A stretch of 64,000 nucleotides of DNA from Elsinoe ampelina (GCA_010093995.1 ML992515.1:177533-241532), one strand, 5' to 3'; shown: positions 1 through 64,000, numbered from the stretch's first letter. The notes: generated by a model not told the origin, from the letters alone. A program made the numbers and translations.

Positions 1-1427
1 GCATGTGGTATGATGCGCCGATCACGTATCCAGAAGTACGACGCAGTCTCATGGCAAATTTGGTCCGATACAAGTTGCAGTGCTACCCGTGTGGATAAGG
101 GACCGAGGTCTCGCACGAGGATTGCCTTGATCCATGCGTGCACACAAGAATGTACGCTGTAGCCTTTCGACGCTCCAGCGAGTGGCTCTGTGCTTGAGGT
201 CTCAGCAAGACCACGCTCGCATAGTATGTGCATGACCTGATTGAAAGTGAGCTTGTCTTTAGTAGCAAGCCCCAGCCACGGGAGGTCGTTCGGTGCAGCT
301 GGCTTCAGTAGCTCGTACCAGATATCGTCGTTCTCGAGTAGCCCCCAAAAGGCCAGAATATCTACACAGGCTGGATTCTCCGATCGTAGCTGCTGGAGTG
401 TAATGTCGCAAGTGCCGCCTACAGTCTTCTCTTCGGTAGTCAGGAGGTCGCTAGTCACCGCATCCAGCCTTTCCCACGAGCTCCGGTAGAATTGCCGGTA
501 CTCAGCAAACGTGACAGCCTCTTGCGTCAAGTAGGTTCCTGCTGTAGCCAGAGCCAGGGGTAGACCATCTAGATCCTCCACCAGAAGCCTCGCATCTGCG
601 TCATACATCACCTCCCGGTCCCGCCCGGACGCATGCATCAACAGCTCCAACCCTTCTCTTGCGTCTGCCAACCTCCCGAGATCTATCCGTGAATGTCCAA
701 GAAGAGTCTTACTCCTCGTCGTAACCAGAATCTTCCCCTGCACACCCCCAGGAAGCAGCGCCCCAAGATCCACCCCATCTTTACCACCCGCCTTCACTCG
801 ATCCAAATTATCAACAATCATCAACCACCCCTCATTTCCCTTCCTACTCAACCAACCTTTCACACCTTCCACCGCATCCACCTCCGGGCCCAGCTGCAAG
901 TCCCGATATACCCTCGCCACCCGCGACCGAATCACAGCATAGCTTCTCGCGACCGCCGCATCGTCTCTTGCATCTACCCATAGTACAGCAGAGTACTCTT
1001 CATGATAGCGTCGCGCATACTCGCTCGCCAACTGAGTCTTACCTATTCCCCCCAGCCCACGGACGACGACCTGCACCCGACCAGGCTTTTGAAACGCATC
1101 GTGGATGCGAGCGAGCTCGTTCCCGCGGCCGACGAAGCGGGAACGGGGGAAGGCATGGGGAAGCTCGAAAGGGAGCTCGAAGCTGGTGGGGGTTTGAGAT
1201 GCGAGGTACGCTGCATTGGCGTCGCCATACGAGGCATAGCTGGTTGGCGGGGCGCCGTAGAAGCTGGAGATCAGCCGTGGTCATTGGCGTGTAGATCAGA
1301 CGTACTTGTTGACAAAGTTCAAGGGGCCATTGTTGGTCTGATTGGTGGCGAGATTGGAGATGTGGCCGTGGTTATCAGTGCGGTGCGTGGTCCCGGCGGG
1401 CGGCGGTGGTGGAGTGGAGGAGGCCAT
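1..1427 (-). CDS. Fungal NLR (NB-ARC), 3' part outside the window; paralog of the adjacent NLR
   Basis: Manual translation: ATG 1427, exon 1 MASSTPPPPPAGTTHRTDNHGHISNLATNQTNNGPLNFVN, 42-nt GT-AG intron 1305-1264, then FVGR..EL, Walker A RGLGGIGKTQLA, Walker B WLMIVDNLD, ILVTTR, LDGLPLAL, DDIWYELL, VHSCVHAW. The frame is open to position 1, so it is missing from the ORF track. Confidence 0.9.
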
Positions 1428-1474
1428 GCGTCTCAAAAGACAGCATGATTGTTAGTGGTCCGATCGCGTAGTTT

Positions 1475-1506
1475 TTACATCGTCAGAGCCGTTACATCGT
1501 CAGAGC
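1475..1506. repeat. 15-bp direct repeat TTACATCGTCAGAGC x2 just upstream of NLR1
   Basis: Two identical copies at ~1475-1489 and ~1492-1506. Confidence 0.8.
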
Positions 1507-2406
1507 GGTATGAGCAGTATTGAAGACGCCTAGAATGGATAGATTTACAAGCCATCAAGCGTAGTAAGGAGTGTATTTAACATCTCAGCTCAGCGCTGAG
1601 GAGGGGGTGAGGCGTCCAATGATCGGCCTCAGCACAATTGGTTGGCACTCGTCGTCGCCATTGGAATACCGCCAATGCTGACAAAGTGGAATAACTATCA
1701 GATGTGCACGACAACATCCATTGCCGCCGATCTCGTATTGTCCTCTCAGAGATGGGAACACTCAGCCTTCAAATGGTCATCAGGCGATTAGGTGTCAGCT
1801 AGTGTCGCTTGCACTTGAGCAGACCGGACACGTGTGTGTATCTCCCAAGTGTTAGGTCAGTTCCGTGGTATTCGACGCTCAGGGGCGAGACAATTGCATT
1901 TTCATTAGTGTCGGACAGATAAATTTGAGTCGACTGCACTTCAATAAATCCCAAGCTTGATCCTCAGTAAACCGACCTGCGACTACCCAAATCAATCCCT
2001 CATTACGGCTGGCGGTGCTCTGTGAGTCTGCATCGAGCCTACTCAAGCTACCGATTCTTTGACAACACATAAGCAACGGCATCTCTCGGAGCATGAAGAG
2101 TGGCTGCTTCGCCGTAGTGTAGAGAGCATGGAGGCTTCACTGCCCCTGCCCACGACACAGTCGTTTCACCTACAAGGATATGGCAGATCACTTGTTGTGC
2201 CGTGGTCACCGCAATGGTCTCGAGCATGTCGATCAGCGGGTTCCTGACTGTTTAGCGTAATCGGAGCGGCGACCTGTCATTCCCACGCAGCGTCTCCCTG
2301 TAACACTGCCGATGAGCAACGCTTCAATACCATCCATTTCTAATGACACGACCACACCTCCCACACAGTTTATCGTTCAACATACGGGCGGGCGGACACG
2401 TCGCTC

Positions 2407-4920
2407 TCACGTCGGTGACGTGTTCGAATGCCAATAAGCAGGAGAGAAGTCGTCAGGAAGATAGCGGCGGCGCAGAGAGTGGGAAGGGGCCGGTGGTCCG
2501 AGACTGGTCCTTCGAGGCCGTTTCTCGGGGAAACCGTGGTGCCGATCCATCAGTGTGACCGTGACGGAGGCCTTCCTAGGATATCCAGGAAGGTACGACG
2601 CAACAGTGGCATGTTCATTGGCGAAACGAAATTCTTTGTCTGTAGATTCTAGTAGCGCATTCTTGCATTGGAAGATTTGCTTGCGTATAAAGGGTATGAT
2701 GCCGGGAATCGTTTCCCCCAGGTCTTCGATCATTTCTTGTGCTTGCTGAAGACGACTTATAGCTGTGATGTGTTCTTCTTGTTTGGCACAAGTGACTCCT
2801 ATGTAGACTTGTGCGACTATAGTCCATCGATTGCGAGTCCCGAAGATGGTGCGATACTCCTCAAAGCCCCTTCGATAGATCCTCTCAGCTTCGGCATAAT
2901 GACCCTGTGCCCGATAAAGCTTGCCGAGATTAAGCAGAGTACCAATCGTCCTTGGATCCGAAGGTCCCAGAGTCTGTTGCTGCATTGCAAGGGCTCTGAC
3001 GAGTAACGATTCGGCAGGGCCGTATTCCTTCTGTACGTGAAAGACGTTGGCGAGATTGTTCATCGCCCCAAACGTGTAAGGATGTTCTGGGCCGTAGTGT
3101 GACGAGCATATATCCAGTGCAGAGATCAGATACGTCTGAGCAATTTCTATGTTGCCGGACTCTGTATACGCACGGCCTAGAGCCTGTAGAGCGCGATTGT
3201 CAGCATCAATAGAGACAGGGACGGACTCAAGTTGGAGTCTCAGATGCTGAAGAATCTCGATCGCTTCATCGGCGCTTCCCTGCTCGAGCTTGACGGTTGC
3301 TAGACATCTGACGGCTCCCAGAGTGCGACCATCATCAAGCCCATGTTTCCGCATAGATGCTGTCGCAGAAGCTCGAAAGAAAGCAGCGGCAGCCACAAGG
3401 TTGCTGTTTCGATGAAACAGTGCACCGAGTCTATAGAGCTGACCAGGATCTAGAGTGAGCTCAGGAAGTGTGTCGGTGAGAAGTTCCCATAGACGCAAAG
3501 CGTGCGCAAATATTCGACGTTGTCCTATCCAAAAGCCTGGCGATGAATCCGGCAGAATTTGTGCAGTGACTAGTGCCAGGGCTACATGAATCATGCCCTC
3601 TCGTAGCTCTGGTTGGATACCATGCGCAAGCCACGCATGTACGCAATTGTGGATGGCGAAGCCTTGAAGCTGATTCGTTGAGTTATCAGCGCTCTTTGTC
3701 TCTATCAGACCATGCTCGCTCAGCACACGAAGGCACTGCAGGAATGACAGCTCATCCTCCACAGCCTGTTCGAGCCACTTGTACCCGACCAACGTAGCAG
3801 GCGGCTTCACTAGCTCGTACCAGATATCGTTGTTATCGAGGAAGCCACATAGTACCAATAAATTTGCGGCTTGTGGGTTTTGCTGTAAGATAAGATCAAA
3901 GGAGATATTCCAGGTAGTATGGAGTGTGCGATCCTCGTAAGTCAGTATCCTGGGACCGGAATTGTGAAGCCTCGCCCAAGAACTCCGGTAATATTGGAGA
4001 TACCGGGCAAAGCTAACATTTCCCTGCCGTAGGAACGAGCCAGCTGACACCAAAGCCAAGGGCAATCCGTCCAGCTCCCGCAACAATTGTTCGGTCTCGG
4101 TCCCCTTGACATGGGGCAAATGACGATCCGAAGCTGCCGCAAGGATCTCCAGTGCCTGTTCATCACTACTGATCTTCTTTAGTCTGATCACGTGCGTGCC
4201 AGAGATGTGCGATGCTCGAGTAGTCAAGATAATCCGTCCATGTGGTCCGCATGGGATGACTTCTTTGAGATCTACGGTATCACTCGATGAGGTGTGCGAC
4301 AACTTGATCAGATCCAAATTGTCAAAGACCATGAGCCAGCGACGATTTGCAGCCCTGTTCAGCCAAGTATGGACAAAGGCCACCGGATCGTCTTCATCGC
4401 CGCCCGGAGAAGTAGCTGGCGAATCACGCTGGATTTTGTTCTTGATGGCAGCGTAGTCGTGGCGAACAGTGATCATGTCTTTGGCGTTGACCCAGAACAC
4501 CGCGCTATACTCGGTGTGGTATGTCTTCACATACTCCCGGGCCAAGGCTGACTTTCCAATCCCGCCTAGACCGCGGATGATCACCTGGGATCTTGACGAG
4601 GCTTGAAGAGCATGGTGAAGCTCACGTAGCTCTTCATGCCGACCGACGAATGGATTACAATGTACGCTCTCGGGTGAAGTGAGAGGTATGTCGTAGCTAA
4701 GCTGAGTATCGGATCTGATGCGGATGGGACGAATCGCCCGCCTGTCAGAAGATTTACGGCTCTTCAATCCCGCTTGGAATACTCGGTGACTGGCAAAGAT
4801 GATCGGCCCGTTGTTGATTTGTTTGGCAACCAGATTGGAGACAGATCCGCGATTGATGGTACTGTAGGGTGCTTCGTCACCGGCTTCATGCTCGGTCGTC
4901 GTCTGGGACCTGGCCGCCAT
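2407..4920 (-). CDS. Fungal NLR: NB-ARC plus C-terminal TPR repeats
   Basis: First ATG at 4920. Motifs RGLGGIGKSALA, WLMVFDNLD, IILTTR, LDGLPLAL; TPR-type repeats GPEHPYTFGAMNNLANVF and GPSDPRTIGTLLNLGKLY. Confidence 0.93.
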   Translation of the reverse strand: MAARSQTTTEHEAGDEAPYSTINRGSVSNLVAKQINNGPIIFASHRVFQAGLKSRKSSDRRAIRPIRIRSDTQLSYDIPLTSPESVHCNPFVGRHEELRELHHALQASSRSQVIIRGLGGIGKSALAREYVKTYHTEYSAVFWVNAKDMITVRHDYAAIKNKIQRDSPATSPGGDEDDPVAFVHTWLNRAANRRWLMVFDNLDLIKLSHTSSSDTVDLKEVIPCGPHGRIILTTRASHISGTHVIRLKKISSDEQALEILAAASDRHLPHVKGTETEQLLRELDGLPLALVSAGSFLRQGNVSFARYLQYYRSSWARLHNSGPRILTYEDRTLHTTWNISFDLILQQNPQAANLLVLCGFLDNNDIWYELVKPPATLVGYKWLEQAVEDELSFLQCLRVLSEHGLIETKSADNSTNQLQGFAIHNCVHAWLAHGIQPELREGMIHVALALVTAQILPDSSPGFWIGQRRIFAHALRLWELLTDTLPELTLDPGQLYRLGALFHRNSNLVAAAAFFRASATASMRKHGLDDGRTLGAVRCLATVKLEQGSADEAIEILQHLRLQLESVPVSIDADNRALQALGRAYTESGNIEIAQTYLISALDICSSHYGPEHPYTFGAMNNLANVFHVQKEYGPAESLLVRALAMQQQTLGPSDPRTIGTLLNLGKLYRAQGHYAEAERIYRRGFEEYRTIFGTRNRWTIVAQVYIGVTCAKQEEHITAISRLQQAQEMIEDLGETIPGIIPFIRKQIFQCKNALLESTDKEFRFANEHATVASYLPGYPRKASVTVTLMDRHHGFPEKRPRRTSLGPPAPSHSLRRRYLPDDFSPAYWHSNTSPT

Positions 4921-5611
4921 GAAAGGTGCCACGTTGTATCTTCACTACCAGAGCAATGCAGGACGTCTCAATGAGCGAGTCGTCGTGGCGACGATGCTCA
5001 CACAGTCGTCCATATATGCTATGGTGGCGATGGCAGAATGTTGCCCCCGTAAGTATGCGATCACGAGCTACGAGGGCGCAGCGCCTGAGGTTGTGGCGTC
5101 CAACTCATGCATGATCAATTAGGCAAAAGGTGTCTGGCCAATCACATAGGTTCGAGCTGGGCCTAGCAAATACAGTGCCACCGCGTTTTCGCCTCTTGAT
5201 CGCTGTCATTACCGACTCAGTATTATGCATTTGAGCATACATCGAATGGTGCAGAACAGATGGAGTGGTCGAGCAACGACGACAATGAAGCGCTCCGACA
5301 TCGGCAAAGGACAGCCGAGATCTATCTGAACAGCACATGTAGTCAAAACCGGAAACTGGAAGCATAGACAGAGAAGAAAACACCACCACACTCAGCGCTG
5401 GTAAATGCATTGACCCCCCCTCTCCCGAATCTCAAAAAAGACCCAACAGTCTACCGGTATATGACCCTCTCCCGGACCAATGTGACCGTGTACATAGCGC
5501 CCAACTCTGTCGCAAACAAGCCCGTCTCATACTCTGTACAATCTCTCCCTGCTTCATCTCTCCCCCATCATGTCCCTTTTCAGCCTTCCCTGCCTTCCCC
5601 TTTCGTCCTCA

Positions 5612-8600
5612 CTACATAACCTCCACCCCCCTCGCTCCCCCATTAACCCCAAAAGCCCCCTCGTTCTCCTCCAACGGCGTCTCCGGCAAGCTCCTATCCA
5701 ACCTGCTATCTCCAATATCCTTCTCTCCCTGCCCGCCCTCGGCGACCGCACTATCGTCCAAACCCTGCTGCATCGCCTGAGCACTCACAATCTCCGCCAG
5801 GCGCTTCAACCTGGGCGTCTGCAGCCAACTAGGCGTGTACGTCTCCAGAGCCGTGATGACGCGCGGTTCGGCGATCTCGTAAGGGCCAGAATCTTCCATG
5901 TCGACGGCGGGGAGGAGGAGGACGTCTGTCTTGGGGTCGGTGACCCGGGAGGCGACGGCTTTCATGATTTCGCCGTTGATGGGCTGTTCGTAGTCTGCTA
6001 CGAGGTATTGGTTGAGGAGTTTTTGGATTTGGTTAGGGGAGAGCCTGGGGGAAAGAATGTCAGCACATGTTTCGATATGGTCGGAAAAAAATGAAAGAAA
6101 TGTGGTCAATGGCGAGCAAGCAGCGAGCAGCGGCAGGGTGAGCAGTGAGCAGGATCTAGAAAGAAACATGGTCAGCACTCACATCCAGCAAATGTCCTGA
6201 ATGATCTCAATGTCATTCAATGTCGCCTTCTTCAACTGCAGCAGCTTGGTAGCCTGCATGAGGTGCTCAAGCTGGAGCGTTCCCTCAGGCATGTCATGGC
6301 TCTTGCACCATTCTTCTATCCTGGTGATGTTGTAGTTGATCTGCAGACCGCGCTTCCAGGAAAGGAAGTTGCGTCGCATGAGCAGATCGTTGAATGCAGT
6401 AACACCGACAAGGCGGAGGAGCTCGGTGATGGTCTGAGTGATGATGCTGTCTTCAAGGTAGAACGCCTTCATGGCTTTGAAGACGTTGTTGAGGAGAGAG
6501 AGCAGGTTGTCCATGCTGAACGCTGGGGTCTGGTTGCTCTGCAGCAGCTTGCCGAGGAATCTGTTAGATTCGTTCGTGACGAAGCCGGGTAGCGACTGGC
6601 TCTCGATGATGGCCGGGACGATCATCTTATGCAGCTTCTTCTTCAATACCTTCATCCAAGTATGGTAGATGTTGAATTCCAGACTCTCCAGATCATGCTT
6701 GACAATCTCCAGCAGGCGGTCGTACTCGAAGTTATCTGTCTTTTGTGCCTCATACCAGTCTTCAGCGAGGAACACAAACGACAGCATCTCGTGCACATTC
6801 GATAGCCAAAAAGCACCAGGGTTGACTGCTTCATCGCCATCATGAGCCATGACCTCTTGTTGTATCGACTGCATGACATTGGCGAGGAAGCGTTCTGACT
6901 CCTTGACGAAACCATTATTCCACATTTCCGACGTGACGAGATTTATGAGGTACGCAGGGAAGAGGACCTCCTTATCCGTAGGTGGCGGCGATGTACCAGG
7001 GGCTGGGATCTTCAGATTTTTGATCAGGCCAAGAGTCACCTCCTCGTTCAGACCATCCTCGTCAGCCAGGATATTCTCGAGTTCCATCTCAACGTTATTC
7101 GTATCAGCACCAAATGTAGTGCCAGACAATGTCTGCGGATGTACGCCATTGGCGCCCCACATCATCGACACAGGACGAGGGTTGAAGCTGCCGGAGAAGC
7201 GATGGTCGGTATCGATCTTTTCGAGCTGGGCGGATCTCCTCTTTGGCTTCTTCGCAGAGACGAGGTTGATGAGACCGCTGGCTTGGTTGAGACCACGATC
7301 CGCACCGTTTGTCATCTCGCCATTGACGGGAGCAGCACGCTTGGCCAGCTCGAGCTGATCCTGCAGCTCTGCCAGCTGTTGGCGTAATGACAGCTTCTCC
7401 GTCTCGGAAGCGTTTCGGCTCTTGCGTGTCTGCTCGAGCTCTTCGCTTGTCGATCGTAGTGACTCTCGCAGTGTCTTCTCCTCGTCTTGCAACCGCCGCA
7501 TGTTTGCGGTGGACTCTTCGAAGTTGGTCTGTAGACGTGCCATGTCCTGCTCCATCTGCGTGAGTCTCGCAGCATGGATACCAGCCTGGTTGGCCTCGGC
7601 TTGCAGCTCCTTCGTTCTTCCCTCCAACGTCTGTGTCCGCGACCGCCATTGCTTGAGCTGTGCCTCGTAACCCTCGACTTGAGACTTGAGCGCCTTGTTC
7701 TCCGTGCGCATGGCCCCAAGCGCTTGTGTGAGTTCGACGACCTTGTTCTCCAGCTTGTAGGAGATCTGCTTGAGATCCCTGGCCTCTTCTCGCAGACCCT
7801 TGTACGCCTTCCTGGCCGTCTTGCCGCGCCACAGCTTTTGCACGGTCACAACATTCTTCCTGTATTGTCGCCATTGCTTGAGTTGTTGTCTCGATCGCCA
7901 CGTCCGTTGAATCACCCGCGCTGCGTTGCCGACTCTCGTGTCCATGATATTCTTCCTGCAGAGCCACCCCTTGGCCGCCGCTTCAAACTGGATGAGATTG
8001 TTGCGGATGAATATGAACCTCTTGCGCTCCTTTTGTCCTCGCCAAACGCGCTGGATCGTCGTGGCGCCTTTAACGCGTCGCGCTTCTTCAGCTTGGTGTC
8101 TTGCAAAGACGCCGCGAAAGAGAGACTGGACTTGAAGGATGGAGTGTATGGTTTCGAGATAACGCTTGCGGTAGTATTTGGCGCGAAGATTCTTCTGGAT
8201 CATGATTGCGGCTTGGTTGAGGCGGTCTGTCCGTTTGCCCTCCAGGAAAGCAAGCATACCTGCGCGGAAGAAGATCTTTGTCAGACCGAGCTGGTACTTA
8301 TCCGTGCCGTCCTTTTTGCTCTCTCCGAGTGCTCTTCGCAGGATGGCGTCGCACATTTGCTTGATTTCTGGCGTCCATTGTGCTGAGGGCACCAACATGT
8401 AGTATCGCATGGCAAACTCCTCGTATGTCCATCGGGTAGGGTATCCAGCACAACTAATTCTGACAGTCTCGAGGACACCGCAAGCTCGAAGTTGCGACAA
8501 AACCATTGGGCCTTCGAACTTCCATGCCTCCTTGCCTTCGTTTGGCTTGATACATCGGATGTAGTGGACGTCGGTGGAGTTGATCGTGGCCATGAGCTCG

Positions 8601-10793
8601 ATAAGTGATGACTTGAAGATACCTCCCAATGTAGGCTTTCTCGCAGCTGCGGCACCTGGCCGCTTGCCTGGACCAGCAGGAGCGGCAGGTTTCGACGACA
8701 TTGAAGCATTCTCTCGCTCCCGTGCCGCTGTAGCAATCTCAAGCACATCTGACAAGAACTGATTCGAAGTGCCTCTCAGCACTTCGAGATGCTCATCCGG
8801 TACCGTGTCTCTGTTCTTCTCGATGAAGCCCTCGGATTCGTATGTAACATCAATGGCGTAATGACAGACCGTAAAAGCCGACTTGCCGAACCTTGGCTTT
8901 TTGAAGAATTTACTCTTCTCGCTGGCGAAGTTGGTGTAGAGCTTGTTCACAAACGACTCGTCAGATCCCATGGGCAGACGCGATTCTTCGTCCAGGAGCG
9001 CAAGGACACCCATCTTGTTCTCGATCAAGTCGATACACGGCTGATTATCCGAGAAGTCGATGAATTTCCAGTCGATCTGTTCCCGCACGTATTCTTCTTG
9101 CTCAAGCTTGAATACATGCTGATTGAATTCTTGTTGCAGCTTCTCGTTTGCGTAATTGATACAGAACTGTTCGAATGAGTTCTTGGTAAAGTGCTCGAAA
9201 CCGTAGATATCCAGAACACCGATGAAAGATTTCACAGATTCCAGAATTTCAGGACGAGCCAGACTGCTGTTGATCGTGTCGACGAGCCAGTCGAACAGAC
9301 TTGAGTAGATGTATTTGGCGACTGAATCTCGGACCACGATCGCTTGAGCCTGGGACAGATTTGACATTATCTTTTCGCCTCGGGTGATGAGCTGTTTCTT
9401 GACGGTCCATTTCGCAAAGTTGTCCGCGCTGATCCCGAGAAGCCTGCATGCCTTGACCAGAGAGGGCTCGTCGGCTGCAAGTTGAGAGTCGGTTCGCGTG
9501 GCAGCGATCTTGATGTTGCCGATATGGAGGAGCGCGGCAAGGATCTTGAAGATCTGGGCTTGTTGATTCACGTCAACTCCAATCCTCGTCAAGGAATCTC
9601 TTGTGGCCTGAAACTCTGCAGCGTCGTCCACTCCAACAATTTGCGCATTGCCTCCTTGGTTCATGTACTCGAAGTGCTCTACGGGTACAAGTCCAAGCTC
9701 TTCACGTTCTGCGTCCGTGGCGCCCGCAATTAGCTGGTAGAAGATGTGGTAGTTCCTCTCTTTCAGTGGCTGGAAGACCAGACGTGATCGTTCAAGCAAG
9801 TACGTTCGTATCCGCGCGCCGATGATGTCCGTCTTTTTGTCAAACATGATCTCGATGTACTTTCCGAAACGTGAAGAGTTGTCATTACGGGTCGTTTTTG
9901 CATTACCGAATGCTTCCATGATAGGATTCGTGGCGAGGATCTGTTCTTCGGTCTCGCTCATGGCGTCTGCTCGTCCTTTGGCGCGGCCGCCGGGTTGATC
10001 TGGTGATTCTCGGGTCGCAAAATATCGCATGATGTATTTGGCACTGACTGTCTTGCCGGCACCGGACTCGCCTGAAACGACGATTGTCTGGTTCTGGCCA
10101 TCGCGAAGCATGTCACTGAGGAGTCGTCAGTCTCTTTCCTACTTGATCATTCTCGCGAGGGGTGTAGGCTTACGCAAATGCCTCTTCCGCAATTGCAAAT
10201 AAATGCGGTGCTTGCGATGCTCTTTGCTTTCCGGCGTAGACTTGTACCATGCCTGGCACATAGAGGGAGTCGACCCGAGCGAAAGGATTGGTAGCGATGA
10301 GGACGATACCGGAGTAAGTGTAGATTTCTTTCTGGGCATAGCGTAACTTGATGGCTTGTAATACTGGGGAGTGTTAATAGTGTTTCTGATATCTCTCAAG
10401 CCCTTTCCATACCAGCAGGTTCATTAAGATGCGATAGATTCGTAAGATCGTCACTGGCTTCAAGCATAGCAGGGTTCATCAGCGGCGGGAGGGTGGTATC
10501 GTTATCATCCTGGAGGGTAGTGAGGGTGGTGACGACCTCTTTGGTCTATTCTCAATTAGAATCTGATACGTGGCTGGCGAGTAATCCATCTTGTCGCATA
10601 TCTCGCCCCGGTATAGACGTGTTGATATGCAATCGGCTGACGGGTCATTGGAGCTTACCTCGCCATTCTCCAGCTGGAAAACCAGCTTGACCTTGTCACC
10701 CTCGACACGTTTCTGCGTGACCTCGGAGGCCACCCATCCCTCGTTGACGTCTGGTTGCCAGGCGCGCGTGCCGACATCGTAGGTGTGCGCCAT
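5612..10793 (-). CDS. MYO2: Class V myosin (motor, IQ motifs, coiled coil, DIL domain), multi-exon
   Basis: GESGAGKT P-loop, NDNSSRFGK, DIYGFE, IQ repeats, DIL region (WKRGLQINYN). Start MAHTYDVGTRAW at 10793; about four introns. Confidence 0.96.
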
Positions 10794-11920
10794 GGCGAGC
10801 AATCAGTCAGAGTTGTGGGCGCTGGAAGTACAGCCTTGGGTCAAAAGGAGTGTGTGTCCATCCGCGGTTGTGGAGCAAGAGATCGTAGTCGTGTCCACGG
10901 ATACCCAAGTCAAAGACGCGGAAAAGTATTACGGCGAGAAGTAAATGCTAGGCTGGGAATGCAAGTAGGGCGTGGGTTGTTTGATGGCGGCCGTTGAGGT
11001 GTGGATTGGATTTCTTGAGGCCAAAGCCGTGTCTGTCAAGTTTGGCTGGCTTTCTCCACGCTACGCCAGGGCCACAAAAAGACCAAACCTGAAGACACCA
11101 CAACACAGACCCGCCGCGGCCAGCATCGTTCAGGGACTAGTGCGCTTGTTCCTCGAGCCCCTTTTTTGCATGCTCTTTTTATCGGGCTGCAGCTACCTTA
11201 TGGTTCTCACGAAAAGATATCTGCTCATGGACAGGAGTAGATAATGCTGCATCTACCACATGCTCAGAACTCCTCAACGGCGACTCCAGTCTACTCAGAT
11301 ACATTATCACTCTTGCCATCAATGGCTTCTTTCCATGGTCGATCAGGCTCGAGCGCCCTCTTACCTAAGCCGCAGCGTCCCATCTCTTTCTCATGCGGCT
11401 CTGCTCTCCCACTCATTACCGATCGTCGCGCTTTGCAATATATCGCACGTGCAGTACCCGCGTCTTGGTCACTTTGATCTCATCTTCGGCCCTCGCATTC
11501 CATCATATTAACTCAACAGCATGTTTTGATACTCAAAAGTCGCGTTCATCCATCATCAAAACGTTCATCGCGAAGTCGCGCCGTTGGACAGCCTCATCTC
11601 CACCGTCCATGCGAACGACGTCCGCCCTCATACCCAGATCTGCCAGCCTTGTAGTCGGAAGAGGCCGAGCCTGATCATGTTGAATCCCTGCATTCATGAG
11701 TAGGCTACTTGACCTATGGCATCTGTGTATACCACACCCGAACAAGGGCAGGCTGAACCCTGTAAACCATTCCCCAGCTTTTGTTGAAATCATTCCACCA
11801 TGACCATTTTGTTGTCCTCCATTCAGCCAGCCAGTTGAACCCGCCCACCCATCCAATCTGCTCATGCAAACGCCCCGATCTGGTATCGATATCTATGCAC
11901 ACTTTTCCAAACATGCAGGT

Positions 11921-13455
11921 CTAGTACAGAACTCTTGTCCTGATCCTCGATCCAAGCTCCTCCAAGCTCTGGTAGAGGTCCTTAATCTCTGCCACGTTGA
12001 CATCGCTAATGTCAGCCATCAGATAGGCTACTTCGCCGCGCGAGTCGGTCATCTGCTTGTCTACGTTGTGGTCACCGAGAATGTCGTTGACGCGCTTCAG
12101 CACACCAGGTACGTTGCGATGGATGTAGATGACCTGGGTATGGTTAGCTTGGGCAGGAGAAATGATCGTAATGCGACTTACGCGAACGTGATTCGGCTCG
12201 TCTTGTGTCAAGCTTCGGAGAGAAACCTCGGGCAGGTTGACCGCGCCTTGTGTGGTTCCCTCATTGACGTACTTGGTCAATGCCTCTGCGACCTCGATAC
12301 CGATCGCCGACTGTGCCTCTTCCGTGCTACCTCCGATATGTGGCGTGAGAATGATATTCTTCAGGCTGCGGAGGTCCTCTGCCCACGAGTTGAGATCGTT
12401 GTGGAAATAGTCGCCGTTTCCACCAGGCTCATTAGGATATACGTCCAGCGCAGCACCAGCGATCTTGCCTGCCCTCGATGCGTTGATCAGTGCTTGAATG
12501 TCGACCACGCTTCCTCTCGAGGCATTGATCAGGTAGCTGCCCTGTCTCATGAGCTCAAGCTGCTCAGCTCCAATCAAGTTCTTCGTCTCTGGCAATTCCG
12601 GCACGTGTAGCGTAACGAAGTCTGCTCCTCGGAGAAGCGCCTCCAGACTTGGTACCTGGTGCGCTGTGCCCATGCTCATGAGATTGATCACATCATAATA
12701 GATTACCTTCATGCCCATCATTTCCGCCAGGACCGAGAGCTGGTTACCGATATGTCCGTATCCTACAATGCCCAAAGTCTTGCCACGGACCTCCCAGCAG
12801 CCGTTCGAGACCTTGTTCCAGACACCTTTGTGCAGCTCATTGCTTCGGTCTCCAAGTTGGCGGGCAAGAACTATAATCTCACCAATGACCAGTTCGGCTA
12901 CTGACCTCGAATTTGAGAAGGGCGAGTTGAAGACGGCGATACCAGCGCTAGCGGCGTACTTAAGGTCGACTTGGTTCGTGCCGATGCAGAAGCAGCCGAT
13001 GACGATCAGGTTCTTTGCGTGCTTCAAGACGTTCGCTGTGAGCTTGGTCTTTGAGCGGATACCAATGACATGAACGTCCCTGGTGCAGGTCAGCCAGAGC
13101 ATACATACGCTACACGGTCCACGTACTTGATCTTCTCAATCAGCTGCTCCTCGGGCAACGAACTCTTAATGGCCTCGACTTGATATCCTTGCTCCTTGAG
13201 CATAGTCTGTCCAACTTTGTTGACATTCTCCAACAGAAGGACCTTGATATCCTGGCTCTGGAAGGGTTTCAGTTGCTTTGCTGCTGTGGCCGCCGCTCCC
13301 TGTGCCCCGCCAAAGCTGGCCATCGGCGAACGCAATGCGACGGGGGAAGTGGAGGAGACAGAGAGATTCGTCGGGTCGAAGCTGTTCGAGACGCTTTGTC
13401 GGCGTCCATGGCCATTGCTGCCATTTCTGACGGGGATATCCTGAGCTCCTGACAT
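11921..13455 (-). CDS. SER3: D-3-phosphoglycerate dehydrogenase
   Basis: KVLLLENVN, IGCFCIGTNQVDL, GIVGYGHIG, TPHIGGSTEEAQ and a C-terminal ACT domain; introns near 13.1 and 12.15 kb. Confidence 0.95.
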
Positions 13456-14042
13456 GGTGTGGATTTGTTGCAGCAAGAAGAGGGGAGGGACTCGAATTGC
13501 TCATCAATTAATGGAAACTTTTTTCGCGTCACAGTCACGCCGATCTCGCTGACGCAAACGTGGGGGTTTTGCCCTGAAACGGAACATGGCGAAAACCAGG
13601 CGAACCTCGTCCAGGCGGCTGCCGAACGATTTTCAGGGACGAGCGAACCCTGCCCTCAGATCCGCACACATCACCGAGCATCATCAAGCGATCTGGTTTT
13701 GACTACTTGAATTCCAGCGATTTTACGCTACATACGACTTTCGATCTCGAAAGCCTTGATCCCCATCCGCCATGCCTACTCCGTCCTCAGATTGGTGCTC
13801 CTCTGTAGTGGGCATGCTAGGAAACCGAAACGAAGAAATCCATCGCCGCTACACGAACGCCGAGTGTGCGTGGGTGTCGAGTGATACGTCTTTGTCGAGA
13901 GAGTGACTACGTGAAGGAGTGTTGGGATGGTAAGATTCCGGGTGACCGGGGAATGGAACCCGAGTGCTGCCGAGCGGATGATCGGAGAGGTGCTGAGGGA
14001 TGAATTCAGGCGGACATGGATATTGAGTTGACTTGAAGTTGT

Positions 14043-15472
14043 CTAGCTCTGTTTGCACTCGGCGGTCTCCTTGTTCGGCTTTGAGCCGTCGCCCTGCTCA
14101 AAGTTAGTGCGGTCCCTCATGGCATGCTGATTAACTTACCTCCTCGTCAGACTCCTCTTCTTCGTCCTCATCTCTGTCAAGGTCCTCATCATCGTCCTCG
14201 TCATCCTCATCCTCAAAGTCATCCTCGTCGAAATCGTCTTCAAAGCCCTGCTCGAATTGCAGAGCCTCCCCAGTGAACCAGTCGATGGCACGAGGAATGA
14301 GCTTCTCCTTGATATCCTCACCGAGCTGGTAGTCGAGCTCGAGCTTGGCCTCGATGTCTTCGTCAATCTCCTCATCCTCATCAGCGGGCGGCTTGGCTGG
14401 ATTGAAGAAATCGAAGAACGATGGTGTCGGGATCGTCTTCTTGACTATACGGGTCTGCTTGGTGTCTGTGAATGTTAGCTAGAGAATGAATGTTGGTGTC
14501 GGTATCGCATACTCTTGTTCCTTTGCTTCTTGCTCTCGACCTTGACGGTGAGATCCTTTCCGGGCTTCCACTCAACCTTGTCGCCTTCAGCATGATCGTA
14601 GATGAAGTCGCCGCCATATCCGCTCTCTTCCTGATAGAAATATGTCTTTGAGATAGACTTGTTGGTGAAGTACTCGTTCTCCTCAAAGTCGAAGATCAGA
14701 CGGAAGCCAGGGCGGTCAAGGTATTCCATGCGGATGTTGGTCAGATGCTTGAGAGCTGCTTCGTCCCGATCGGTAATCGTCTCAGCAAGAGAAGAGTTCT
14801 TCATCGCTGAAAGCCAGAATTCTGGGATACCCTTGGCAGCCTCAGCGCCATCTTCCGCTTTGGTCTCTGCCTTGGTTTCCTCATCCTCCTCATCTTCATC
14901 GTCCTCCTCGCCTGCTTGTACCTCCTCTTCTGATGGCTCGTGTGTACCATTCACGATCTGTGCGCGTTTCTCGTAAAGTGGGCTGTACTTGGCGAAAAAC
15001 TTCTTCTCTAGGGCAAGTACCTCTTCCTGGAACTCGGCCTCGAGCTTGGAGTGCTCCTTCTGGATACCTTTGAGACCAGCAACACGGCGACGGACTGGTG
15101 CTGGTAGGGACTCGACATAACCTGATGACTTTCCGACGAGACTTCCGAGCTTGTTCTGCATGAGCGAGACGAGTTTTGGGTTGGAGGCGAAGATCGATGC
15201 AGCTGCAGCGCGGTCGAGATCCTCTGAAACATTTATTAGTTGTCGTGTTCTCGAAATAGTCGATCATTTTTGTTGAAGCTCACCTTCCTTGATGGAGCTC
15301 ACACCGGGCTGCTGAGCGCGAGAAGAGATTGGCGCATTGTTCAAGGGGGTGTTCTGAGGGGTACTTGTAGCGGTGTCAGCACTTTCACGGATGGCCATGA
15401 CGGGCAGTATAGGTCGAAGCAAACTTACGGTGCGACAGGCGCCTCCCTCTTATTACGGATCGGCTCAGACAT
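14043..15472 (-). CDS. NAP1: Nucleosome assembly protein (histone chaperone), multi-exon
   Basis: [33 protein letters not shown], acidic tail, ends ECKQS* (CaaX-like). Confidence 0.95.
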
Positions 15473-16330
15473 GATGATCTGAGGCGTTGCGTATGGATTT
15501 GTTGAGTGGGATGAAATTGTTGTATGCAGGTGAGGAAGCGCGGTTGGGTTCACTCGCTTTTGCACCACAAGAAGGCGGCTGCAGTCCTTTCATGGGTGAA
15601 AAATGCTGGCCAATCAGATGTGACCTCTGACTCGTCACGTTTTCAGGGACGAGAGACGTCACCTCTCTCTTCTGTTTCACATGCCAACATGCGGCCGACA
15701 ATGGAAGATGGTTTGAAAATGTCCATCTAAGCAAGTGTTCGTCTCTATGTCTCTCACTTGTATGTGGCCGTCCTCGGGGGTTCTTTGCACCTTCACGTTG
15801 GGTACACAGCAACGACACCTCATCTCCAGAACTTGAGACAGCGGTATTTGCCACGAGTGTCGATGTGCCCTTCGGGTTCAAATAGCAGTCTGAAGTGCTT
15901 TGTATAACTGGTAGAGTATCGTATGAGACTAGAGAGACAAAGGTGTATCTCCTAATCAACGTTGATGCCACGAAAAGAATGTCCCTTCCTTTTGCTCTGT
16001 TTGCTTGCTAGTCGGCTGTTCACAAAGAACATGAGGGTCCGGCTACTGTGAGTGAAGTAGTGAGCATCATCTGGACAGTGACTCCCAATGAGACTCCGCT
16101 CTCAAGTCATTGAGGCATGTGAAAAGTGATTGTCGAAATTCAGGCATCCATCCTTCCTCTTCACAGCTATACGATTTCCTCACTTGTCACTTCTGCTTCT
16201 CTCCAACAAACAATTCACACCACGACCTCACCATCGACACTTTCTCGCGCTGCGCTGCTTGCTTGCTCGATTCAACAACTTCAAACACATAGTTATCAGC
16301 AATACTAACAGCATCCTTTCTACAGTCATC

Positions 16331-17122
16331 ATGCCCATCTACGACCCCAAGAAGGTGATTGAGAAGCTCACCGACACCGAGAAGAATCGCGTCATCGCCT
16401 TGTATCTCAGCATCGACAATCCCAATGCCGTCGTACGTGTCAAGGAATACCCCCGCTGCCTCTACATCCTCACGGAGCCTCCTCGCACTCAAATTCACCT
16501 GAAGCCAGTCATCACGGAGCTACCACTTGAAGAAGCACCCGAGCATGCTCAAGCGTTTTCTGCAGAAGTAGCTCCTCTTTATACACGAGTCGTTGACTTT
16601 CTTGCTCAGGTCAATTGGGGCACTGCCACCAAGTTCCTCGGAGGCGCCTCTGAGGACTCCACCCGCGTCTCGCAGCGCAACACCATGAAGAAGCTCAAGG
16701 ATGCGGAGGTCGAGCTTGCTGCCGATGGCACTCCTGTCACCGAGCCCGCTCCACTTGTGGTCAAGAAGGCTGGACCGGTCAAGGGCAACACTGAGGAGGA
16801 TCACGAGAATGATGTTCAAGCCAAAGGCAAAGGGAAGAAGACTAGTGGGGGTCGTAAGCGCAAGGCCAACGATAATGGAGATAACGCTGGTGCTACTGAG
16901 GGCAAGAAGCCCGTCAAGCGCGCTCGTGGCAAGAAAGCTGCGGTCGAGGCTGTCGCCGCTGAAGGTACAGGATGTATTCTCCGCTTACCAATGACATTGC
17001 TAATGAGTGCAGATGAGGCTGATGTGGAGACTGGAGTTGATCAGGATGCCGAGATGGCCGACAACATCGTTGTGAAGACCGAGCCTGAGGTCGAGGATGG
17101 AGACAAGGACGAGGATCTCTAA
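16331..17122 (+). CDS. Small Myb/SANT-like HTH protein A (~188 aa spliced) with K/E-rich tail
   Basis: Exons 16331-16432, 16610-16964, 17013-17122 give LTDTEKNRVIALYLSIDNPNAV|VNWGTATKFLGGASEDSTRVSQRNTMKKL, then a basic/acidic tail. Family call is by pattern only. Confidence 0.7.
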   Translation: MPIYDPKKVIEKLTDTEKNRVIALYLSIDNPNAVVRVKEYPRCLYILTEPPRTQIHLKPVITELPLEEAPEHAQAFSAEVAPLYTRVVDFLAQVNWGTATKFLGGASEDSTRVSQRNTMKKLKDAEVELAADGTPVTEPAPLVVKKAGPVKGNTEEDHENDVQAKGKGKKTSGGRKRKANDNGDNAGATEGKKPVKRARGKKAAVEAVAAEGTGCILRLPMTLLMSADEADVETGVDQDAEMADNIVVKTEPEVEDGDKDEDL

Positions 17123-18042
17123 GCCAGCCACCACACTCCGACGTCCATTCCAGCACCAACAACATCACTATCCATCACCAACGTCAATCATCCCATCACA
17201 CACGCACATAAGCAGACACAAAGGCAACAACACTCATCCACCCACAACCGAGCACATTCAGAACCACCCAACATGCAATCTCTTCGCTTGTCACATTCGG
17301 AGAAGCAATCATGGCGATTTCCATGACAAGACATGGCTTCATCTTCGAGCAATCTCATAGCTAAATCGAGAACTTATCCCAGACGTGTTGCGTGTCCTCC
17401 GCTGTGTCGCATCTCTAGATTGACGCAGCGTGCATCGTGAAGATTACATACTGAGACAATTTGTCAATCGATCACCGAGGCAAGCAAATGCAGATCGAAT
17501 GACAGACATTACAGTACAGTACGTTCTATCCAACAAGCAGTCATGAATTATTCGCTCTTCGGTACAGGGCAATGAGACTTGACCTCCCCATGTTAGTCCA
17601 GCTGTCATTTGAAGCACCAGATTCAGGAGTTGCCTTCACCGCCAGTGTAAGGTGCCGACGAATCGTCCATTACTTTGACCAGAATGGGCTGTGCAGGATG
17701 TCCTATGAATTTGAAGCATACACAATTGATGGTGCTTGCTTCGTGCTTGATTACCAAGATTAGCGAGCATGTGCATGTGAAAAGCCCAATCCTCTATTTC
17801 AGCAAATACCGGGAGATCTTCACTCCTTCACACCTTCGCAGCTTCACCAAACGTCCCAGCTCTTCCCTCTCTGAAAGACGACACAGACATTCCGGTTGGT
17901 GAGACCTATAAGAGTTGATCTTTCGATGACAAGAATACTGAACACATATTGCAGCAAAGATTCATCCACCACCTTACTGAATCACCTCACCTCACATCTC
18001 GAAGTCATATCGGATAGCAGCACATTCACGCTCAAGTCCACC

Positions 18043-18457
18043 ATGGCCGACATAAACTTCACCGCTGGAGAGCAAAAGCTGCTCATGACCATTCTTGCCA
18101 ATCTCAAGGGAGACATCAACGTAGGGACCACGTTCCTCTCACACCACACCTATCGCTGACACTGCACAGGCCGACTGGGACAAAGTCGCCGAGCTCCAGG
18201 GCTACAAAGACGCCAGTATTGCCCGTACCCGCTGGAGCCAGATCAGGCGCAAGAAGATTGACGCAAACGACGGCGATGGGGCAAAGCCTAGTCCTCCCAA
18301 GAAGCGGACCAAGAAGCAGACCGACGAAGAAGATGCCGAAGGAGGTGGCGACGATGGTGAGGGAAAGGCAGTAAAGCCGAAGAAGGGTGGACGAGCTGCG
18401 AAGAAGATCAAGACTGAGATTAAGGAGGATCCTGAGGACGAAGCGGAGTCTGTCTAA
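18043..18457 (+). CDS. Small Myb/SANT-like HTH protein B (121 aa)
   Basis: Exons 18043-18120 and 18170-18457: FTAGEQKLLMTILANLKGDIN|ADWDKVAELQGYKDASIARTRWSQIRRKK, then a K/E-rich tail. Probable 5'UTR intron 17899-17954. Confidence 0.85.
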
Positions 18458-19078
18458 GGGTGCTTAAGGGCCATGGCGATTCTAGCGATTGCGTTCAGAT
18501 GGTCTGCGTGATCCGCTTGAGTGGACTGGACAAAGATTCGGCATTGGCGACTGCAATGTATTGCTACGGGACAGACGATAGCTGAGGCGAATAAGCTAGG
18601 AATGCAACCTTGCTCCTTATCAGCTTCGTTCTGTCGTCTTGAATCTCGACACTCTACAAGGTCAGGAATGAAGCTCGAGGCTGCCTGTCTGCGCGCCGAT
18701 GATCCTTCTTGTGATCGGCGGAAAATGCCTGCCCTGCGTTGCCGCCACTCAGGTATCAGTCAGACCAAAGCCTACCAGCGCGTCGTGTTGGCTTCCTGTT
18801 GGATCAGCATATACCGTGAACATATCATGAGTGATGCAAGCAGCCAGAGACTACAAAAATAATGATATTCAAAGGACAAGGTCGACAACTGTATGTTTAA
18901 GAGGTACAGCATATCACCTCCAGTCTTGGCATCCCGGACCTCATCAGAAATCTCGCCCGCAACCACCACCACTCCATCCCAAACCAACACCAACACAATG
19001 CCAACCCCATAACCCCCGCCTCTACCAGAATACATATACCATCCCCCTCTCGCTGCCCACCGGCGCGATACTCCCAAG

Positions 19079-19399
19079 ATGACCACCCCACTCCCCCGCC
19101 TCCTCACGCTCCTCCGCACCCAATGCACCATCTTCAACACAACCTTCAACCCATCCCGCCTACGCACCGGCAACAAAATCCTACGCCAACGCCTCCGCGG
19201 TCCTGCTATGGCAGCTTACTACCCGCGCCGCATCGCCACGATCAAGGATCTGGCCAAAGCGTACCCCGATTATGAGGTGATTGATGAGGACGAGGATGAT
19301 CGGTTGGAGAATGTGCAGATCACGAAGAGCAGAGGCAAGGGGCCGCCGAAGAAGAAGCGTACGAAAGAGGTGCAGGTTGGGAAGAAGAGGAAGAAGTGA
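19079..19399 (+). CDS. RSM27: Mitochondrial small-subunit ribosomal protein mS33
   Basis: IFNTTFNPSRLRTGNKILRQRLRGP..YYP and RGKGPPKK are family motifs. Confidence 0.92.
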   Translation: MTTPLPRLLTLLRTQCTIFNTTFNPSRLRTGNKILRQRLRGPAMAAYYPRRIATIKDLAKAYPDYEVIDEDEDDRLENVQITKSRGKGPPKKKRTKEVQVGKKRKK

Positions 19400-20788
19400 G
19401 GGTGAGGTTGCACGGGTGTATCGGGGAATGGGAGGCATTGGTTTGCGGAATGGGGTGGAGGCGTTTGGAAGGATCATGGAGAGCTTTGCGAGAGGACTGG
19501 ACGGGCTGGAGAACGGCCGAGAGGGGGCGATCTGGTAGGACGGAGATGTTGAAGGAGGGAATGATAGCTTCTCTGCTCTTCTTCTTCCGAGAAGGAGAAG
19601 TCGTAATGGCCAGGGAGTCATGGGACAGTAGTGGTAGTATCTGGAGATACAGGTCAAAGATTCCGTGGCAAGGGAGAAATGTACAATACAATAATGATTT
19701 AGCTGCTAGCGACACGGCATATCAACGCAGCAGCATGCCTTTGGCTTCGTACGATGGGATCATCAGGGTAGTACCAATAGATCCTGGTCAGAGTCCTCGT
19801 TTTCTGACATAACGAACGGTTCCTGTTTGGTTGATTGGATCGACACGGTGTGACCGGTCTTTATCATTGTCAATCTATGGCGGCAATGTCCCCTGGCCTT
19901 GCACTCGCCGTCTCGTGGCTTTGTCTCTCGACAGTTCTCCTCGCAGCTCTGCACGCCGTCTGTACCAGCTTGTATGGGAGCAAGTTCTATATCATGATCT
20001 TTGTAATCTCTTGCAAACCTTGAGGGCATGTCGTAAGCAGGTTGACCGGCTCATGCTCAGCTCCGGAGTTCCAGTGTCCACATCATCATAAGATGAAGAT
20101 GCTGAGGTACGGCAAACATTTTCATCAATAGTCACGAATGCACTCTGCCTGCTCCCTCCCAGGGGGACCAAAGTGATGATGACTAAGCGGGATCGTTTCG
20201 GCGGACTCAACGACACTACGGACTTTTCTCTTCGGCACCCCTCCACATCCCTTTCCTATCATCCGTTTCTGCATCGCAATGCGTCGAAACCCATGATCCA
20301 ATATCTATGCTTTGTTCCTGTGAAGACAACCTTGAGGGATATGGTAGAGGCGACGTTGCTTCAGGGAATCATTGCGAACGTGATTCCTGACAAGGTCTCG
20401 TGGTGGGATGGAAGTGCTCAGATGGACATGTAATCAGACCGTCGCCGCAAATTGATAGAAGACATCGCTCCCCATCGCGATTCCAATAGTTCTCAGGTGA
20501 GCTGACCCAGGATCCGAGACAACCTACGGTCTGCGATTGGCCGTCGAAGACTTGTCGGCTTGCTTGGTCCTTCTGCGGCGGTCAGCGCAAGCGAGTTCCT
20601 ATGCAGCACTTCTCGGACCCTTGGCAAGTCATCTATCTCCTTCATTCCGACTGTCTTGTGCATAGAATGCGCCATGATGGTGTCTAGGCAAGCCACTTCC
20701 AATTCCTTCGGACGATTTCTGCTTCTTTAAGGTCGGTAGCGCCCTCTTCTCTTATCAATCTATTCTTCAGACAATTTTAAACGTCAAT

Positions 20789-22528
20789 ATGCATTCTCTA
20801 GTAATCGTATCCATTCTATTGGCACCCGTTGCATACTACATTCATCTCTTCCTCTATGCATATCGGAAACGAAAGAATGATCCACATGAGCTTCCTGGCC
20901 CGACTCTATTCCCATACATCGGGCGAATCCACGACCTCCCAATCGACTACATGTGGGTGAAGTTCAAAGAATGGGCAGACAAGTATGGGCCCATCTACCG
21001 GACAGAGATGCTGGGTACCAAGTTTGTTATCGTCTCAGACGAGAAGATGATCGAGGACTTGCTTGTTAAACGGGCCAAGTACAACTCTGATCGACCTGGC
21101 GTCAAGTCTCTATTCGACTCGAAGAGCACATATGGGTCGATGGAGTACCTGCCACTGATGGGTCACAACCGTAAGTTTTGCCGGGACTCAATTGACCTCA
21201 ACTAACCTCATGCAGAGTACTGGGCTCGCGGCCGCAAGCTCACCCACTCGTACCTTACACAGGGCACGAACGCCCAATACTACGGCTTCATGGACCTCGA
21301 AGTAAAGCGATGGATGCACCGCCTCCTCACCGAGCCCGAAACATTCCAATACACCCTCGAAGACATGGCCGCCAAAATCATGTGCCACCTCGTCTGGGAC
21401 GACCACTCCCACAGCACCGCCCTCATCCCCTCAGCATGGGGTCTCCTCACCCAAATGTCCCCCGCCGGCCCCATCACCAACATCCTCACCCCGCTCTGGG
21501 ACCTCCCCCTCGCCCTCAACCCATGGAAAAAAGCCGAACACATCCGCCACGACACGCAACAAGCCTTCTGGCTCGCCCGCCTGCACCAAATCCGCACCGA
21601 GCTCTCCACCGGCGAAGCCCGGCCCTCTTTCACCCGCCACTACCTCTCCATGGGCGCCAAAGCGCCACTCAGCAACGACCACGAAGCCTCGTCCTGCCTC
21701 GGCATGCTCGCCATCGTCGGCGTCTTCACCATCGGCGGACCCCTGAACTACTTCCTCCTCGCCATGATCATGCACGCCTCGGCCCAAGCGCGAGCCCACG
21801 ACGAAATCGCCACCGTCCTCGGCCGTCCCCCGACCCTCGACGACATGCCCCGCCTCCCGTACCTGCGCGCCTGCATCCGCGAGACCATGCGGTGGAAACC
21901 CAACGTGCCCACAGGCGTGGCCCACGAGGCGGAGCGCGACGATTACTACAACGGGTACTTGATCGCCAAGGGGACGCGCATCTTGCCGCTGGATTGCGCG
22001 CTGTTGCGGGATCCGAAAAAGTACCCGGACCCTGAATCGTTTCGGCCTGAACGCTGGGTCGAGGAGGGGTGGCCCACGTATCAGGAGCCGTTGACGCGGT
22101 TTCCGACCATCAAGGGGATGACGTCGTTTGGGTGGGGCCAGAGGCAGTGTTTGGGGATGGGTCTGACGCAGGATGAGCTGTTTTTGGCGTGTGGGAATTT
22201 GTTGTGGTTTTTTGAGTTGAAGAAGGCGTTGGATCGCGAGGGGAGGGAGGTTACGCCGGATCCGGAGAAGAGTAATAGTTTGTTGATTATTAAGCCGGAT
22301 AAGTTTGAGATGAGGTTTGAGGTGAGAGGGGAGGAGAGGAGGAGGGAGGTATTGGAGAGGTGGGAGGGGGCGGAGAGGGAGTGGAGTGTGAAGAGGAAGG
22401 TGGAGAGGGAGGCTGGGAGGCTGGAGGTTGAGGCGAGGAAGAGTAGGGTGGAGGGGCTCGGGGAGAAGGAGAAGATGGCGAGGGTCAAGGTCAGGGAGGT
22501 GGAGGTGGGAGGGGAGTCGGTAGTATGA
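20789..22528 (+). CDS. Cytochrome P450 monooxygenase
   Basis: N-terminal TM anchor plus LPGP, intron 21171-21215, ExxR (ETMR), FRPERW, heme motif FGWGQRQCLG. Confidence 0.95.
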
Positions 22529-23289
22529 TCACGCAGGCATGCACAAGACTGCTGGCGCTTGAGGGATTGGGATATCAGGTGTCTCTGCTGGCACAGTGTA
22601 TAGGGAGAGTTCTGCAGAGGGGTCTACAGCTGTGTCTTCACTACATTCATTTCCCTTCAGATCTACAAGTGCACAGAGATGGGAAATTTGCTTGCTCTAC
22701 AGTTGCGAGGAGAATCATGTTCAAGTGACGGGGAGTGCTGTCCTCCCCCAGTGGTTCGCCTCGGACATGCTGCGGGGAGCCGTGCTCCGGAAGTGACCCC
22801 TTTGGACGGCAACGAGGATCGACATGCACGTTCGGGCGTGAGATGAACATCTCTTCCGCTTACTCAGGCAACAAATAATGGTGTTGTCCTCGAAAGTCGG
22901 TGCTCAAGATGGGTCGAGAACGAGGGCTGCGACGCGAGAGTCTCAGCTCCTATTTTGCCGCCGCACACCACAAGCACTATCAGCAACCGCGCTATCATCA
23001 TGAATAATCATATTATGAGATGCACTATACGTGCTATCCTGGCTGCATTATGTCGTTAAAGGAAGGCGCTCGTACGCTCTGTGAAACCAGACGCTTCATG
23101 GCTCCGAGGCTTCAGCTCGCGAGACTTAGTTTGGTGGCGACTCGGTCTCTGTGGCAATCCTGGCGTGATGAACAGATCCACCATACATTTCCGGATCCGA
23201 TACAGTGCTGCCTGGATCAGTCGTGCTGTTGCTGCTTTGGAGCTGGGTTGGAGCTGCTTTGATAACTGTCGTCACTCCTCTTGACTCTT

Positions 23290-23945
<656 letters not shown>

Positions 23946-24496
23946 TTCGGAGATTCAAAGACCAGATTGATTGACTTGTGAGCTTTCACAAGTACAAGAG
24001 AAATACCCTTCCACTGGACTCAGGTCGAGTCGCGAGTGGGTTGGCGCAGCGCGGGTTCTAGGGGGCAGCAGAGGCTTGTGAGGTGTTCCTGTTGGTGTTC
24101 ATATGGTCGTATAAGCTGTCAAATCGAGTTCAGACCGGCTGGGAGTATGAGTGGGCGATGTAGGGGATGCGATCGTCGTGTAGACTGAGGATTGCAAGTC
24201 GCGAATCTGTAAACACGGGCCATGCGCGTTCTGTGAGCCGCGGTAAGCGAAGATGCGGCTCTGGGAAACGTGGGGAAGAGCCGGAAAGGCTGAAGGGTGA
24301 CGCAGGGTCCTTGAGCCGTTTGTTGTAGATACGTGGACCTTCACTGTCATTTGTCTTCTCATTACTCAACCACTTCCGGATAGATTATCTTTCGTGTCGC
24401 GCTCACTCCTGCTCTTAACAACATCTCCCACCAACTGTACACGTATCCTTCGAACCCGATTCTTCTGCCTACAACTCCGATCACACGAGCTCCAAG

Positions 24497-25353
24497 ATGG
24501 ACGCCATGTTTGGCGGCGGCGGCGGCGGTATTGGCGGAGATGGAAACATCCCTCTGGATCAGTGGTTCTTCGAGATGCCTGTAATTACAAGATGGTGGAC
24601 GACTGCAATCGTAGCGACCGGGGTGGCGGTACAGTGCCACATGCTGTCACCATTCCAGCTGTTCTACACCTACCGCGCCGTATTCTACAAGAGCCAGGTA
24701 AGTTTGGACATGGTAGGATATAGATAGGGACGCGTCTGACCGTCTCGTAGTATTGGCGACTTCTCTCAACATTCGTATATTTTGGTCCGCTCAGTATTCA
24801 GCTGGTCTTCCACATCTTTTTCATCCAAAGATATGCTCGGATGCTGGAAGAGTCAGCACCTTCAGCCGCGCACTTCTCTTGGATGATGGCATACGCCATG
24901 ACCACACTGCTTTGTCTCGCACCTCTCTTCGATCAAGGATTCTTGGGCACGACCCTTAGTTCCACGTTGGTCTATGTATGGTCCCGAAAACACCCAGATG
25001 CCTTGCTTAGCTTCCTCGGCATCTTCACCTTTCGTGCACCGTGGCTACCATTCGTTATGATAGGACTGAGCGTGGTGCTACATGAACACTGGCCATGGGA
25101 TGAGTTCTTCGGGATAGCTGTTGGCCACGGTAAGATCCCTATCAGACAGACGAGATATGTATGCTGATGGTACGCAGTGTGGTACTTCTTCAACGACATC
25201 TATCCGACCATGAGCGGCGGATCGCGGCCTTTCGACCCTCCTGGATGGTGGATACGTCTGTTTGAGCGCAACCCTTTCAGCGCGCAGCAAGCCGTTCAGC
25301 CACCAGCCATCAACCGGGAGCTAGCAGCTGGCATGGCGCCCGAGGTCAGGTAG
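24497..25353 (+). CDS. DER1: Derlin family ERAD protein
   Basis: MPVITRWW, SQ|YWRLLSTF, YVWSRKHP, FRAPWLP, VGH|VWYFFNDIYP; introns ~24698-24750 and ~25129-25177. Confidence 0.9.
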
Positions 25354-26233
25354 CTGACTACCTCCTTGTACATTCTTACTTCACATCCGCGAGCGATTCA
25401 ACGACATGATGACCACAATTTTCGATGATAAACTTCATTAGCATAGCGAGGACGAGTGGGAAAGGAGCAGCACGTGCTACCTTGTATAGCAATGCATGCC
25501 GAGTCTATTCAATGAACTAGACAGAGGGCAATACTGTATAGAACATTCCTTTGATAGGGGTATATCCGTGCTATGGTATAACACGTGCTGTTCCATTCAT
25601 TTTGACTTGACAGCCATATCCTTGATTCAGGTCTGTGCGGACATCGCCTACGACCGGGCAGCACGTCGACCCTGACCGCCGGCACCGGATATGAGTCTGG
25701 AAGCCACAAAATCTTCTTTCTTGCTGTTTTGCTGTCGCCCCTCGCTGGCCAAGAGCCGCAAAAGCTTGGTGCCTTCTCAAAACAGCCTAGCCTCCACCGT
25801 GCTCCACCTCTCAACCTCACTTTGTCTTCCTCCGCCCTCTGCCTATCAGATAACATTCTTGGAACACGCGACGCTCGTCGTTGGACGCCGCTGGCTTGTT
25901 CCTGCACATCATGCGGAGCTGGCCTGGTTGCACGTTCCATTGGAGCCGCAGGAGACCCTTCTACCCGTCCACAACAAGTATTCGAGCCGACATGAGTGAG
26001 CAAAATGACCTGCTCTGTTCTGTCAGGACAGCCCGCAGCACAGGGTTGGATAGCTCATGCGGTAAGTCGATCATTTCTGCCCAGCCACTATCATGTAGTT
26101 GCACAGCTTGGTACTGCCAGCATCCAGTGCCAACCACAACCGTCTTTGCTCAAAGCATATATAACTCCCCTTCCACTACCCTAATGTCCCTCATCCTCCT
26201 CCGCTAGCCTATACCCATCCCCTGCAGGCCAAG

Positions 26234-27229
26234 ATGCGCTCCACCACCCCTCTCCTCCTTCTCTCCGCCCTCCCCTCGGCCTTCTCCTGGGGACGCCTCG
26301 GCCATGACGCCGTCGCCTTCATCGCCCAAAACTACGTCTCCTCCCGCACCGAGCGCTGGGCCCAAACCCTCCTCCGCGACACGTCCGACCAATACCTCGC
26401 CAACGTCTCCACCTGGGCAGACTCCTACCGCAACGAGCCCGGCGGCGAATTCTCCGCCCCCTTCCACTACATCTCGGCCGACGACACGCCCCCAACCAGC
26501 TGCAACGTCGACTTCCAACGCGACTGCGGCCCGGACGGGTGCGTCGTCAGCGCCATAGCCAACTACACCCGCCGGGTGCGCGACCGCCGCCTCGACGCCC
26601 AACAGCGGGATTTTGCGCTCCGCTTCCTCGTGCATTTCCTCGGCGACATCCACCAACCGCTCCACAACGAGGCCTACGAAGCCGGCGCCAACGGCGTCAT
26701 CATCACCTTCAACAACGCAACCCGCAACCTCCACGCTACTTGGGACACGCAGATCCCTGAACGTCTCAGGGGTAGCTACTCTCGTCCTGCGGCGCGGTTG
26801 TGGGCGGATTACCTCATCGCTCGCATCGACAAGGGGGTGTACACGCGGGACGTACGGTCGTGGAAGCGCGGACTCAACGTCAACGACGGGGTGGGGAGTG
26901 CGTTGCGGTGGAGCAACGAGGCGAACGAGTACGTGTGTGGGTATGTCGCGCCGAAGGGATGGGATGCGTTGACGGGGGATTTGGCGACGAATGGGTACTA
27001 TGATCGGGCGGTGCCGACGGTGGAGCTGCAGGTTGCGAGGGCAGGAGTGAGGTTGGCGGCGTGGTTGGATGCGTTGAGTAGGGAGGGGAAGAGGGGGTAT
27101 GAGGAGGAGGTGGAGGAAGTGGATTTGAGTGGGAGGGATTTGTTGCCCGAGTCGAGGGAGTATACGCCTGCTCAGCTGAGGAGGAGGGATGAGGGGTATG
27201 GGTGTGGGTGTGGGGAGCATGAGCATTGA
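26234..27229 (+). CDS. Secreted S1/P1 nuclease
   Basis: Signal peptide, then WGRLGH, WADSYR, HFLGDIHQPLH, NLHATWD (Zn ligands). Confidence 0.95.
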   Translation: MRSTTPLLLLSALPSAFSWGRLGHDAVAFIAQNYVSSRTERWAQTLLRDTSDQYLANVSTWADSYRNEPGGEFSAPFHYISADDTPPTSCNVDFQRDCGPDGCVVSAIANYTRRVRDRRLDAQQRDFALRFLVHFLGDIHQPLHNEAYEAGANGVIITFNNATRNLHATWDTQIPERLRGSYSRPAARLWADYLIARIDKGVYTRDVRSWKRGLNVNDGVGSALRWSNEANEYVCGYVAPKGWDALTGDLATNGYYDRAVPTVELQVARAGVRLAAWLDALSREGKRGYEEEVEEVDLSGRDLLPESREYTPAQLRRRDEGYGCGCGEHEH

Positions 27230-27274
27230 GCAGCATGTGGGGATTAGATGGATGAAATGTAATGTTCAGTGTAT

Positions 27275-28789
27275 TCATCGTTTGATGGGTATCTTCGCGT
27301 TGTTTCCGTGTCGACTCTTGTCCCGTCTGCCCTCGTCTCGATGCTTACGCTTGTCACTTGCAATGTCCTTGGCCTTTTCTCGCGGATCAATGACCTCGAA
27401 CTCCTCCATCTTCCTCTTCCATTCGAGATCTTTGCCCAGCGTATCCTTTGCAAAGGACAGCTGATGGGACATCCAATTCGGATCGTCATCGTCGTCCGCA
27501 TCTTTGTTGCCATCCTCGTCATTCCATGCCTTGCAAGATTGGCAGTTGACAATAAAGTGCAAGTCACACAGCTTCTCTTCCTCGTCGGCAGCACCACTAT
27601 CAGCTCCCTCTTTGTGGTTGCCATTGGTTTTCTCGGCTCTGTCCCCACTGTCTTCCTGCACCTCTAAAGTGTCCCCTAAGCGCTTCTTGAACGAATTAAA
27701 GAGCTTGAAAGCAGAATCATCATCTCCGGCTTTCCCTCGCTTCCTGCCTCGAGTTGATGTTGTTGGGATCATCGCTTCAAGTGCGGACTTCTTCTTCTCG
27801 GGCTTTGCTTCGGGGCCGGCAGTGTTACGTTTCATGGATGCCTTGAGCGCTGCAATCTCTGCATTCGTGCGTTCCAGGGCAGACATGGTCTTCTGTACTT
27901 GCTCTGGCTCAGGCGACGATTCTGGCTGTGGTCGTGCATTTGGCTTGTCCCCGGTGGGTGCGTCTGATATCCGTTTCGGGTTGGACGTTGGCTCCGGGCT
28001 TGAGGAGACTGAAGAGGTAGATCGCCGTCTGGTACGTTTCTCTGTGGCAGCGGGACCGGCAGGCTTCAGTTTCTGCGGTCGAGCATCGTCGGCCGCATTC
28101 CCATCGATCTTGAAGTCAGGGTTAACCTTTGCTTTCTTCACCACTGGTGCTACATCCTCCTCGTCACCGAAGCTGAGCCCTCCTTTAGCTGCTTTTCGCT
28201 TCTTCTTCGGCTTTACCTCCTCTTTGCTTGCTTGTGCGATCTTCCTCCTGGCTTCCATACCTTCGAATGGATTGACCAAGACCTCGGATCCTAGTACTTT
28301 CGGAGGATAGAGTGGTCTGTCACCTCCTTCTTCTGCAAGCTCTGACTCCGCCATCTTCATCAGATTGTAGATCGTGTCTCCCTCAACTCTGCCAAACATC
28401 GTATTCTTTCCTTGCAGCTCGGGCGTCTTGTCCAGGGTAAGGAAGAACTGGCTCGTGTTGTCGTTCGGCCCTGTATTTGCCATACCCAGCAGTCCTCGAC
28501 GATTGAATCGCAGTCGGGAGTGGAACTCGTCCTCGAAAGGCGCGCCATCGTTGACCGCACTCTCTCCTCCACTTCCCAAACCTGTCGGATCCCCTCCTTG
28601 AATGATGAAGCCAGGAACAAGTCGATGGAAGATCGTGTTGTCATAGTAGCCGTCCAGACAGTGCTGAATGAAGTTCCTCGAGGCCAGAGGTATCTGTTTC
28701 GCGAAGAGTTCCAGCACTATGTCTCCATTTGTCGTCTTGAGGAGCACCTTGCCCGTGGGCGGTGGCTCGACGTTGTAGGTCGAAGCCAT
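27275..28789 (-). CDS. CWC27: Spliceosomal cyclophilin-type PPIase
   Basis: MASTYNVEPPPTGKV, FHRLVPGFIIQGGDPTG, DEFHSRLRFNRRG, C-terminal CDLHFIVNCQSC and VIDPREK. Confidence 0.93.
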   Translation of the reverse strand: MASTYNVEPPPTGKVLLKTTNGDIVLELFAKQIPLASRNFIQHCLDGYYDNTIFHRLVPGFIIQGGDPTGLGSGGESAVNDGAPFEDEFHSRLRFNRRGLLGMANTGPNDNTSQFFLTLDKTPELQGKNTMFGRVEGDTIYNLMKMAESELAEEGGDRPLYPPKVLGSEVLVNPFEGMEARRKIAQASKEEVKPKKKRKAAKGGLSFGDEEDVAPVVKKAKVNPDFKIDGNAADDARPQKLKPAGPAATEKRTRRRSTSSVSSSPEPTSNPKRISDAPTGDKPNARPQPESSPEPEQVQKTMSALERTNAEIAALKASMKRNTAGPEAKPEKKKSALEAMIPTTSTRGRKRGKAGDDDSAFKLFNSFKKRLGDTLEVQEDSGDRAEKTNGNHKEGADSGAADEEEKLCDLHFIVNCQSCKAWNDEDGNKDADDDDDPNWMSHQLSFAKDTLGKDLEWKRKMEEFEVIDPREKAKDIASDKRKHRDEGRRDKSRHGNNAKIPIKR

Positions 28790-29067
28790 GTCGTGTATAC
28801 ACCAGTCAATCCCTTGCAAAGTGAAGTCCAGGTCAAGCACCCATCTCCAAGCTTAGTATCGAGCTTGAAACAATCGCGCAAAAGCTATGTGGGTACGACA
28901 AGAAATGCTTCAATGGTTGGAGAAACTTTGAACTCTGGAGCGGAGCAAGCTTCTGACGTCGTCACCTCACTTCACATGCCAACTTCACCTCCCCTCTGCC
29001 ACACCACTACACTAGCAACTCTATACTCGCATACTCTGTCAATCATACAACCCAGCCCATAGCAACC

Positions 29068-29812
29068 ATGGCAGAAGTCCAATTCGCCAAATCCTTCCTC
29101 TCCACCCTCGACCGCAAACCCATCAAGCTCTCCTCCGACTTTGTCTCCGACCCAAAGAAATACCCCTCGCAATCACCCGTACCTTGGCGCCTCCCTCACC
29201 TCCTCGTCCTCCCACTGACAGCAGCAGTACATCCTCCCCAAACCCTCCCTCCCCTTCCCCAAACGCAGCCCAGCCACAACCTCCCCCACCACCCTAACCA
29301 TCACGCTCAAACCCACCAAAGGCGGCCCCTCCCCTCTTACACTCTCCAACCAAGACCCCGCCCTCGTCACCGTCCTCGACCTCAAGACGCAATTCGCCCG
29401 ACACGCCAGCTTGGACGTCTCCAAGATCAAGATCCTTTACAACAAGCGCCCCACCTCGGATCTCAAGACAGTGAAAGACCTGCTCCCGTCCGGCGCAAAA
29501 GGAGATGTGGAGTTCAGCGTGATGGTGCTCGGTGGAGGGGGCAGCGCGGTGGCGGTAGAGGAGGTTGCGAGGGCGGAGACGCCGGGGATCGAGACGCCTG
29601 GGGTTGCGGCCAAGGTGGAGAAGATGGAGGTGGATAGTGGGCCGGGGCCGTTGAGTGAGGAGGTTGGCAAGGAGAAGGAGGTGGGTGCTGTGGAGAGGGA
29701 ACTACGCGGGGAGGCGTTTTGGGGGGATTTGAGGGATTTTTTGGTGCAGAGGTTGAAGGATGAGAAGGAGGGGGAGAGGTTGGTGGGGTTGTTTAGGGGG
29801 GCGGTGCGGTGA
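29068..29812 (+). CDS. GET5: Get5/Mdy2-like protein (Get5 N-domain, ubiquitin-like domain, C-terminal FW..L..FL motif)
   Basis: EVQFAKSFLSTLDRKPIKLSSD, intron 29179-29227, Ubl segment VTVLDLK..KIKILYNKRP, FWGDLRDFL. Confidence 0.8.
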
Positions 29813-30081
29813 GGTGGCAAGAAGGGAGAGTGGTATGAGATATGATTTATGAGGCGATTGATTGTGTGGTTGGCGTGAAGTTGAATGTCTTTGTTGTGTA
29901 GTTTGTGCGGAAGGGTGATTTGATGTCGATGCGCACTCTGCGCGAATGTGGGTAAGACTGTCTCCTACATCTCCTTGTCGGCTCTTGGACGCTCCTGAGT
30001 CTGCGTGAGGATCTCTCTAGTGTGGTAATGGTCCGCCACGAGACCGAATCGAAGCGACTACGAATGCGACCGTGGATCTTG

Positions 30082-30126
30082 GGCGACACAGCGACAAACA
30101 TAGCGACAACCATAGCGACAGCGACA
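30082..30126. repeat. Short degenerate repeat of (A)GCGACA, 5 copies
   Basis: ggcgacacagcgacaaacatagcgacaaccatagcgacagcgaca. Confidence 0.6.
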
Positions 30127-30220
30127 TCATCAACGCCCTCTCCGCTCACAGTCAGCCTGCACATCCTCTCAAGTCCCCCATCCCCATCCAACAAGTAATA
30201 AATACCCTCTCCCCCCCTCC

Positions 30221-30478
30221 CTCGCTCAGCAATCAGGAGCTCCGTCCCAGTTAGCCAGCCTCTCTCTCCGGAAAGAGACTAGCTGCTCCCGATCCAGCGC
30301 TGCCTATCAAAACACTTTCCCGCGGAAAGCTAGTTTCGATCTCAACACCTTCAAATGTAGAGGCACGAGAGTTCATTTCCCGTCGGCGGCGATTAATGGG
30401 ATGGTCGCTGTTCGACGGGTTACGGGATTCGCATCAGGACCATCCTCCCCTTCCTCTTGCGATTGGTTGGGGGGTACA
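30221..30478 (+). ncRNA. Candidate structured non-coding RNA, class unknown
   Basis: Several nested stems with G-U pairs that work on the + strand, a TAATAAATA box upstream, and no credible ORF. No snRNA, RNase P/MRP or SRP motifs recognised. Confidence 0.35.
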
Positions 30479-30881
30479 CACGTCACTGTGGGTGAGATTT
30501 TCTTTTGCGCTTTTGGGGTGGGTTATGGGGAGAGGGGGGCAGGGGGAGGTGGCGAGTGTGGCTGTTTGTACACTTCGCCAGTAGGCCGCGACACTCGGAT
30601 CGTGAGCTGATCTTTTTGGGCTGTTCAATCGCTTGCCGGGGTTCTTGTTACAACACAGCACATCGCGATCATGCGAATGGTTCCAATGCTCAATGTCTGC
30701 GCTCGAGTCGCTATGAGGGATAGAGAATACTCCTTTAAGTTACCAAATCTTCACGCTTCCAAGACCGCGTCAAGAACTCCAGCCAAGCGGACACGACCAC
30801 AAAGCCGTGACAACCCATGCCGCCATACCAATCTTCTTGAGCCATGCTTCAAATAATCTCTATACCAATACCCGCTCCAAA

Positions 30882-32696
30882 TCACAGTTCCTTCCGCCTC
30901 TCCTTCTCCTTGACGAACTTGTCTCCGAACCTCTCCCTCAAGACGCTCTTGATCTCCTGCACCGGATCCTTGCCCTCCTTCCTCCTCTTCTCAATCTCTC
31001 CAGCAATCTCATCCACCATCTCATCCCACTCCTCACCAGGATCGTTCGGTAGACCAAGGTACGTCGGCAAACGCTGGCTGTTCTCCCTGCTAAGACCCGG
31101 CCGAGCTTGACCTGGCTCTCTGCCGACCATACCCTCGGGTAAGAATTTCGGTAGCTTGTCTACCACAGTCTGCCCCGCTCCGGTTGGACCAGATGCGGTG
31201 TGCTTCTTAACTTGTTGGCTAAGGTAGGCTTTTCCTGGGGAGAGGAGGAAGGCGGAGCACGCTAGTACGCCGACGACGGCGTAGAAGTACACACGGGCCC
31301 AGACCACGAGGGAATCGCCTATTTCCAGGAGGATGAAGGGGGCAACGCAGAAGGAGAAAGAGACTTGGGTCAGCAAGTAGGAGAGGAGGTCATAGTAGCG
31401 TTTTCTTGGAAGGGGCTTCTTGCCGTCCGCGGTCATGAAGAAGGGGCGGAGGAGGCGGCGAGAATCTGGGATTGTTAGCATCTGTCTTGTCACCAGGATA
31501 GGAAGCTCACTTTTCGAGGTATTCTGTAGGAAGCTGCCCAGGATAAATGTCAAGTAGTAGCCAGGATAGAAGCCATGCCAGAATGCGCTGGTGACAAAGG
31601 TGGCCATGCTTGCCCTGAAACCTGGCTTTTTGCCACGGGGCGTAACACGAAGGTATACATAGTTTCGCAGCCAATTGTTGGTGTTGATGTTCCAGTTCCC
31701 AAGGTAAGCATGACTGTTCTGGGCAAGCTCCACGCCCCATGGCTTGACGTTTGTCAACCGAGACCAGTCGGCTTTGCCAGTTGCTGGGTCGATGCCCTTG
31801 TAGCCGATACCGGACAGGATGCAGGAGCCTTCTGTCAATGACCATACTCCATAGTACTTCATCCTTGTTGTAAATCCAAGCATGTGTAGAAGCCAGACAC
31901 GACGAAGGAAGCCGTAAGATCGGTACGACTCATCGAGCACCACGTCTGTATGGTAATATTTGCTAAACTCGAGGAATGCCACGATCCAGGCAAGACCAGT
32001 CGCTGCTTTGTACGCAGCTGGCGTCCCTGATCTTGGTATACGTCGCTGCCCGCGAGTAGCTGGCGCTTTTGCTGGGTCTGTTCCGGGAGGCAAGTCAAAC
32101 ATGCTCGTCTCGAGGTATTTCCGGTAGTCGGCAAAGTCGAATGCAGGGCCAGCCATGAGCGACGGGAAAAAGAAGACATAGCCGAGGTAGTCCAGGATAT
32201 TCGGTAGCTTCTTCAGAGCTCTGGACTTCTGATAGTCATCCAGATGCTCTGCAGGCTGAGTACCATCGTAGACATTCCAGCAGAAAGCTGTCAGCTTCAT
32301 AACCAGAACCATCTGTGCGCCAGTAATGTCTACCAGACCTGGATCCGAGACGATCTGACGGTAGATGTGTGAGATGGACATGAAGCCCATGTGAAAGATG
32401 AAGCCGACCCATGGCATGTATGGTCCAGAAACAAATGAGCATATCGCGTAGGTGCCTGCGGCGGAGAAGAGGAGGATAAATAGGCCAGACCAGAGGTCAA
32501 AAAGTCCAATGAGGACAAATATCGAGACACCGATGTTGAACACATTCTTCAGGTAAGGTTTGTCGTCCGGTATCCGCTTCAAAAGACCGGCCAAAGGATA
32601 TGAGAGGAGAAAGGAGAAGATCAGCTTGAGCTCGTCCACAGATGCCCCAGAGACTCCCGAGGCCCATTCAAAGGGCACGCTGATGTAGGGAAGCAT
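30882..32696 (-). CDS. ALE1: MBOAT lysophospholipid acyltransferase
   Basis: DITGAQMVLVMKL, GPAFDF, WNINTNNWLRNYVYLR, SAFWHGFYPGYY; in-frame 45-nt intron near 31.49 kb. Confidence 0.93.
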   Translation of the reverse strand: MLPYISVPFEWASGVSGASVDELKLIFSFLLSYPLAGLLKRIPDDKPYLKNVFNIGVSIFVLIGLFDLWSGLFILLFSAAGTYAICSFVSGPYMPWVGFIFHMGFMSISHIYRQIVSDPGLVDITGAQMVLVMKLTAFCWNVYDGTQPAEHLDDYQKSRALKKLPNILDYLGYVFFFPSLMAGPAFDFADYRKYLETSMFDLPPGTDPAKAPATRGQRRIPRSGTPAAYKAATGLAWIVAFLEFSKYYHTDVVLDESYRSYGFLRRVWLLHMLGFTTRMKYYGVWSLTEGSCILSGIGYKGIDPATGKADWSRLTNVKPWGVELAQNSHAYLGNWNINTNNWLRNYVYLRVTPRGKKPGFRASMATFVTSAFWHGFYPGYYLTFILGSFLQNTSKSELPILVTRQMLTIPDSRRLLRPFFMTADGKKPLPRKRYYDLLSYLLTQVSFSFCVAPFILLEIGDSLVVWARVYFYAVVGVLACSAFLLSPGKAYLSQQVKKHTASGPTGAGQTVVDKLPKFLPEGMVGREPGQARPGLSRENSQRLPTYLGLPNDPGEEWDEMVDEIAGEIEKRRKEGKDPVQEIKSVLRERFGDKFVKEKERRKEL

Positions 32697-33272
32697 CGTA
32701 GGTAGTAATCGTGCGTCTTCAATGCTATGAGAGCTTGTTTGAATCCATTCCTAGGTCGTGCAGTCCGTAGAGTCTACTTTTGGTGCAATTGAAGGTCACT
32801 TGGTCCGCGTCTGGCAGCAAAAACGTGGTCTGGATCACGAGTTGGCCAGAGGTCGGGTGACGTCAATCTCGAGACCGCTGCCTCGTCAAGTTTTGGCCTC
32901 TACCTAGTAATTTATGTCGAGTCAAGCACGTTTCATTACACATGTCGACAGTACGCAAGTGAGTGGTCAGAGGAGGCACTGAAGGCTGAGTGGAAAGCCA
33001 TATCGTCGGCGGGTCTGTCACGTGCAGCTCAGCCGCATATCCCTGCTTGCCCCGCGCAGGGTTAGCATAAGCAAACGTACAATCATTGACTGGAGGTGAT
33101 CTCGCATTTTTGGATGTCTATGAAAGATTGCACATGGTTCGTCACACACTCGTCTCCGCTTGCTCGCACAAAACATGCTCATTTCTCCTGTCTTTGCCCA
33201 TCTCGCTTGCACGAGTTCGAGTCAAAGCTATCCTGGGCTTCTTTGGCGCATCGTAGCTGCGTGATTGATAAT

Positions 33273-33929
33273 CTACCGGCCCTTGGCGACACGAGAGATG
33301 ATGGTGTCGTACTCAATGTCATCTGGGTCGTTGGCCTGGATGTCCGCGGCGAGACCGTTGAGTGCGCGCTTGAGAGCTTCCTTGGACGAAGAGTACATCA
33401 TGCGGGGGTACTGTGGCTGGTCAGAGGTTACCCGATTGTTAACCTGTCACTGCTCTTACCTGCGGTGCATCATCGGGCACCCAGCTGATAAAGGTAATCT
33501 TGTTCCTCTTGCCTTCGCCACCGGCGCTCTCGTACTCAAAGTCGTAGACGGCATAGCGACCGCCCATACCCTCCTCACCACGCTTGTTCTTGCTCTTTGC
33601 GTTCAGGAGCTTCTCCCTGAAGGTCGAGTAATCATCCTTAGTGGAACTCTCTTCAACGACAATCTCCTTCCAATCGTCCGAGATCTTGTAGATGACCCAT
33701 TTCGTCGACTTGCCGAGCTTGAGGTCGTTGAAGGCTGTGATGCAGTCTGGGGCGACTGAGACTCTGTTTGCGATGGTTAGTGGCTGTGGCTAGGAAGTCC
33801 GCTGTGGTCGGAAGAGGCTGAGATGCTCTCCATTGTTCTGCGGTTGTGGTCGGTTCTTCGTACCCTGATTGAGCCTGTGATGGATTAGTACTCGAGCAAT
33901 ATCTTTCCTTCCGACAATTGTCCTACCAT
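33273..33929 (-). CDS. COF1: Cofilin/ADF (not in the ORF track)
   Basis: ATG-only exon 33929-33927, 11-nt micro-exon 33874-33864, then VSVAPDCITAFNDLKLGK, RYAVYDFEY, KITFISWVPDDAP, MMYSSSKEALKRAL. Confidence 0.92.
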
Positions 33930-34367
33930 TTTGAGCTTCTTGATCGATTTCGTGTACTTTTAATAAGGGAGCTGTGCTGCAATCAGCGGTGAACCTTGGA
34001 GATATGGATCCAAGCGGGCGCAAGGTATTTCGGTCTTGTTGATGCCTGGGATGGATGGGACGTACTTGTGCTTGATTCTGTAGCTGACGTGGACACGCAA
34101 TTGATGTCAGGAAACAAGGCGACAGGATACAAATGACGAGTTGGAAGCTCCCCTCGTTGCTGATGGAAACGTTGGTGCCCGCTGTTTTGTTCGTTTCGCC
34201 CAATGATGAGTGGAACCGCGGGGTCTTGCCAGCAGAGCCGCATCCCACCGTGCCACCTCCACCGGACACTCGTGACCCATTCTGTCTTGCCTGAATCCGA
34301 CAAACCATATCCATCGTATTCATTAGTAAGTACGCTCTGTAAGTCTGCGTCTCATTCAGACATCATC

Positions 34368-35072
34368 ATGTCTTCCAGTGATATCCGAAAGCAGGAAGAC
34401 GGATGCTTTGCCATCACCGCAGAGAGGAAATACTACCACAAGGACAACACATTCATCAAACGAAGTCTGCGACCACATGAATACATCACTGGTCAATCCG
34501 GTCTACATACACCTCGACTAGGGATCCAGAGCCTCAAGAACGAAGCCGCTTGCCTCCAACTAGTCCAAACAGAGACCGACGTGCCTGTTCCACGGGTACT
34601 CTGCGATTTCGAGGACGACAATGCCTACTACCTCATCACAGAGTATATCGAAGGCGTCGGCATGAACGAGCTCACCGAGGACCAAAAAGCAGTGGTGAAG
34701 CAGGAATTACTCACACACATCGACAGTCTCCACAAGCTCAAATCGGCTCGACTCGGTGGTCCATCTGGTCTTGTAATCCCACCATACCGCATCCGTCTAG
34801 CAACCGAGCAAGACAAGTGGCGTCTCAAAGAAACCGACAGCGAGCAATATGTCTTCTGCCACAACGATCTATCCCAGCACAACGTCATTGTCGACCCAGA
34901 CACGCTCAAGATCAACGCCATTGTGGATTGGGAGTACGCCGGCTTCTACCCTGCGTACTTTGAAATGGCTGTCTACGAGAGACCTGGTCCATCAGCCGCC
35001 TTTCTCGAAGGCGAGACGGATAACAGGCAAGAGCTGTTGGACTTTCTGAGATCGCAAGAGGTCAAATCATAG
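34368..35072 (+). CDS. APH/choline-kinase-like phosphotransferase
   Basis: NEAACL..TDVPVPRV, YLITEYIEG, Brenner motif FCHNDLSQHNVIV, IVDWEYAGFYP. Confidence 0.9.
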   Translation: MSSSDIRKQEDGCFAITAERKYYHKDNTFIKRSLRPHEYITGQSGLHTPRLGIQSLKNEAACLQLVQTETDVPVPRVLCDFEDDNAYYLITEYIEGVGMNELTEDQKAVVKQELLTHIDSLHKLKSARLGGPSGLVIPPYRIRLATEQDKWRLKETDSEQYVFCHNDLSQHNVIVDPDTLKINAIVDWEYAGFYPAYFEMAVYERPGPSAAFLEGETDNRQELLDFLRSQEVKS

Positions 35073-35277
35073 CCGTCCTTTTTTCCAATGCCCTCCCGCC
35101 GTCCCCCCCTTCCCCATCCCGCCAATCAACCACAACTCTTTGACGGTCGTCCGGCCCCCCCCCCCTCCTCCTCCCCCATCGCTTAATATGCGGCGGCTTC
35201 CCGCAATCCGGACAACTATCCTGATTCGTCGAGCATGGACACCCGCAGTGCAAGCAGGGTTTGATCTGCGTCGGCAT
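35062..35277 (-). CDS. Possible 71-aa zinc-ribbon microprotein
   Basis: MPTQIKPCLHCGCPCSTNQDSCPDCGKP carries CxxC..CxxCG; overlaps the kinase stop by 11 bp. Confidence 0.3.
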   Translation of the reverse strand: MPTQIKPCLHCGCPCSTNQDSCPDCGKPPHIKRWGRRRGGGPDDRQRVVVDWRDGEGGDGGRALEKRTAMI

Positions 35278-36026
35278 CCTCACGAAACCTCCAGTTGTCC
35301 TCGGCCGTGTCTCGGCGCCCACTAGTCCACCAGCCCCCTCTCGTACGCTTCCAAAATCAAAGGACTCAGCACGAGCCAATACCGCTTCTTGCGCTCCTCC
35401 CCTGTCGCGGGTTCCCCCTGACGGAGCAGCCGCCGTCACGTCACTTTGTCGATCCTCTGCTCCCTCGAAGCTATCAGTCCAGGGCTTGGAAGCAAAGTGT
35501 AAGTGGGAGGTAGATCGCGATTGCCGGTGAAGGTGATGATTCGGGCTATCAATGCTGGGGGGAGGGAGGAGTGAGTTGCAGCGGACTACATGCTCCTTAA
35601 GACACAACTATGGTATGTCATGTGGGGTAGATGAGGCAGGGTGGTCGCACAAACCGCTCATTCGCCCATGGGTGCTCGCGTGAGGCACCTGTACGCCCAC
35701 AAAGGGCCCGTGGCCCGTCACGTTGTAGCTCAGCTGGGGTACTCTCCTGAATTGGAGCATAACACCCGACAAGCCAGCCCACTGCACTACCGCTGTGCCG
35801 CACCTCCCACCCCGCGATGCAGCCGGCTCATGGTGAGGGCCAGATGCTTGACAAGGACTTTGTAGTATCTCATGATATTACACGCTAATACTGTACAACT
35901 ATACCCCCAATCGCGCGCTGTATGCCACAGAGTAGAGAGCCTTTTTTGTGTCCTTTCCCCTTCCAGCCAACCAAGGAGTTCGCAATGGTATATCCCTTCC
36001 CCTGCCCCGGCTACTGAATCAAACTC

Positions 36027-37885
36027 TTACATCATCCCCCCCATTCCGCCCATACCTCCCATGCCACCCATGCCTCCCATACCACCCGGTGGTCCCTTCT
36101 CCTCGGGCGCCTCCACGATCGCCACCTCTGTCGTGCCCAACAAACTCGCCACTCCGCTCGCGTCCATCAATCCTGTTCTGACGACCTTGAACGGATCCAA
36201 GATCCCGGCCTGGATCATATCCACATACTGACCTGTCGAGCTATCGAAACCCTTGTTGAACTCCTTGCCAAACTCATCCATCAACTTGCCGACGACAACA
36301 CTGCCCTCGGTGCCAGCGTTCTCCACGATCGTCCTCGCCGGCCGCGTGATGGCGTTCTTGACGATGCTGACGCCGAGCTGCTGGTCGAAGTTGGCGGGCT
36401 TGAGGTCGTTGAGGGCGTTGGCTGCGGCTTTCAGGAGGGCAGTGCCGCCGCCGGGGAGGATACCTTCTTCAACCGCGGCGCGAGTGGCGTTGAGCGCGTC
36501 GACCATGCGATCTTTCTTCTCGCCGACCTCGACTTCGGAGGCACCGCCGACTTTGATGACGGCGACACCGCCGGAGAGCTTGGCGAGGCGTTCTTGGAGC
36601 TTCTCCTTTTCGTAGTCCGAGGTGGAGGGGTCGGCCATGACGCCGCGGATTTGCTCGCAGCGTTGGGCGACGGCGTCTTTGCTGCCTTCGCCGTTGAGAA
36701 CGACGGTGTCTTCCTTTGTGATGGTGATGGAGCCGGTGGAGCCGAGCATATCTGGGGTGGCCTTCTCGAGCTTGATGTCGAGCTCGTCGGTGAAGACGGT
36801 ACCGTTGGTAAGGACTGCGAGATCGCCGAGGATGGACTTGCGGTTATCACCGAAGCCGGGAGCCTTGACTGCAACGACCTGGAGTTGACCGCGGAGCTTG
36901 TTGAGAATGCAGACTGCGAGAGCTTCACCGTCAATGTCCTCGGCGATGATGACAAGAGGACGGCGGAGCTGCTGCGATGCCTCGAGAGCAGGGATGATGT
37001 CCTGGACGGCGGAGATCTTCTTCTCGGAGAGGAGGATCAGAGGCTTCTCGAATTCAACCTTTTGAGTCTTGGTATCGGTGATGAAGTATGGCGAGATGTA
37101 TCCACGGTCAAACTTCATTCCCTCAGTGACCTCCAGCTCATCCTCGATCGTCTTGCCCTCCTTGACTGTGATGACACCCTCCTTGCCGACCTTCTCCATG
37201 GCGCTCGACAGGAGAGCACCGATGTGCTGGTCACCGTTGGCGGAGATTGTGGCGACCTGAGAGATCTCTTCGCTGGTGGTGATGTCCCTCTTGTGCTTTT
37301 GCAGGTATTGAACAACGGCCTCAACAGCGGCCTGAGTACCTCTTCTGAGGTCCATTGGGTTGCAGCCAGCAGCGACATTCTTGACGGTCTCGGAGAAGAT
37401 GGCACGGGCGAGGACAGTGGCAGTCGTGGTACCGTCACCGGCAACCTCGTTGGTCTTTGATGCGACATCCTGAAGGAGTTTGGCACCGAGGTTCTCGAAC
37501 TTGTCTTGCAGCGTGATCGCCTTTGCAACAGTTACACCATCTAGGGGGGTCAGTACTGTGTTTGTCAGATCTGAGACCATCTCACTGACCCTTTGTGATC
37601 TTGGGCGAGCCATAGCTGGACTCGATAAGGACATTTCGGCCCTTGGGACCAAGTGTGGTAGCAACGGCCTTTGCAAGAGTCTCGACACCATTGAGCAGTG
37701 CCTGGCGACCTTCAACGCCGAACTTCAGCTCCTATGGTAGCCCGTCAGCACATGCTTTCCTCGGTCGACTTATCTTGGTGATGTCGTACCTTGTGAGCAA
37801 ATCTTTGCTGAACCAGCGAAGCTCCCTTCCGCGAAGAAGCTCTGAGCGCCGATGCTCGAGCGGTGGATGTGAGAGCGCGCTGCAT
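36027..37885 (-). CDS. HSP60: Mitochondrial chaperonin Hsp60
   Basis: Presequence [10 protein letters not shown] at 37885, [23 protein letters not shown]-repeat tail; two 5' introns. Confidence 0.97.
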
Positions 37886-38028
37886 GTCCGAATATGTGTC
37901 TGAGAGGTACCGAGATGTAGTGACAGATGAGAAAGCTCCTGAACTCCTCCTCTAGATAAATCGTGGCGATGGTGTGGGTGATGCTAGAAGAAGTTGTGGC
38001 TACCGTCGGCCGTGGAAAAAAATGGTCG

Positions 38029-38045
38029 ATCTCTCGAAGCTTCGT
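38029..38045. promoter_or_regulatory. Heat-shock-element-like site upstream of HSP60
   Basis: atCTCtcGAAgcTTCgt: alternating nGAAn units, one imperfect, ~150 bp upstream of the ATG. Confidence 0.5.
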
Positions 38046-38148
38046 TCTCCATCCATTTCCGCATCTCGCGGAGCCGATCGGATCAGCGGTCCGATCTCCA
38101 GTAGTGTCGGCTCATCATGTTGATCAGACCTCTACTCTGAGCTCCATC

Positions 38149-38545
38149 TGGTAGTAATGACCCTGCAGTACGACCTGACTCTGCAGAGATATCACGCGAG
38201 GGATACTGAGTAGAAGAAAATGTCATGAACTTTTGATGCCATTTGATCGATCCTAACTACCACGACTGGCGAGCTACTCGCCATTGCATTTCGCAGGTGT
38301 GCAGAAACTACCAGTCCGAACCTCATTTCCTACCAGCGTGGCACCATCCAGTCTACCATTCACCTTCCCAACTACCAGCCCGCTTCTCAAAAAGCCCGCA
38401 GAAACAAGAAAAGCGCCCATGGCAGCCGCAAAGCTGGTAGTCACCACCCTATCACTACCACAAACCTGGCGACAATGTCAGTGACCATGAAACCCAGACA
38501 GGCAAAAGGTGGTAGTACTCACTCTCATCCACCCGAACTACCAGC
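38149..38545. repeat. Dispersed array of ~10 CTACCA/TGGTAG motifs
   Basis: Copies at ~38149, 38257, 38308, 38330, 38353, 38372, 38435, 38455, 38510 and 38538, in both orientations. Confidence 0.7.
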
Positions 38546-38628
38546 TTTTGTAGCGCCTGACGCGAAGGTCGTGAGTGTCGTTGCGTCCCCTGTGGTAATA
38601 TCTCCAGAGTTGCTCGTTGTGAGTGACT

Positions 38629-40412
38629 TCATTTCGGGATGTTGAGGTACTCGTTGATGTCGAAGCCGACGCTCGTGTCTGCCCAACCGCCAGGCATGGT
38701 TTCGGGGTCGTCCATGGAGGTGGCGGGATCAGACGAGGTCGAATCCATGGCGGCCAGCAGAACTTCGTCGGTCATGTCGTTGGGCCATGGGTTGGTGACG
38801 ATGGAGGGGTTGGTGACGATGGAAGGGTTGGTGACGATGGATGGGTTGCGGATGGGGTCTGAGAGCTCATTGGCGCTGGTGATGATGTTGGTATCTTCAA
38901 CCTTGAGATCGTCGGCCGTGATGAGGCTGTTGGCTGGAATATCATGATTGTCGGCGATGAATGGGGTGGTGGCACGGGTGTGAGCGCTGCTGGTATTGTT
39001 GCTGCTACCGCCGTTGCTGGTTTGGCTCCCCATCTGGCTAGTGATCTGGGAAACCTCATGCAGGGAAGCATTGTTCAGCGGCTGGACCCAGAAAGACAAA
39101 GGTCCAACGCGGGTGTAGGCGGAGATCTTCTTGCTGGCGCCGGAGGGTGCGCTGTAGAGGTAGTGACCATGGGTCGAGTAGTAGTAGAACTGCTGACCAT
39201 TGCCGTGAGCGTGGGCAAACTCCGTCATCCAGACGGTCAAGACCGGGCCAAAGTCGAGAGCATTCCCGGCTGCATCCCTAGTGCACATCGCTTCGATGGC
39301 GCTGAGTCCTCCATTTCTGTTCCAGTCAAAGTCCCTTGGTATGAGAGGTCCGGCGTAGTCTGCTGGTGCGAAGACATAACCGTTGATGTTGACAGGAACA
39401 TCTTGCGGTCCGAAGTATCTGCCCCAGAAGTCGACGCCGGAGTTGGTGAAGAAATAGTCCTTGATGTCCTCAAGATGCTGCTGCGGAACAGCCGACATGT
39501 CGGTGTCGGTTGACGAGAAGCTGTTCTGCTGCATGTGGTTAGCGATATACTCTCCTCCTGCCACTGCGTCTGATGAAGTGAAAGAGTTGTTGTTGCTGTT
39601 GTATGGAGTCAAATCCGCAGCGTAGGACACATGGCCGACACCATTGGTGCGACCGTCCAGCTGGCGGAGATGCTCGGAGCGGACTGGAAGCTTGACCAGC
39701 ATGGAGTCGTCCTGATCGTAGGTGGTTGGAGTCTCGACAAAGTCCTCGACGGACGCGACGACACAGTCAGACTCGACCTTGATCTTCTTGGCCGGAGAGG
39801 TGTTGGTGTTGTCACCCCCAGGCTTGACAGAGTGCTCAGGGACATAGTCGTCCTCGTCGTTGCCAGTGGGGATGTGCTCGTCGAACTCTTCCGGAGTATC
39901 ATCCCTGAATTCCTCCTTACTGACACGCTTGGGCTTGCGACCGCTGCGACGAGCCTGCTTCTGCTTGGTGACACCAGCCGGCTTCTGGACAGTCTTGACT
40001 TTGGCGGGAGCAACCAGCTTGGACTTGGGAGGCGCAGGAGCCGGAGTGGAAGACACCACTGCGGTGAGCTTCTTTGCTCTGCCAGAGCGGCCGAGGATAG
40101 GCGGGACTTCTTTGTTGAGGTCGACACGAGCAGCACGGACTTTGGTCAGGTGCTGACGAACAGCTTCTGCAGTGGATCCAGCCCCAACATACTGGACTGC
40201 TGCCTGGAGGGGAAGCTCGATTCCAGCCTTGTCGGCCTCATGGACGATGGCTAGAAGGAGGAGCTGGTCTTTGTCGGCTGGACGAAGGTTAGTGATCTGA
40301 GCTCCGACCAGAAGGGGTACCTACTGTCCCAGCTAATGAGCTTGCGAGGCTGAGAGTAACCACCTCTTTTCTTACGATCGCCTGGTCCGGGTGTCTGAGT
40401 CGGTTCTGCCAT
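38629..40412 (-). CDS. Protein E (~578 aa): N-terminal Myb/SANT-like HTH plus long unknown C-terminal region
   Basis: Exon 1 40412-40325, intron 40324-40278, then [53 protein letters not shown], in frame with ORF 38629..40059. Probable 5'UTR intron ~40873-40718. Confidence 0.8.
38789..38848. repeat. 18-bp coding tandem repeat x3.3 (NPSIVT)
   Basis: Unit gggttggtgacgatggaN, inside gene E. Confidence 0.9.
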
Positions 40413-41485
40413 GGTGTCCTGGAAAGTAGAAATGATGTTTGTTGGAAGAATAGGTCGTGTTGATGTTGTCGGTTGTAGTGAAGCAAGTGGTGAAGGCGTG
40501 ATCAACGAGATGGCAAGCACGGCAGGCAGCAATGTTGAAGGAGAGATGAAAAGCAAACGAGAAGAAGATCTGAGTATTGCACCTATCTTATGATAGTTGC
40601 GGGAGTGAATACCTTTTGAAGCACGTGAAGGACAATGCCAGCAATTGTGCGGCGATTGAGCCTTTGAAGAAGAGGTTGGGATCGAGGTTGACAATAAGGC
40701 TTGTGATTGTCAAAAGCTGCGAGAATGTCAGTAAATTCCGCAACATGTGACAATATGAGAGCTATTTGAGGGTGGGGAGTCCGATGTGCTGGCATAATGA
40801 GTCCCAATTGAGGCAGAACACGTGCGAGGCCGTGCTTCATTGGAATGTTATGAGGTAGATTTGGATGACTTACCGGTCGCGGTGGCGGATAGACGTAGCC
40901 GGCGAAGAGATGTTTGTTGCGAGAAGACAGCAATCGCAATATTGGAAAGTGCTGGATTGCGCAAAGATGTTGCCACCTCATCCTCGTCGCGATAGCAACG
41001 AGCAGTAGAAGATCCTTGAGGCTTGTATCCCGTAGAATCGCAGCTTGTTGGGAACTGAAACGCTAGAGCTGCGGTGGGTCAAAGGTTACACTGCGCTGGG
41101 ATCTGCGGGCGGTTTCTGCCATTGTGGCCATCTTTCCGGCAACGATAGGGAACTTTACAGTGTCGAGCATGGTCGCAACATGGGGAATCATGCAGCGTTC
41201 GGGTAGGCCAACGAAGGAATGGACAGTGTCAGATGTTTCTCGTGATATGGTACTTCCCTCACACATGGTCTGCAGGGTGTACAACATAGGAGGCAACCGA
41301 AGGAAACGTGACAGGCAAGGAAATGTGGAGATGGTCTACGCCCTTAATCAATAGCAATGGAGCGTTTCCTGCCCAAACTGTCCTCCATACGTGACGAAAC
41401 GCAGCTGTCGTGAGCATATAACCTGTGTGTCGCTGCCACGCCTGCTCACCCACGCAACAGATAGTGGCGACATGAGCGATGGTGA

Positions 41486-41991
41486 TCACTCCGAGTCAGA
41501 CTCGTCTTCCTCCTTGATAGCCCCAGCGATGTCTTGGTCCTCTTTCACGGCATCGTCCTGATCGCTTGTCTGCTTCTTCGCAGCAGCGCCTTTCTCGCCT
41601 CCGGCCTTGCCGCGCTTCTTCTTGCCACCCTCTCCATCACCATCCTCGGCATCAGCAGCCCCACGCTTTTCGCCCTTCTTCGGCTTGGTGGTACTGAGAA
41701 CAGTCAGTAGACGTCGCTGCAGGTCAGACCCTGACAATAAACTTGCCTTTCCAGGTCACACATCTCCTTCAGCTTCTGCATGCGCCTCTTGATGGCGATG
41801 ACGGAGCAGGTGACCTCGTCGGTACTCATGAGCTTGGCGACGGCTTCGTGCTCGACCTTGACATCACTGGTCTGGATGATGGCAAGTAGCAGCTTGCGGT
41901 CCGCTTCGGCTGGTTTGCGTGAGCATAATGAGGTGACTTTGGTGTGAGAATACGTACCATCCCAGGTCATGGTCTTCCCTGCCCTTGCCAT
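41486..41991 (-). CDS. Small Myb/SANT-like HTH protein C (134 aa)
   Basis: Exons 41991-41958, 41909-41747, 41693-41486 (second intron GC-AG): MTWD|AEADRKLLLAIIQTSDVKVEHEAVAKLMSTDEVTCSVIAIKRRMQKLKE, then a K/E-rich tail. Confidence 0.85.
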
Positions 41992-42736
41992 TGTGAATAC
42001 GATGTGGCGAAGTGAGGTTCGAGTGTTGTCTGATGTTCTGCTGTGTTGCAAAGGGTTGATCGTGGTCAAGTCTCAAGGTCGAGGTGGGAATGTCGTGAAA
42101 GCAGGACGGTGAGCAACGTGATGGTATAGTAGCAGGGGAACAGGGAGGAAATTAATGAGAAGAGGAGGCATTCTGTTGAGAAGCCGGATTATAAGTGCTC
42201 CAGAATTCACATGCTCAGCAATGAATGTCGCAGCCGTACGCCGGCAATGCTTGCTTCGGTTGAGAACATCGCGCAATCGTCGCGTTTCATCAAGACACAC
42301 CTTGACTACATCATAGACTCAAAGAACAGACCGGAACGCTGCCGGGTCAAACATTGGAACAACATGATTGTCAGGAAAGCAATGGGAGAAGGGAAACGAA
42401 GTGAGACGTGAGGTCGGAGTTCGTCCGCAAGCTGCTTAGTCAGACCCTACCTCCATCATTGGCAACGAGGTCTGCATTAGTCGATCACCAACACGAGACA
42501 CGAGATGGAGGTGAAAGTGAAGAAGAATTTCATTCCAGATACACTTGAAGTATACCCAGCCGTTCGCAAGTGAAATGCACCATGAAGCAGAGTGCTAAAG
42601 TCTAGATCCCATAGTCGACCTTTCGACCAAGCCAGCACGTCCCAACCGCGCCGTCCGATCATGCCCCAGCGCCCCTTGCATTAATCAGAGCGGCACCCAT
42701 AGAAGTAAGAAAGAGACCACCATGTCCGCCGAGCAT

Positions 42737-43358
42737 TCATGCCTCAACCTCCTCCTTCAATGCCTCCGCCTCGTCCTCATCAACACCCTCCTCACTCTGC
42801 TCTTCAACCTTCATCTCGTCCTCGTGCTCATCCCCGGCTCCTTCGCCTGCATCGGCGCTGTCCTCTTCGATCGGCTCGTGCTTGACCTTCTTCGTCTGCT
42901 TCCCGACTTTTGCTCCTCCTGCTGCCTTTCTCTTCTTCTGCTCTTTCTTCGGAGCATCGCTGGGATCCCTATCCTCGCCAGAAGCACTAGAACCAGAATC
43001 CTTGACGCCATCCTTGGGCTTGGTGGCCTTGGTGTTCTTGCCCTTGCCGGTGGTGGTAGCCTTGGCTTTGGCAGGCTTGACGGGGCTGATGTCGTAGGAC
43101 TTGAGTAGGCGGGAGTAGCGCTTGGATCTGTGAGGTGTGAGTTTGAGTCGATGTGAAATTGGTACTGAAAACTCACGCTGCACCGGCACTGACGATACCG
43201 CACTGTCCGGCAACGGCGTCCCAGTCGGGCTGCTCACAGTCAGTATATTCCCGTTTTCGGCAGACGAAGCATCCTCTGACCTTGCCTTCCATATACTGGA
43301 TGATGGTGACCAGGAGCTTGACGTTGTCGTCAGGTGCGTTAGTCTCTCCTGTAGGCAT
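42737..43358 (-). CDS. Small Myb/SANT-like HTH protein D (173 aa)
   Basis: Exons 43358-43281, 43229-43177, 43127-42737: DDNVKLLVTIIQYMEGK|PDWDAVAGQCGIVSAGAA|SKRYSRLLKSY, then a K/E-rich tail. Confidence 0.88.
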
Positions 43359-43720
43359 AATGGATGTGAATGTCGCTTGCAGGTGTTTGGTTAAGCGGGG
43401 GCTTGTTGGAGGTTGTTGGCCGGAAGAAGGCGGCGAAGGTGTGGGCGGAAGTGGATGAAGAAGATAAGGTGCAGAAGAAGGAAGAGGGCTGCCTTTATGC
43501 TGGACAATCGAGCGGTTGATCAGGCAGCCATGTGCATGTGAAGGCCGGTGTGAAAAGTGACAATTGAGAACAATGTTTGAAGTGAAGTGAATCCACCAAG
43601 TACTCACCTCACAAGTGTCTCATGCCAGCGAAGCCAAGAAGTTCACGGCACTGCCGCAATTCACATGCAAAAAGGGTTGAGAATGTGGTTGACCAAAAAG
43701 GATCAGACTTTGTATCAAGG

Positions 43721-45718
43721 CTACCGACTCTTACTCTTGCCACTTGAGGCAGCTTTACCTTTGCCGTTCACCGCTTTGGGATTGATACCCTTCCGCTTGA
43801 GTCTGGCTCTCTGGGCCTTCTCTATGTACACCTTGTCCTCCTCGCTATCGAAGCCTCCAAAGTCATCTTCATCATCGGTCTTGCCGTCTTCGGACGCGAT
43901 GGGTGTCTTGTCGACAGGTAGCTCTTCTGCTGTCCCATTGGTGGCAGCACCATTCGTCTTCGCTTGACCTTGTGCACGCACTGCATTTGGTGGAGTGGGT
44001 CCAGTCTTCTTGAACTTGGCCACAAAGAATCCGTCAACATTGTAGGCGTGCGGGTAGTATCGTCGTGTCATCTTCAAGCTGGGATGGAATTTCTTGCCGC
44101 GGTAGCTGGTGAATCCTTCTTTGCCAAAGATCAGACCGGTCTCAACGAGCTTGACGTTGGGTCTTGTATTGAGGACGTATTGTACCACTTGTTCGTTCTC
44201 CTCAATGGTGACACTGCAAGTCGAGTAGACAATGTAACCACCAGTGCTGCTGGCATGATCAACAGAGTCGACAGCGGCTAGCAGAAGCTGCTTCTGCAGA
44301 TGCGGAAGCTTCATAAAATCGGTCTCGGTCTTGTTCGTTTTGACGCTTGCATCTTTGGCGATGACACCAGTCCCCGAGCACGGCGCATCCAATAATATCC
44401 GATCAAAGCCTCCCATTACTCTCGGAAACTCCAACGCTGAATAATTGCAGACGATCGTGTTCTTCACGCCTAGCCGGTGGATGTTACCAATCAAAGCTTT
44501 CGCTCGATCCTTGTTGCTATCGTTTGCGAAGATGCTGCCAGTATTTCGCATGAGGGCTGCCATATATGTCGTTTTTCCACCGGGTGCTGCGGCCATGTCT
44601 AAGCAACGCTCGCCCTCCTGAGGCGCTAGAGCCATGACTGGCAGGAACGAAGATGCTGCTTGAAGGATGTAGTGACCTGCTAGGTATTCCGGAGTCGCAC
44701 CAAGAGGGACTTGCGATTCGAAGACCTGCAGACCGACTTTGCTCCACTTGCCGACAGGCTCTAACGTGACGCCTCTGTTGATCAGCGCGTGTGCAAGTTC
44801 TCGTCGATGAGTCCGTAGAGTGTTCGTCCTTATGACAAGAGGTCGTGGCGTCTCGTTTGCGTCGAAGAAAGCCAACGCTTCCGTAGGCGGAAAGAGATTC
44901 CAAAGCTTTTCTGCCAGGAATTTTGAGTAGCCATAGTAGGTGCAGACATCCTCCATGAGCTGATTGACGTAGTCAGCCCTCGACTTGCCTTCTTCGGCGA
45001 GCTTGGTGAAATCTGTGAGCACTCTTGTGGTCTCAGTGATGCGACTCCTAACCATCTGCAAATCCGGCGCTACCAGTCCCTTGCTGGGATCTTGTGCAAT
45101 ATCAGCTGATATGTTGGTCTGCAAAGCAGCATCTGCCAGCTCTGCTTCTGCCTCCTCTTCCTGTCGAGCTGTCTCAGTGTCCAGCTTACGGGACAGACCC
45201 TCGATGTTCGCGGCTGTGAGCATCTCCTCTGCGTCGGAAGCATCCTCATCTTCAGACCACATAGCTCTTTGAACGTCTGGGTCATCCGAATCCACGAACT
45301 CGTCGTCCTCGAGAGGTTCTTCGTCCGAGCCGAGCGCGTCCATACCTCCCACGCCGTCGCTTATGTCTCCAAGGTCTTCTAGATCCTCCACATCTTCGTC
45401 ATAACTCTCCATCCCCTCGGCATCATCATCGCTCATTTCTGCCTCAGCAGCGCCTGGTTTCACTTTCTGCTTGATTGCTGTACCGTTGGCAACCTTCGGA
45501 GCAAAGCTGCCTTTGGTGGTGGCCTTCCCAGCCGAGTTCTTCGCCTTGCCATTGACATTTTTGGCTGCTGGTATCACGCCCGCCTTGCCTGTCTTCAGCT
45601 TCTTCGATTGCTGCCCATTCTGCTCTTGAGATTTGCCCAATTTTCGTTTGTTCGCGAATTTTGATTCGTTTAGGGGCTCGGGGATACCCTGCTTCTGCAT
45701 ACGCCTGCTTGGAGCCAT
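43721..45718 (-). CDS. NOP2: 25S rRNA m5C methyltransferase
   Basis: LDMAAAPGGKT, DRILLDAPCSGTG, VYSTCS; acidic N-terminal region. Confidence 0.96.
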   Translation of the reverse strand: MAPSRRMQKQGIPEPLNESKFANKRKLGKSQEQNGQQSKKLKTGKAGVIPAAKNVNGKAKNSAGKATTKGSFAPKVANGTAIKQKVKPGAAEAEMSDDDAEGMESYDEDVEDLEDLGDISDGVGGMDALGSDEEPLEDDEFVDSDDPDVQRAMWSEDEDASDAEEMLTAANIEGLSRKLDTETARQEEEAEAELADAALQTNISADIAQDPSKGLVAPDLQMVRSRITETTRVLTDFTKLAEEGKSRADYVNQLMEDVCTYYGYSKFLAEKLWNLFPPTEALAFFDANETPRPLVIRTNTLRTHRRELAHALINRGVTLEPVGKWSKVGLQVFESQVPLGATPEYLAGHYILQAASSFLPVMALAPQEGERCLDMAAAPGGKTTYMAALMRNTGSIFANDSNKDRAKALIGNIHRLGVKNTIVCNYSALEFPRVMGGFDRILLDAPCSGTGVIAKDASVKTNKTETDFMKLPHLQKQLLLAAVDSVDHASSTGGYIVYSTCSVTIEENEQVVQYVLNTRPNVKLVETGLIFGKEGFTSYRGKKFHPSLKMTRRYYPHAYNVDGFFVAKFKKTGPTPPNAVRAQGQAKTNGAATNGTAEELPVDKTPIASEDGKTDDEDDFGGFDSEEDKVYIEKAQRARLKRKGINPKAVNGKGKAASSGKSKSR

Positions 45719-45841
45719 ATTTATCAGAAAAGGAGGGATAGTCTGGACTTAAGGTAGCATGAGCATCGGGATTGATTCAAGTTCGCCCGACCAAAATTTC
45801 TGCCATTCTATCTCGTCTGCGGAGAACTTTCTTGCGGTAGT

Positions 45842-45852
45842 AGGGTTAGGGT
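45842..45852. promoter_or_regulatory. AGGGTTAGGGT telo-box/HomolE-like element in the NOP2-RPL25 divergent promoter
   Basis: Lies mid-way in a ~230-bp bidirectional promoter between two ribosome-biogenesis genes. Confidence 0.45.
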
Positions 45853-45949
45853 ATGCTCACCGCCCTCGGACCACAAGCCCACACCAGAATTCTCAGATGT
45901 GCTTTTCGAGATTGACAGTGTCACGGGAATCGACAACACATCAGCAACA

Positions 45950-46615
45950 ATGGCACCAAAGGATAGCACCAAGGGTACGCGACCATGCGCGAGGCATTCT
46001 CCAGCTTTGCAGAAGCATTGCGCTCTTCGACGAGTGATGCTAATACCTTCACAGGCAAGAAGGCCGCTAAGCCTTCATCAAAAGCCAACCAGGCCGCAAA
46101 GGCGACTCTCCGAGGCGTATGTTCACCACCACCTTGAGGCGTGTCAGCCCGCATGAAAGATTGCAACGCTGACGGCCTGCTCTACAGGTCAACTCGCACA
46201 AGGTCCGCAAGGTCAGGCAGTCGACGACATTCCATCGCCCAAAGACCCTCACCCTCTCTCGCGCACCAAAGTACCCCCGTGTCTCCGTGCCAAAGGAGAC
46301 CGGTGTCAACCAGCACAAGATTCTCATCCACCCGCTCAACACTGAGAGTGCGATGAAGAAGATTGAGGAGCACAACACTTTGGTCTTTATTGTCGATACC
46401 AAGGCGAACAAGAGGCAGATTAGGGATGCGCTCAAGAAGCAGTACGATGTGGATACCGTCAAGATCAACACTCTGATCAGGTTTGTTCATTGCTAAATTT
46501 CCGGTCCACAATCTCTAACAGTTTCAGACCCGATGGCACCAAGAAGGCTTTCGCCCGCTTGACCGCCGACGTGGACGCCCTCGACATCGCAGCCAACAAG
46601 CTCGCGATTGTCTAA
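45950..46615 (+). CDS. RPL25: 60S ribosomal protein uL23 (L25)
   Basis: [50 protein letters not shown]; introns 45975-46054, 46117-46187, 46481-46527. Confidence 0.95.
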
Positions 46616-46732
46616 GCATTGGGAAGGACAGCCGGCGTTGATACCACGCGTAGAGTAGTGCACTCGCGCAGAATGACAAAAGTTCCATACCCACGCACAA
46701 AAATTTACATGTATTTGTCCGTGAACACCACG

Positions 46733-49700
46733 CTAAGCAATCTGGCCCGCCACCTCCGCCTCCCTTGTCTCGTCCCCACCTGCACTGAAACACAACCTCA
46801 CCATCGCCCTTCCTTCCTCCTTCCCAACTCTCCCCGCCTGCACTTCCGCCACGACCTCATCCCCTCTCCCGTCCCACAGTTCCCAGAAACGCGCCGCCCT
46901 CCCCAACTCTGCTCCTCCATCCACCTCCTTCAGTCCCTGCTGCAACACAAGAATATTCAAAGCCATCCTCCTCGCGCCATACTCATCCATAGCAGGCACC
47001 TGCTTCGCCGACCTAATCAGCGCTTCATCCACCATCCCCGCCAAATGCGCAACACAAGCACGATAATTCCCCTCCGGCAACTTGGCAGCGAGCTCATTAT
47101 CGAAGCCTAGAATCGTCTTGTTGAGCGACAAGATGGCCGGATCAGGCTCATTGTACGGCTGGTTGAGGAGGTAAGTCGTGGACAAAGCACGGTTGATGCC
47201 AGAGAGTGTCTGCAGCCGGAGCTCGACGTGGAGGGTGCGCAGGATGAGGGAAGAGAGTTCTGTGAAGGAGGAGAGGAGGGAGTCGAATTCTGCGGCGGTG
47301 TCGTTCGAGAGAGGCAGGTAGGGATCGCTGGAGGTGGTGTCGGTCCAGGGACGGGTTTGGTGGGCGGCGAGGGAGGTGGAGGTGTTGGCTCGGGGGTCGA
47401 TGTGGCGGAGGGTGGTGAGGCGGGTGACGAACCAGAGGGAGGAGGTGGAGAGGGTGGAGAGTTGGCGGATGGATTTTGACGAGATGAGGAGGTCGTCTTC
47501 CGTGAGAGGGGTGGATTGGATGAGGGTGATGAGGGAGGTGGTCTCTTGGGTCCAGAGGTCTGGGGTTGCTGTGGAGGGGGAGTTGACGAGTTGTTTGATC
47601 AAGGGGAGGAGATCGCCGCCCTCGGCGAGTGATGCTGCTTTTCGGCGTGTTCGGGAAGTGCTGTTGTCTATTTGAGGCTTGGTAATGATGTTGCGGTAGA
47701 TTTCGTTAAAGCGATTGTAATGACTGCGGATTTGCCCCAGGATGAGCTCTGTGAAGGATTGGTTCGGCGGTAATGCGACGAGCATTCGGCAGAAGGAGTT
47801 GATGAGCTGGAATAAATCAATGGTGCTTTTGAAAATTGGTTTTGTCGCTTGAGTCGACCATTTGGGATCTTCTTGGAACGCATCGGATTGACCGTAGGCT
47901 GCACCACATGCTTCTGCCAGTGTTTCTTCCATTTGAGGCTCAAATACATTGACCAGGAAGTCGTCCAGGAAGGATGTAAGAGTGCTTACTGCCACGTCTG
48001 AATTGGTCGGTACAACCTCTTTGAGTCTCGTCAAGAAGGACAGCGAGGGTGGTAGCAGACTGCTCATGTTGAACACACTAGGCTCGACAAGCAGCTTGTG
48101 ACCTGTTGCAGACCGATCGAGGGCTTTACTGGGATCATCAAGACGATCCACTGATGCAAGACCTCCAGATACGAGACCTGGTACAGATGCCTTCAATATC
48201 GCGTCCAGATCATCCCGTTCTGTTGACAAGCTGGTAGAGTTCTGGTCTGTGTCCGCAAGCTTGAACATCCTTCTATTCCGATCTCTAGCATGTGGTCGGA
48301 ACATGTGCGCATTGATGTCGTCGTCAAGTCGCGATCTGTTACTAAGGTCCCCCGTACTTGACAAGTGGTCATGGAGCAGTGAACGGATCTCGCTCTGGTA
48401 CAACTTCCATAACTCGTTGAATGAGCGGAGTAATGAGGTGTCTCGCTCGCCATGCCGTTTTGAGATGCCTGCAATGACCTCATGCACCACACGATGTCCT
48501 TCTGCAATGGCCTCAAATCGGGCGTAAAGCGATGATAGCATATCCTCGACAATCTCTCGTCGCAGCTCGTCATCCTGCCAGATCGTGGTCAAGTTGGGTC
48601 TTTTGCCGCCAGCTATTCGCATATTGGTCGGATGTCGTTGCTCAACTTCGATGTAGCATTTCTCAACCACTCTGAACAGCTCTACCGGTAACCTCTGCTC
48701 AATGGCATCGACAGCAATATCCAGTCTGCCCATGCGACTTAGTGATTCAATCAGAAGATGTATGTAGGAGAAAGAATCGGCCTCGGGGTTGCGACCTGAG
48801 TCTTCCTTCAGAGCCTGCACGAGATCCACAGAGTCCAAGAATCGGTATAGCTGCCTCCTTTCGGTCCCCGCAGTGAGTATTTCAGTCCCTCCTTGCCGAG
48901 CGACATACCGCTTCCACCGTTCTTCGCAGTATGGGCTTTTCAAGTATAGATGGCTGTGCAGCTCTTCAATCAGAATATCCGTCACTGAGTGTTCTTGATT
49001 GCCAAGGTAGACTCGAAGATCGCTGAGAGCTCCAATCTCCTCCATTTCTGGTTTACGCATGAGCTTCAGTGCGTCTTGTAGTGTTTCTACAGCTCCGAGA
49101 AAGCGCTTCTCTGATATTTGACTTTCAATCTTCTCAGGCATGCCCTGCACTTCTTCAATGTAGTTGAGCATTTGTAACATCTGATCGTAGCTCTGGCTAC
49201 TCGAAGCGAATGCTTTGAGCTCCGGTCTGTTTACGCTCAGATTGCCTTTCGCTTCCACCAGAGATGCCTTGAGTTCCCGGACGCGTGATTGCGATAGTTG
49301 CAGGCTGGCTTGGATCTGATGGAATGTACCGATCGAACTGTTGAAGCCTTGATGGTGCTCGTTCACAATCGCCTTCAGAGCGCTTTGTAGTTGTTGATGG
49401 ACCTGTCTGAAGCTGTCGTACTGGTCTGCTAAACCGAGGGAGCTCTGATCCATGAGCTGAAGGGCGACTTTGACAGGAACACATGTGTCCGATGACATGA
49501 ATGCCCATTGCTGCTCGATGTACCGCAAGATGTCTCGAATCTATCAGCTACCATGTCACTCGCTCTTGTCCATTTGTTTTGACCTACCTTCGACATTTCT
49601 CGCGCTCTCGGTGAAGTTCCTCGCCGGACGACTTCGGCTTCGACTTGAATCCCAAGCACGATCTCCACTCCTTCTATTCGCCTGTCTGCGCTCCAGGTAC

Positions 49701-49879
49701 GAAGGTCCGGTCACCCGCGGCTGAGGTGCTGCTCCAAAGCCTCCGTAGCCGCCAGGACCTCTCGATTGACTGCGCCCGTCTGCGCTCGTATCGCGGCTGC
49801 TTGCATCCAGATCATACCGACTCCCTAGACCGTTTCCGTAGCCATTGGTGTGTCCGCCATTCTCCCGCAACCAGGACAT
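46733..49879 (-). CDS. SEC8: Exocyst subunit Sec8
   Basis: VNEHHQGFNSSIGTF, LIEELHSHLYLKSPYC, NPEADSFSYI, PSVFNM, ALNILVLQQ; one intron at ~49.53-49.59 kb. Confidence 0.92.
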
Positions 49880-50357
49880 GGTGTCCTATCCGAGGTTTGG
49901 TTCCTCGATTGTCAATGCTGTCTCATGTTCACATGTACCCGTGTATCCGAGAGTTTAGAATGCTACTGTCATTTCGTAGACCTAAACCAATGCGCAGAAG
50001 TAATCAATCGAGATATGCTGTTGAATGTTCTTGTCGATCATCACATGCTATGACTGCGGTATATCGCTACGGTGACCCAGATCTCGCGTTTGTGGTCGAG
50101 CTTCGAAAGTTGGAGGCAGCTTTTTCTGTACTACCTCATCAATTCACAATCACAAGCGATTACGCCTCAGCTCAGAACTATCATCACTTAGAAGTCAAAA
50201 GCTCGGTTCAAATCCATCTCGCCCAGGACTGGTTACGAGTGTTCTTGGACTGGACGATGAAGTGCCGCCGGTGATTCGCCAATTCTCCCATAGGATCACA
50301 TCGATCAGCTGCAAGACCGCGGAGGTCGTCATCTAGGCGCAAGCTGCGCACGACAAG

Positions 50358-53300
50358 ATGGCTGCCACCAAGGCTCATACCAATGGCGTCAATGGCCATA
50401 GAGGCTCGCCCGAGCCGGGGCTCAAGGTCGCGCGCTTCTCCAACATCCCGCCGGCTATGGATATCCCTGTATCGAGCGGAGATGCGGAAGAGGCTGTCGA
50501 GGTCGATTTGGAAGACCTGATGGACGACCCGACGGAGTTGTGTACGTTGCTTGAGAACGAACGGGTTGCAAAAACATACTGGCTCACAATCGCACTTGCA
50601 TATGCGAAGCAGAAAAAGCTGGATCTTGCTATTGACATTCTGAATCGTGGTATGGCATCTTTGTCGCGGACAGATGACCGGCTATCAATGCTGTCCTGCT
50701 TGTGCTGGATCATACTATGGCAGTGTCGCGAAGCGCCCCGCCTAAAACCACATGACCAGAACGACGCGGAGGTTCGACTGAAGGACCACTTTGTTCAAGC
50801 AGCTACCGCGACGTTGAATGATGCATCGAGGATCAATCCGACTTATCCCCCTCTGTTCCTCGCTCGTGGTGTTCTCTACCTCCTTAGGGCTGCACTCCTC
50901 TCCACGAAGGCTGGTTTCGGTCCTAGGGCCCATGCAGAAAGAGCAGACATGCTACAACAGGCTACAAAGTGTTTCGAGGACGCGCTGCGTTCTTCTGGGG
51001 GTCGCAACATCATGGCAGTCATAGGGAAGGCTCGGACACTCTTCTCTCTTGGAAAGTATGCCGAATCCTACCTCGCGTACCAAAACGCTTTAGAACGCGC
51101 ACCAGACATGTACGAACCGGATCCAAGAATTGGTCTCGGATGTTGTCTGTGGCAGCTTGGGCACAAAGATGAAGCCAAAAACGCATGGCAAAGAGCATTG
51201 GAGGTTAACAGTGGTTCAAAGGTCGCAAACGTCCTTCTCGGATTGTACCACCTGGACGCCAGCTCAAAGTTCCACACCTCCGATCCCGAATTCAAGGATC
51301 ACTATCAAAAGGCCATGACACAGTACAATCAGACCGCGTTCAAGATGGACAACCGATTTCCCCTCACATGCGCTACTTTCGGCAACTACTTTCTCCTACG
51401 CAAGGCATGGCCAACTCTCGAAAAGCTTTCGCGACAAGCTATCGACTACACTGATGTCAATGCAATTGCTAGTGATGGTTGGTATCTGCTGGCTCGCAGA
51501 GCACATTACGAGGAGAATGTGGCCGAGGCAACCGACTTCTACAATCGTGCGGATCAGGCTCGTGGAGGTGACGAGAGAGGGTACCTGCCCGCCAAATTTG
51601 GCGCAGCTCAGCTCAAAGTTATCACCAATGATCTCGCGGGTGCGAAATTTCGACTTGAGAAGATCACATCTCAGTCCAAGAATGTGGAGGCGCTGACGCT
51701 TCTTGGCATTCTCTACGCTGAGGAATTCTTTTCCGAGCAGCATGCTGCTGTTAAAGAGGACAAGACTGCTGAAATGAGGAAAGCGATCAAGCTTCTTGAG
51801 GAAGTGCGAATGCAGTGGAAGGACAGCAAAAAGAAGCTTGCCCCTGATGCGAATGTACTCCTCAATCTTGCTCGCCTCTATGAGCACGAGGCGCCAGAGA
51901 AGAGCTTGCAATGTCTGCAACAGGTCGAACAGATGGAACTTGATCAAATCCCTGACGAAGAGCGACCGGATGATGCAGAAGACGAAGCTGCGGAACATGC
52001 GATACTACGAGAATCCCTACCACCCCAGCTGATCAACAATATTGCAGCTTTTCAATTTCAGTCCGAGCGATACCAACAAGCAAGAGAACTTTTCCAGAGC
52101 GCCTTGAACGGATGTGTCAAGATTGGCGATAAGGACGACGAAATTGACACCGATGCATTGGTCACCACAATTAGTTACAACTTGGCACGGACATACGAAG
52201 CCGAGGGAATGTTGGTAGAAGCTCGGAAAGTGTATGAAGGTCTACTTGATCGACATCCTTCATATGTCGATGCGCGGATTAGGCTGGCATATATTCTACT
52301 CCGACAAGACTCCGCCGAAGCAGGTCCGAAAGCTGTCAAGGAGCTCCTTGATGCTTACCCTTCCAACCTTGACGTCCGTGCTCTGTACGGGTGGTTCCTA
52401 CATCGATCCAAGAAGAGGACGCTGAATGTGGCCGAAGATCAAGAGCAAAGGCACTACAAGCACACTTTGCAGCAGTTCGACAAGCACGACAAGTACGCAT
52501 TGACCGGCATGGGCAACATCTTCCTGCAATCAGCGCGGGAGATGAGACGAGACACCGACCAGGATAAGGAGAAGCGCTCCAAGCAATACCAGCGTGCGGT
52601 CGAATTCTTCGACAAAGCATTGCAGCTAGATCCACAAAATGCTTACGCTGCTCAGGGACTTGGCATCGCCGTAGTAGAAGAGCGCAAAGATTTCAGTGGC
52701 GGTATCCAAGTCTTCAGCAAAGTCAAGGACAGCATCAAGGATGCCAGTGTCTTTATGAACCTTGGGCACGTCTTCTGCGAGTTGAAGCAATTCACCCGAG
52801 CTATCGAGAACTATGAGATCGCCTTGTCAAGAGACCGAGCCAACGATCCTCAAATGCTTTCTTGCCTCGGCCGTGTTTGGTACCTACGTGGTAAGCAGGA
52901 GAAGAGCTTATCAGCGTTAAAGACAGCACTGGATTACACCAAGAGCGCTGTGGAAGTCGCATCGGATCAGACGCACATGCAATTCAATGTGGCGTTCCTG
53001 CAAACTCAAATAGCATCAACGATCTATGCTCTGCCAGAGACCAGTCGAAGCGTGGTCGAAGTCGAGGCTGCGATGGCTGGACTCGAAGAGGCTATAGAAG
53101 CTCTACCAGAGATTGCCAAGGCACCCAACCCACCTTTCCCACGCAACGACATTGAGCAAAGAGCAAACATGGCCAGGAACACCATTCGAAAGCAGCTGGA
53201 GCGTGCTCTGACCAGTCAACGAGAATACGAGAATAAGAATGCCGCACGACTTGAAGAGGCACGGAAGGCTCGTGATGCTGAAAAGCAACGCAGGGAGCAG

Positions 53301-53927
53301 GAAAAGCAGCGCCTCTTACAGGAGGAAGAGGAGCGGAGGCAGAAGCTGCGAGAGGACAGAGAACGCATGATGGAAGACGACAGGAGGCTCGCAGAGACCA
53401 AAGCGGAAGAGGAACGACAGCGTGCGGAGGCGGAACTTACTACCGACGAAGAGACCGGAGAAAGACGGAAGCGCGAAAAGAAAAAGGGAGGCAAACGCAA
53501 GAAGAAGGGGGATGGTAGTGATATCGAGACGGATGGCTCCGAAGCAGAGCGGGGTAGGAAGAGTCGTGGACGGACGTCAAGCCTGACGCCAGCATCAGGT
53601 GATGAAGCAGAGAGGCCGAAGAAGAAGAAGCGAAGAAAGCTCGAAAGGAAGAGCACAAAGACCAACTCGAAATTCAAGAGTGCCGAGAAGATTGTCGACA
53701 GCGACAGCGAGGTTGATATTGCCCCAGCTGGAGATGGCAGATCGGGCTCCGAGGCGAGAGACACTTCACCTCCTGATGTTGAGATGGCTGATGGAGACGA
53801 TGTCACTCAGCGACGCAGGAACAAGCCCTCACGTGTCTTGGACGACGATGAGGAAGAGGACGAAGGGGGGATCAACGGCACCAATGGAGCAAATGGGACC
53901 GGGGCTGGTGAGAGCGATGATGAGTGA
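50358..53927 (+). CDS. CTR9: Paf1 complex TPR subunit
   Basis: DDPTELCTLLENE, PDPRIGLG, DPQNAYAAQGLGI, multiple TPRs, charged tail with SKFKSAEKIVDSDSE. Confidence 0.93.
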   Translation: MAATKAHTNGVNGHRGSPEPGLKVARFSNIPPAMDIPVSSGDAEEAVEVDLEDLMDDPTELCTLLENERVAKTYWLTIALAYAKQKKLDLAIDILNRGMASLSRTDDRLSMLSCLCWIILWQCREAPRLKPHDQNDAEVRLKDHFVQAATATLNDASRINPTYPPLFLARGVLYLLRAALLSTKAGFGPRAHAERADMLQQATKCFEDALRSSGGRNIMAVIGKARTLFSLGKYAESYLAYQNALERAPDMYEPDPRIGLGCCLWQLGHKDEAKNAWQRALEVNSGSKVANVLLGLYHLDASSKFHTSDPEFKDHYQKAMTQYNQTAFKMDNRFPLTCATFGNYFLLRKAWPTLEKLSRQAIDYTDVNAIASDGWYLLARRAHYEENVAEATDFYNRADQARGGDERGYLPAKFGAAQLKVITNDLAGAKFRLEKITSQSKNVEALTLLGILYAEEFFSEQHAAVKEDKTAEMRKAIKLLEEVRMQWKDSKKKLAPDANVLLNLARLYEHEAPEKSLQCLQQVEQMELDQIPDEERPDDAEDEAAEHAILRESLPPQLINNIAAFQFQSERYQQARELFQSALNGCVKIGDKDDEIDTDALVTTISYNLARTYEAEGMLVEARKVYEGLLDRHPSYVDARIRLAYILLRQDSAEAGPKAVKELLDAYPSNLDVRALYGWFLHRSKKRTLNVAEDQEQRHYKHTLQQFDKHDKYALTGMGNIFLQSAREMRRDTDQDKEKRSKQYQRAVEFFDKALQLDPQNAYAAQGLGIAVVEERKDFSGGIQVFSKVKDSIKDASVFMNLGHVFCELKQFTRAIENYEIALSRDRANDPQMLSCLGRVWYLRGKQEKSLSALKTALDYTKSAVEVASDQTHMQFNVAFLQTQIASTIYALPETSRSVVEVEAAMAGLEEAIEALPEIAKAPNPPFPRNDIEQRANMARNTIRKQLERALTSQREYENKNAARLEEARKARDAEKQRREQEKQRLLQEEEERRQKLREDRERMMEDDRRLAETKAEEERQRAEAELTTDEETGERRKREKKKGGKRKKKGDGSDIETDGSEAERGRKSRGRTSSLTPASGDEAERPKKKKRRKLERKSTKTNSKFKSAEKIVDSDSEVDIAPAGDGRSGSEARDTSPPDVEMADGDDVTQRRRNKPSRVLDDDEEEDEGGINGTNGANGTGAGESDDE

Positions 53928-54679
53928 GTGCATCACAGGAGACAATGATGGACCACCTGGAAGCAATACTCAGGGGCAATAATTATATGCGTCCTGCCGA
54001 CCTCGGACATGAGCATTGCATCAAGGCCTCTCACATCGCAGCATAGCTTGTCAGAACATGCTGCAGGTACTACAGGCACGCATTGACTTTCTGCGACATT
54101 CATGCAACCTTGTTCCTGGTGATGAAGAGGTTTGACTTCAACCAATCATGCACCGGTCATTATGCGGACGACCAATAGTCAGGCACACTCAACCTACACA
54201 GCAAGCTTTTGCGCTCAAATACGGATAGAATTTGCTCAGCTGCAGCTCATCAACTCTGCTCAAGAAGCTTAGCTCGTACGGCCCGCACCTATAGCTGCAT
54301 TATGGTTTATCGTTCACGCAGCTACTCAATCACCTCTACCACTCCGACATACCAGAGCTGATACCATTCAAACTTGTTGAGGACAACACGAGCTCATCAG
54401 TGGAACCATGGCTCCGGATTAGTATCAATGGTGGACACACCTGCTTCAGTAGCCCAATCAGATGCATCCACACCATCATTATCCTCTACTAATTCAACTA
54501 CCGGGCATGAAATTATTTCTAATAGCTTCCCTGGTAATGTATACTACCTTCAACGGACTCCTCCTACATCGGAGAGTGACAGCAAGGTTCCCTTATAGTA
54601 CCCCCCAGCTCGATGCGCACATGGCTTTCGTTTGTCTTTTGTTCTTCTTTCGTATCGTTTGTTGTCAATTTTGAGCAGT

Positions 54680-57600
54680 ATGGCACCCTCAGTGAGGGGT
54701 CTTGCCCTCCTCGCCCTGGTTGGCATCAATGTCGTTGATGTTGCAGCAGCACCTCGACGGTTGCGCGGTCTCTTGAAGGGACAAGCAAGCACGACAGATG
54801 ACTATGACGATTGGGAATACTACACGACTGAAGAGGTAGAAACCATTTATGAAACACTGACTATTAGTAGCAGGAGACCAAGAGTATCCTCTTCCGGTGG
54901 CGCCGGCGGTGGTACCAACAATCCCGCCACCATCTCAAGCACTCAGCCAATCACCACCATGATGACAACGAGGAAGATTGTGGTCAAGTCAACTCGGAAG
55001 CCAAAGTCCAAGAAGACTCGACCACCTCGTTCCGGGAGCACGACTGGAGGACCTGTGTCAACAATGACACAGCCAAGCTCGGCTGCTATGGAAAGCACCA
55101 CCTCGCCACAGACCTCAGCTGCGACCACATCCGGATCAGCCCCCATTTCACCTGTCGTGCAGCCTCCGTCTTCTTCTAAACCTCAGTCCTTGACCTTGTC
55201 CAGTGCCACGGCGAGCAGGTCAGCGACCGCCGATCGGGGATCCACAACCAGCTCATCAACAACCAGCTCGCTTCAGCCTGTCTCTCCTGTAATCTTGCCA
55301 GGGTCTACAACAGCTACTACAGGACCAGCAGTCTCCAGCTCTTCAGTCCTGACCAGTCAAGCAAGCAGCCCCACAGAACCAGCCTTGACGACCGCCACTC
55401 AGGCGTCCCCGAATCCTTCAAGCATCCAGTCTTCGGCACCTGAGTACAGCAAAAGCAAATATCCAGGCTCGCGCCGTTCATCAAAAACACCGGTCGTCAT
55501 TCTCTCCCGGACTGCGACTACAAGCGAGGGTGCACTTCCGTCCTATGCTCCCAAGGATGTCACATGTCCCAAGGACGACGGTAGCATCTATACGGTTGCC
55601 GGAGGCCGACAATATGTCATCGAATGTGGCGTCGACCATGCAGGTGGCAATATTGGAATGGTCTACGTCAACAGCTTCCAGCAATGTATCGAAAGCTGTG
55701 GTGCCAACCCACGCTGCGTGACTGTCTCATTGTCAGGAGCTGCATGTTATATGAAAGGGAACGTCGGCGCCGCTGGCGAGAACCCTGTCTGGGGTGCTCG
55801 AGAGGTGAATGCTCAGGACGCATCTTCCATCGAGAACAGACCTACTACTTCAGCTGCTTCTTCTGGCACAAAGCCCACATCACCACCAGGTCCAGCCGCT
55901 ACGAAATCTTGCAAGGATGTGGGTAGCTCTTTCGACGATGCCACTACGGGCCGGAAGTACACTGTGGCCTGTTCGTCAGATGTTCCAGGTCAAGGAGACT
56001 TTGCTGCCAAGTACTCGCCGTCCTTCGAAGGCTGCTTTGCAGTCTGCGGCGCCGAATCAAGCTGTACCGCCTTCTCCTACTTTGGAGGTGTATGCTACCT
56101 GAAGTCCCTCAAGGGTGGTGACTTCAATATCGTCTCACCGTCAGGGGCTGATTTGGCATATATCGGTACAGCAGCACCGCCTGCTCCCAGCCAATCTGCC
56201 GGAGCTACATGTCGGTCCTTGCAAAGCAGTTACACCAGCACCGCCAACCGGAAATATACTGTCAAGTGTGGTAAGGACGAGATGGGATACAGTGATATCG
56301 GGAATGCCTTCTCTCGGACCTTCTCGGGTTGTTTCGATCTGTGTGACAAGTTCGACAAGTGCGTTGGATTCGCATATGCCGCTCAGACCTGTTACTTCAA
56401 GAAGGCTATCGGTAAAATGAATGATAACTATAACGTGGACCTAGCCTTCCTATCGGATGCATCCACAGGTGATAAAACTTCCAGATCCAAGCGCCCCCAC
56501 CGGACTAGCACTGCCGACGACTCGACAACGAGCCCAATGCCAGGTTCTTGCAGGTCTCTTCGAGCAAAAGGTCCAACCTACCAACAGAGTGGTGGACCCC
56601 TCTACGAGCTTTACTGCATGGTGGATGTCTATGGCGGGGACTATGACACTCGTCAAGCAGATACCTACGAGGGGTGCTTCGATGTGTGCACGAGGGATGA
56701 GCCTTGTGTGGCGTTTGCATACCGCAAGGATTCGAAGACATGCTATCTGAAAGACGAAGTCAACGAAGGCAGAGCTCATAATGGCGTTGACTCCGCCGTC
56801 ATACAAGGCTTGAAACCTCGCTTTGTACCCTCTGCTAGCGTCCCGAGTACTACCATGTTCAGCACCGGATCTCAGAGTGGCGGCTCATCTTCAATGACGC
56901 TGCCGTCACCATCGATGTCGGACATTTCTAGCAGTGTCTCTGTCAGCGGTTCGTCTTCTTCGCAAGGATCGGCTACGTCAACTATCAGCTCAGCTACCTC
57001 ATCCTTGCCGTCGACTATCTCAGAAGCTTCATCATCCGTCACATCTTCGAGCAGCCAGTCCTCAACGACGAGCGATACATCCAGCGCCGCATCACCCACT
57101 GCCAGCATAGGAGATCGAGGCTGCGACGAGCTCGCACCTACGTACACTGCCAGTGGTTTAACATATGCCATCTCCTGTAACACCGACTACTTTGATAGCG
57201 ACTACCGTAACCAAAGGACAGACTCTTTCGAAGACTGCATCGCCCTCTGTACTGCAGATCAAGAGTGTTTGGCGTTCTCATACCATGAAGAGTCAGATAT
57301 CTGCTACTTGAAGAACAAAGCTCAGCGATTCTATGAGCATGCTGCAGTCAACAGTGGTGCCATCATCCGAGGCAGGGGTTCTGGTTCTTCCAGCAGTGTT
57401 TCAAGCGGCTCTAGTAGCCAGATATCGTCGTCGTCACTGTCTACTGGCTCACAATCATCTAATTCATTCTCGGGATCATCATCTGGTACGGTCAGCGCCA
57501 GCGTCAGTTCCAGCAATTCGGGATCAGCCTCATCCCCAACTATTTCAACAACGACATCCAACCAAGGATCCTCTTCGATAAGCTCGTCACCAAGCGCAGG

Positions 57601-60600
57601 CAGCTCAGGTGTAACGACTTCCATCTCAAGCACTATCTCCATTAGATCATCAGCGGATCAGGGTGTCTCAACCACAACAGGATCTTCATTCTCAACGCGG
57701 TCCTCGACAAGCACTATCTCTGCTTCGGCTACCCCAACCACAGGGCTTTGCCAGGGGCCTGACGGGAAATCGCGGGACGAGACTATATTTCAGGCCTTTG
57801 GAAGCACATTCAGGGTTCACTGTGGCAAGGACATCTCTGGTATCTTCTATTCTGTCGGAGCGGTCACGTCTCTTGAGCAATGCGCTCAAATTTGCTCAGG
57901 CAGACCTGGCTGCCAAGGTGCATCGTTCATACGGGTGAACAAAGCTTGCCACATACATACCTACCAAGGCAGCAATCTGGTGCCGATGGCTGACTTCGAT
58001 TGCGTCACTCTTGAGGCGGACGACACAGGAAGCTCAACAACTGGTAGTAAGAGCACAGGCACATCTTCGTCAAACGGTGGGGTCTCTTCAAGCAAGTCAC
58101 CTGCTCCATCGTCCCCGTCTCAGAGTCAATCTGTTACTACTATGGGAGCTTCGTCGTCGCAGTCCTCTCTGAAGAGCTCAAGATCGTCCGCTACAAGCAA
58201 TGTCAGCGGCACTAGCTCTAGTGGTGTCACATCTTCGAGTGAAACGCAGGAAAGCACAGCCACATCTTCTGTCCCGGACTCTACTGCAACGAGCTCTGGC
58301 ACTAGAGGCTCGTCTTCCATCTCCACGATTGGCTCAACAGCCTCGTCCTCTGGATCATCCTCACGCACATCTAAATTGAGCGGCCCGACAAGCTCGACTT
58401 CGGCTGGTCTGTCATCCGGCAGCGTAGAATCATCATCGACCTCCTCTGGATCTTCAACTAGTTCCGGTTCTGCTTCGCCTCCTGTTGTAAGACCCGGATC
58501 CACAAGCTCTTCCCTCACGCAAGGCGGCCCAAGCGCCACGGCCTCTGTCTCCAGTACTGTCTCCAATAGCGCAACGTCCGATCGGAGCACTTCCACAAGC
58601 CGCCAATCATCCTTGAGTTCCGATGGATCGTCGAGCAATTCACTTGGAAGCTCTTCTGGAATGCAGAGCCAGTCTGTCACCAGCCGAGTAAGCTCATCCT
58701 CTCCCACAAGCTCAACAGGGTCGAAGTCTTTTGGAACGAGTGCGAGTGCGACCATGAGCACCGAGAGTCTTTCGTCATCAAATTACCAGGGCACAAGCTC
58801 TTCGAAGTCTTTTTCGTCATCGGGCTCTAAAGGTTCGCCATCTACTACGAAAGACTCGTCCTCGGGGACCTCCACCATTTCTGCAACTTCTCCCAGCGGG
58901 TCTTCCTCCAGCTCCTCCAGGTCCAAATCGAGTGGCAGCATGAGTACGAGCTCAATCACTTCGCAGTCCCGCGGTACGAGTTCACCTGCGACCCCATCTG
59001 GAACAACCACTAGCTTTGGCTCGGCCTCTGCGCCTGTGGTCAGACCTGGTTCAACAAGCTCTTCGTCAACATCAGCCTCGGAAGAATCTTCGTCCGGGAC
59101 GGGGTCCTCCTCAAGCAAGAGCGTGATCTCGACAAAGAGCAACACTAGCGCGTCAAGCGGCTCTGCTAGTCAGACCGTCATTTCAGGCCAAGGTACCTCT
59201 AGTCAGAAGACCACATTCGGCGGAAGTACAACCACTGGAAAAAGCTTGGCTGGAAGCAGTACATCTTCAGAGCGTACTTCAAAGTCCTCGATTAGCAAGA
59301 GCCTGTCGATTCAAGGACCCACGACGACTAAAGAAGCGACTACAAGCAAGTCTGTTGGCTTCACAACCTCGGATCAAAGCAGTAGAAGCGCATCTCAAGC
59401 GGCGTCATCATCTGGTACTCCAAGCAGCGCAACGACGAAGGGCACAACTTCGAAGAGCAGTGGTGCTTCTTCCAAGACAAGTATTCTGACACCATCTTCA
59501 GCGAACAGTAGATCCTCATCTACATCTCAATTGAGTCTCACGAGTCCAAGTGGGACCTCGCAATCCGCCACAAAGACCAGCAGCTCTGTTTCTTACTCAT
59601 CGGGCCGCTCGGGCAGTCAAAGTACAGAATCAAGCACAGCGACAGGCTCTATCACAATGTTGTCACAGTCAAAGACAACCGTACAACCATCACCGACACC
59701 GACTTCGACTCCATCGTCCAGTCAATGCTCACAGCTTGCTGCGAAGGACGGTGGGGTATACAAGAAGGACGCAGATTCGCCATCGTATCGTCTAGCTTGC
59801 TCGGAGGCTCCTGTTGGCTCACCATTCCTAACAACGTCTGAGGATAGCTTCACGGATTGTGTGGACCGCTGTTCTAGTAACCTTCGCTGTAATGGCCTCG
59901 ACTACAGGAGTGAGACTGAGATGTGCTCATTGTTCAACTCAGTTGGTCAGACGACTGCGAACCCGGATTCGGATTCAGCGGTCCTACTCACCAGACCGGG
60001 TATGAACTTCCCGTCTTCATCGACCAAGGTCAGCTCTTCGACAGCTTCGGCGTCTTCTAGAACGAGTTCGGGCACCTTTTCGAGCAAGTCTGGTAGTGGT
60101 TCCACTTCATCCAAATCCTCGATTCAGAGTACAAGGAGCACTTTCACAAGCTCGGCCCAATCTAGTGCACGTTCCAGCACTGCCATGACCATTAGTTCCT
60201 CCTCCAGCAGTAGATCAAAATCCATCATGAGCTCACCAACCTCACTGACCAGCAAGACTGGATCGTCTCAGTCTTCCTCTTCGGCCGGACCCTCATCTTC
60301 GGCAACTGGAAGAAGTAGCCAAAGCCCAGTGACGAGCACTATCAAATCAGGTGGCACCTCTTCTGGTACCAGTTCAGGTGCCGTCTCATCGTCGAAGACC
60401 CTAAACTTGAGTAACTCAGCTACTTCGGATGCCATGTCGACAAAGTCAATCCCAAGCACGACTCAGGGCGGGACCGTGATCGGCGCGACGTCGGGCGGAG
60501 TATTGTCCTCTACTACAGTAATTTCGAGCTCAAAGACTACACAGCAGACAACCTCAGTGACTGGAACGTCTCAATCCACTTCGGAAGCCGTGAGCAGGCC

Positions 60601-63600
60601 AAGTACTTCAAGCACGACGCGTGGTCAACAATCATCTGGCTCCAGCAAATCCACAATGTCCAGTCAAACAACCTTGGCCAGTTCGTCCTCGCCATCTAAG
60701 TTCAGCTTAACCACAACCAGAGCGACCGTCACTAGCACTGGCAGTTCTCAGACTGGTGTTCCTACCTTCACTTCCTTGAAGAGTACCGTATCGTCAAGTT
60801 CAATGTCAAAGCCGATTGGGCAGTCTTCAAGCACTCCGAACCGAAATACTGGCCAATCGAGCTTCTCTTCGACTACTGGTAGCAGGTCTGCCTTCGCAAC
60901 GACAAAAGTTGGTATCTCCTCAAGCGGAAGTTCAGATACTTCCACGTCCAAGTTCAGTCCCGTGTCAAGTGTAGGCACCTCCAAGACAACGGCCTCGTCT
61001 TCTCTTCCAACTGGGACGATGCAGCCATCTGGATCCAGCATATCAAGCTCTAGCGTGAGCGGATCTGCCAGCAAATTATCGTCAATGACGTCCAGGTCAT
61101 CATCCCGAACAACGTCCACGACAGCAGGTCCTATCTCCCCTGGTGTCCAATTCCCATCTGGCACGACTTCCTCTCAATCACCCAGTTCTACTTCAACTGC
61201 CACTGACTGTGCCACTTTGGCGAAAGACTACAGCGGTATCTACCAGAATGGTGACACCGCTTATTCATTGGAGTGTGGTCTGAAGTACACAGGCACAGAA
61301 ATCGGCAGAGCTGATGCCAAGGACTACAAGCAATGCATCCAGGCCTGCAAAGCTCTGAAGGATGAATGCCAAGGCTTCTCTTTCTATAGACCTGAAGGCT
61401 ATTGCACTTTCTACAAAAGCATCTCTGGGAGCTCGCGAGATTCCAACTACGACAGTGCTCGGCAGGTCAAGAGTTCGTCGTCCACAGCCACCTCAACTGA
61501 ACTGTCTGCAAGCTCGAGTCAAAGCAGGGCATCGAAGACGTCAAGCCGGATCTCCTCGGATGCATCCTCATCAGGACTGACCACCTCATTTCGGACAAAC
61601 AGTGGAGGGCAAGCATCGACCGTCAAGAGTAGCACCTCTCTAATGTCTAGCCCAGCCATCGCCTCGCAGACAACGTCCTTCAAGAGCAGTATATCTGTAT
61701 CAAGCTCCGCGAGCAAAAGTAGCTCGTTGTCAACTGGAATATCCAAGTCGTCGACTAGCTCTCCAGCAAGTCCGCCTAGCACGACTAGACAAGCAGCGAC
61801 TTCTGGTACTGGGTCTACTGGTAGTCCGTCTCAGATTCTTCAACCGACAACTCGGCAGACCTCCGCTTCCACAAGCGTGCAAGCAACGACCTCAGCATCT
61901 ACCCCAAAACAAAGCTCCAGCTCTTCCAGCCAATCTCGTCTGACCAGTAGTTCTTCAAGCGGCATCGGTGGGGACAGTAGCTCCACTCGAGGCTCAACCA
62001 TGACTGCTGCTTCAACGAAGACCACGACGTCATCAACTTTGGCTTCAAGTATGTCAAGCAGTACTAGTCCATCTGCAGGTTCTTGTAGATCTCTGGGCTC
62101 TGATGGCTACTATTACACAACCAAGACCAAGTATGACTTGAATTGTGGCGAAAAGCTCACAGGGGCGGTGGTTGCTATTCAGGTAGCTCACGACCTTCAA
62201 AGTTGTATTGGGATCTGTGACCGATATGGCACTGTTTGCGTTGCACTAAACTTCGAAAGAGCCACGGGAAGGTGCACAGTCCTCTCCTCGACCTCTGGGA
62301 GCTTGCCCTCCGATGATAACGACAGTGCCGAGGTAGTCGAGCGTGGTGTATACAGCACTTCTGCTCAGACAGCGACTTCAACTTCCGGTGGATCTTCTAA
62401 GCAGGACTCAAGCTTCTCCAAGACTCCATCCACGACAGGTACGACTGCCTCAAGGACGAGCCAGTCAGATATCAGGAGTGCTGCTTCTTCTACCAAGTCA
62501 ACTTCCTCCAGTGAGAAGCCCTCTACCGCAAGTACCCGCAGCAGCGCACCTTCAGGTAGCGCTTCAACCGCCAAAGTCACTTCAGCTTCTCAGTCGACAG
62601 TCTCATTCTCGAAGACATTCGGCACAATCGCATCTAGCTCGACCATCTCCTCAAGGAGTTCTACGGCAGGCCCGACCTCAAGTGCAGGCACGCCTCCCTC
62701 CTCGGCCACCAGCCAGGCTCCCGGCGTACCATCAACATCGTCGTCCTCCAAAGGCACAAGTCAAGCGAGCCAATTCTCGACTTCGCAGACTAGCAAATCT
62801 GGCGCTCCAAGCACGACCTCGTTGGCAACAACGCAGACTACTAGTAGCTCAAAGGCCACTTCATCTGAGAAGAGTACGACTCCATCGACGTCAAGAGTTT
62901 CATCCTCTTCAAACAAGCAGGAGACGTCATCTTTGAATTCGAGGTCTACATCGACCACGGCAGGACCGGTCTCGCCCGGACAGCAATTCCCGTCAACAAT
63001 GACGACTGGCTCGCAGTCGCGGTCAAGCTCAAGTAGAGAGACATCTAGCAGTGGTGCTTCCACCACTCGTTTCGGAACCACTTCCTCTGCTACCACGACC
63101 GAGTCAAAATCCATGACTAGGTCAGGCAGCTCGTCCAGTTTAGAACAGTCGATAAGCATCAGAACCTCTGCGAGGACCAGCAGTGCAAGTGGCTCTCCTT
63201 CCAAGTCCACCTCCTCTGCCCCTACCTCGACGGCATCTACCAGACCCATCAGCACAGCACCTGCATCCTCATCAAGCCCAGCGGCGGGTACTGTCAGAAC
63301 TACTAGCACCACGCAAGGTCCTACCACCGGAGGTCCATCGGGTACCGTGCCTGCGAGCAGTTCGAGCAGTAGCTTGGCTACGAAGTCAACTGCCTCGTCG
63401 AGTTCAGCAAACCCAAGTAGCAAAACGTCGACCGTTTTCTCTACCAAAGCATCAACGCCGATAGGGCTCACTACCTCTGCCTCGTCAAGTCGCACTTCGC
63501 TCTCCGAGTCGACTGGCTTCAAAGGCTCGACGACTGCAGGCCCAAACGGCCCGGGTACGAGTAGCAGGACTACTACCGGTCAGACAAGTCCGAGCTCAAC

Positions 63601-64000: not shown

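Follow-up and report, generated by a model that had tools for sequence, protein, structure and literature searches.

The window analysed here is a 64,000-nt stretch of Elsinoe ampelina DNA. At its left end lie two tandem minus-strand genes, NLR1 and NLR2, which encode NB-ARC/TPR paralogues identical at 164 of 406 positions (40%) from the pre-NOD linker onward. The part of the NLR1 coding region inside the window (1..1427, minus strand, ATG at 1427) was defined by the reading frame and the collection gene model P0005. It comprises exon 1 (1427..1306, minus strand) and exon 2 (1263..1, minus strand, running ~1468 nt further left of the window), both assigned from sequence and frame, and a 42-nt spliceosomal intron between them (1264..1305, minus strand; GTACGT...CAG), assigned from the frame and spliced contigs. 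The intron is in frame, contains a TGA and begins two codons past the end of the conserved block described below; P0005 reads ...NFVNNFYG... over the splice junction. The full NLR1 protein is P0005, which has 950 aa and carries NB-ARC and TPR domains (TPR families precomputed), and the NB-ARC domain in the NLR1 fragment scored 35.1 bits in Pfam (E 1.1e-8).

NLR2 (2407..4920, minus strand) is intronless and encodes 837 aa (P0001), as assigned from the ORF, Pfam, AlphaFold2 and a contig. Its layout is a leader (residues 1-90) followed by NB-ARC, a helical arm, TPRs and a disordered tail (780-837). Pfam gave 35.5 bits for NB-ARC (cut-off 23.5), 114 bits for TPR_12 and 84 bits for TPR_10, and the NOD and helical-repeat body was confidently predicted by AlphaFold2. 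Both proteins are fungal NB-ARC/TPR NLRs (STAND NTPases), with the defining order of NB-ARC followed by TPR.

When contigs from four sequencing runs were examined, the 1263-1306 junction was joined in three of them (X3, X4 and X5; two studies), the joint skipping 42 nt with ends CT..AC on the plus strand. The RNA nature of X3-X5 was deduced from the spliced joint alone, and none of the listed runs is recorded as RNA; run X7 has no contig spanning the NLR1 intron and is hence uninformative for splicing. A single transcript-type contig spans NLR2 without gaps (1568..5012). It ends at 1568, the NLR1 contig starts at 1527, and the same RNA-type assemblies contain the two. The results showed that both NLR genes are transcribed and that the motif-coding exon of NLR1 is spliced as modelled.

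Short leaders where relatives carry effector domains

No Pfam family was found on the leader of NLR1 or NLR2 at E<=10, although HMMER filters discard most matches above ~0.1. In the AlphaFold2 model of NLR2, residues 1-71 had pLDDT values below 50 (~30), which is weak support for an unfolded leader because the alignment is very shallow there, and in the full-length prediction the leader was left undocked on the NOD/TPR body. A pLDDT of ~30 is neutral as regards an amyloid-like role of the leader. Both analyses agree with the proposal of an earlier note on this DNA that neither NLR has a folded N-terminal effector domain. Among 44 aligned family members, 39 have N-terminal regions of 166-410 residues, and the precomputed Pfam families of the homologues listed include HET (PF06985), PNP_UDP (PF01048), patatin (PF01734), SesA (PF17107) and hydrolase-type families. 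The combination of block and short leader was confined to NLR1, NLR2 and the Elsinoe batatas orthologue of NLR1; the remaining two short N-termini appear truncated. The leader thus stands where relatives carry an effector domain, and both receptors, devoid of such a domain, begin with a leader that bears a short N/G/Q-rich motif. A short leader replacing the effector domain, with a conserved N/G/Q-rich block of ~22 aa near its start, is the architecture through which fungal amyloid signalling motifs (ASMs) were discovered.

The conserved block

The block was located by alignment, BLASTP and a six-frame scan. The NLR1 copy, TDNHGHISNLATNQTNNGPLNF, covers residues 17-38 (alignable over 14-41; 1314..1379, minus strand), and the NLR2 copy, TINRGSVSNLVAKQINNGPIIF, residues 21-42 (alignable over 18-45; 4795..4860, minus strand). 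Its consensus is T-x-N-x-G-x-[IV]-S-N-L-x-x-x-Q-x-N-N-G-P-x-x-F, with a length of 22-27 residues. It is rich in N, G and Q as well as I/V, ends before residue 46 in both NLRs and contains an invariant proline and an invariant leucine. As read from the sequence, a strand-like x-[IV]-S-N-L-x-x-x-Q-x segment lies between two N-x-G turns, which are spaced 13 residues apart.

BLASTP of one leader against the other gave 13 identical residues of 27 (E 1e-7). The Smith-Waterman score of the leaders was 67, and none of 20000 shuffles reached this value (mean 22.5, sd 4.2, maximum 50). Six-frame translation of the window yielded two copies of the block only (71.7 and 70.6 bits), the next best match being at 7.5 bits. 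The description of two tandem NLRs with a common N-terminal motif was thereby upheld, with both quoted peptides recovered and the reported identity of 12/22 residues reproduced. Two details needed amendment: the left limits given earlier (1373 and 4854) coincide with the first conserved N but fall 6 nt inside the quoted 22-mers, and the leaders, overall unrelated except for one block as had been stated, are also homologous over a pre-NOD linker of ~25 residues.

At 8 of the 12 conserved residues the codons differ between NLR1 and NLR2 (nucleotide identity 49/81), suggesting selection at the protein level rather than recent gene conversion. This pattern points to a block held by protein-level constraint while the rest of the leader diverged. 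The spacing between block and NOD has been kept (F38 to F84 in NLR1; F42 to F91 in NLR2), whereas the sequence of the tether has not. The stretch THRTDNHGHISNLATNQTNNGPLNF is identical at 25/25 positions in the E. batatas NLR1 orthologue, as compared with 789/948 (83%) overall; the block is thus kept in an orthologous NLR. Identity of 25/25 to E. batatas is in itself unexceptional, as 5 of 38 windows of 25 residues are likewise fully identical. The block is known from three sequences, namely NLR1, NLR2 and this orthologue.

Other carriers and known amyloid signalling motifs

Validated fungal ASM families were discovered via NLR/effector pairs. PMC12261475 states that 'ASMs work in heterotypic pairs', the motif being found also at the effector C-terminus, and counts five catalogued fungal families (HRAM, PP, sigma and two PUASM). 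We performed an HMM scan of 1,835,955,588 representative proteins, which gave eight matches at E<=0.001 and no effector carrying the block: the matches were NLR1 and NLR2 themselves and six repeat proteins matched over partial stretches only. The effector-side copy anticipated from such a scan was thus missing among 1.84 billion representative proteins. In a word-index search, 3 of 106 candidates carried the block, all three being the known NLRs, and a search with residues 1-95 of NLR2 recovered only the query among 18 candidates. In metagenomes, NLR1 gave 303 pattern matches and the motif profile 54, of which none was confirmed. ESM Atlas gave no usable match to NLR1 residues 1-65, and a 45-column profile found 0 matches in PDB sequences at E<=10. 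Within the window, 1428..64000 (~62 kb right of NLR1) held no further copy of the block or effector-type gene, and none of 16 large ORFs scanned, from 121 window ORFs of at least 120 aa, belonged to an effector-type family; these ORFs and the six-frame scan confirm the earlier impression that no effector is visible here. At the sensitivities reached, the protein HMM, word-index, window and metagenome searches thus gave no motif at an effector C-terminus. A four-copy complex prediction for NLR1 residues 11-50, run without controls, scored 0.02 (mark 0.32), a result that weighs on neither side.

Two other candidates were set aside. The SNGPIESF sequence in the linker of the SesB-like homologue P0007 resembles NNGPxxF, and was treated as a chance likeness because it varies among P0007 relatives (SNEPVASF, SNPEQSF). 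An N-glycosylation sequon was rejected, NQT being present in NLR1 only.

Published patterns and Pfam set the block apart, at the level of sequence, from all named families, as the earlier lack of a match had indicated. According to PMC4518210, HRAM motifs have 21 residues with an invariant G at position 19, hydrophobic residues at 5, 8, 10, 16 and 18, R/K at 15 and large polar residues at 3 and 20. When the NNG glycine was placed at 19, the block departed from this pattern at 5 (H/R), 10 (N), 15 (Q), 18 (N) and 20 (P), and by hand reading 8 (I/V) fitted and 16 (T/I) fitted in NLR2 only; if the first G is taken as 19, the start of the motif falls ahead of residue 3. The HET-s prion-domain Pfam model (PF11558) did not match the leader of NLR1 or NLR2 at E<=10. 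Neither 1428..64000 nor the database searches yielded a HeLo or HeLo-like partner with two repeats. The NWD2/HET-S system of Podospora anserina (HRAM1-5) is similar in that a single short N-terminal NLR motif replaces the effector domain. It differs in architecture, NWD2 being a NACHT/WD40 protein and the NLRs here NB-ARC/TPR. The sigma system (Het-eN/SESA/SESB, Nectria haematococca) likewise has an N-terminal amyloid motif on the NLR side; the block is not of this type, being 22-27 aa long, with two N-x-G turns at most and no Pfam match at E<=10 to the sigma-motif models (NACHT_sigma and Ses_B). The HRAM motif itself, with ~21 aa and conserved N and G, is like the block (PMC4518210).

PP motifs (PNT1/HELLP/SBP, Chaetomium globosum) and the mammalian RHIM resemble the block in being ~20 aa long, N/G/Q-rich and, for the former, at the NLR N-terminus. 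The PP core is pseudo-palindromic (NxGxQxGxN / GxQxG; PMC9815663; PMC5485727), whereas the block reads N-H-G-H-I-S-N-L or N-R-G-S-V-S-N-L, with no Q at G+2 and no second G; neither this core nor the effector pair of PP was found here. The PUASM pattern FxGxGxQxxGxGxF, which occurs with PNP_UDP effectors (PMC9815663), is absent from both leaders, and no PNP_UDP gene was present in the 16 window ORFs scanned. PUASM is a recent, taxonomically restricted 22-aa motif at NLR positions 20-49, an offset resembling residues 17 and 21 here, but its NLRs are NACHT or NACHT-WD40 proteins with PNP_UDP partners, 11 of them genomic neighbours (PMC9815663), and none was found here. BASS motifs are ~25 aa long, enriched in Q, N, G, V and I and depleted in P and L (bioRxiv 10.1101/2020.01.06.895854). 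On that description the length and the N/G/Q and I/V composition of the block are in range, whereas its invariant P and L are not.

Another likeness is to the orphan NLR classes of PMC9815663 (2022), which have a short (12-30 aa) conserved N-terminal motif on an effector-less NLR, no counterpart in an effector that is known or encoded nearby, and a restricted taxonomic range. Table 1 of that paper gives 11 of 16 motif classes with 0 neighbours and 0 effectors. Of the 25 occurrences of class NLR34, the 15 considered are Fusarium and Tuber NLRs with a NACHT domain or no annotation, as opposed to NB-ARC/TPR and Elsinoe-like here, and all 27 Elsinoe australis NLR rows of the paper's table are marked 'noasm' (PMC9815663). 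NNGP was absent from the first ~4 million characters of the supplementary gapped alignments searched, a weak negative. ISNL, VSNL and SNLA matches in these supplements belonged to unrelated helical domains. In the literature searched, no ASM is reported for this plant-pathogenic Dothideomycete lineage.

Possible roles of the block

The reading that we tentatively favour, at somewhat less than an even chance, is that the block is an undescribed, lineage-restricted, orphan, putative amyloid-like signalling tag. The more specific claim of an effector-templating amyloid motif stood as regards architecture, the N/G/Q-rich block and its constraint; the copy at an effector C-terminus was not found. 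The old tandem paralogues bear a leader of ~65-75 residues in which the conserved tag is the sole kept element, and the tag may serve as the receptor's output element. When a ligand drives the NOD to oligomerise, several tags would be gathered on flexible tethers of ~45 residues and could form an ordered beta-arch (amyloid-like) stack, which in turn could recruit or template a downstream partner or the other NLR. We infer the role of the tag as output element, the beta-arch stacking and the existence of the partner.

The main rival, only slightly less probable, is that the block is a non-amyloid short linear interaction motif that docks as a single peptide on a folded partner, for example via a tight N-N-G-P turn onto an adaptor, an effector or the receptor's own TPR/NOD (autoinhibition). 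The low AlphaFold2 confidence of the leader is consistent with this, and so is the lack of a second copy in any other protein searched, as expected if the partner reads the tag with a domain rather than an identical motif. Short peptides are commonly bound by TPR domains, which these receptors carry. However, AlphaFold2 leaves the NLR2 leader undocked (pLDDT ~30 over residues 1-71, a weak point given the shallow alignment), and no partner for docking is known either. The invariant Gly-Pro turn and Leu also speak for docking, P and L being depleted in BASS motifs (bioRxiv 10.1101/2020.01.06.895854), whereas the N/G/Q-rich composition, length and position are typical of NLR amyloid-like motifs (PMC9815663; bioRxiv 10.1101/2020.01.06.895854).

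An unlikely version of the amyloid-like reading is a new beta-arch motif family with a conserved Gly-Pro arc, wiring NLR1 and NLR2 to one another or to an effector of a new type. NLR-to-NLR wiring would here amount to receptor-to-receptor templating, a fungal sensor/helper pair.

It is less probable still that the block is an NLR-to-NLR co-assembly tag by which the paralogues act as sensor and helper without a separate motif-bearing effector. The block was found in NLRs only (HMM and word-index searches), the two genes are adjacent and in the same RNA-type assemblies, and orphan motifs have been suggested to join NLR signalosome assembly (PMC9815663). On the other hand, the E. batatas matches listed include no NLR2-type protein and the block of the NLR1 orthologue is unchanged, suggesting that NLR1 may be independent of NLR2; no executing domain is recognisable in either receptor, and the co-assembly is predicted from sequence. 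A similarly small probability is given to a functionless ancestral remnant, such as the final fragment of an N-terminal domain since lost, or to a likeness arisen by chance. The carriers are limited to three proteins and, as noted, the 25/25 identity with E. batatas is equalled in 5 of 38 windows, but chance similarity is excluded by the shuffles (0/20000), 12/22 residues were kept, 8/12 on different codons, despite 40% NOD identity and an otherwise unalignable leader, and the effector domains of relatives gave no HMM match. Despite its general N/G/Q richness and an N-x-G-x-[IV]-x-N start faintly like the opening half of the PP core, it is very improbable that the block is a divergent HRAM, PP, sigma or PUASM member, since the defining positions do not agree and neither Pfam nor PDB gave a match at E<=10.

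If the putative tag is amyloid-like, it would add an ASM family in NB-ARC/TPR receptors of Dothideomycetes, and its conserved proline would broaden the sequence rules behind ASM predictors. In that case it could also serve as a test of 'orphan' NLR tags; PMC9815663 raises the question of whether these act through a distant effector, through NLR-NLR assembly or in some other way. If it is not amyloid, the block would mark a different signalling route for effector-less fungal NLRs.

A tandem NLR gene pair and its transcripts

The earlier note had placed two tandem NLRs at the left end of the window, and sequence and reading frame bore this out: two genes lie there in tandem on the minus strand and encode NB-ARC/TPR paralogues. 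NLR2 is intronless and runs from an ATG at 4920 to a stop codon at 2407, giving a product of 837 aa (P0001). NLR1 starts with an ATG at 1427; its exon 1 (1427..1306) is followed by a very short, 42-nt intron (1305..1264, GTACGT...CAG) that has an in-frame TGA inside it and begins two codons past the end of the block, the short N/G/Q-rich peptide shared by both proteins. Exon 2 begins at 1263 and continues past the window's left edge. The full NLR1 product in the protein collection (P0005, 950 aa, from the same 653-kb contig) reads ...NGPLNFVNNFYGAPP... over the splice, in agreement with the splice inferred from sequence. In Pfam searches NB-ARC matched both NLR2 and the NLR1 fragment, and NLR2 also had strong TPR matches. 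From the linker preceding the NOD onwards, 164 of 406 residues (40%) are identical between NLR1 and NLR2 (E 4e-100), so the two are old paralogues.

The best named relative was a hypothetical protein of Elsinoe batatas (P0004), identical to NLR1 at 789 of 948 residues (83%) and, on this similarity, clearly its orthologue. No NLR2-type protein besides NLR2 itself was found among the 120 matches listed. Because the duplication behind the pair (40% identity) long predates the species split (83%), this suggests that NLR2 may be a presence/absence gene.

Contigs from four public sequencing runs (X3, X4, X5, and X7) were compared with positions 1..5200; such contigs tell neither strand nor expression level. 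In three of the four runs (X3, X4, and X5, from two studies), contigs join 1263 straight to 1306, omitting exactly 42 nt whose ends, CT..AC on the plus strand, read GT..AG on the gene strand. These three assemblies therefore hold spliced RNA, and the NLR1 intron is real; run X7 had no contig spanning it. One X3 contig, gapless over 1568..5012, spans the whole of NLR2, flanked by a leader of about 92 nt and a trailer of about 840 nt. Both block-coding regions occur in transcript assemblies.

The trailer of the NLR2 contig occupies 1568-2406, about 840 nt past the stop codon. The NLR1 contig starts at 1527, leaving just 40 nt between it and the NLR2 contig, which stops at 1568. The promoter of NLR1 must therefore sit inside the NLR2 trailer or abut it, and the pair may be subject to read-through or be regulated together. 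The spliced NLR1 contig of run X3 reaches 3135 nt past the window's left edge, where the NLR1 coding sequence takes about 1468 nt, assuming no further introns. The additional transcribed 1.67 kb or so would represent either a long trailer or a neighbouring or overlapping gene. Contigs of three of the four runs (X4, X5, and X7) also differ from the window at 3689 (G>T; C>A on the gene strand), which changes Ala411 of NLR2 to Asp. This residue sits in a low-confidence loop (411-414) of the helical arm, and the difference is likely a strain polymorphism.

The leaders and their shared block

In a family alignment of 44 sequences, consisting of NLR2 and 43 relatives picked from the 120 matches listed, 166-410 residues precede the NOD in 39, and the precomputed Pfam families of the relatives include HET, PNP_UDP, patatin, SesA, and hydrolase-type domains. 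The leader, i.e. the region before the NOD, is at most 97 residues long in five: NLR1, NLR2, the E. batatas orthologue, and two others, one of which is named 'partial' by its source while the other begins in the linker (17 aa). Set against the longer N-termini of the relatives, the short leaders indicate that a built-in effector domain was exchanged for a short leader in the clade of NLR1, NLR2, and the E. batatas orthologue. The earlier note had claimed that neither leader holds a folded effector domain. This agreed with the absence of any Pfam family at E<=10 on either leader and with an AlphaFold2 model of NLR2 built from the 44-row alignment (mean pLDDT 79.2, pTM 0.73), in which the NOD/TPR body was confident and pLDDT fell below 50 at residues 1-71 and 780-837. 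The low pLDDT of the leader is weak evidence of disorder because the alignment has just three rows there.

The block occupies residues 17-38 of NLR1 (TDNHGHISNLATNQTNNGPLNF) and 21-42 of NLR2 (TINRGSVSNLVAKQINNGPIIF). Comparison of the two confirmed that 12 of 22 residues are the same; the peptides had been quoted correctly in the earlier note, with nucleotide starts that lie 6 nt inside them. BLASTP aligned the leaders with 13 identities over 27 residues (E 1e-7), and their local alignment score of 67 was reached by none of 20000 shuffles (mean 22.5, sd 4.2, maximum 50). The view that the leaders are otherwise unrelated held overall, except that about 25 residues directly before the NOD can also be aligned. 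A block profile run over the entire window in all six reading frames picked out the two copies (71.7 and 70.6 bits; next 7.5 bits), and a regex scan concurred.

Eight of the 12 conserved residues are encoded by differing codons in NLR1 and NLR2, and 49 of the 81 nt compared are identical. The similarity has therefore been maintained in the protein and does not stem from recent gene conversion. Identity between the paralogues is 55% in the block vs an average of 40% in the NOD, and the remaining leader cannot be aligned. The distance from the block end to the NOD start (FVGR) is similar, F38 to F84 in NLR1 and F42 to F91 in NLR2, and the intervening sequence is unrelated; this stretch thus looks like a tether of kept length. 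The E. batatas orthologue has THRTDNHGHISNLATNQTNNGPLNF, identical at 25 of 25 positions, and substitutions start just after it (V39I, A44H, and T47P). As 5 of the 38 windows of 25 residues in the alignment with this orthologue are equally 25/25, this identity adds only little. Taken together, the block is genuine and has been kept by selection as an N-terminal tag on both tandem NLR paralogues, which are expressed and have no effector domain.

Named motif families and the search for a partner

As the earlier note had stated, the block could not be matched to HRAM, PP, or sigma, whose defining patterns fail. HRAM, according to PMC4518210, has an invariant G at 19, hydrophobic residues at 5, 8, 10, 16, and 18, and R/K at 15; the pattern fails with either glycine of the block at position 19, and with the second glycine there, position 8 alone fits in both NLR1 and NLR2. 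The PP core is NxGxQxGxN / GxQxG (PMC9815663; PMC5485727), whereas the block reads N-x-G-x-[IV]-S-N-L. It does not match sigma, with three-fold repeats over about 40 aa (PMC5485727), or the PUASM pattern FxGxGxQxxGxGxF, which has PNP_UDP partners (PMC9815663). Among short NLR N-termini, 16 amyloid-like motif classes have been described, 11 of them without a copy in neighbours or known effectors (PMC9815663, Table 1). For the ascomycete orphan class NLR34, the 15 rows examined, of 25 occurrences, are Fusarium NACHT proteins and unannotated Tuber NLRs. All 27 Elsinoe australis NLR rows in its table are marked 'noasm'. A full-text literature search, judged largely from abstracts, found no later paper on such a motif in Dothideomycetes. 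By its sequence, the block falls outside all named amyloid signalling motif families, but may belong to one of the orphan classes of PMC9815663.

Under the amyloid-signalling model, an effector encoded by another gene must bear the same motif. No effector had been visible in the window to the earlier note, and none, whether HeLo, HeLo-like, SesA/B, PNP_UDP, or patatin, appeared among the 16 long non-overlapping ORFs scanned with Pfam, out of 121 of at least 120 aa. These were housekeeping-type genes: a class V myosin adjoining the NLR pair, 2-hydroxyacid dehydrogenase, NAP, P450, S1/P1 nuclease, cyclophilin, MBOAT, a kinase-like protein, a TCP-1 subunit, RsmB-type methyltransferase, Sec8, a TPR protein, and a PAN-domain giant. 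The last is one uninterrupted frame, 3134 aa or longer (54599-64000, plus strand), that runs past the right edge and has several PAN/apple domains in the first 1134 aa scanned, an unusually large protein of its kind. Two ORFs, of 563 aa (38632-40320, minus strand) and 330 aa (16130-17119, plus strand), had no Pfam family at E<=0.001.

A motif-bearing effector, which the earlier note had proposed to seek with a block HMM, did not emerge. Hmmsearch with a 30-column profile against 1,835,955,588 representative proteins (one per 50% cluster, matches reported from about 35 bits up) returned eight proteins at E<=0.001, headed by NLR2 (70.6 bits) and NLR1 (65.7 bits). The remaining six contain repeats, and each match is a sum of 2 to 11 partial stretches; none was a whole-block, NLR-like, or effector-like match. 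A word-index search with a 45-column profile, which depends on exact 5-mers in common, gave 106 candidates from 5.8 billion proteins (80-2000 aa); the three at E<=10 were the three NLRs. Two metagenome scans gave 303 and 54 pattern matches, none of which was confirmed. In the databases searched, the block was thus found in just three proteins, NLR1, NLR2, and the E. batatas orthologue, and at the sensitivities searched no paired effector was found.

Possible roles of the block

We tentatively favour, at somewhat short of an even chance, a role as an output tag: NOD oligomerisation would bring the tags together, and these could then stack as beta-arches and relay the signal. This reading draws on the position of the tag in the first 45 residues, the tether of kept length, the lack of the effector domain that relatives have, a composition of N/G/Q together with I/V, and a strand-like segment flanked by two N-x-G turns that lie 13 residues apart. 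In all these respects the block resembles the NLR-side amyloid-like motifs of fungi and bacteria, which are described as about 25 aa long and enriched in Q, N, G, V, and I. Against it stand the lack of a partner copy and the invariant Pro and Leu of the block, residues described as depleted in BASS motifs.

The main rival, itself a real possibility, is that the block works as a short linear motif without forming amyloid, and that a folded partner, or else the receptor itself, would bind it. A further and bolder reading is that the tag lets the adjacent NLR1 and NLR2 co-assemble. This is improbable, and against it E. batatas NLR1 keeps the tag although the matches listed include no NLR2-type protein of that species. 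That the block is a functionless relic is unlikely in view of the codon evidence. The block may reasonably be regarded as a candidate for a new amyloid-like signalling motif of the orphan kind.
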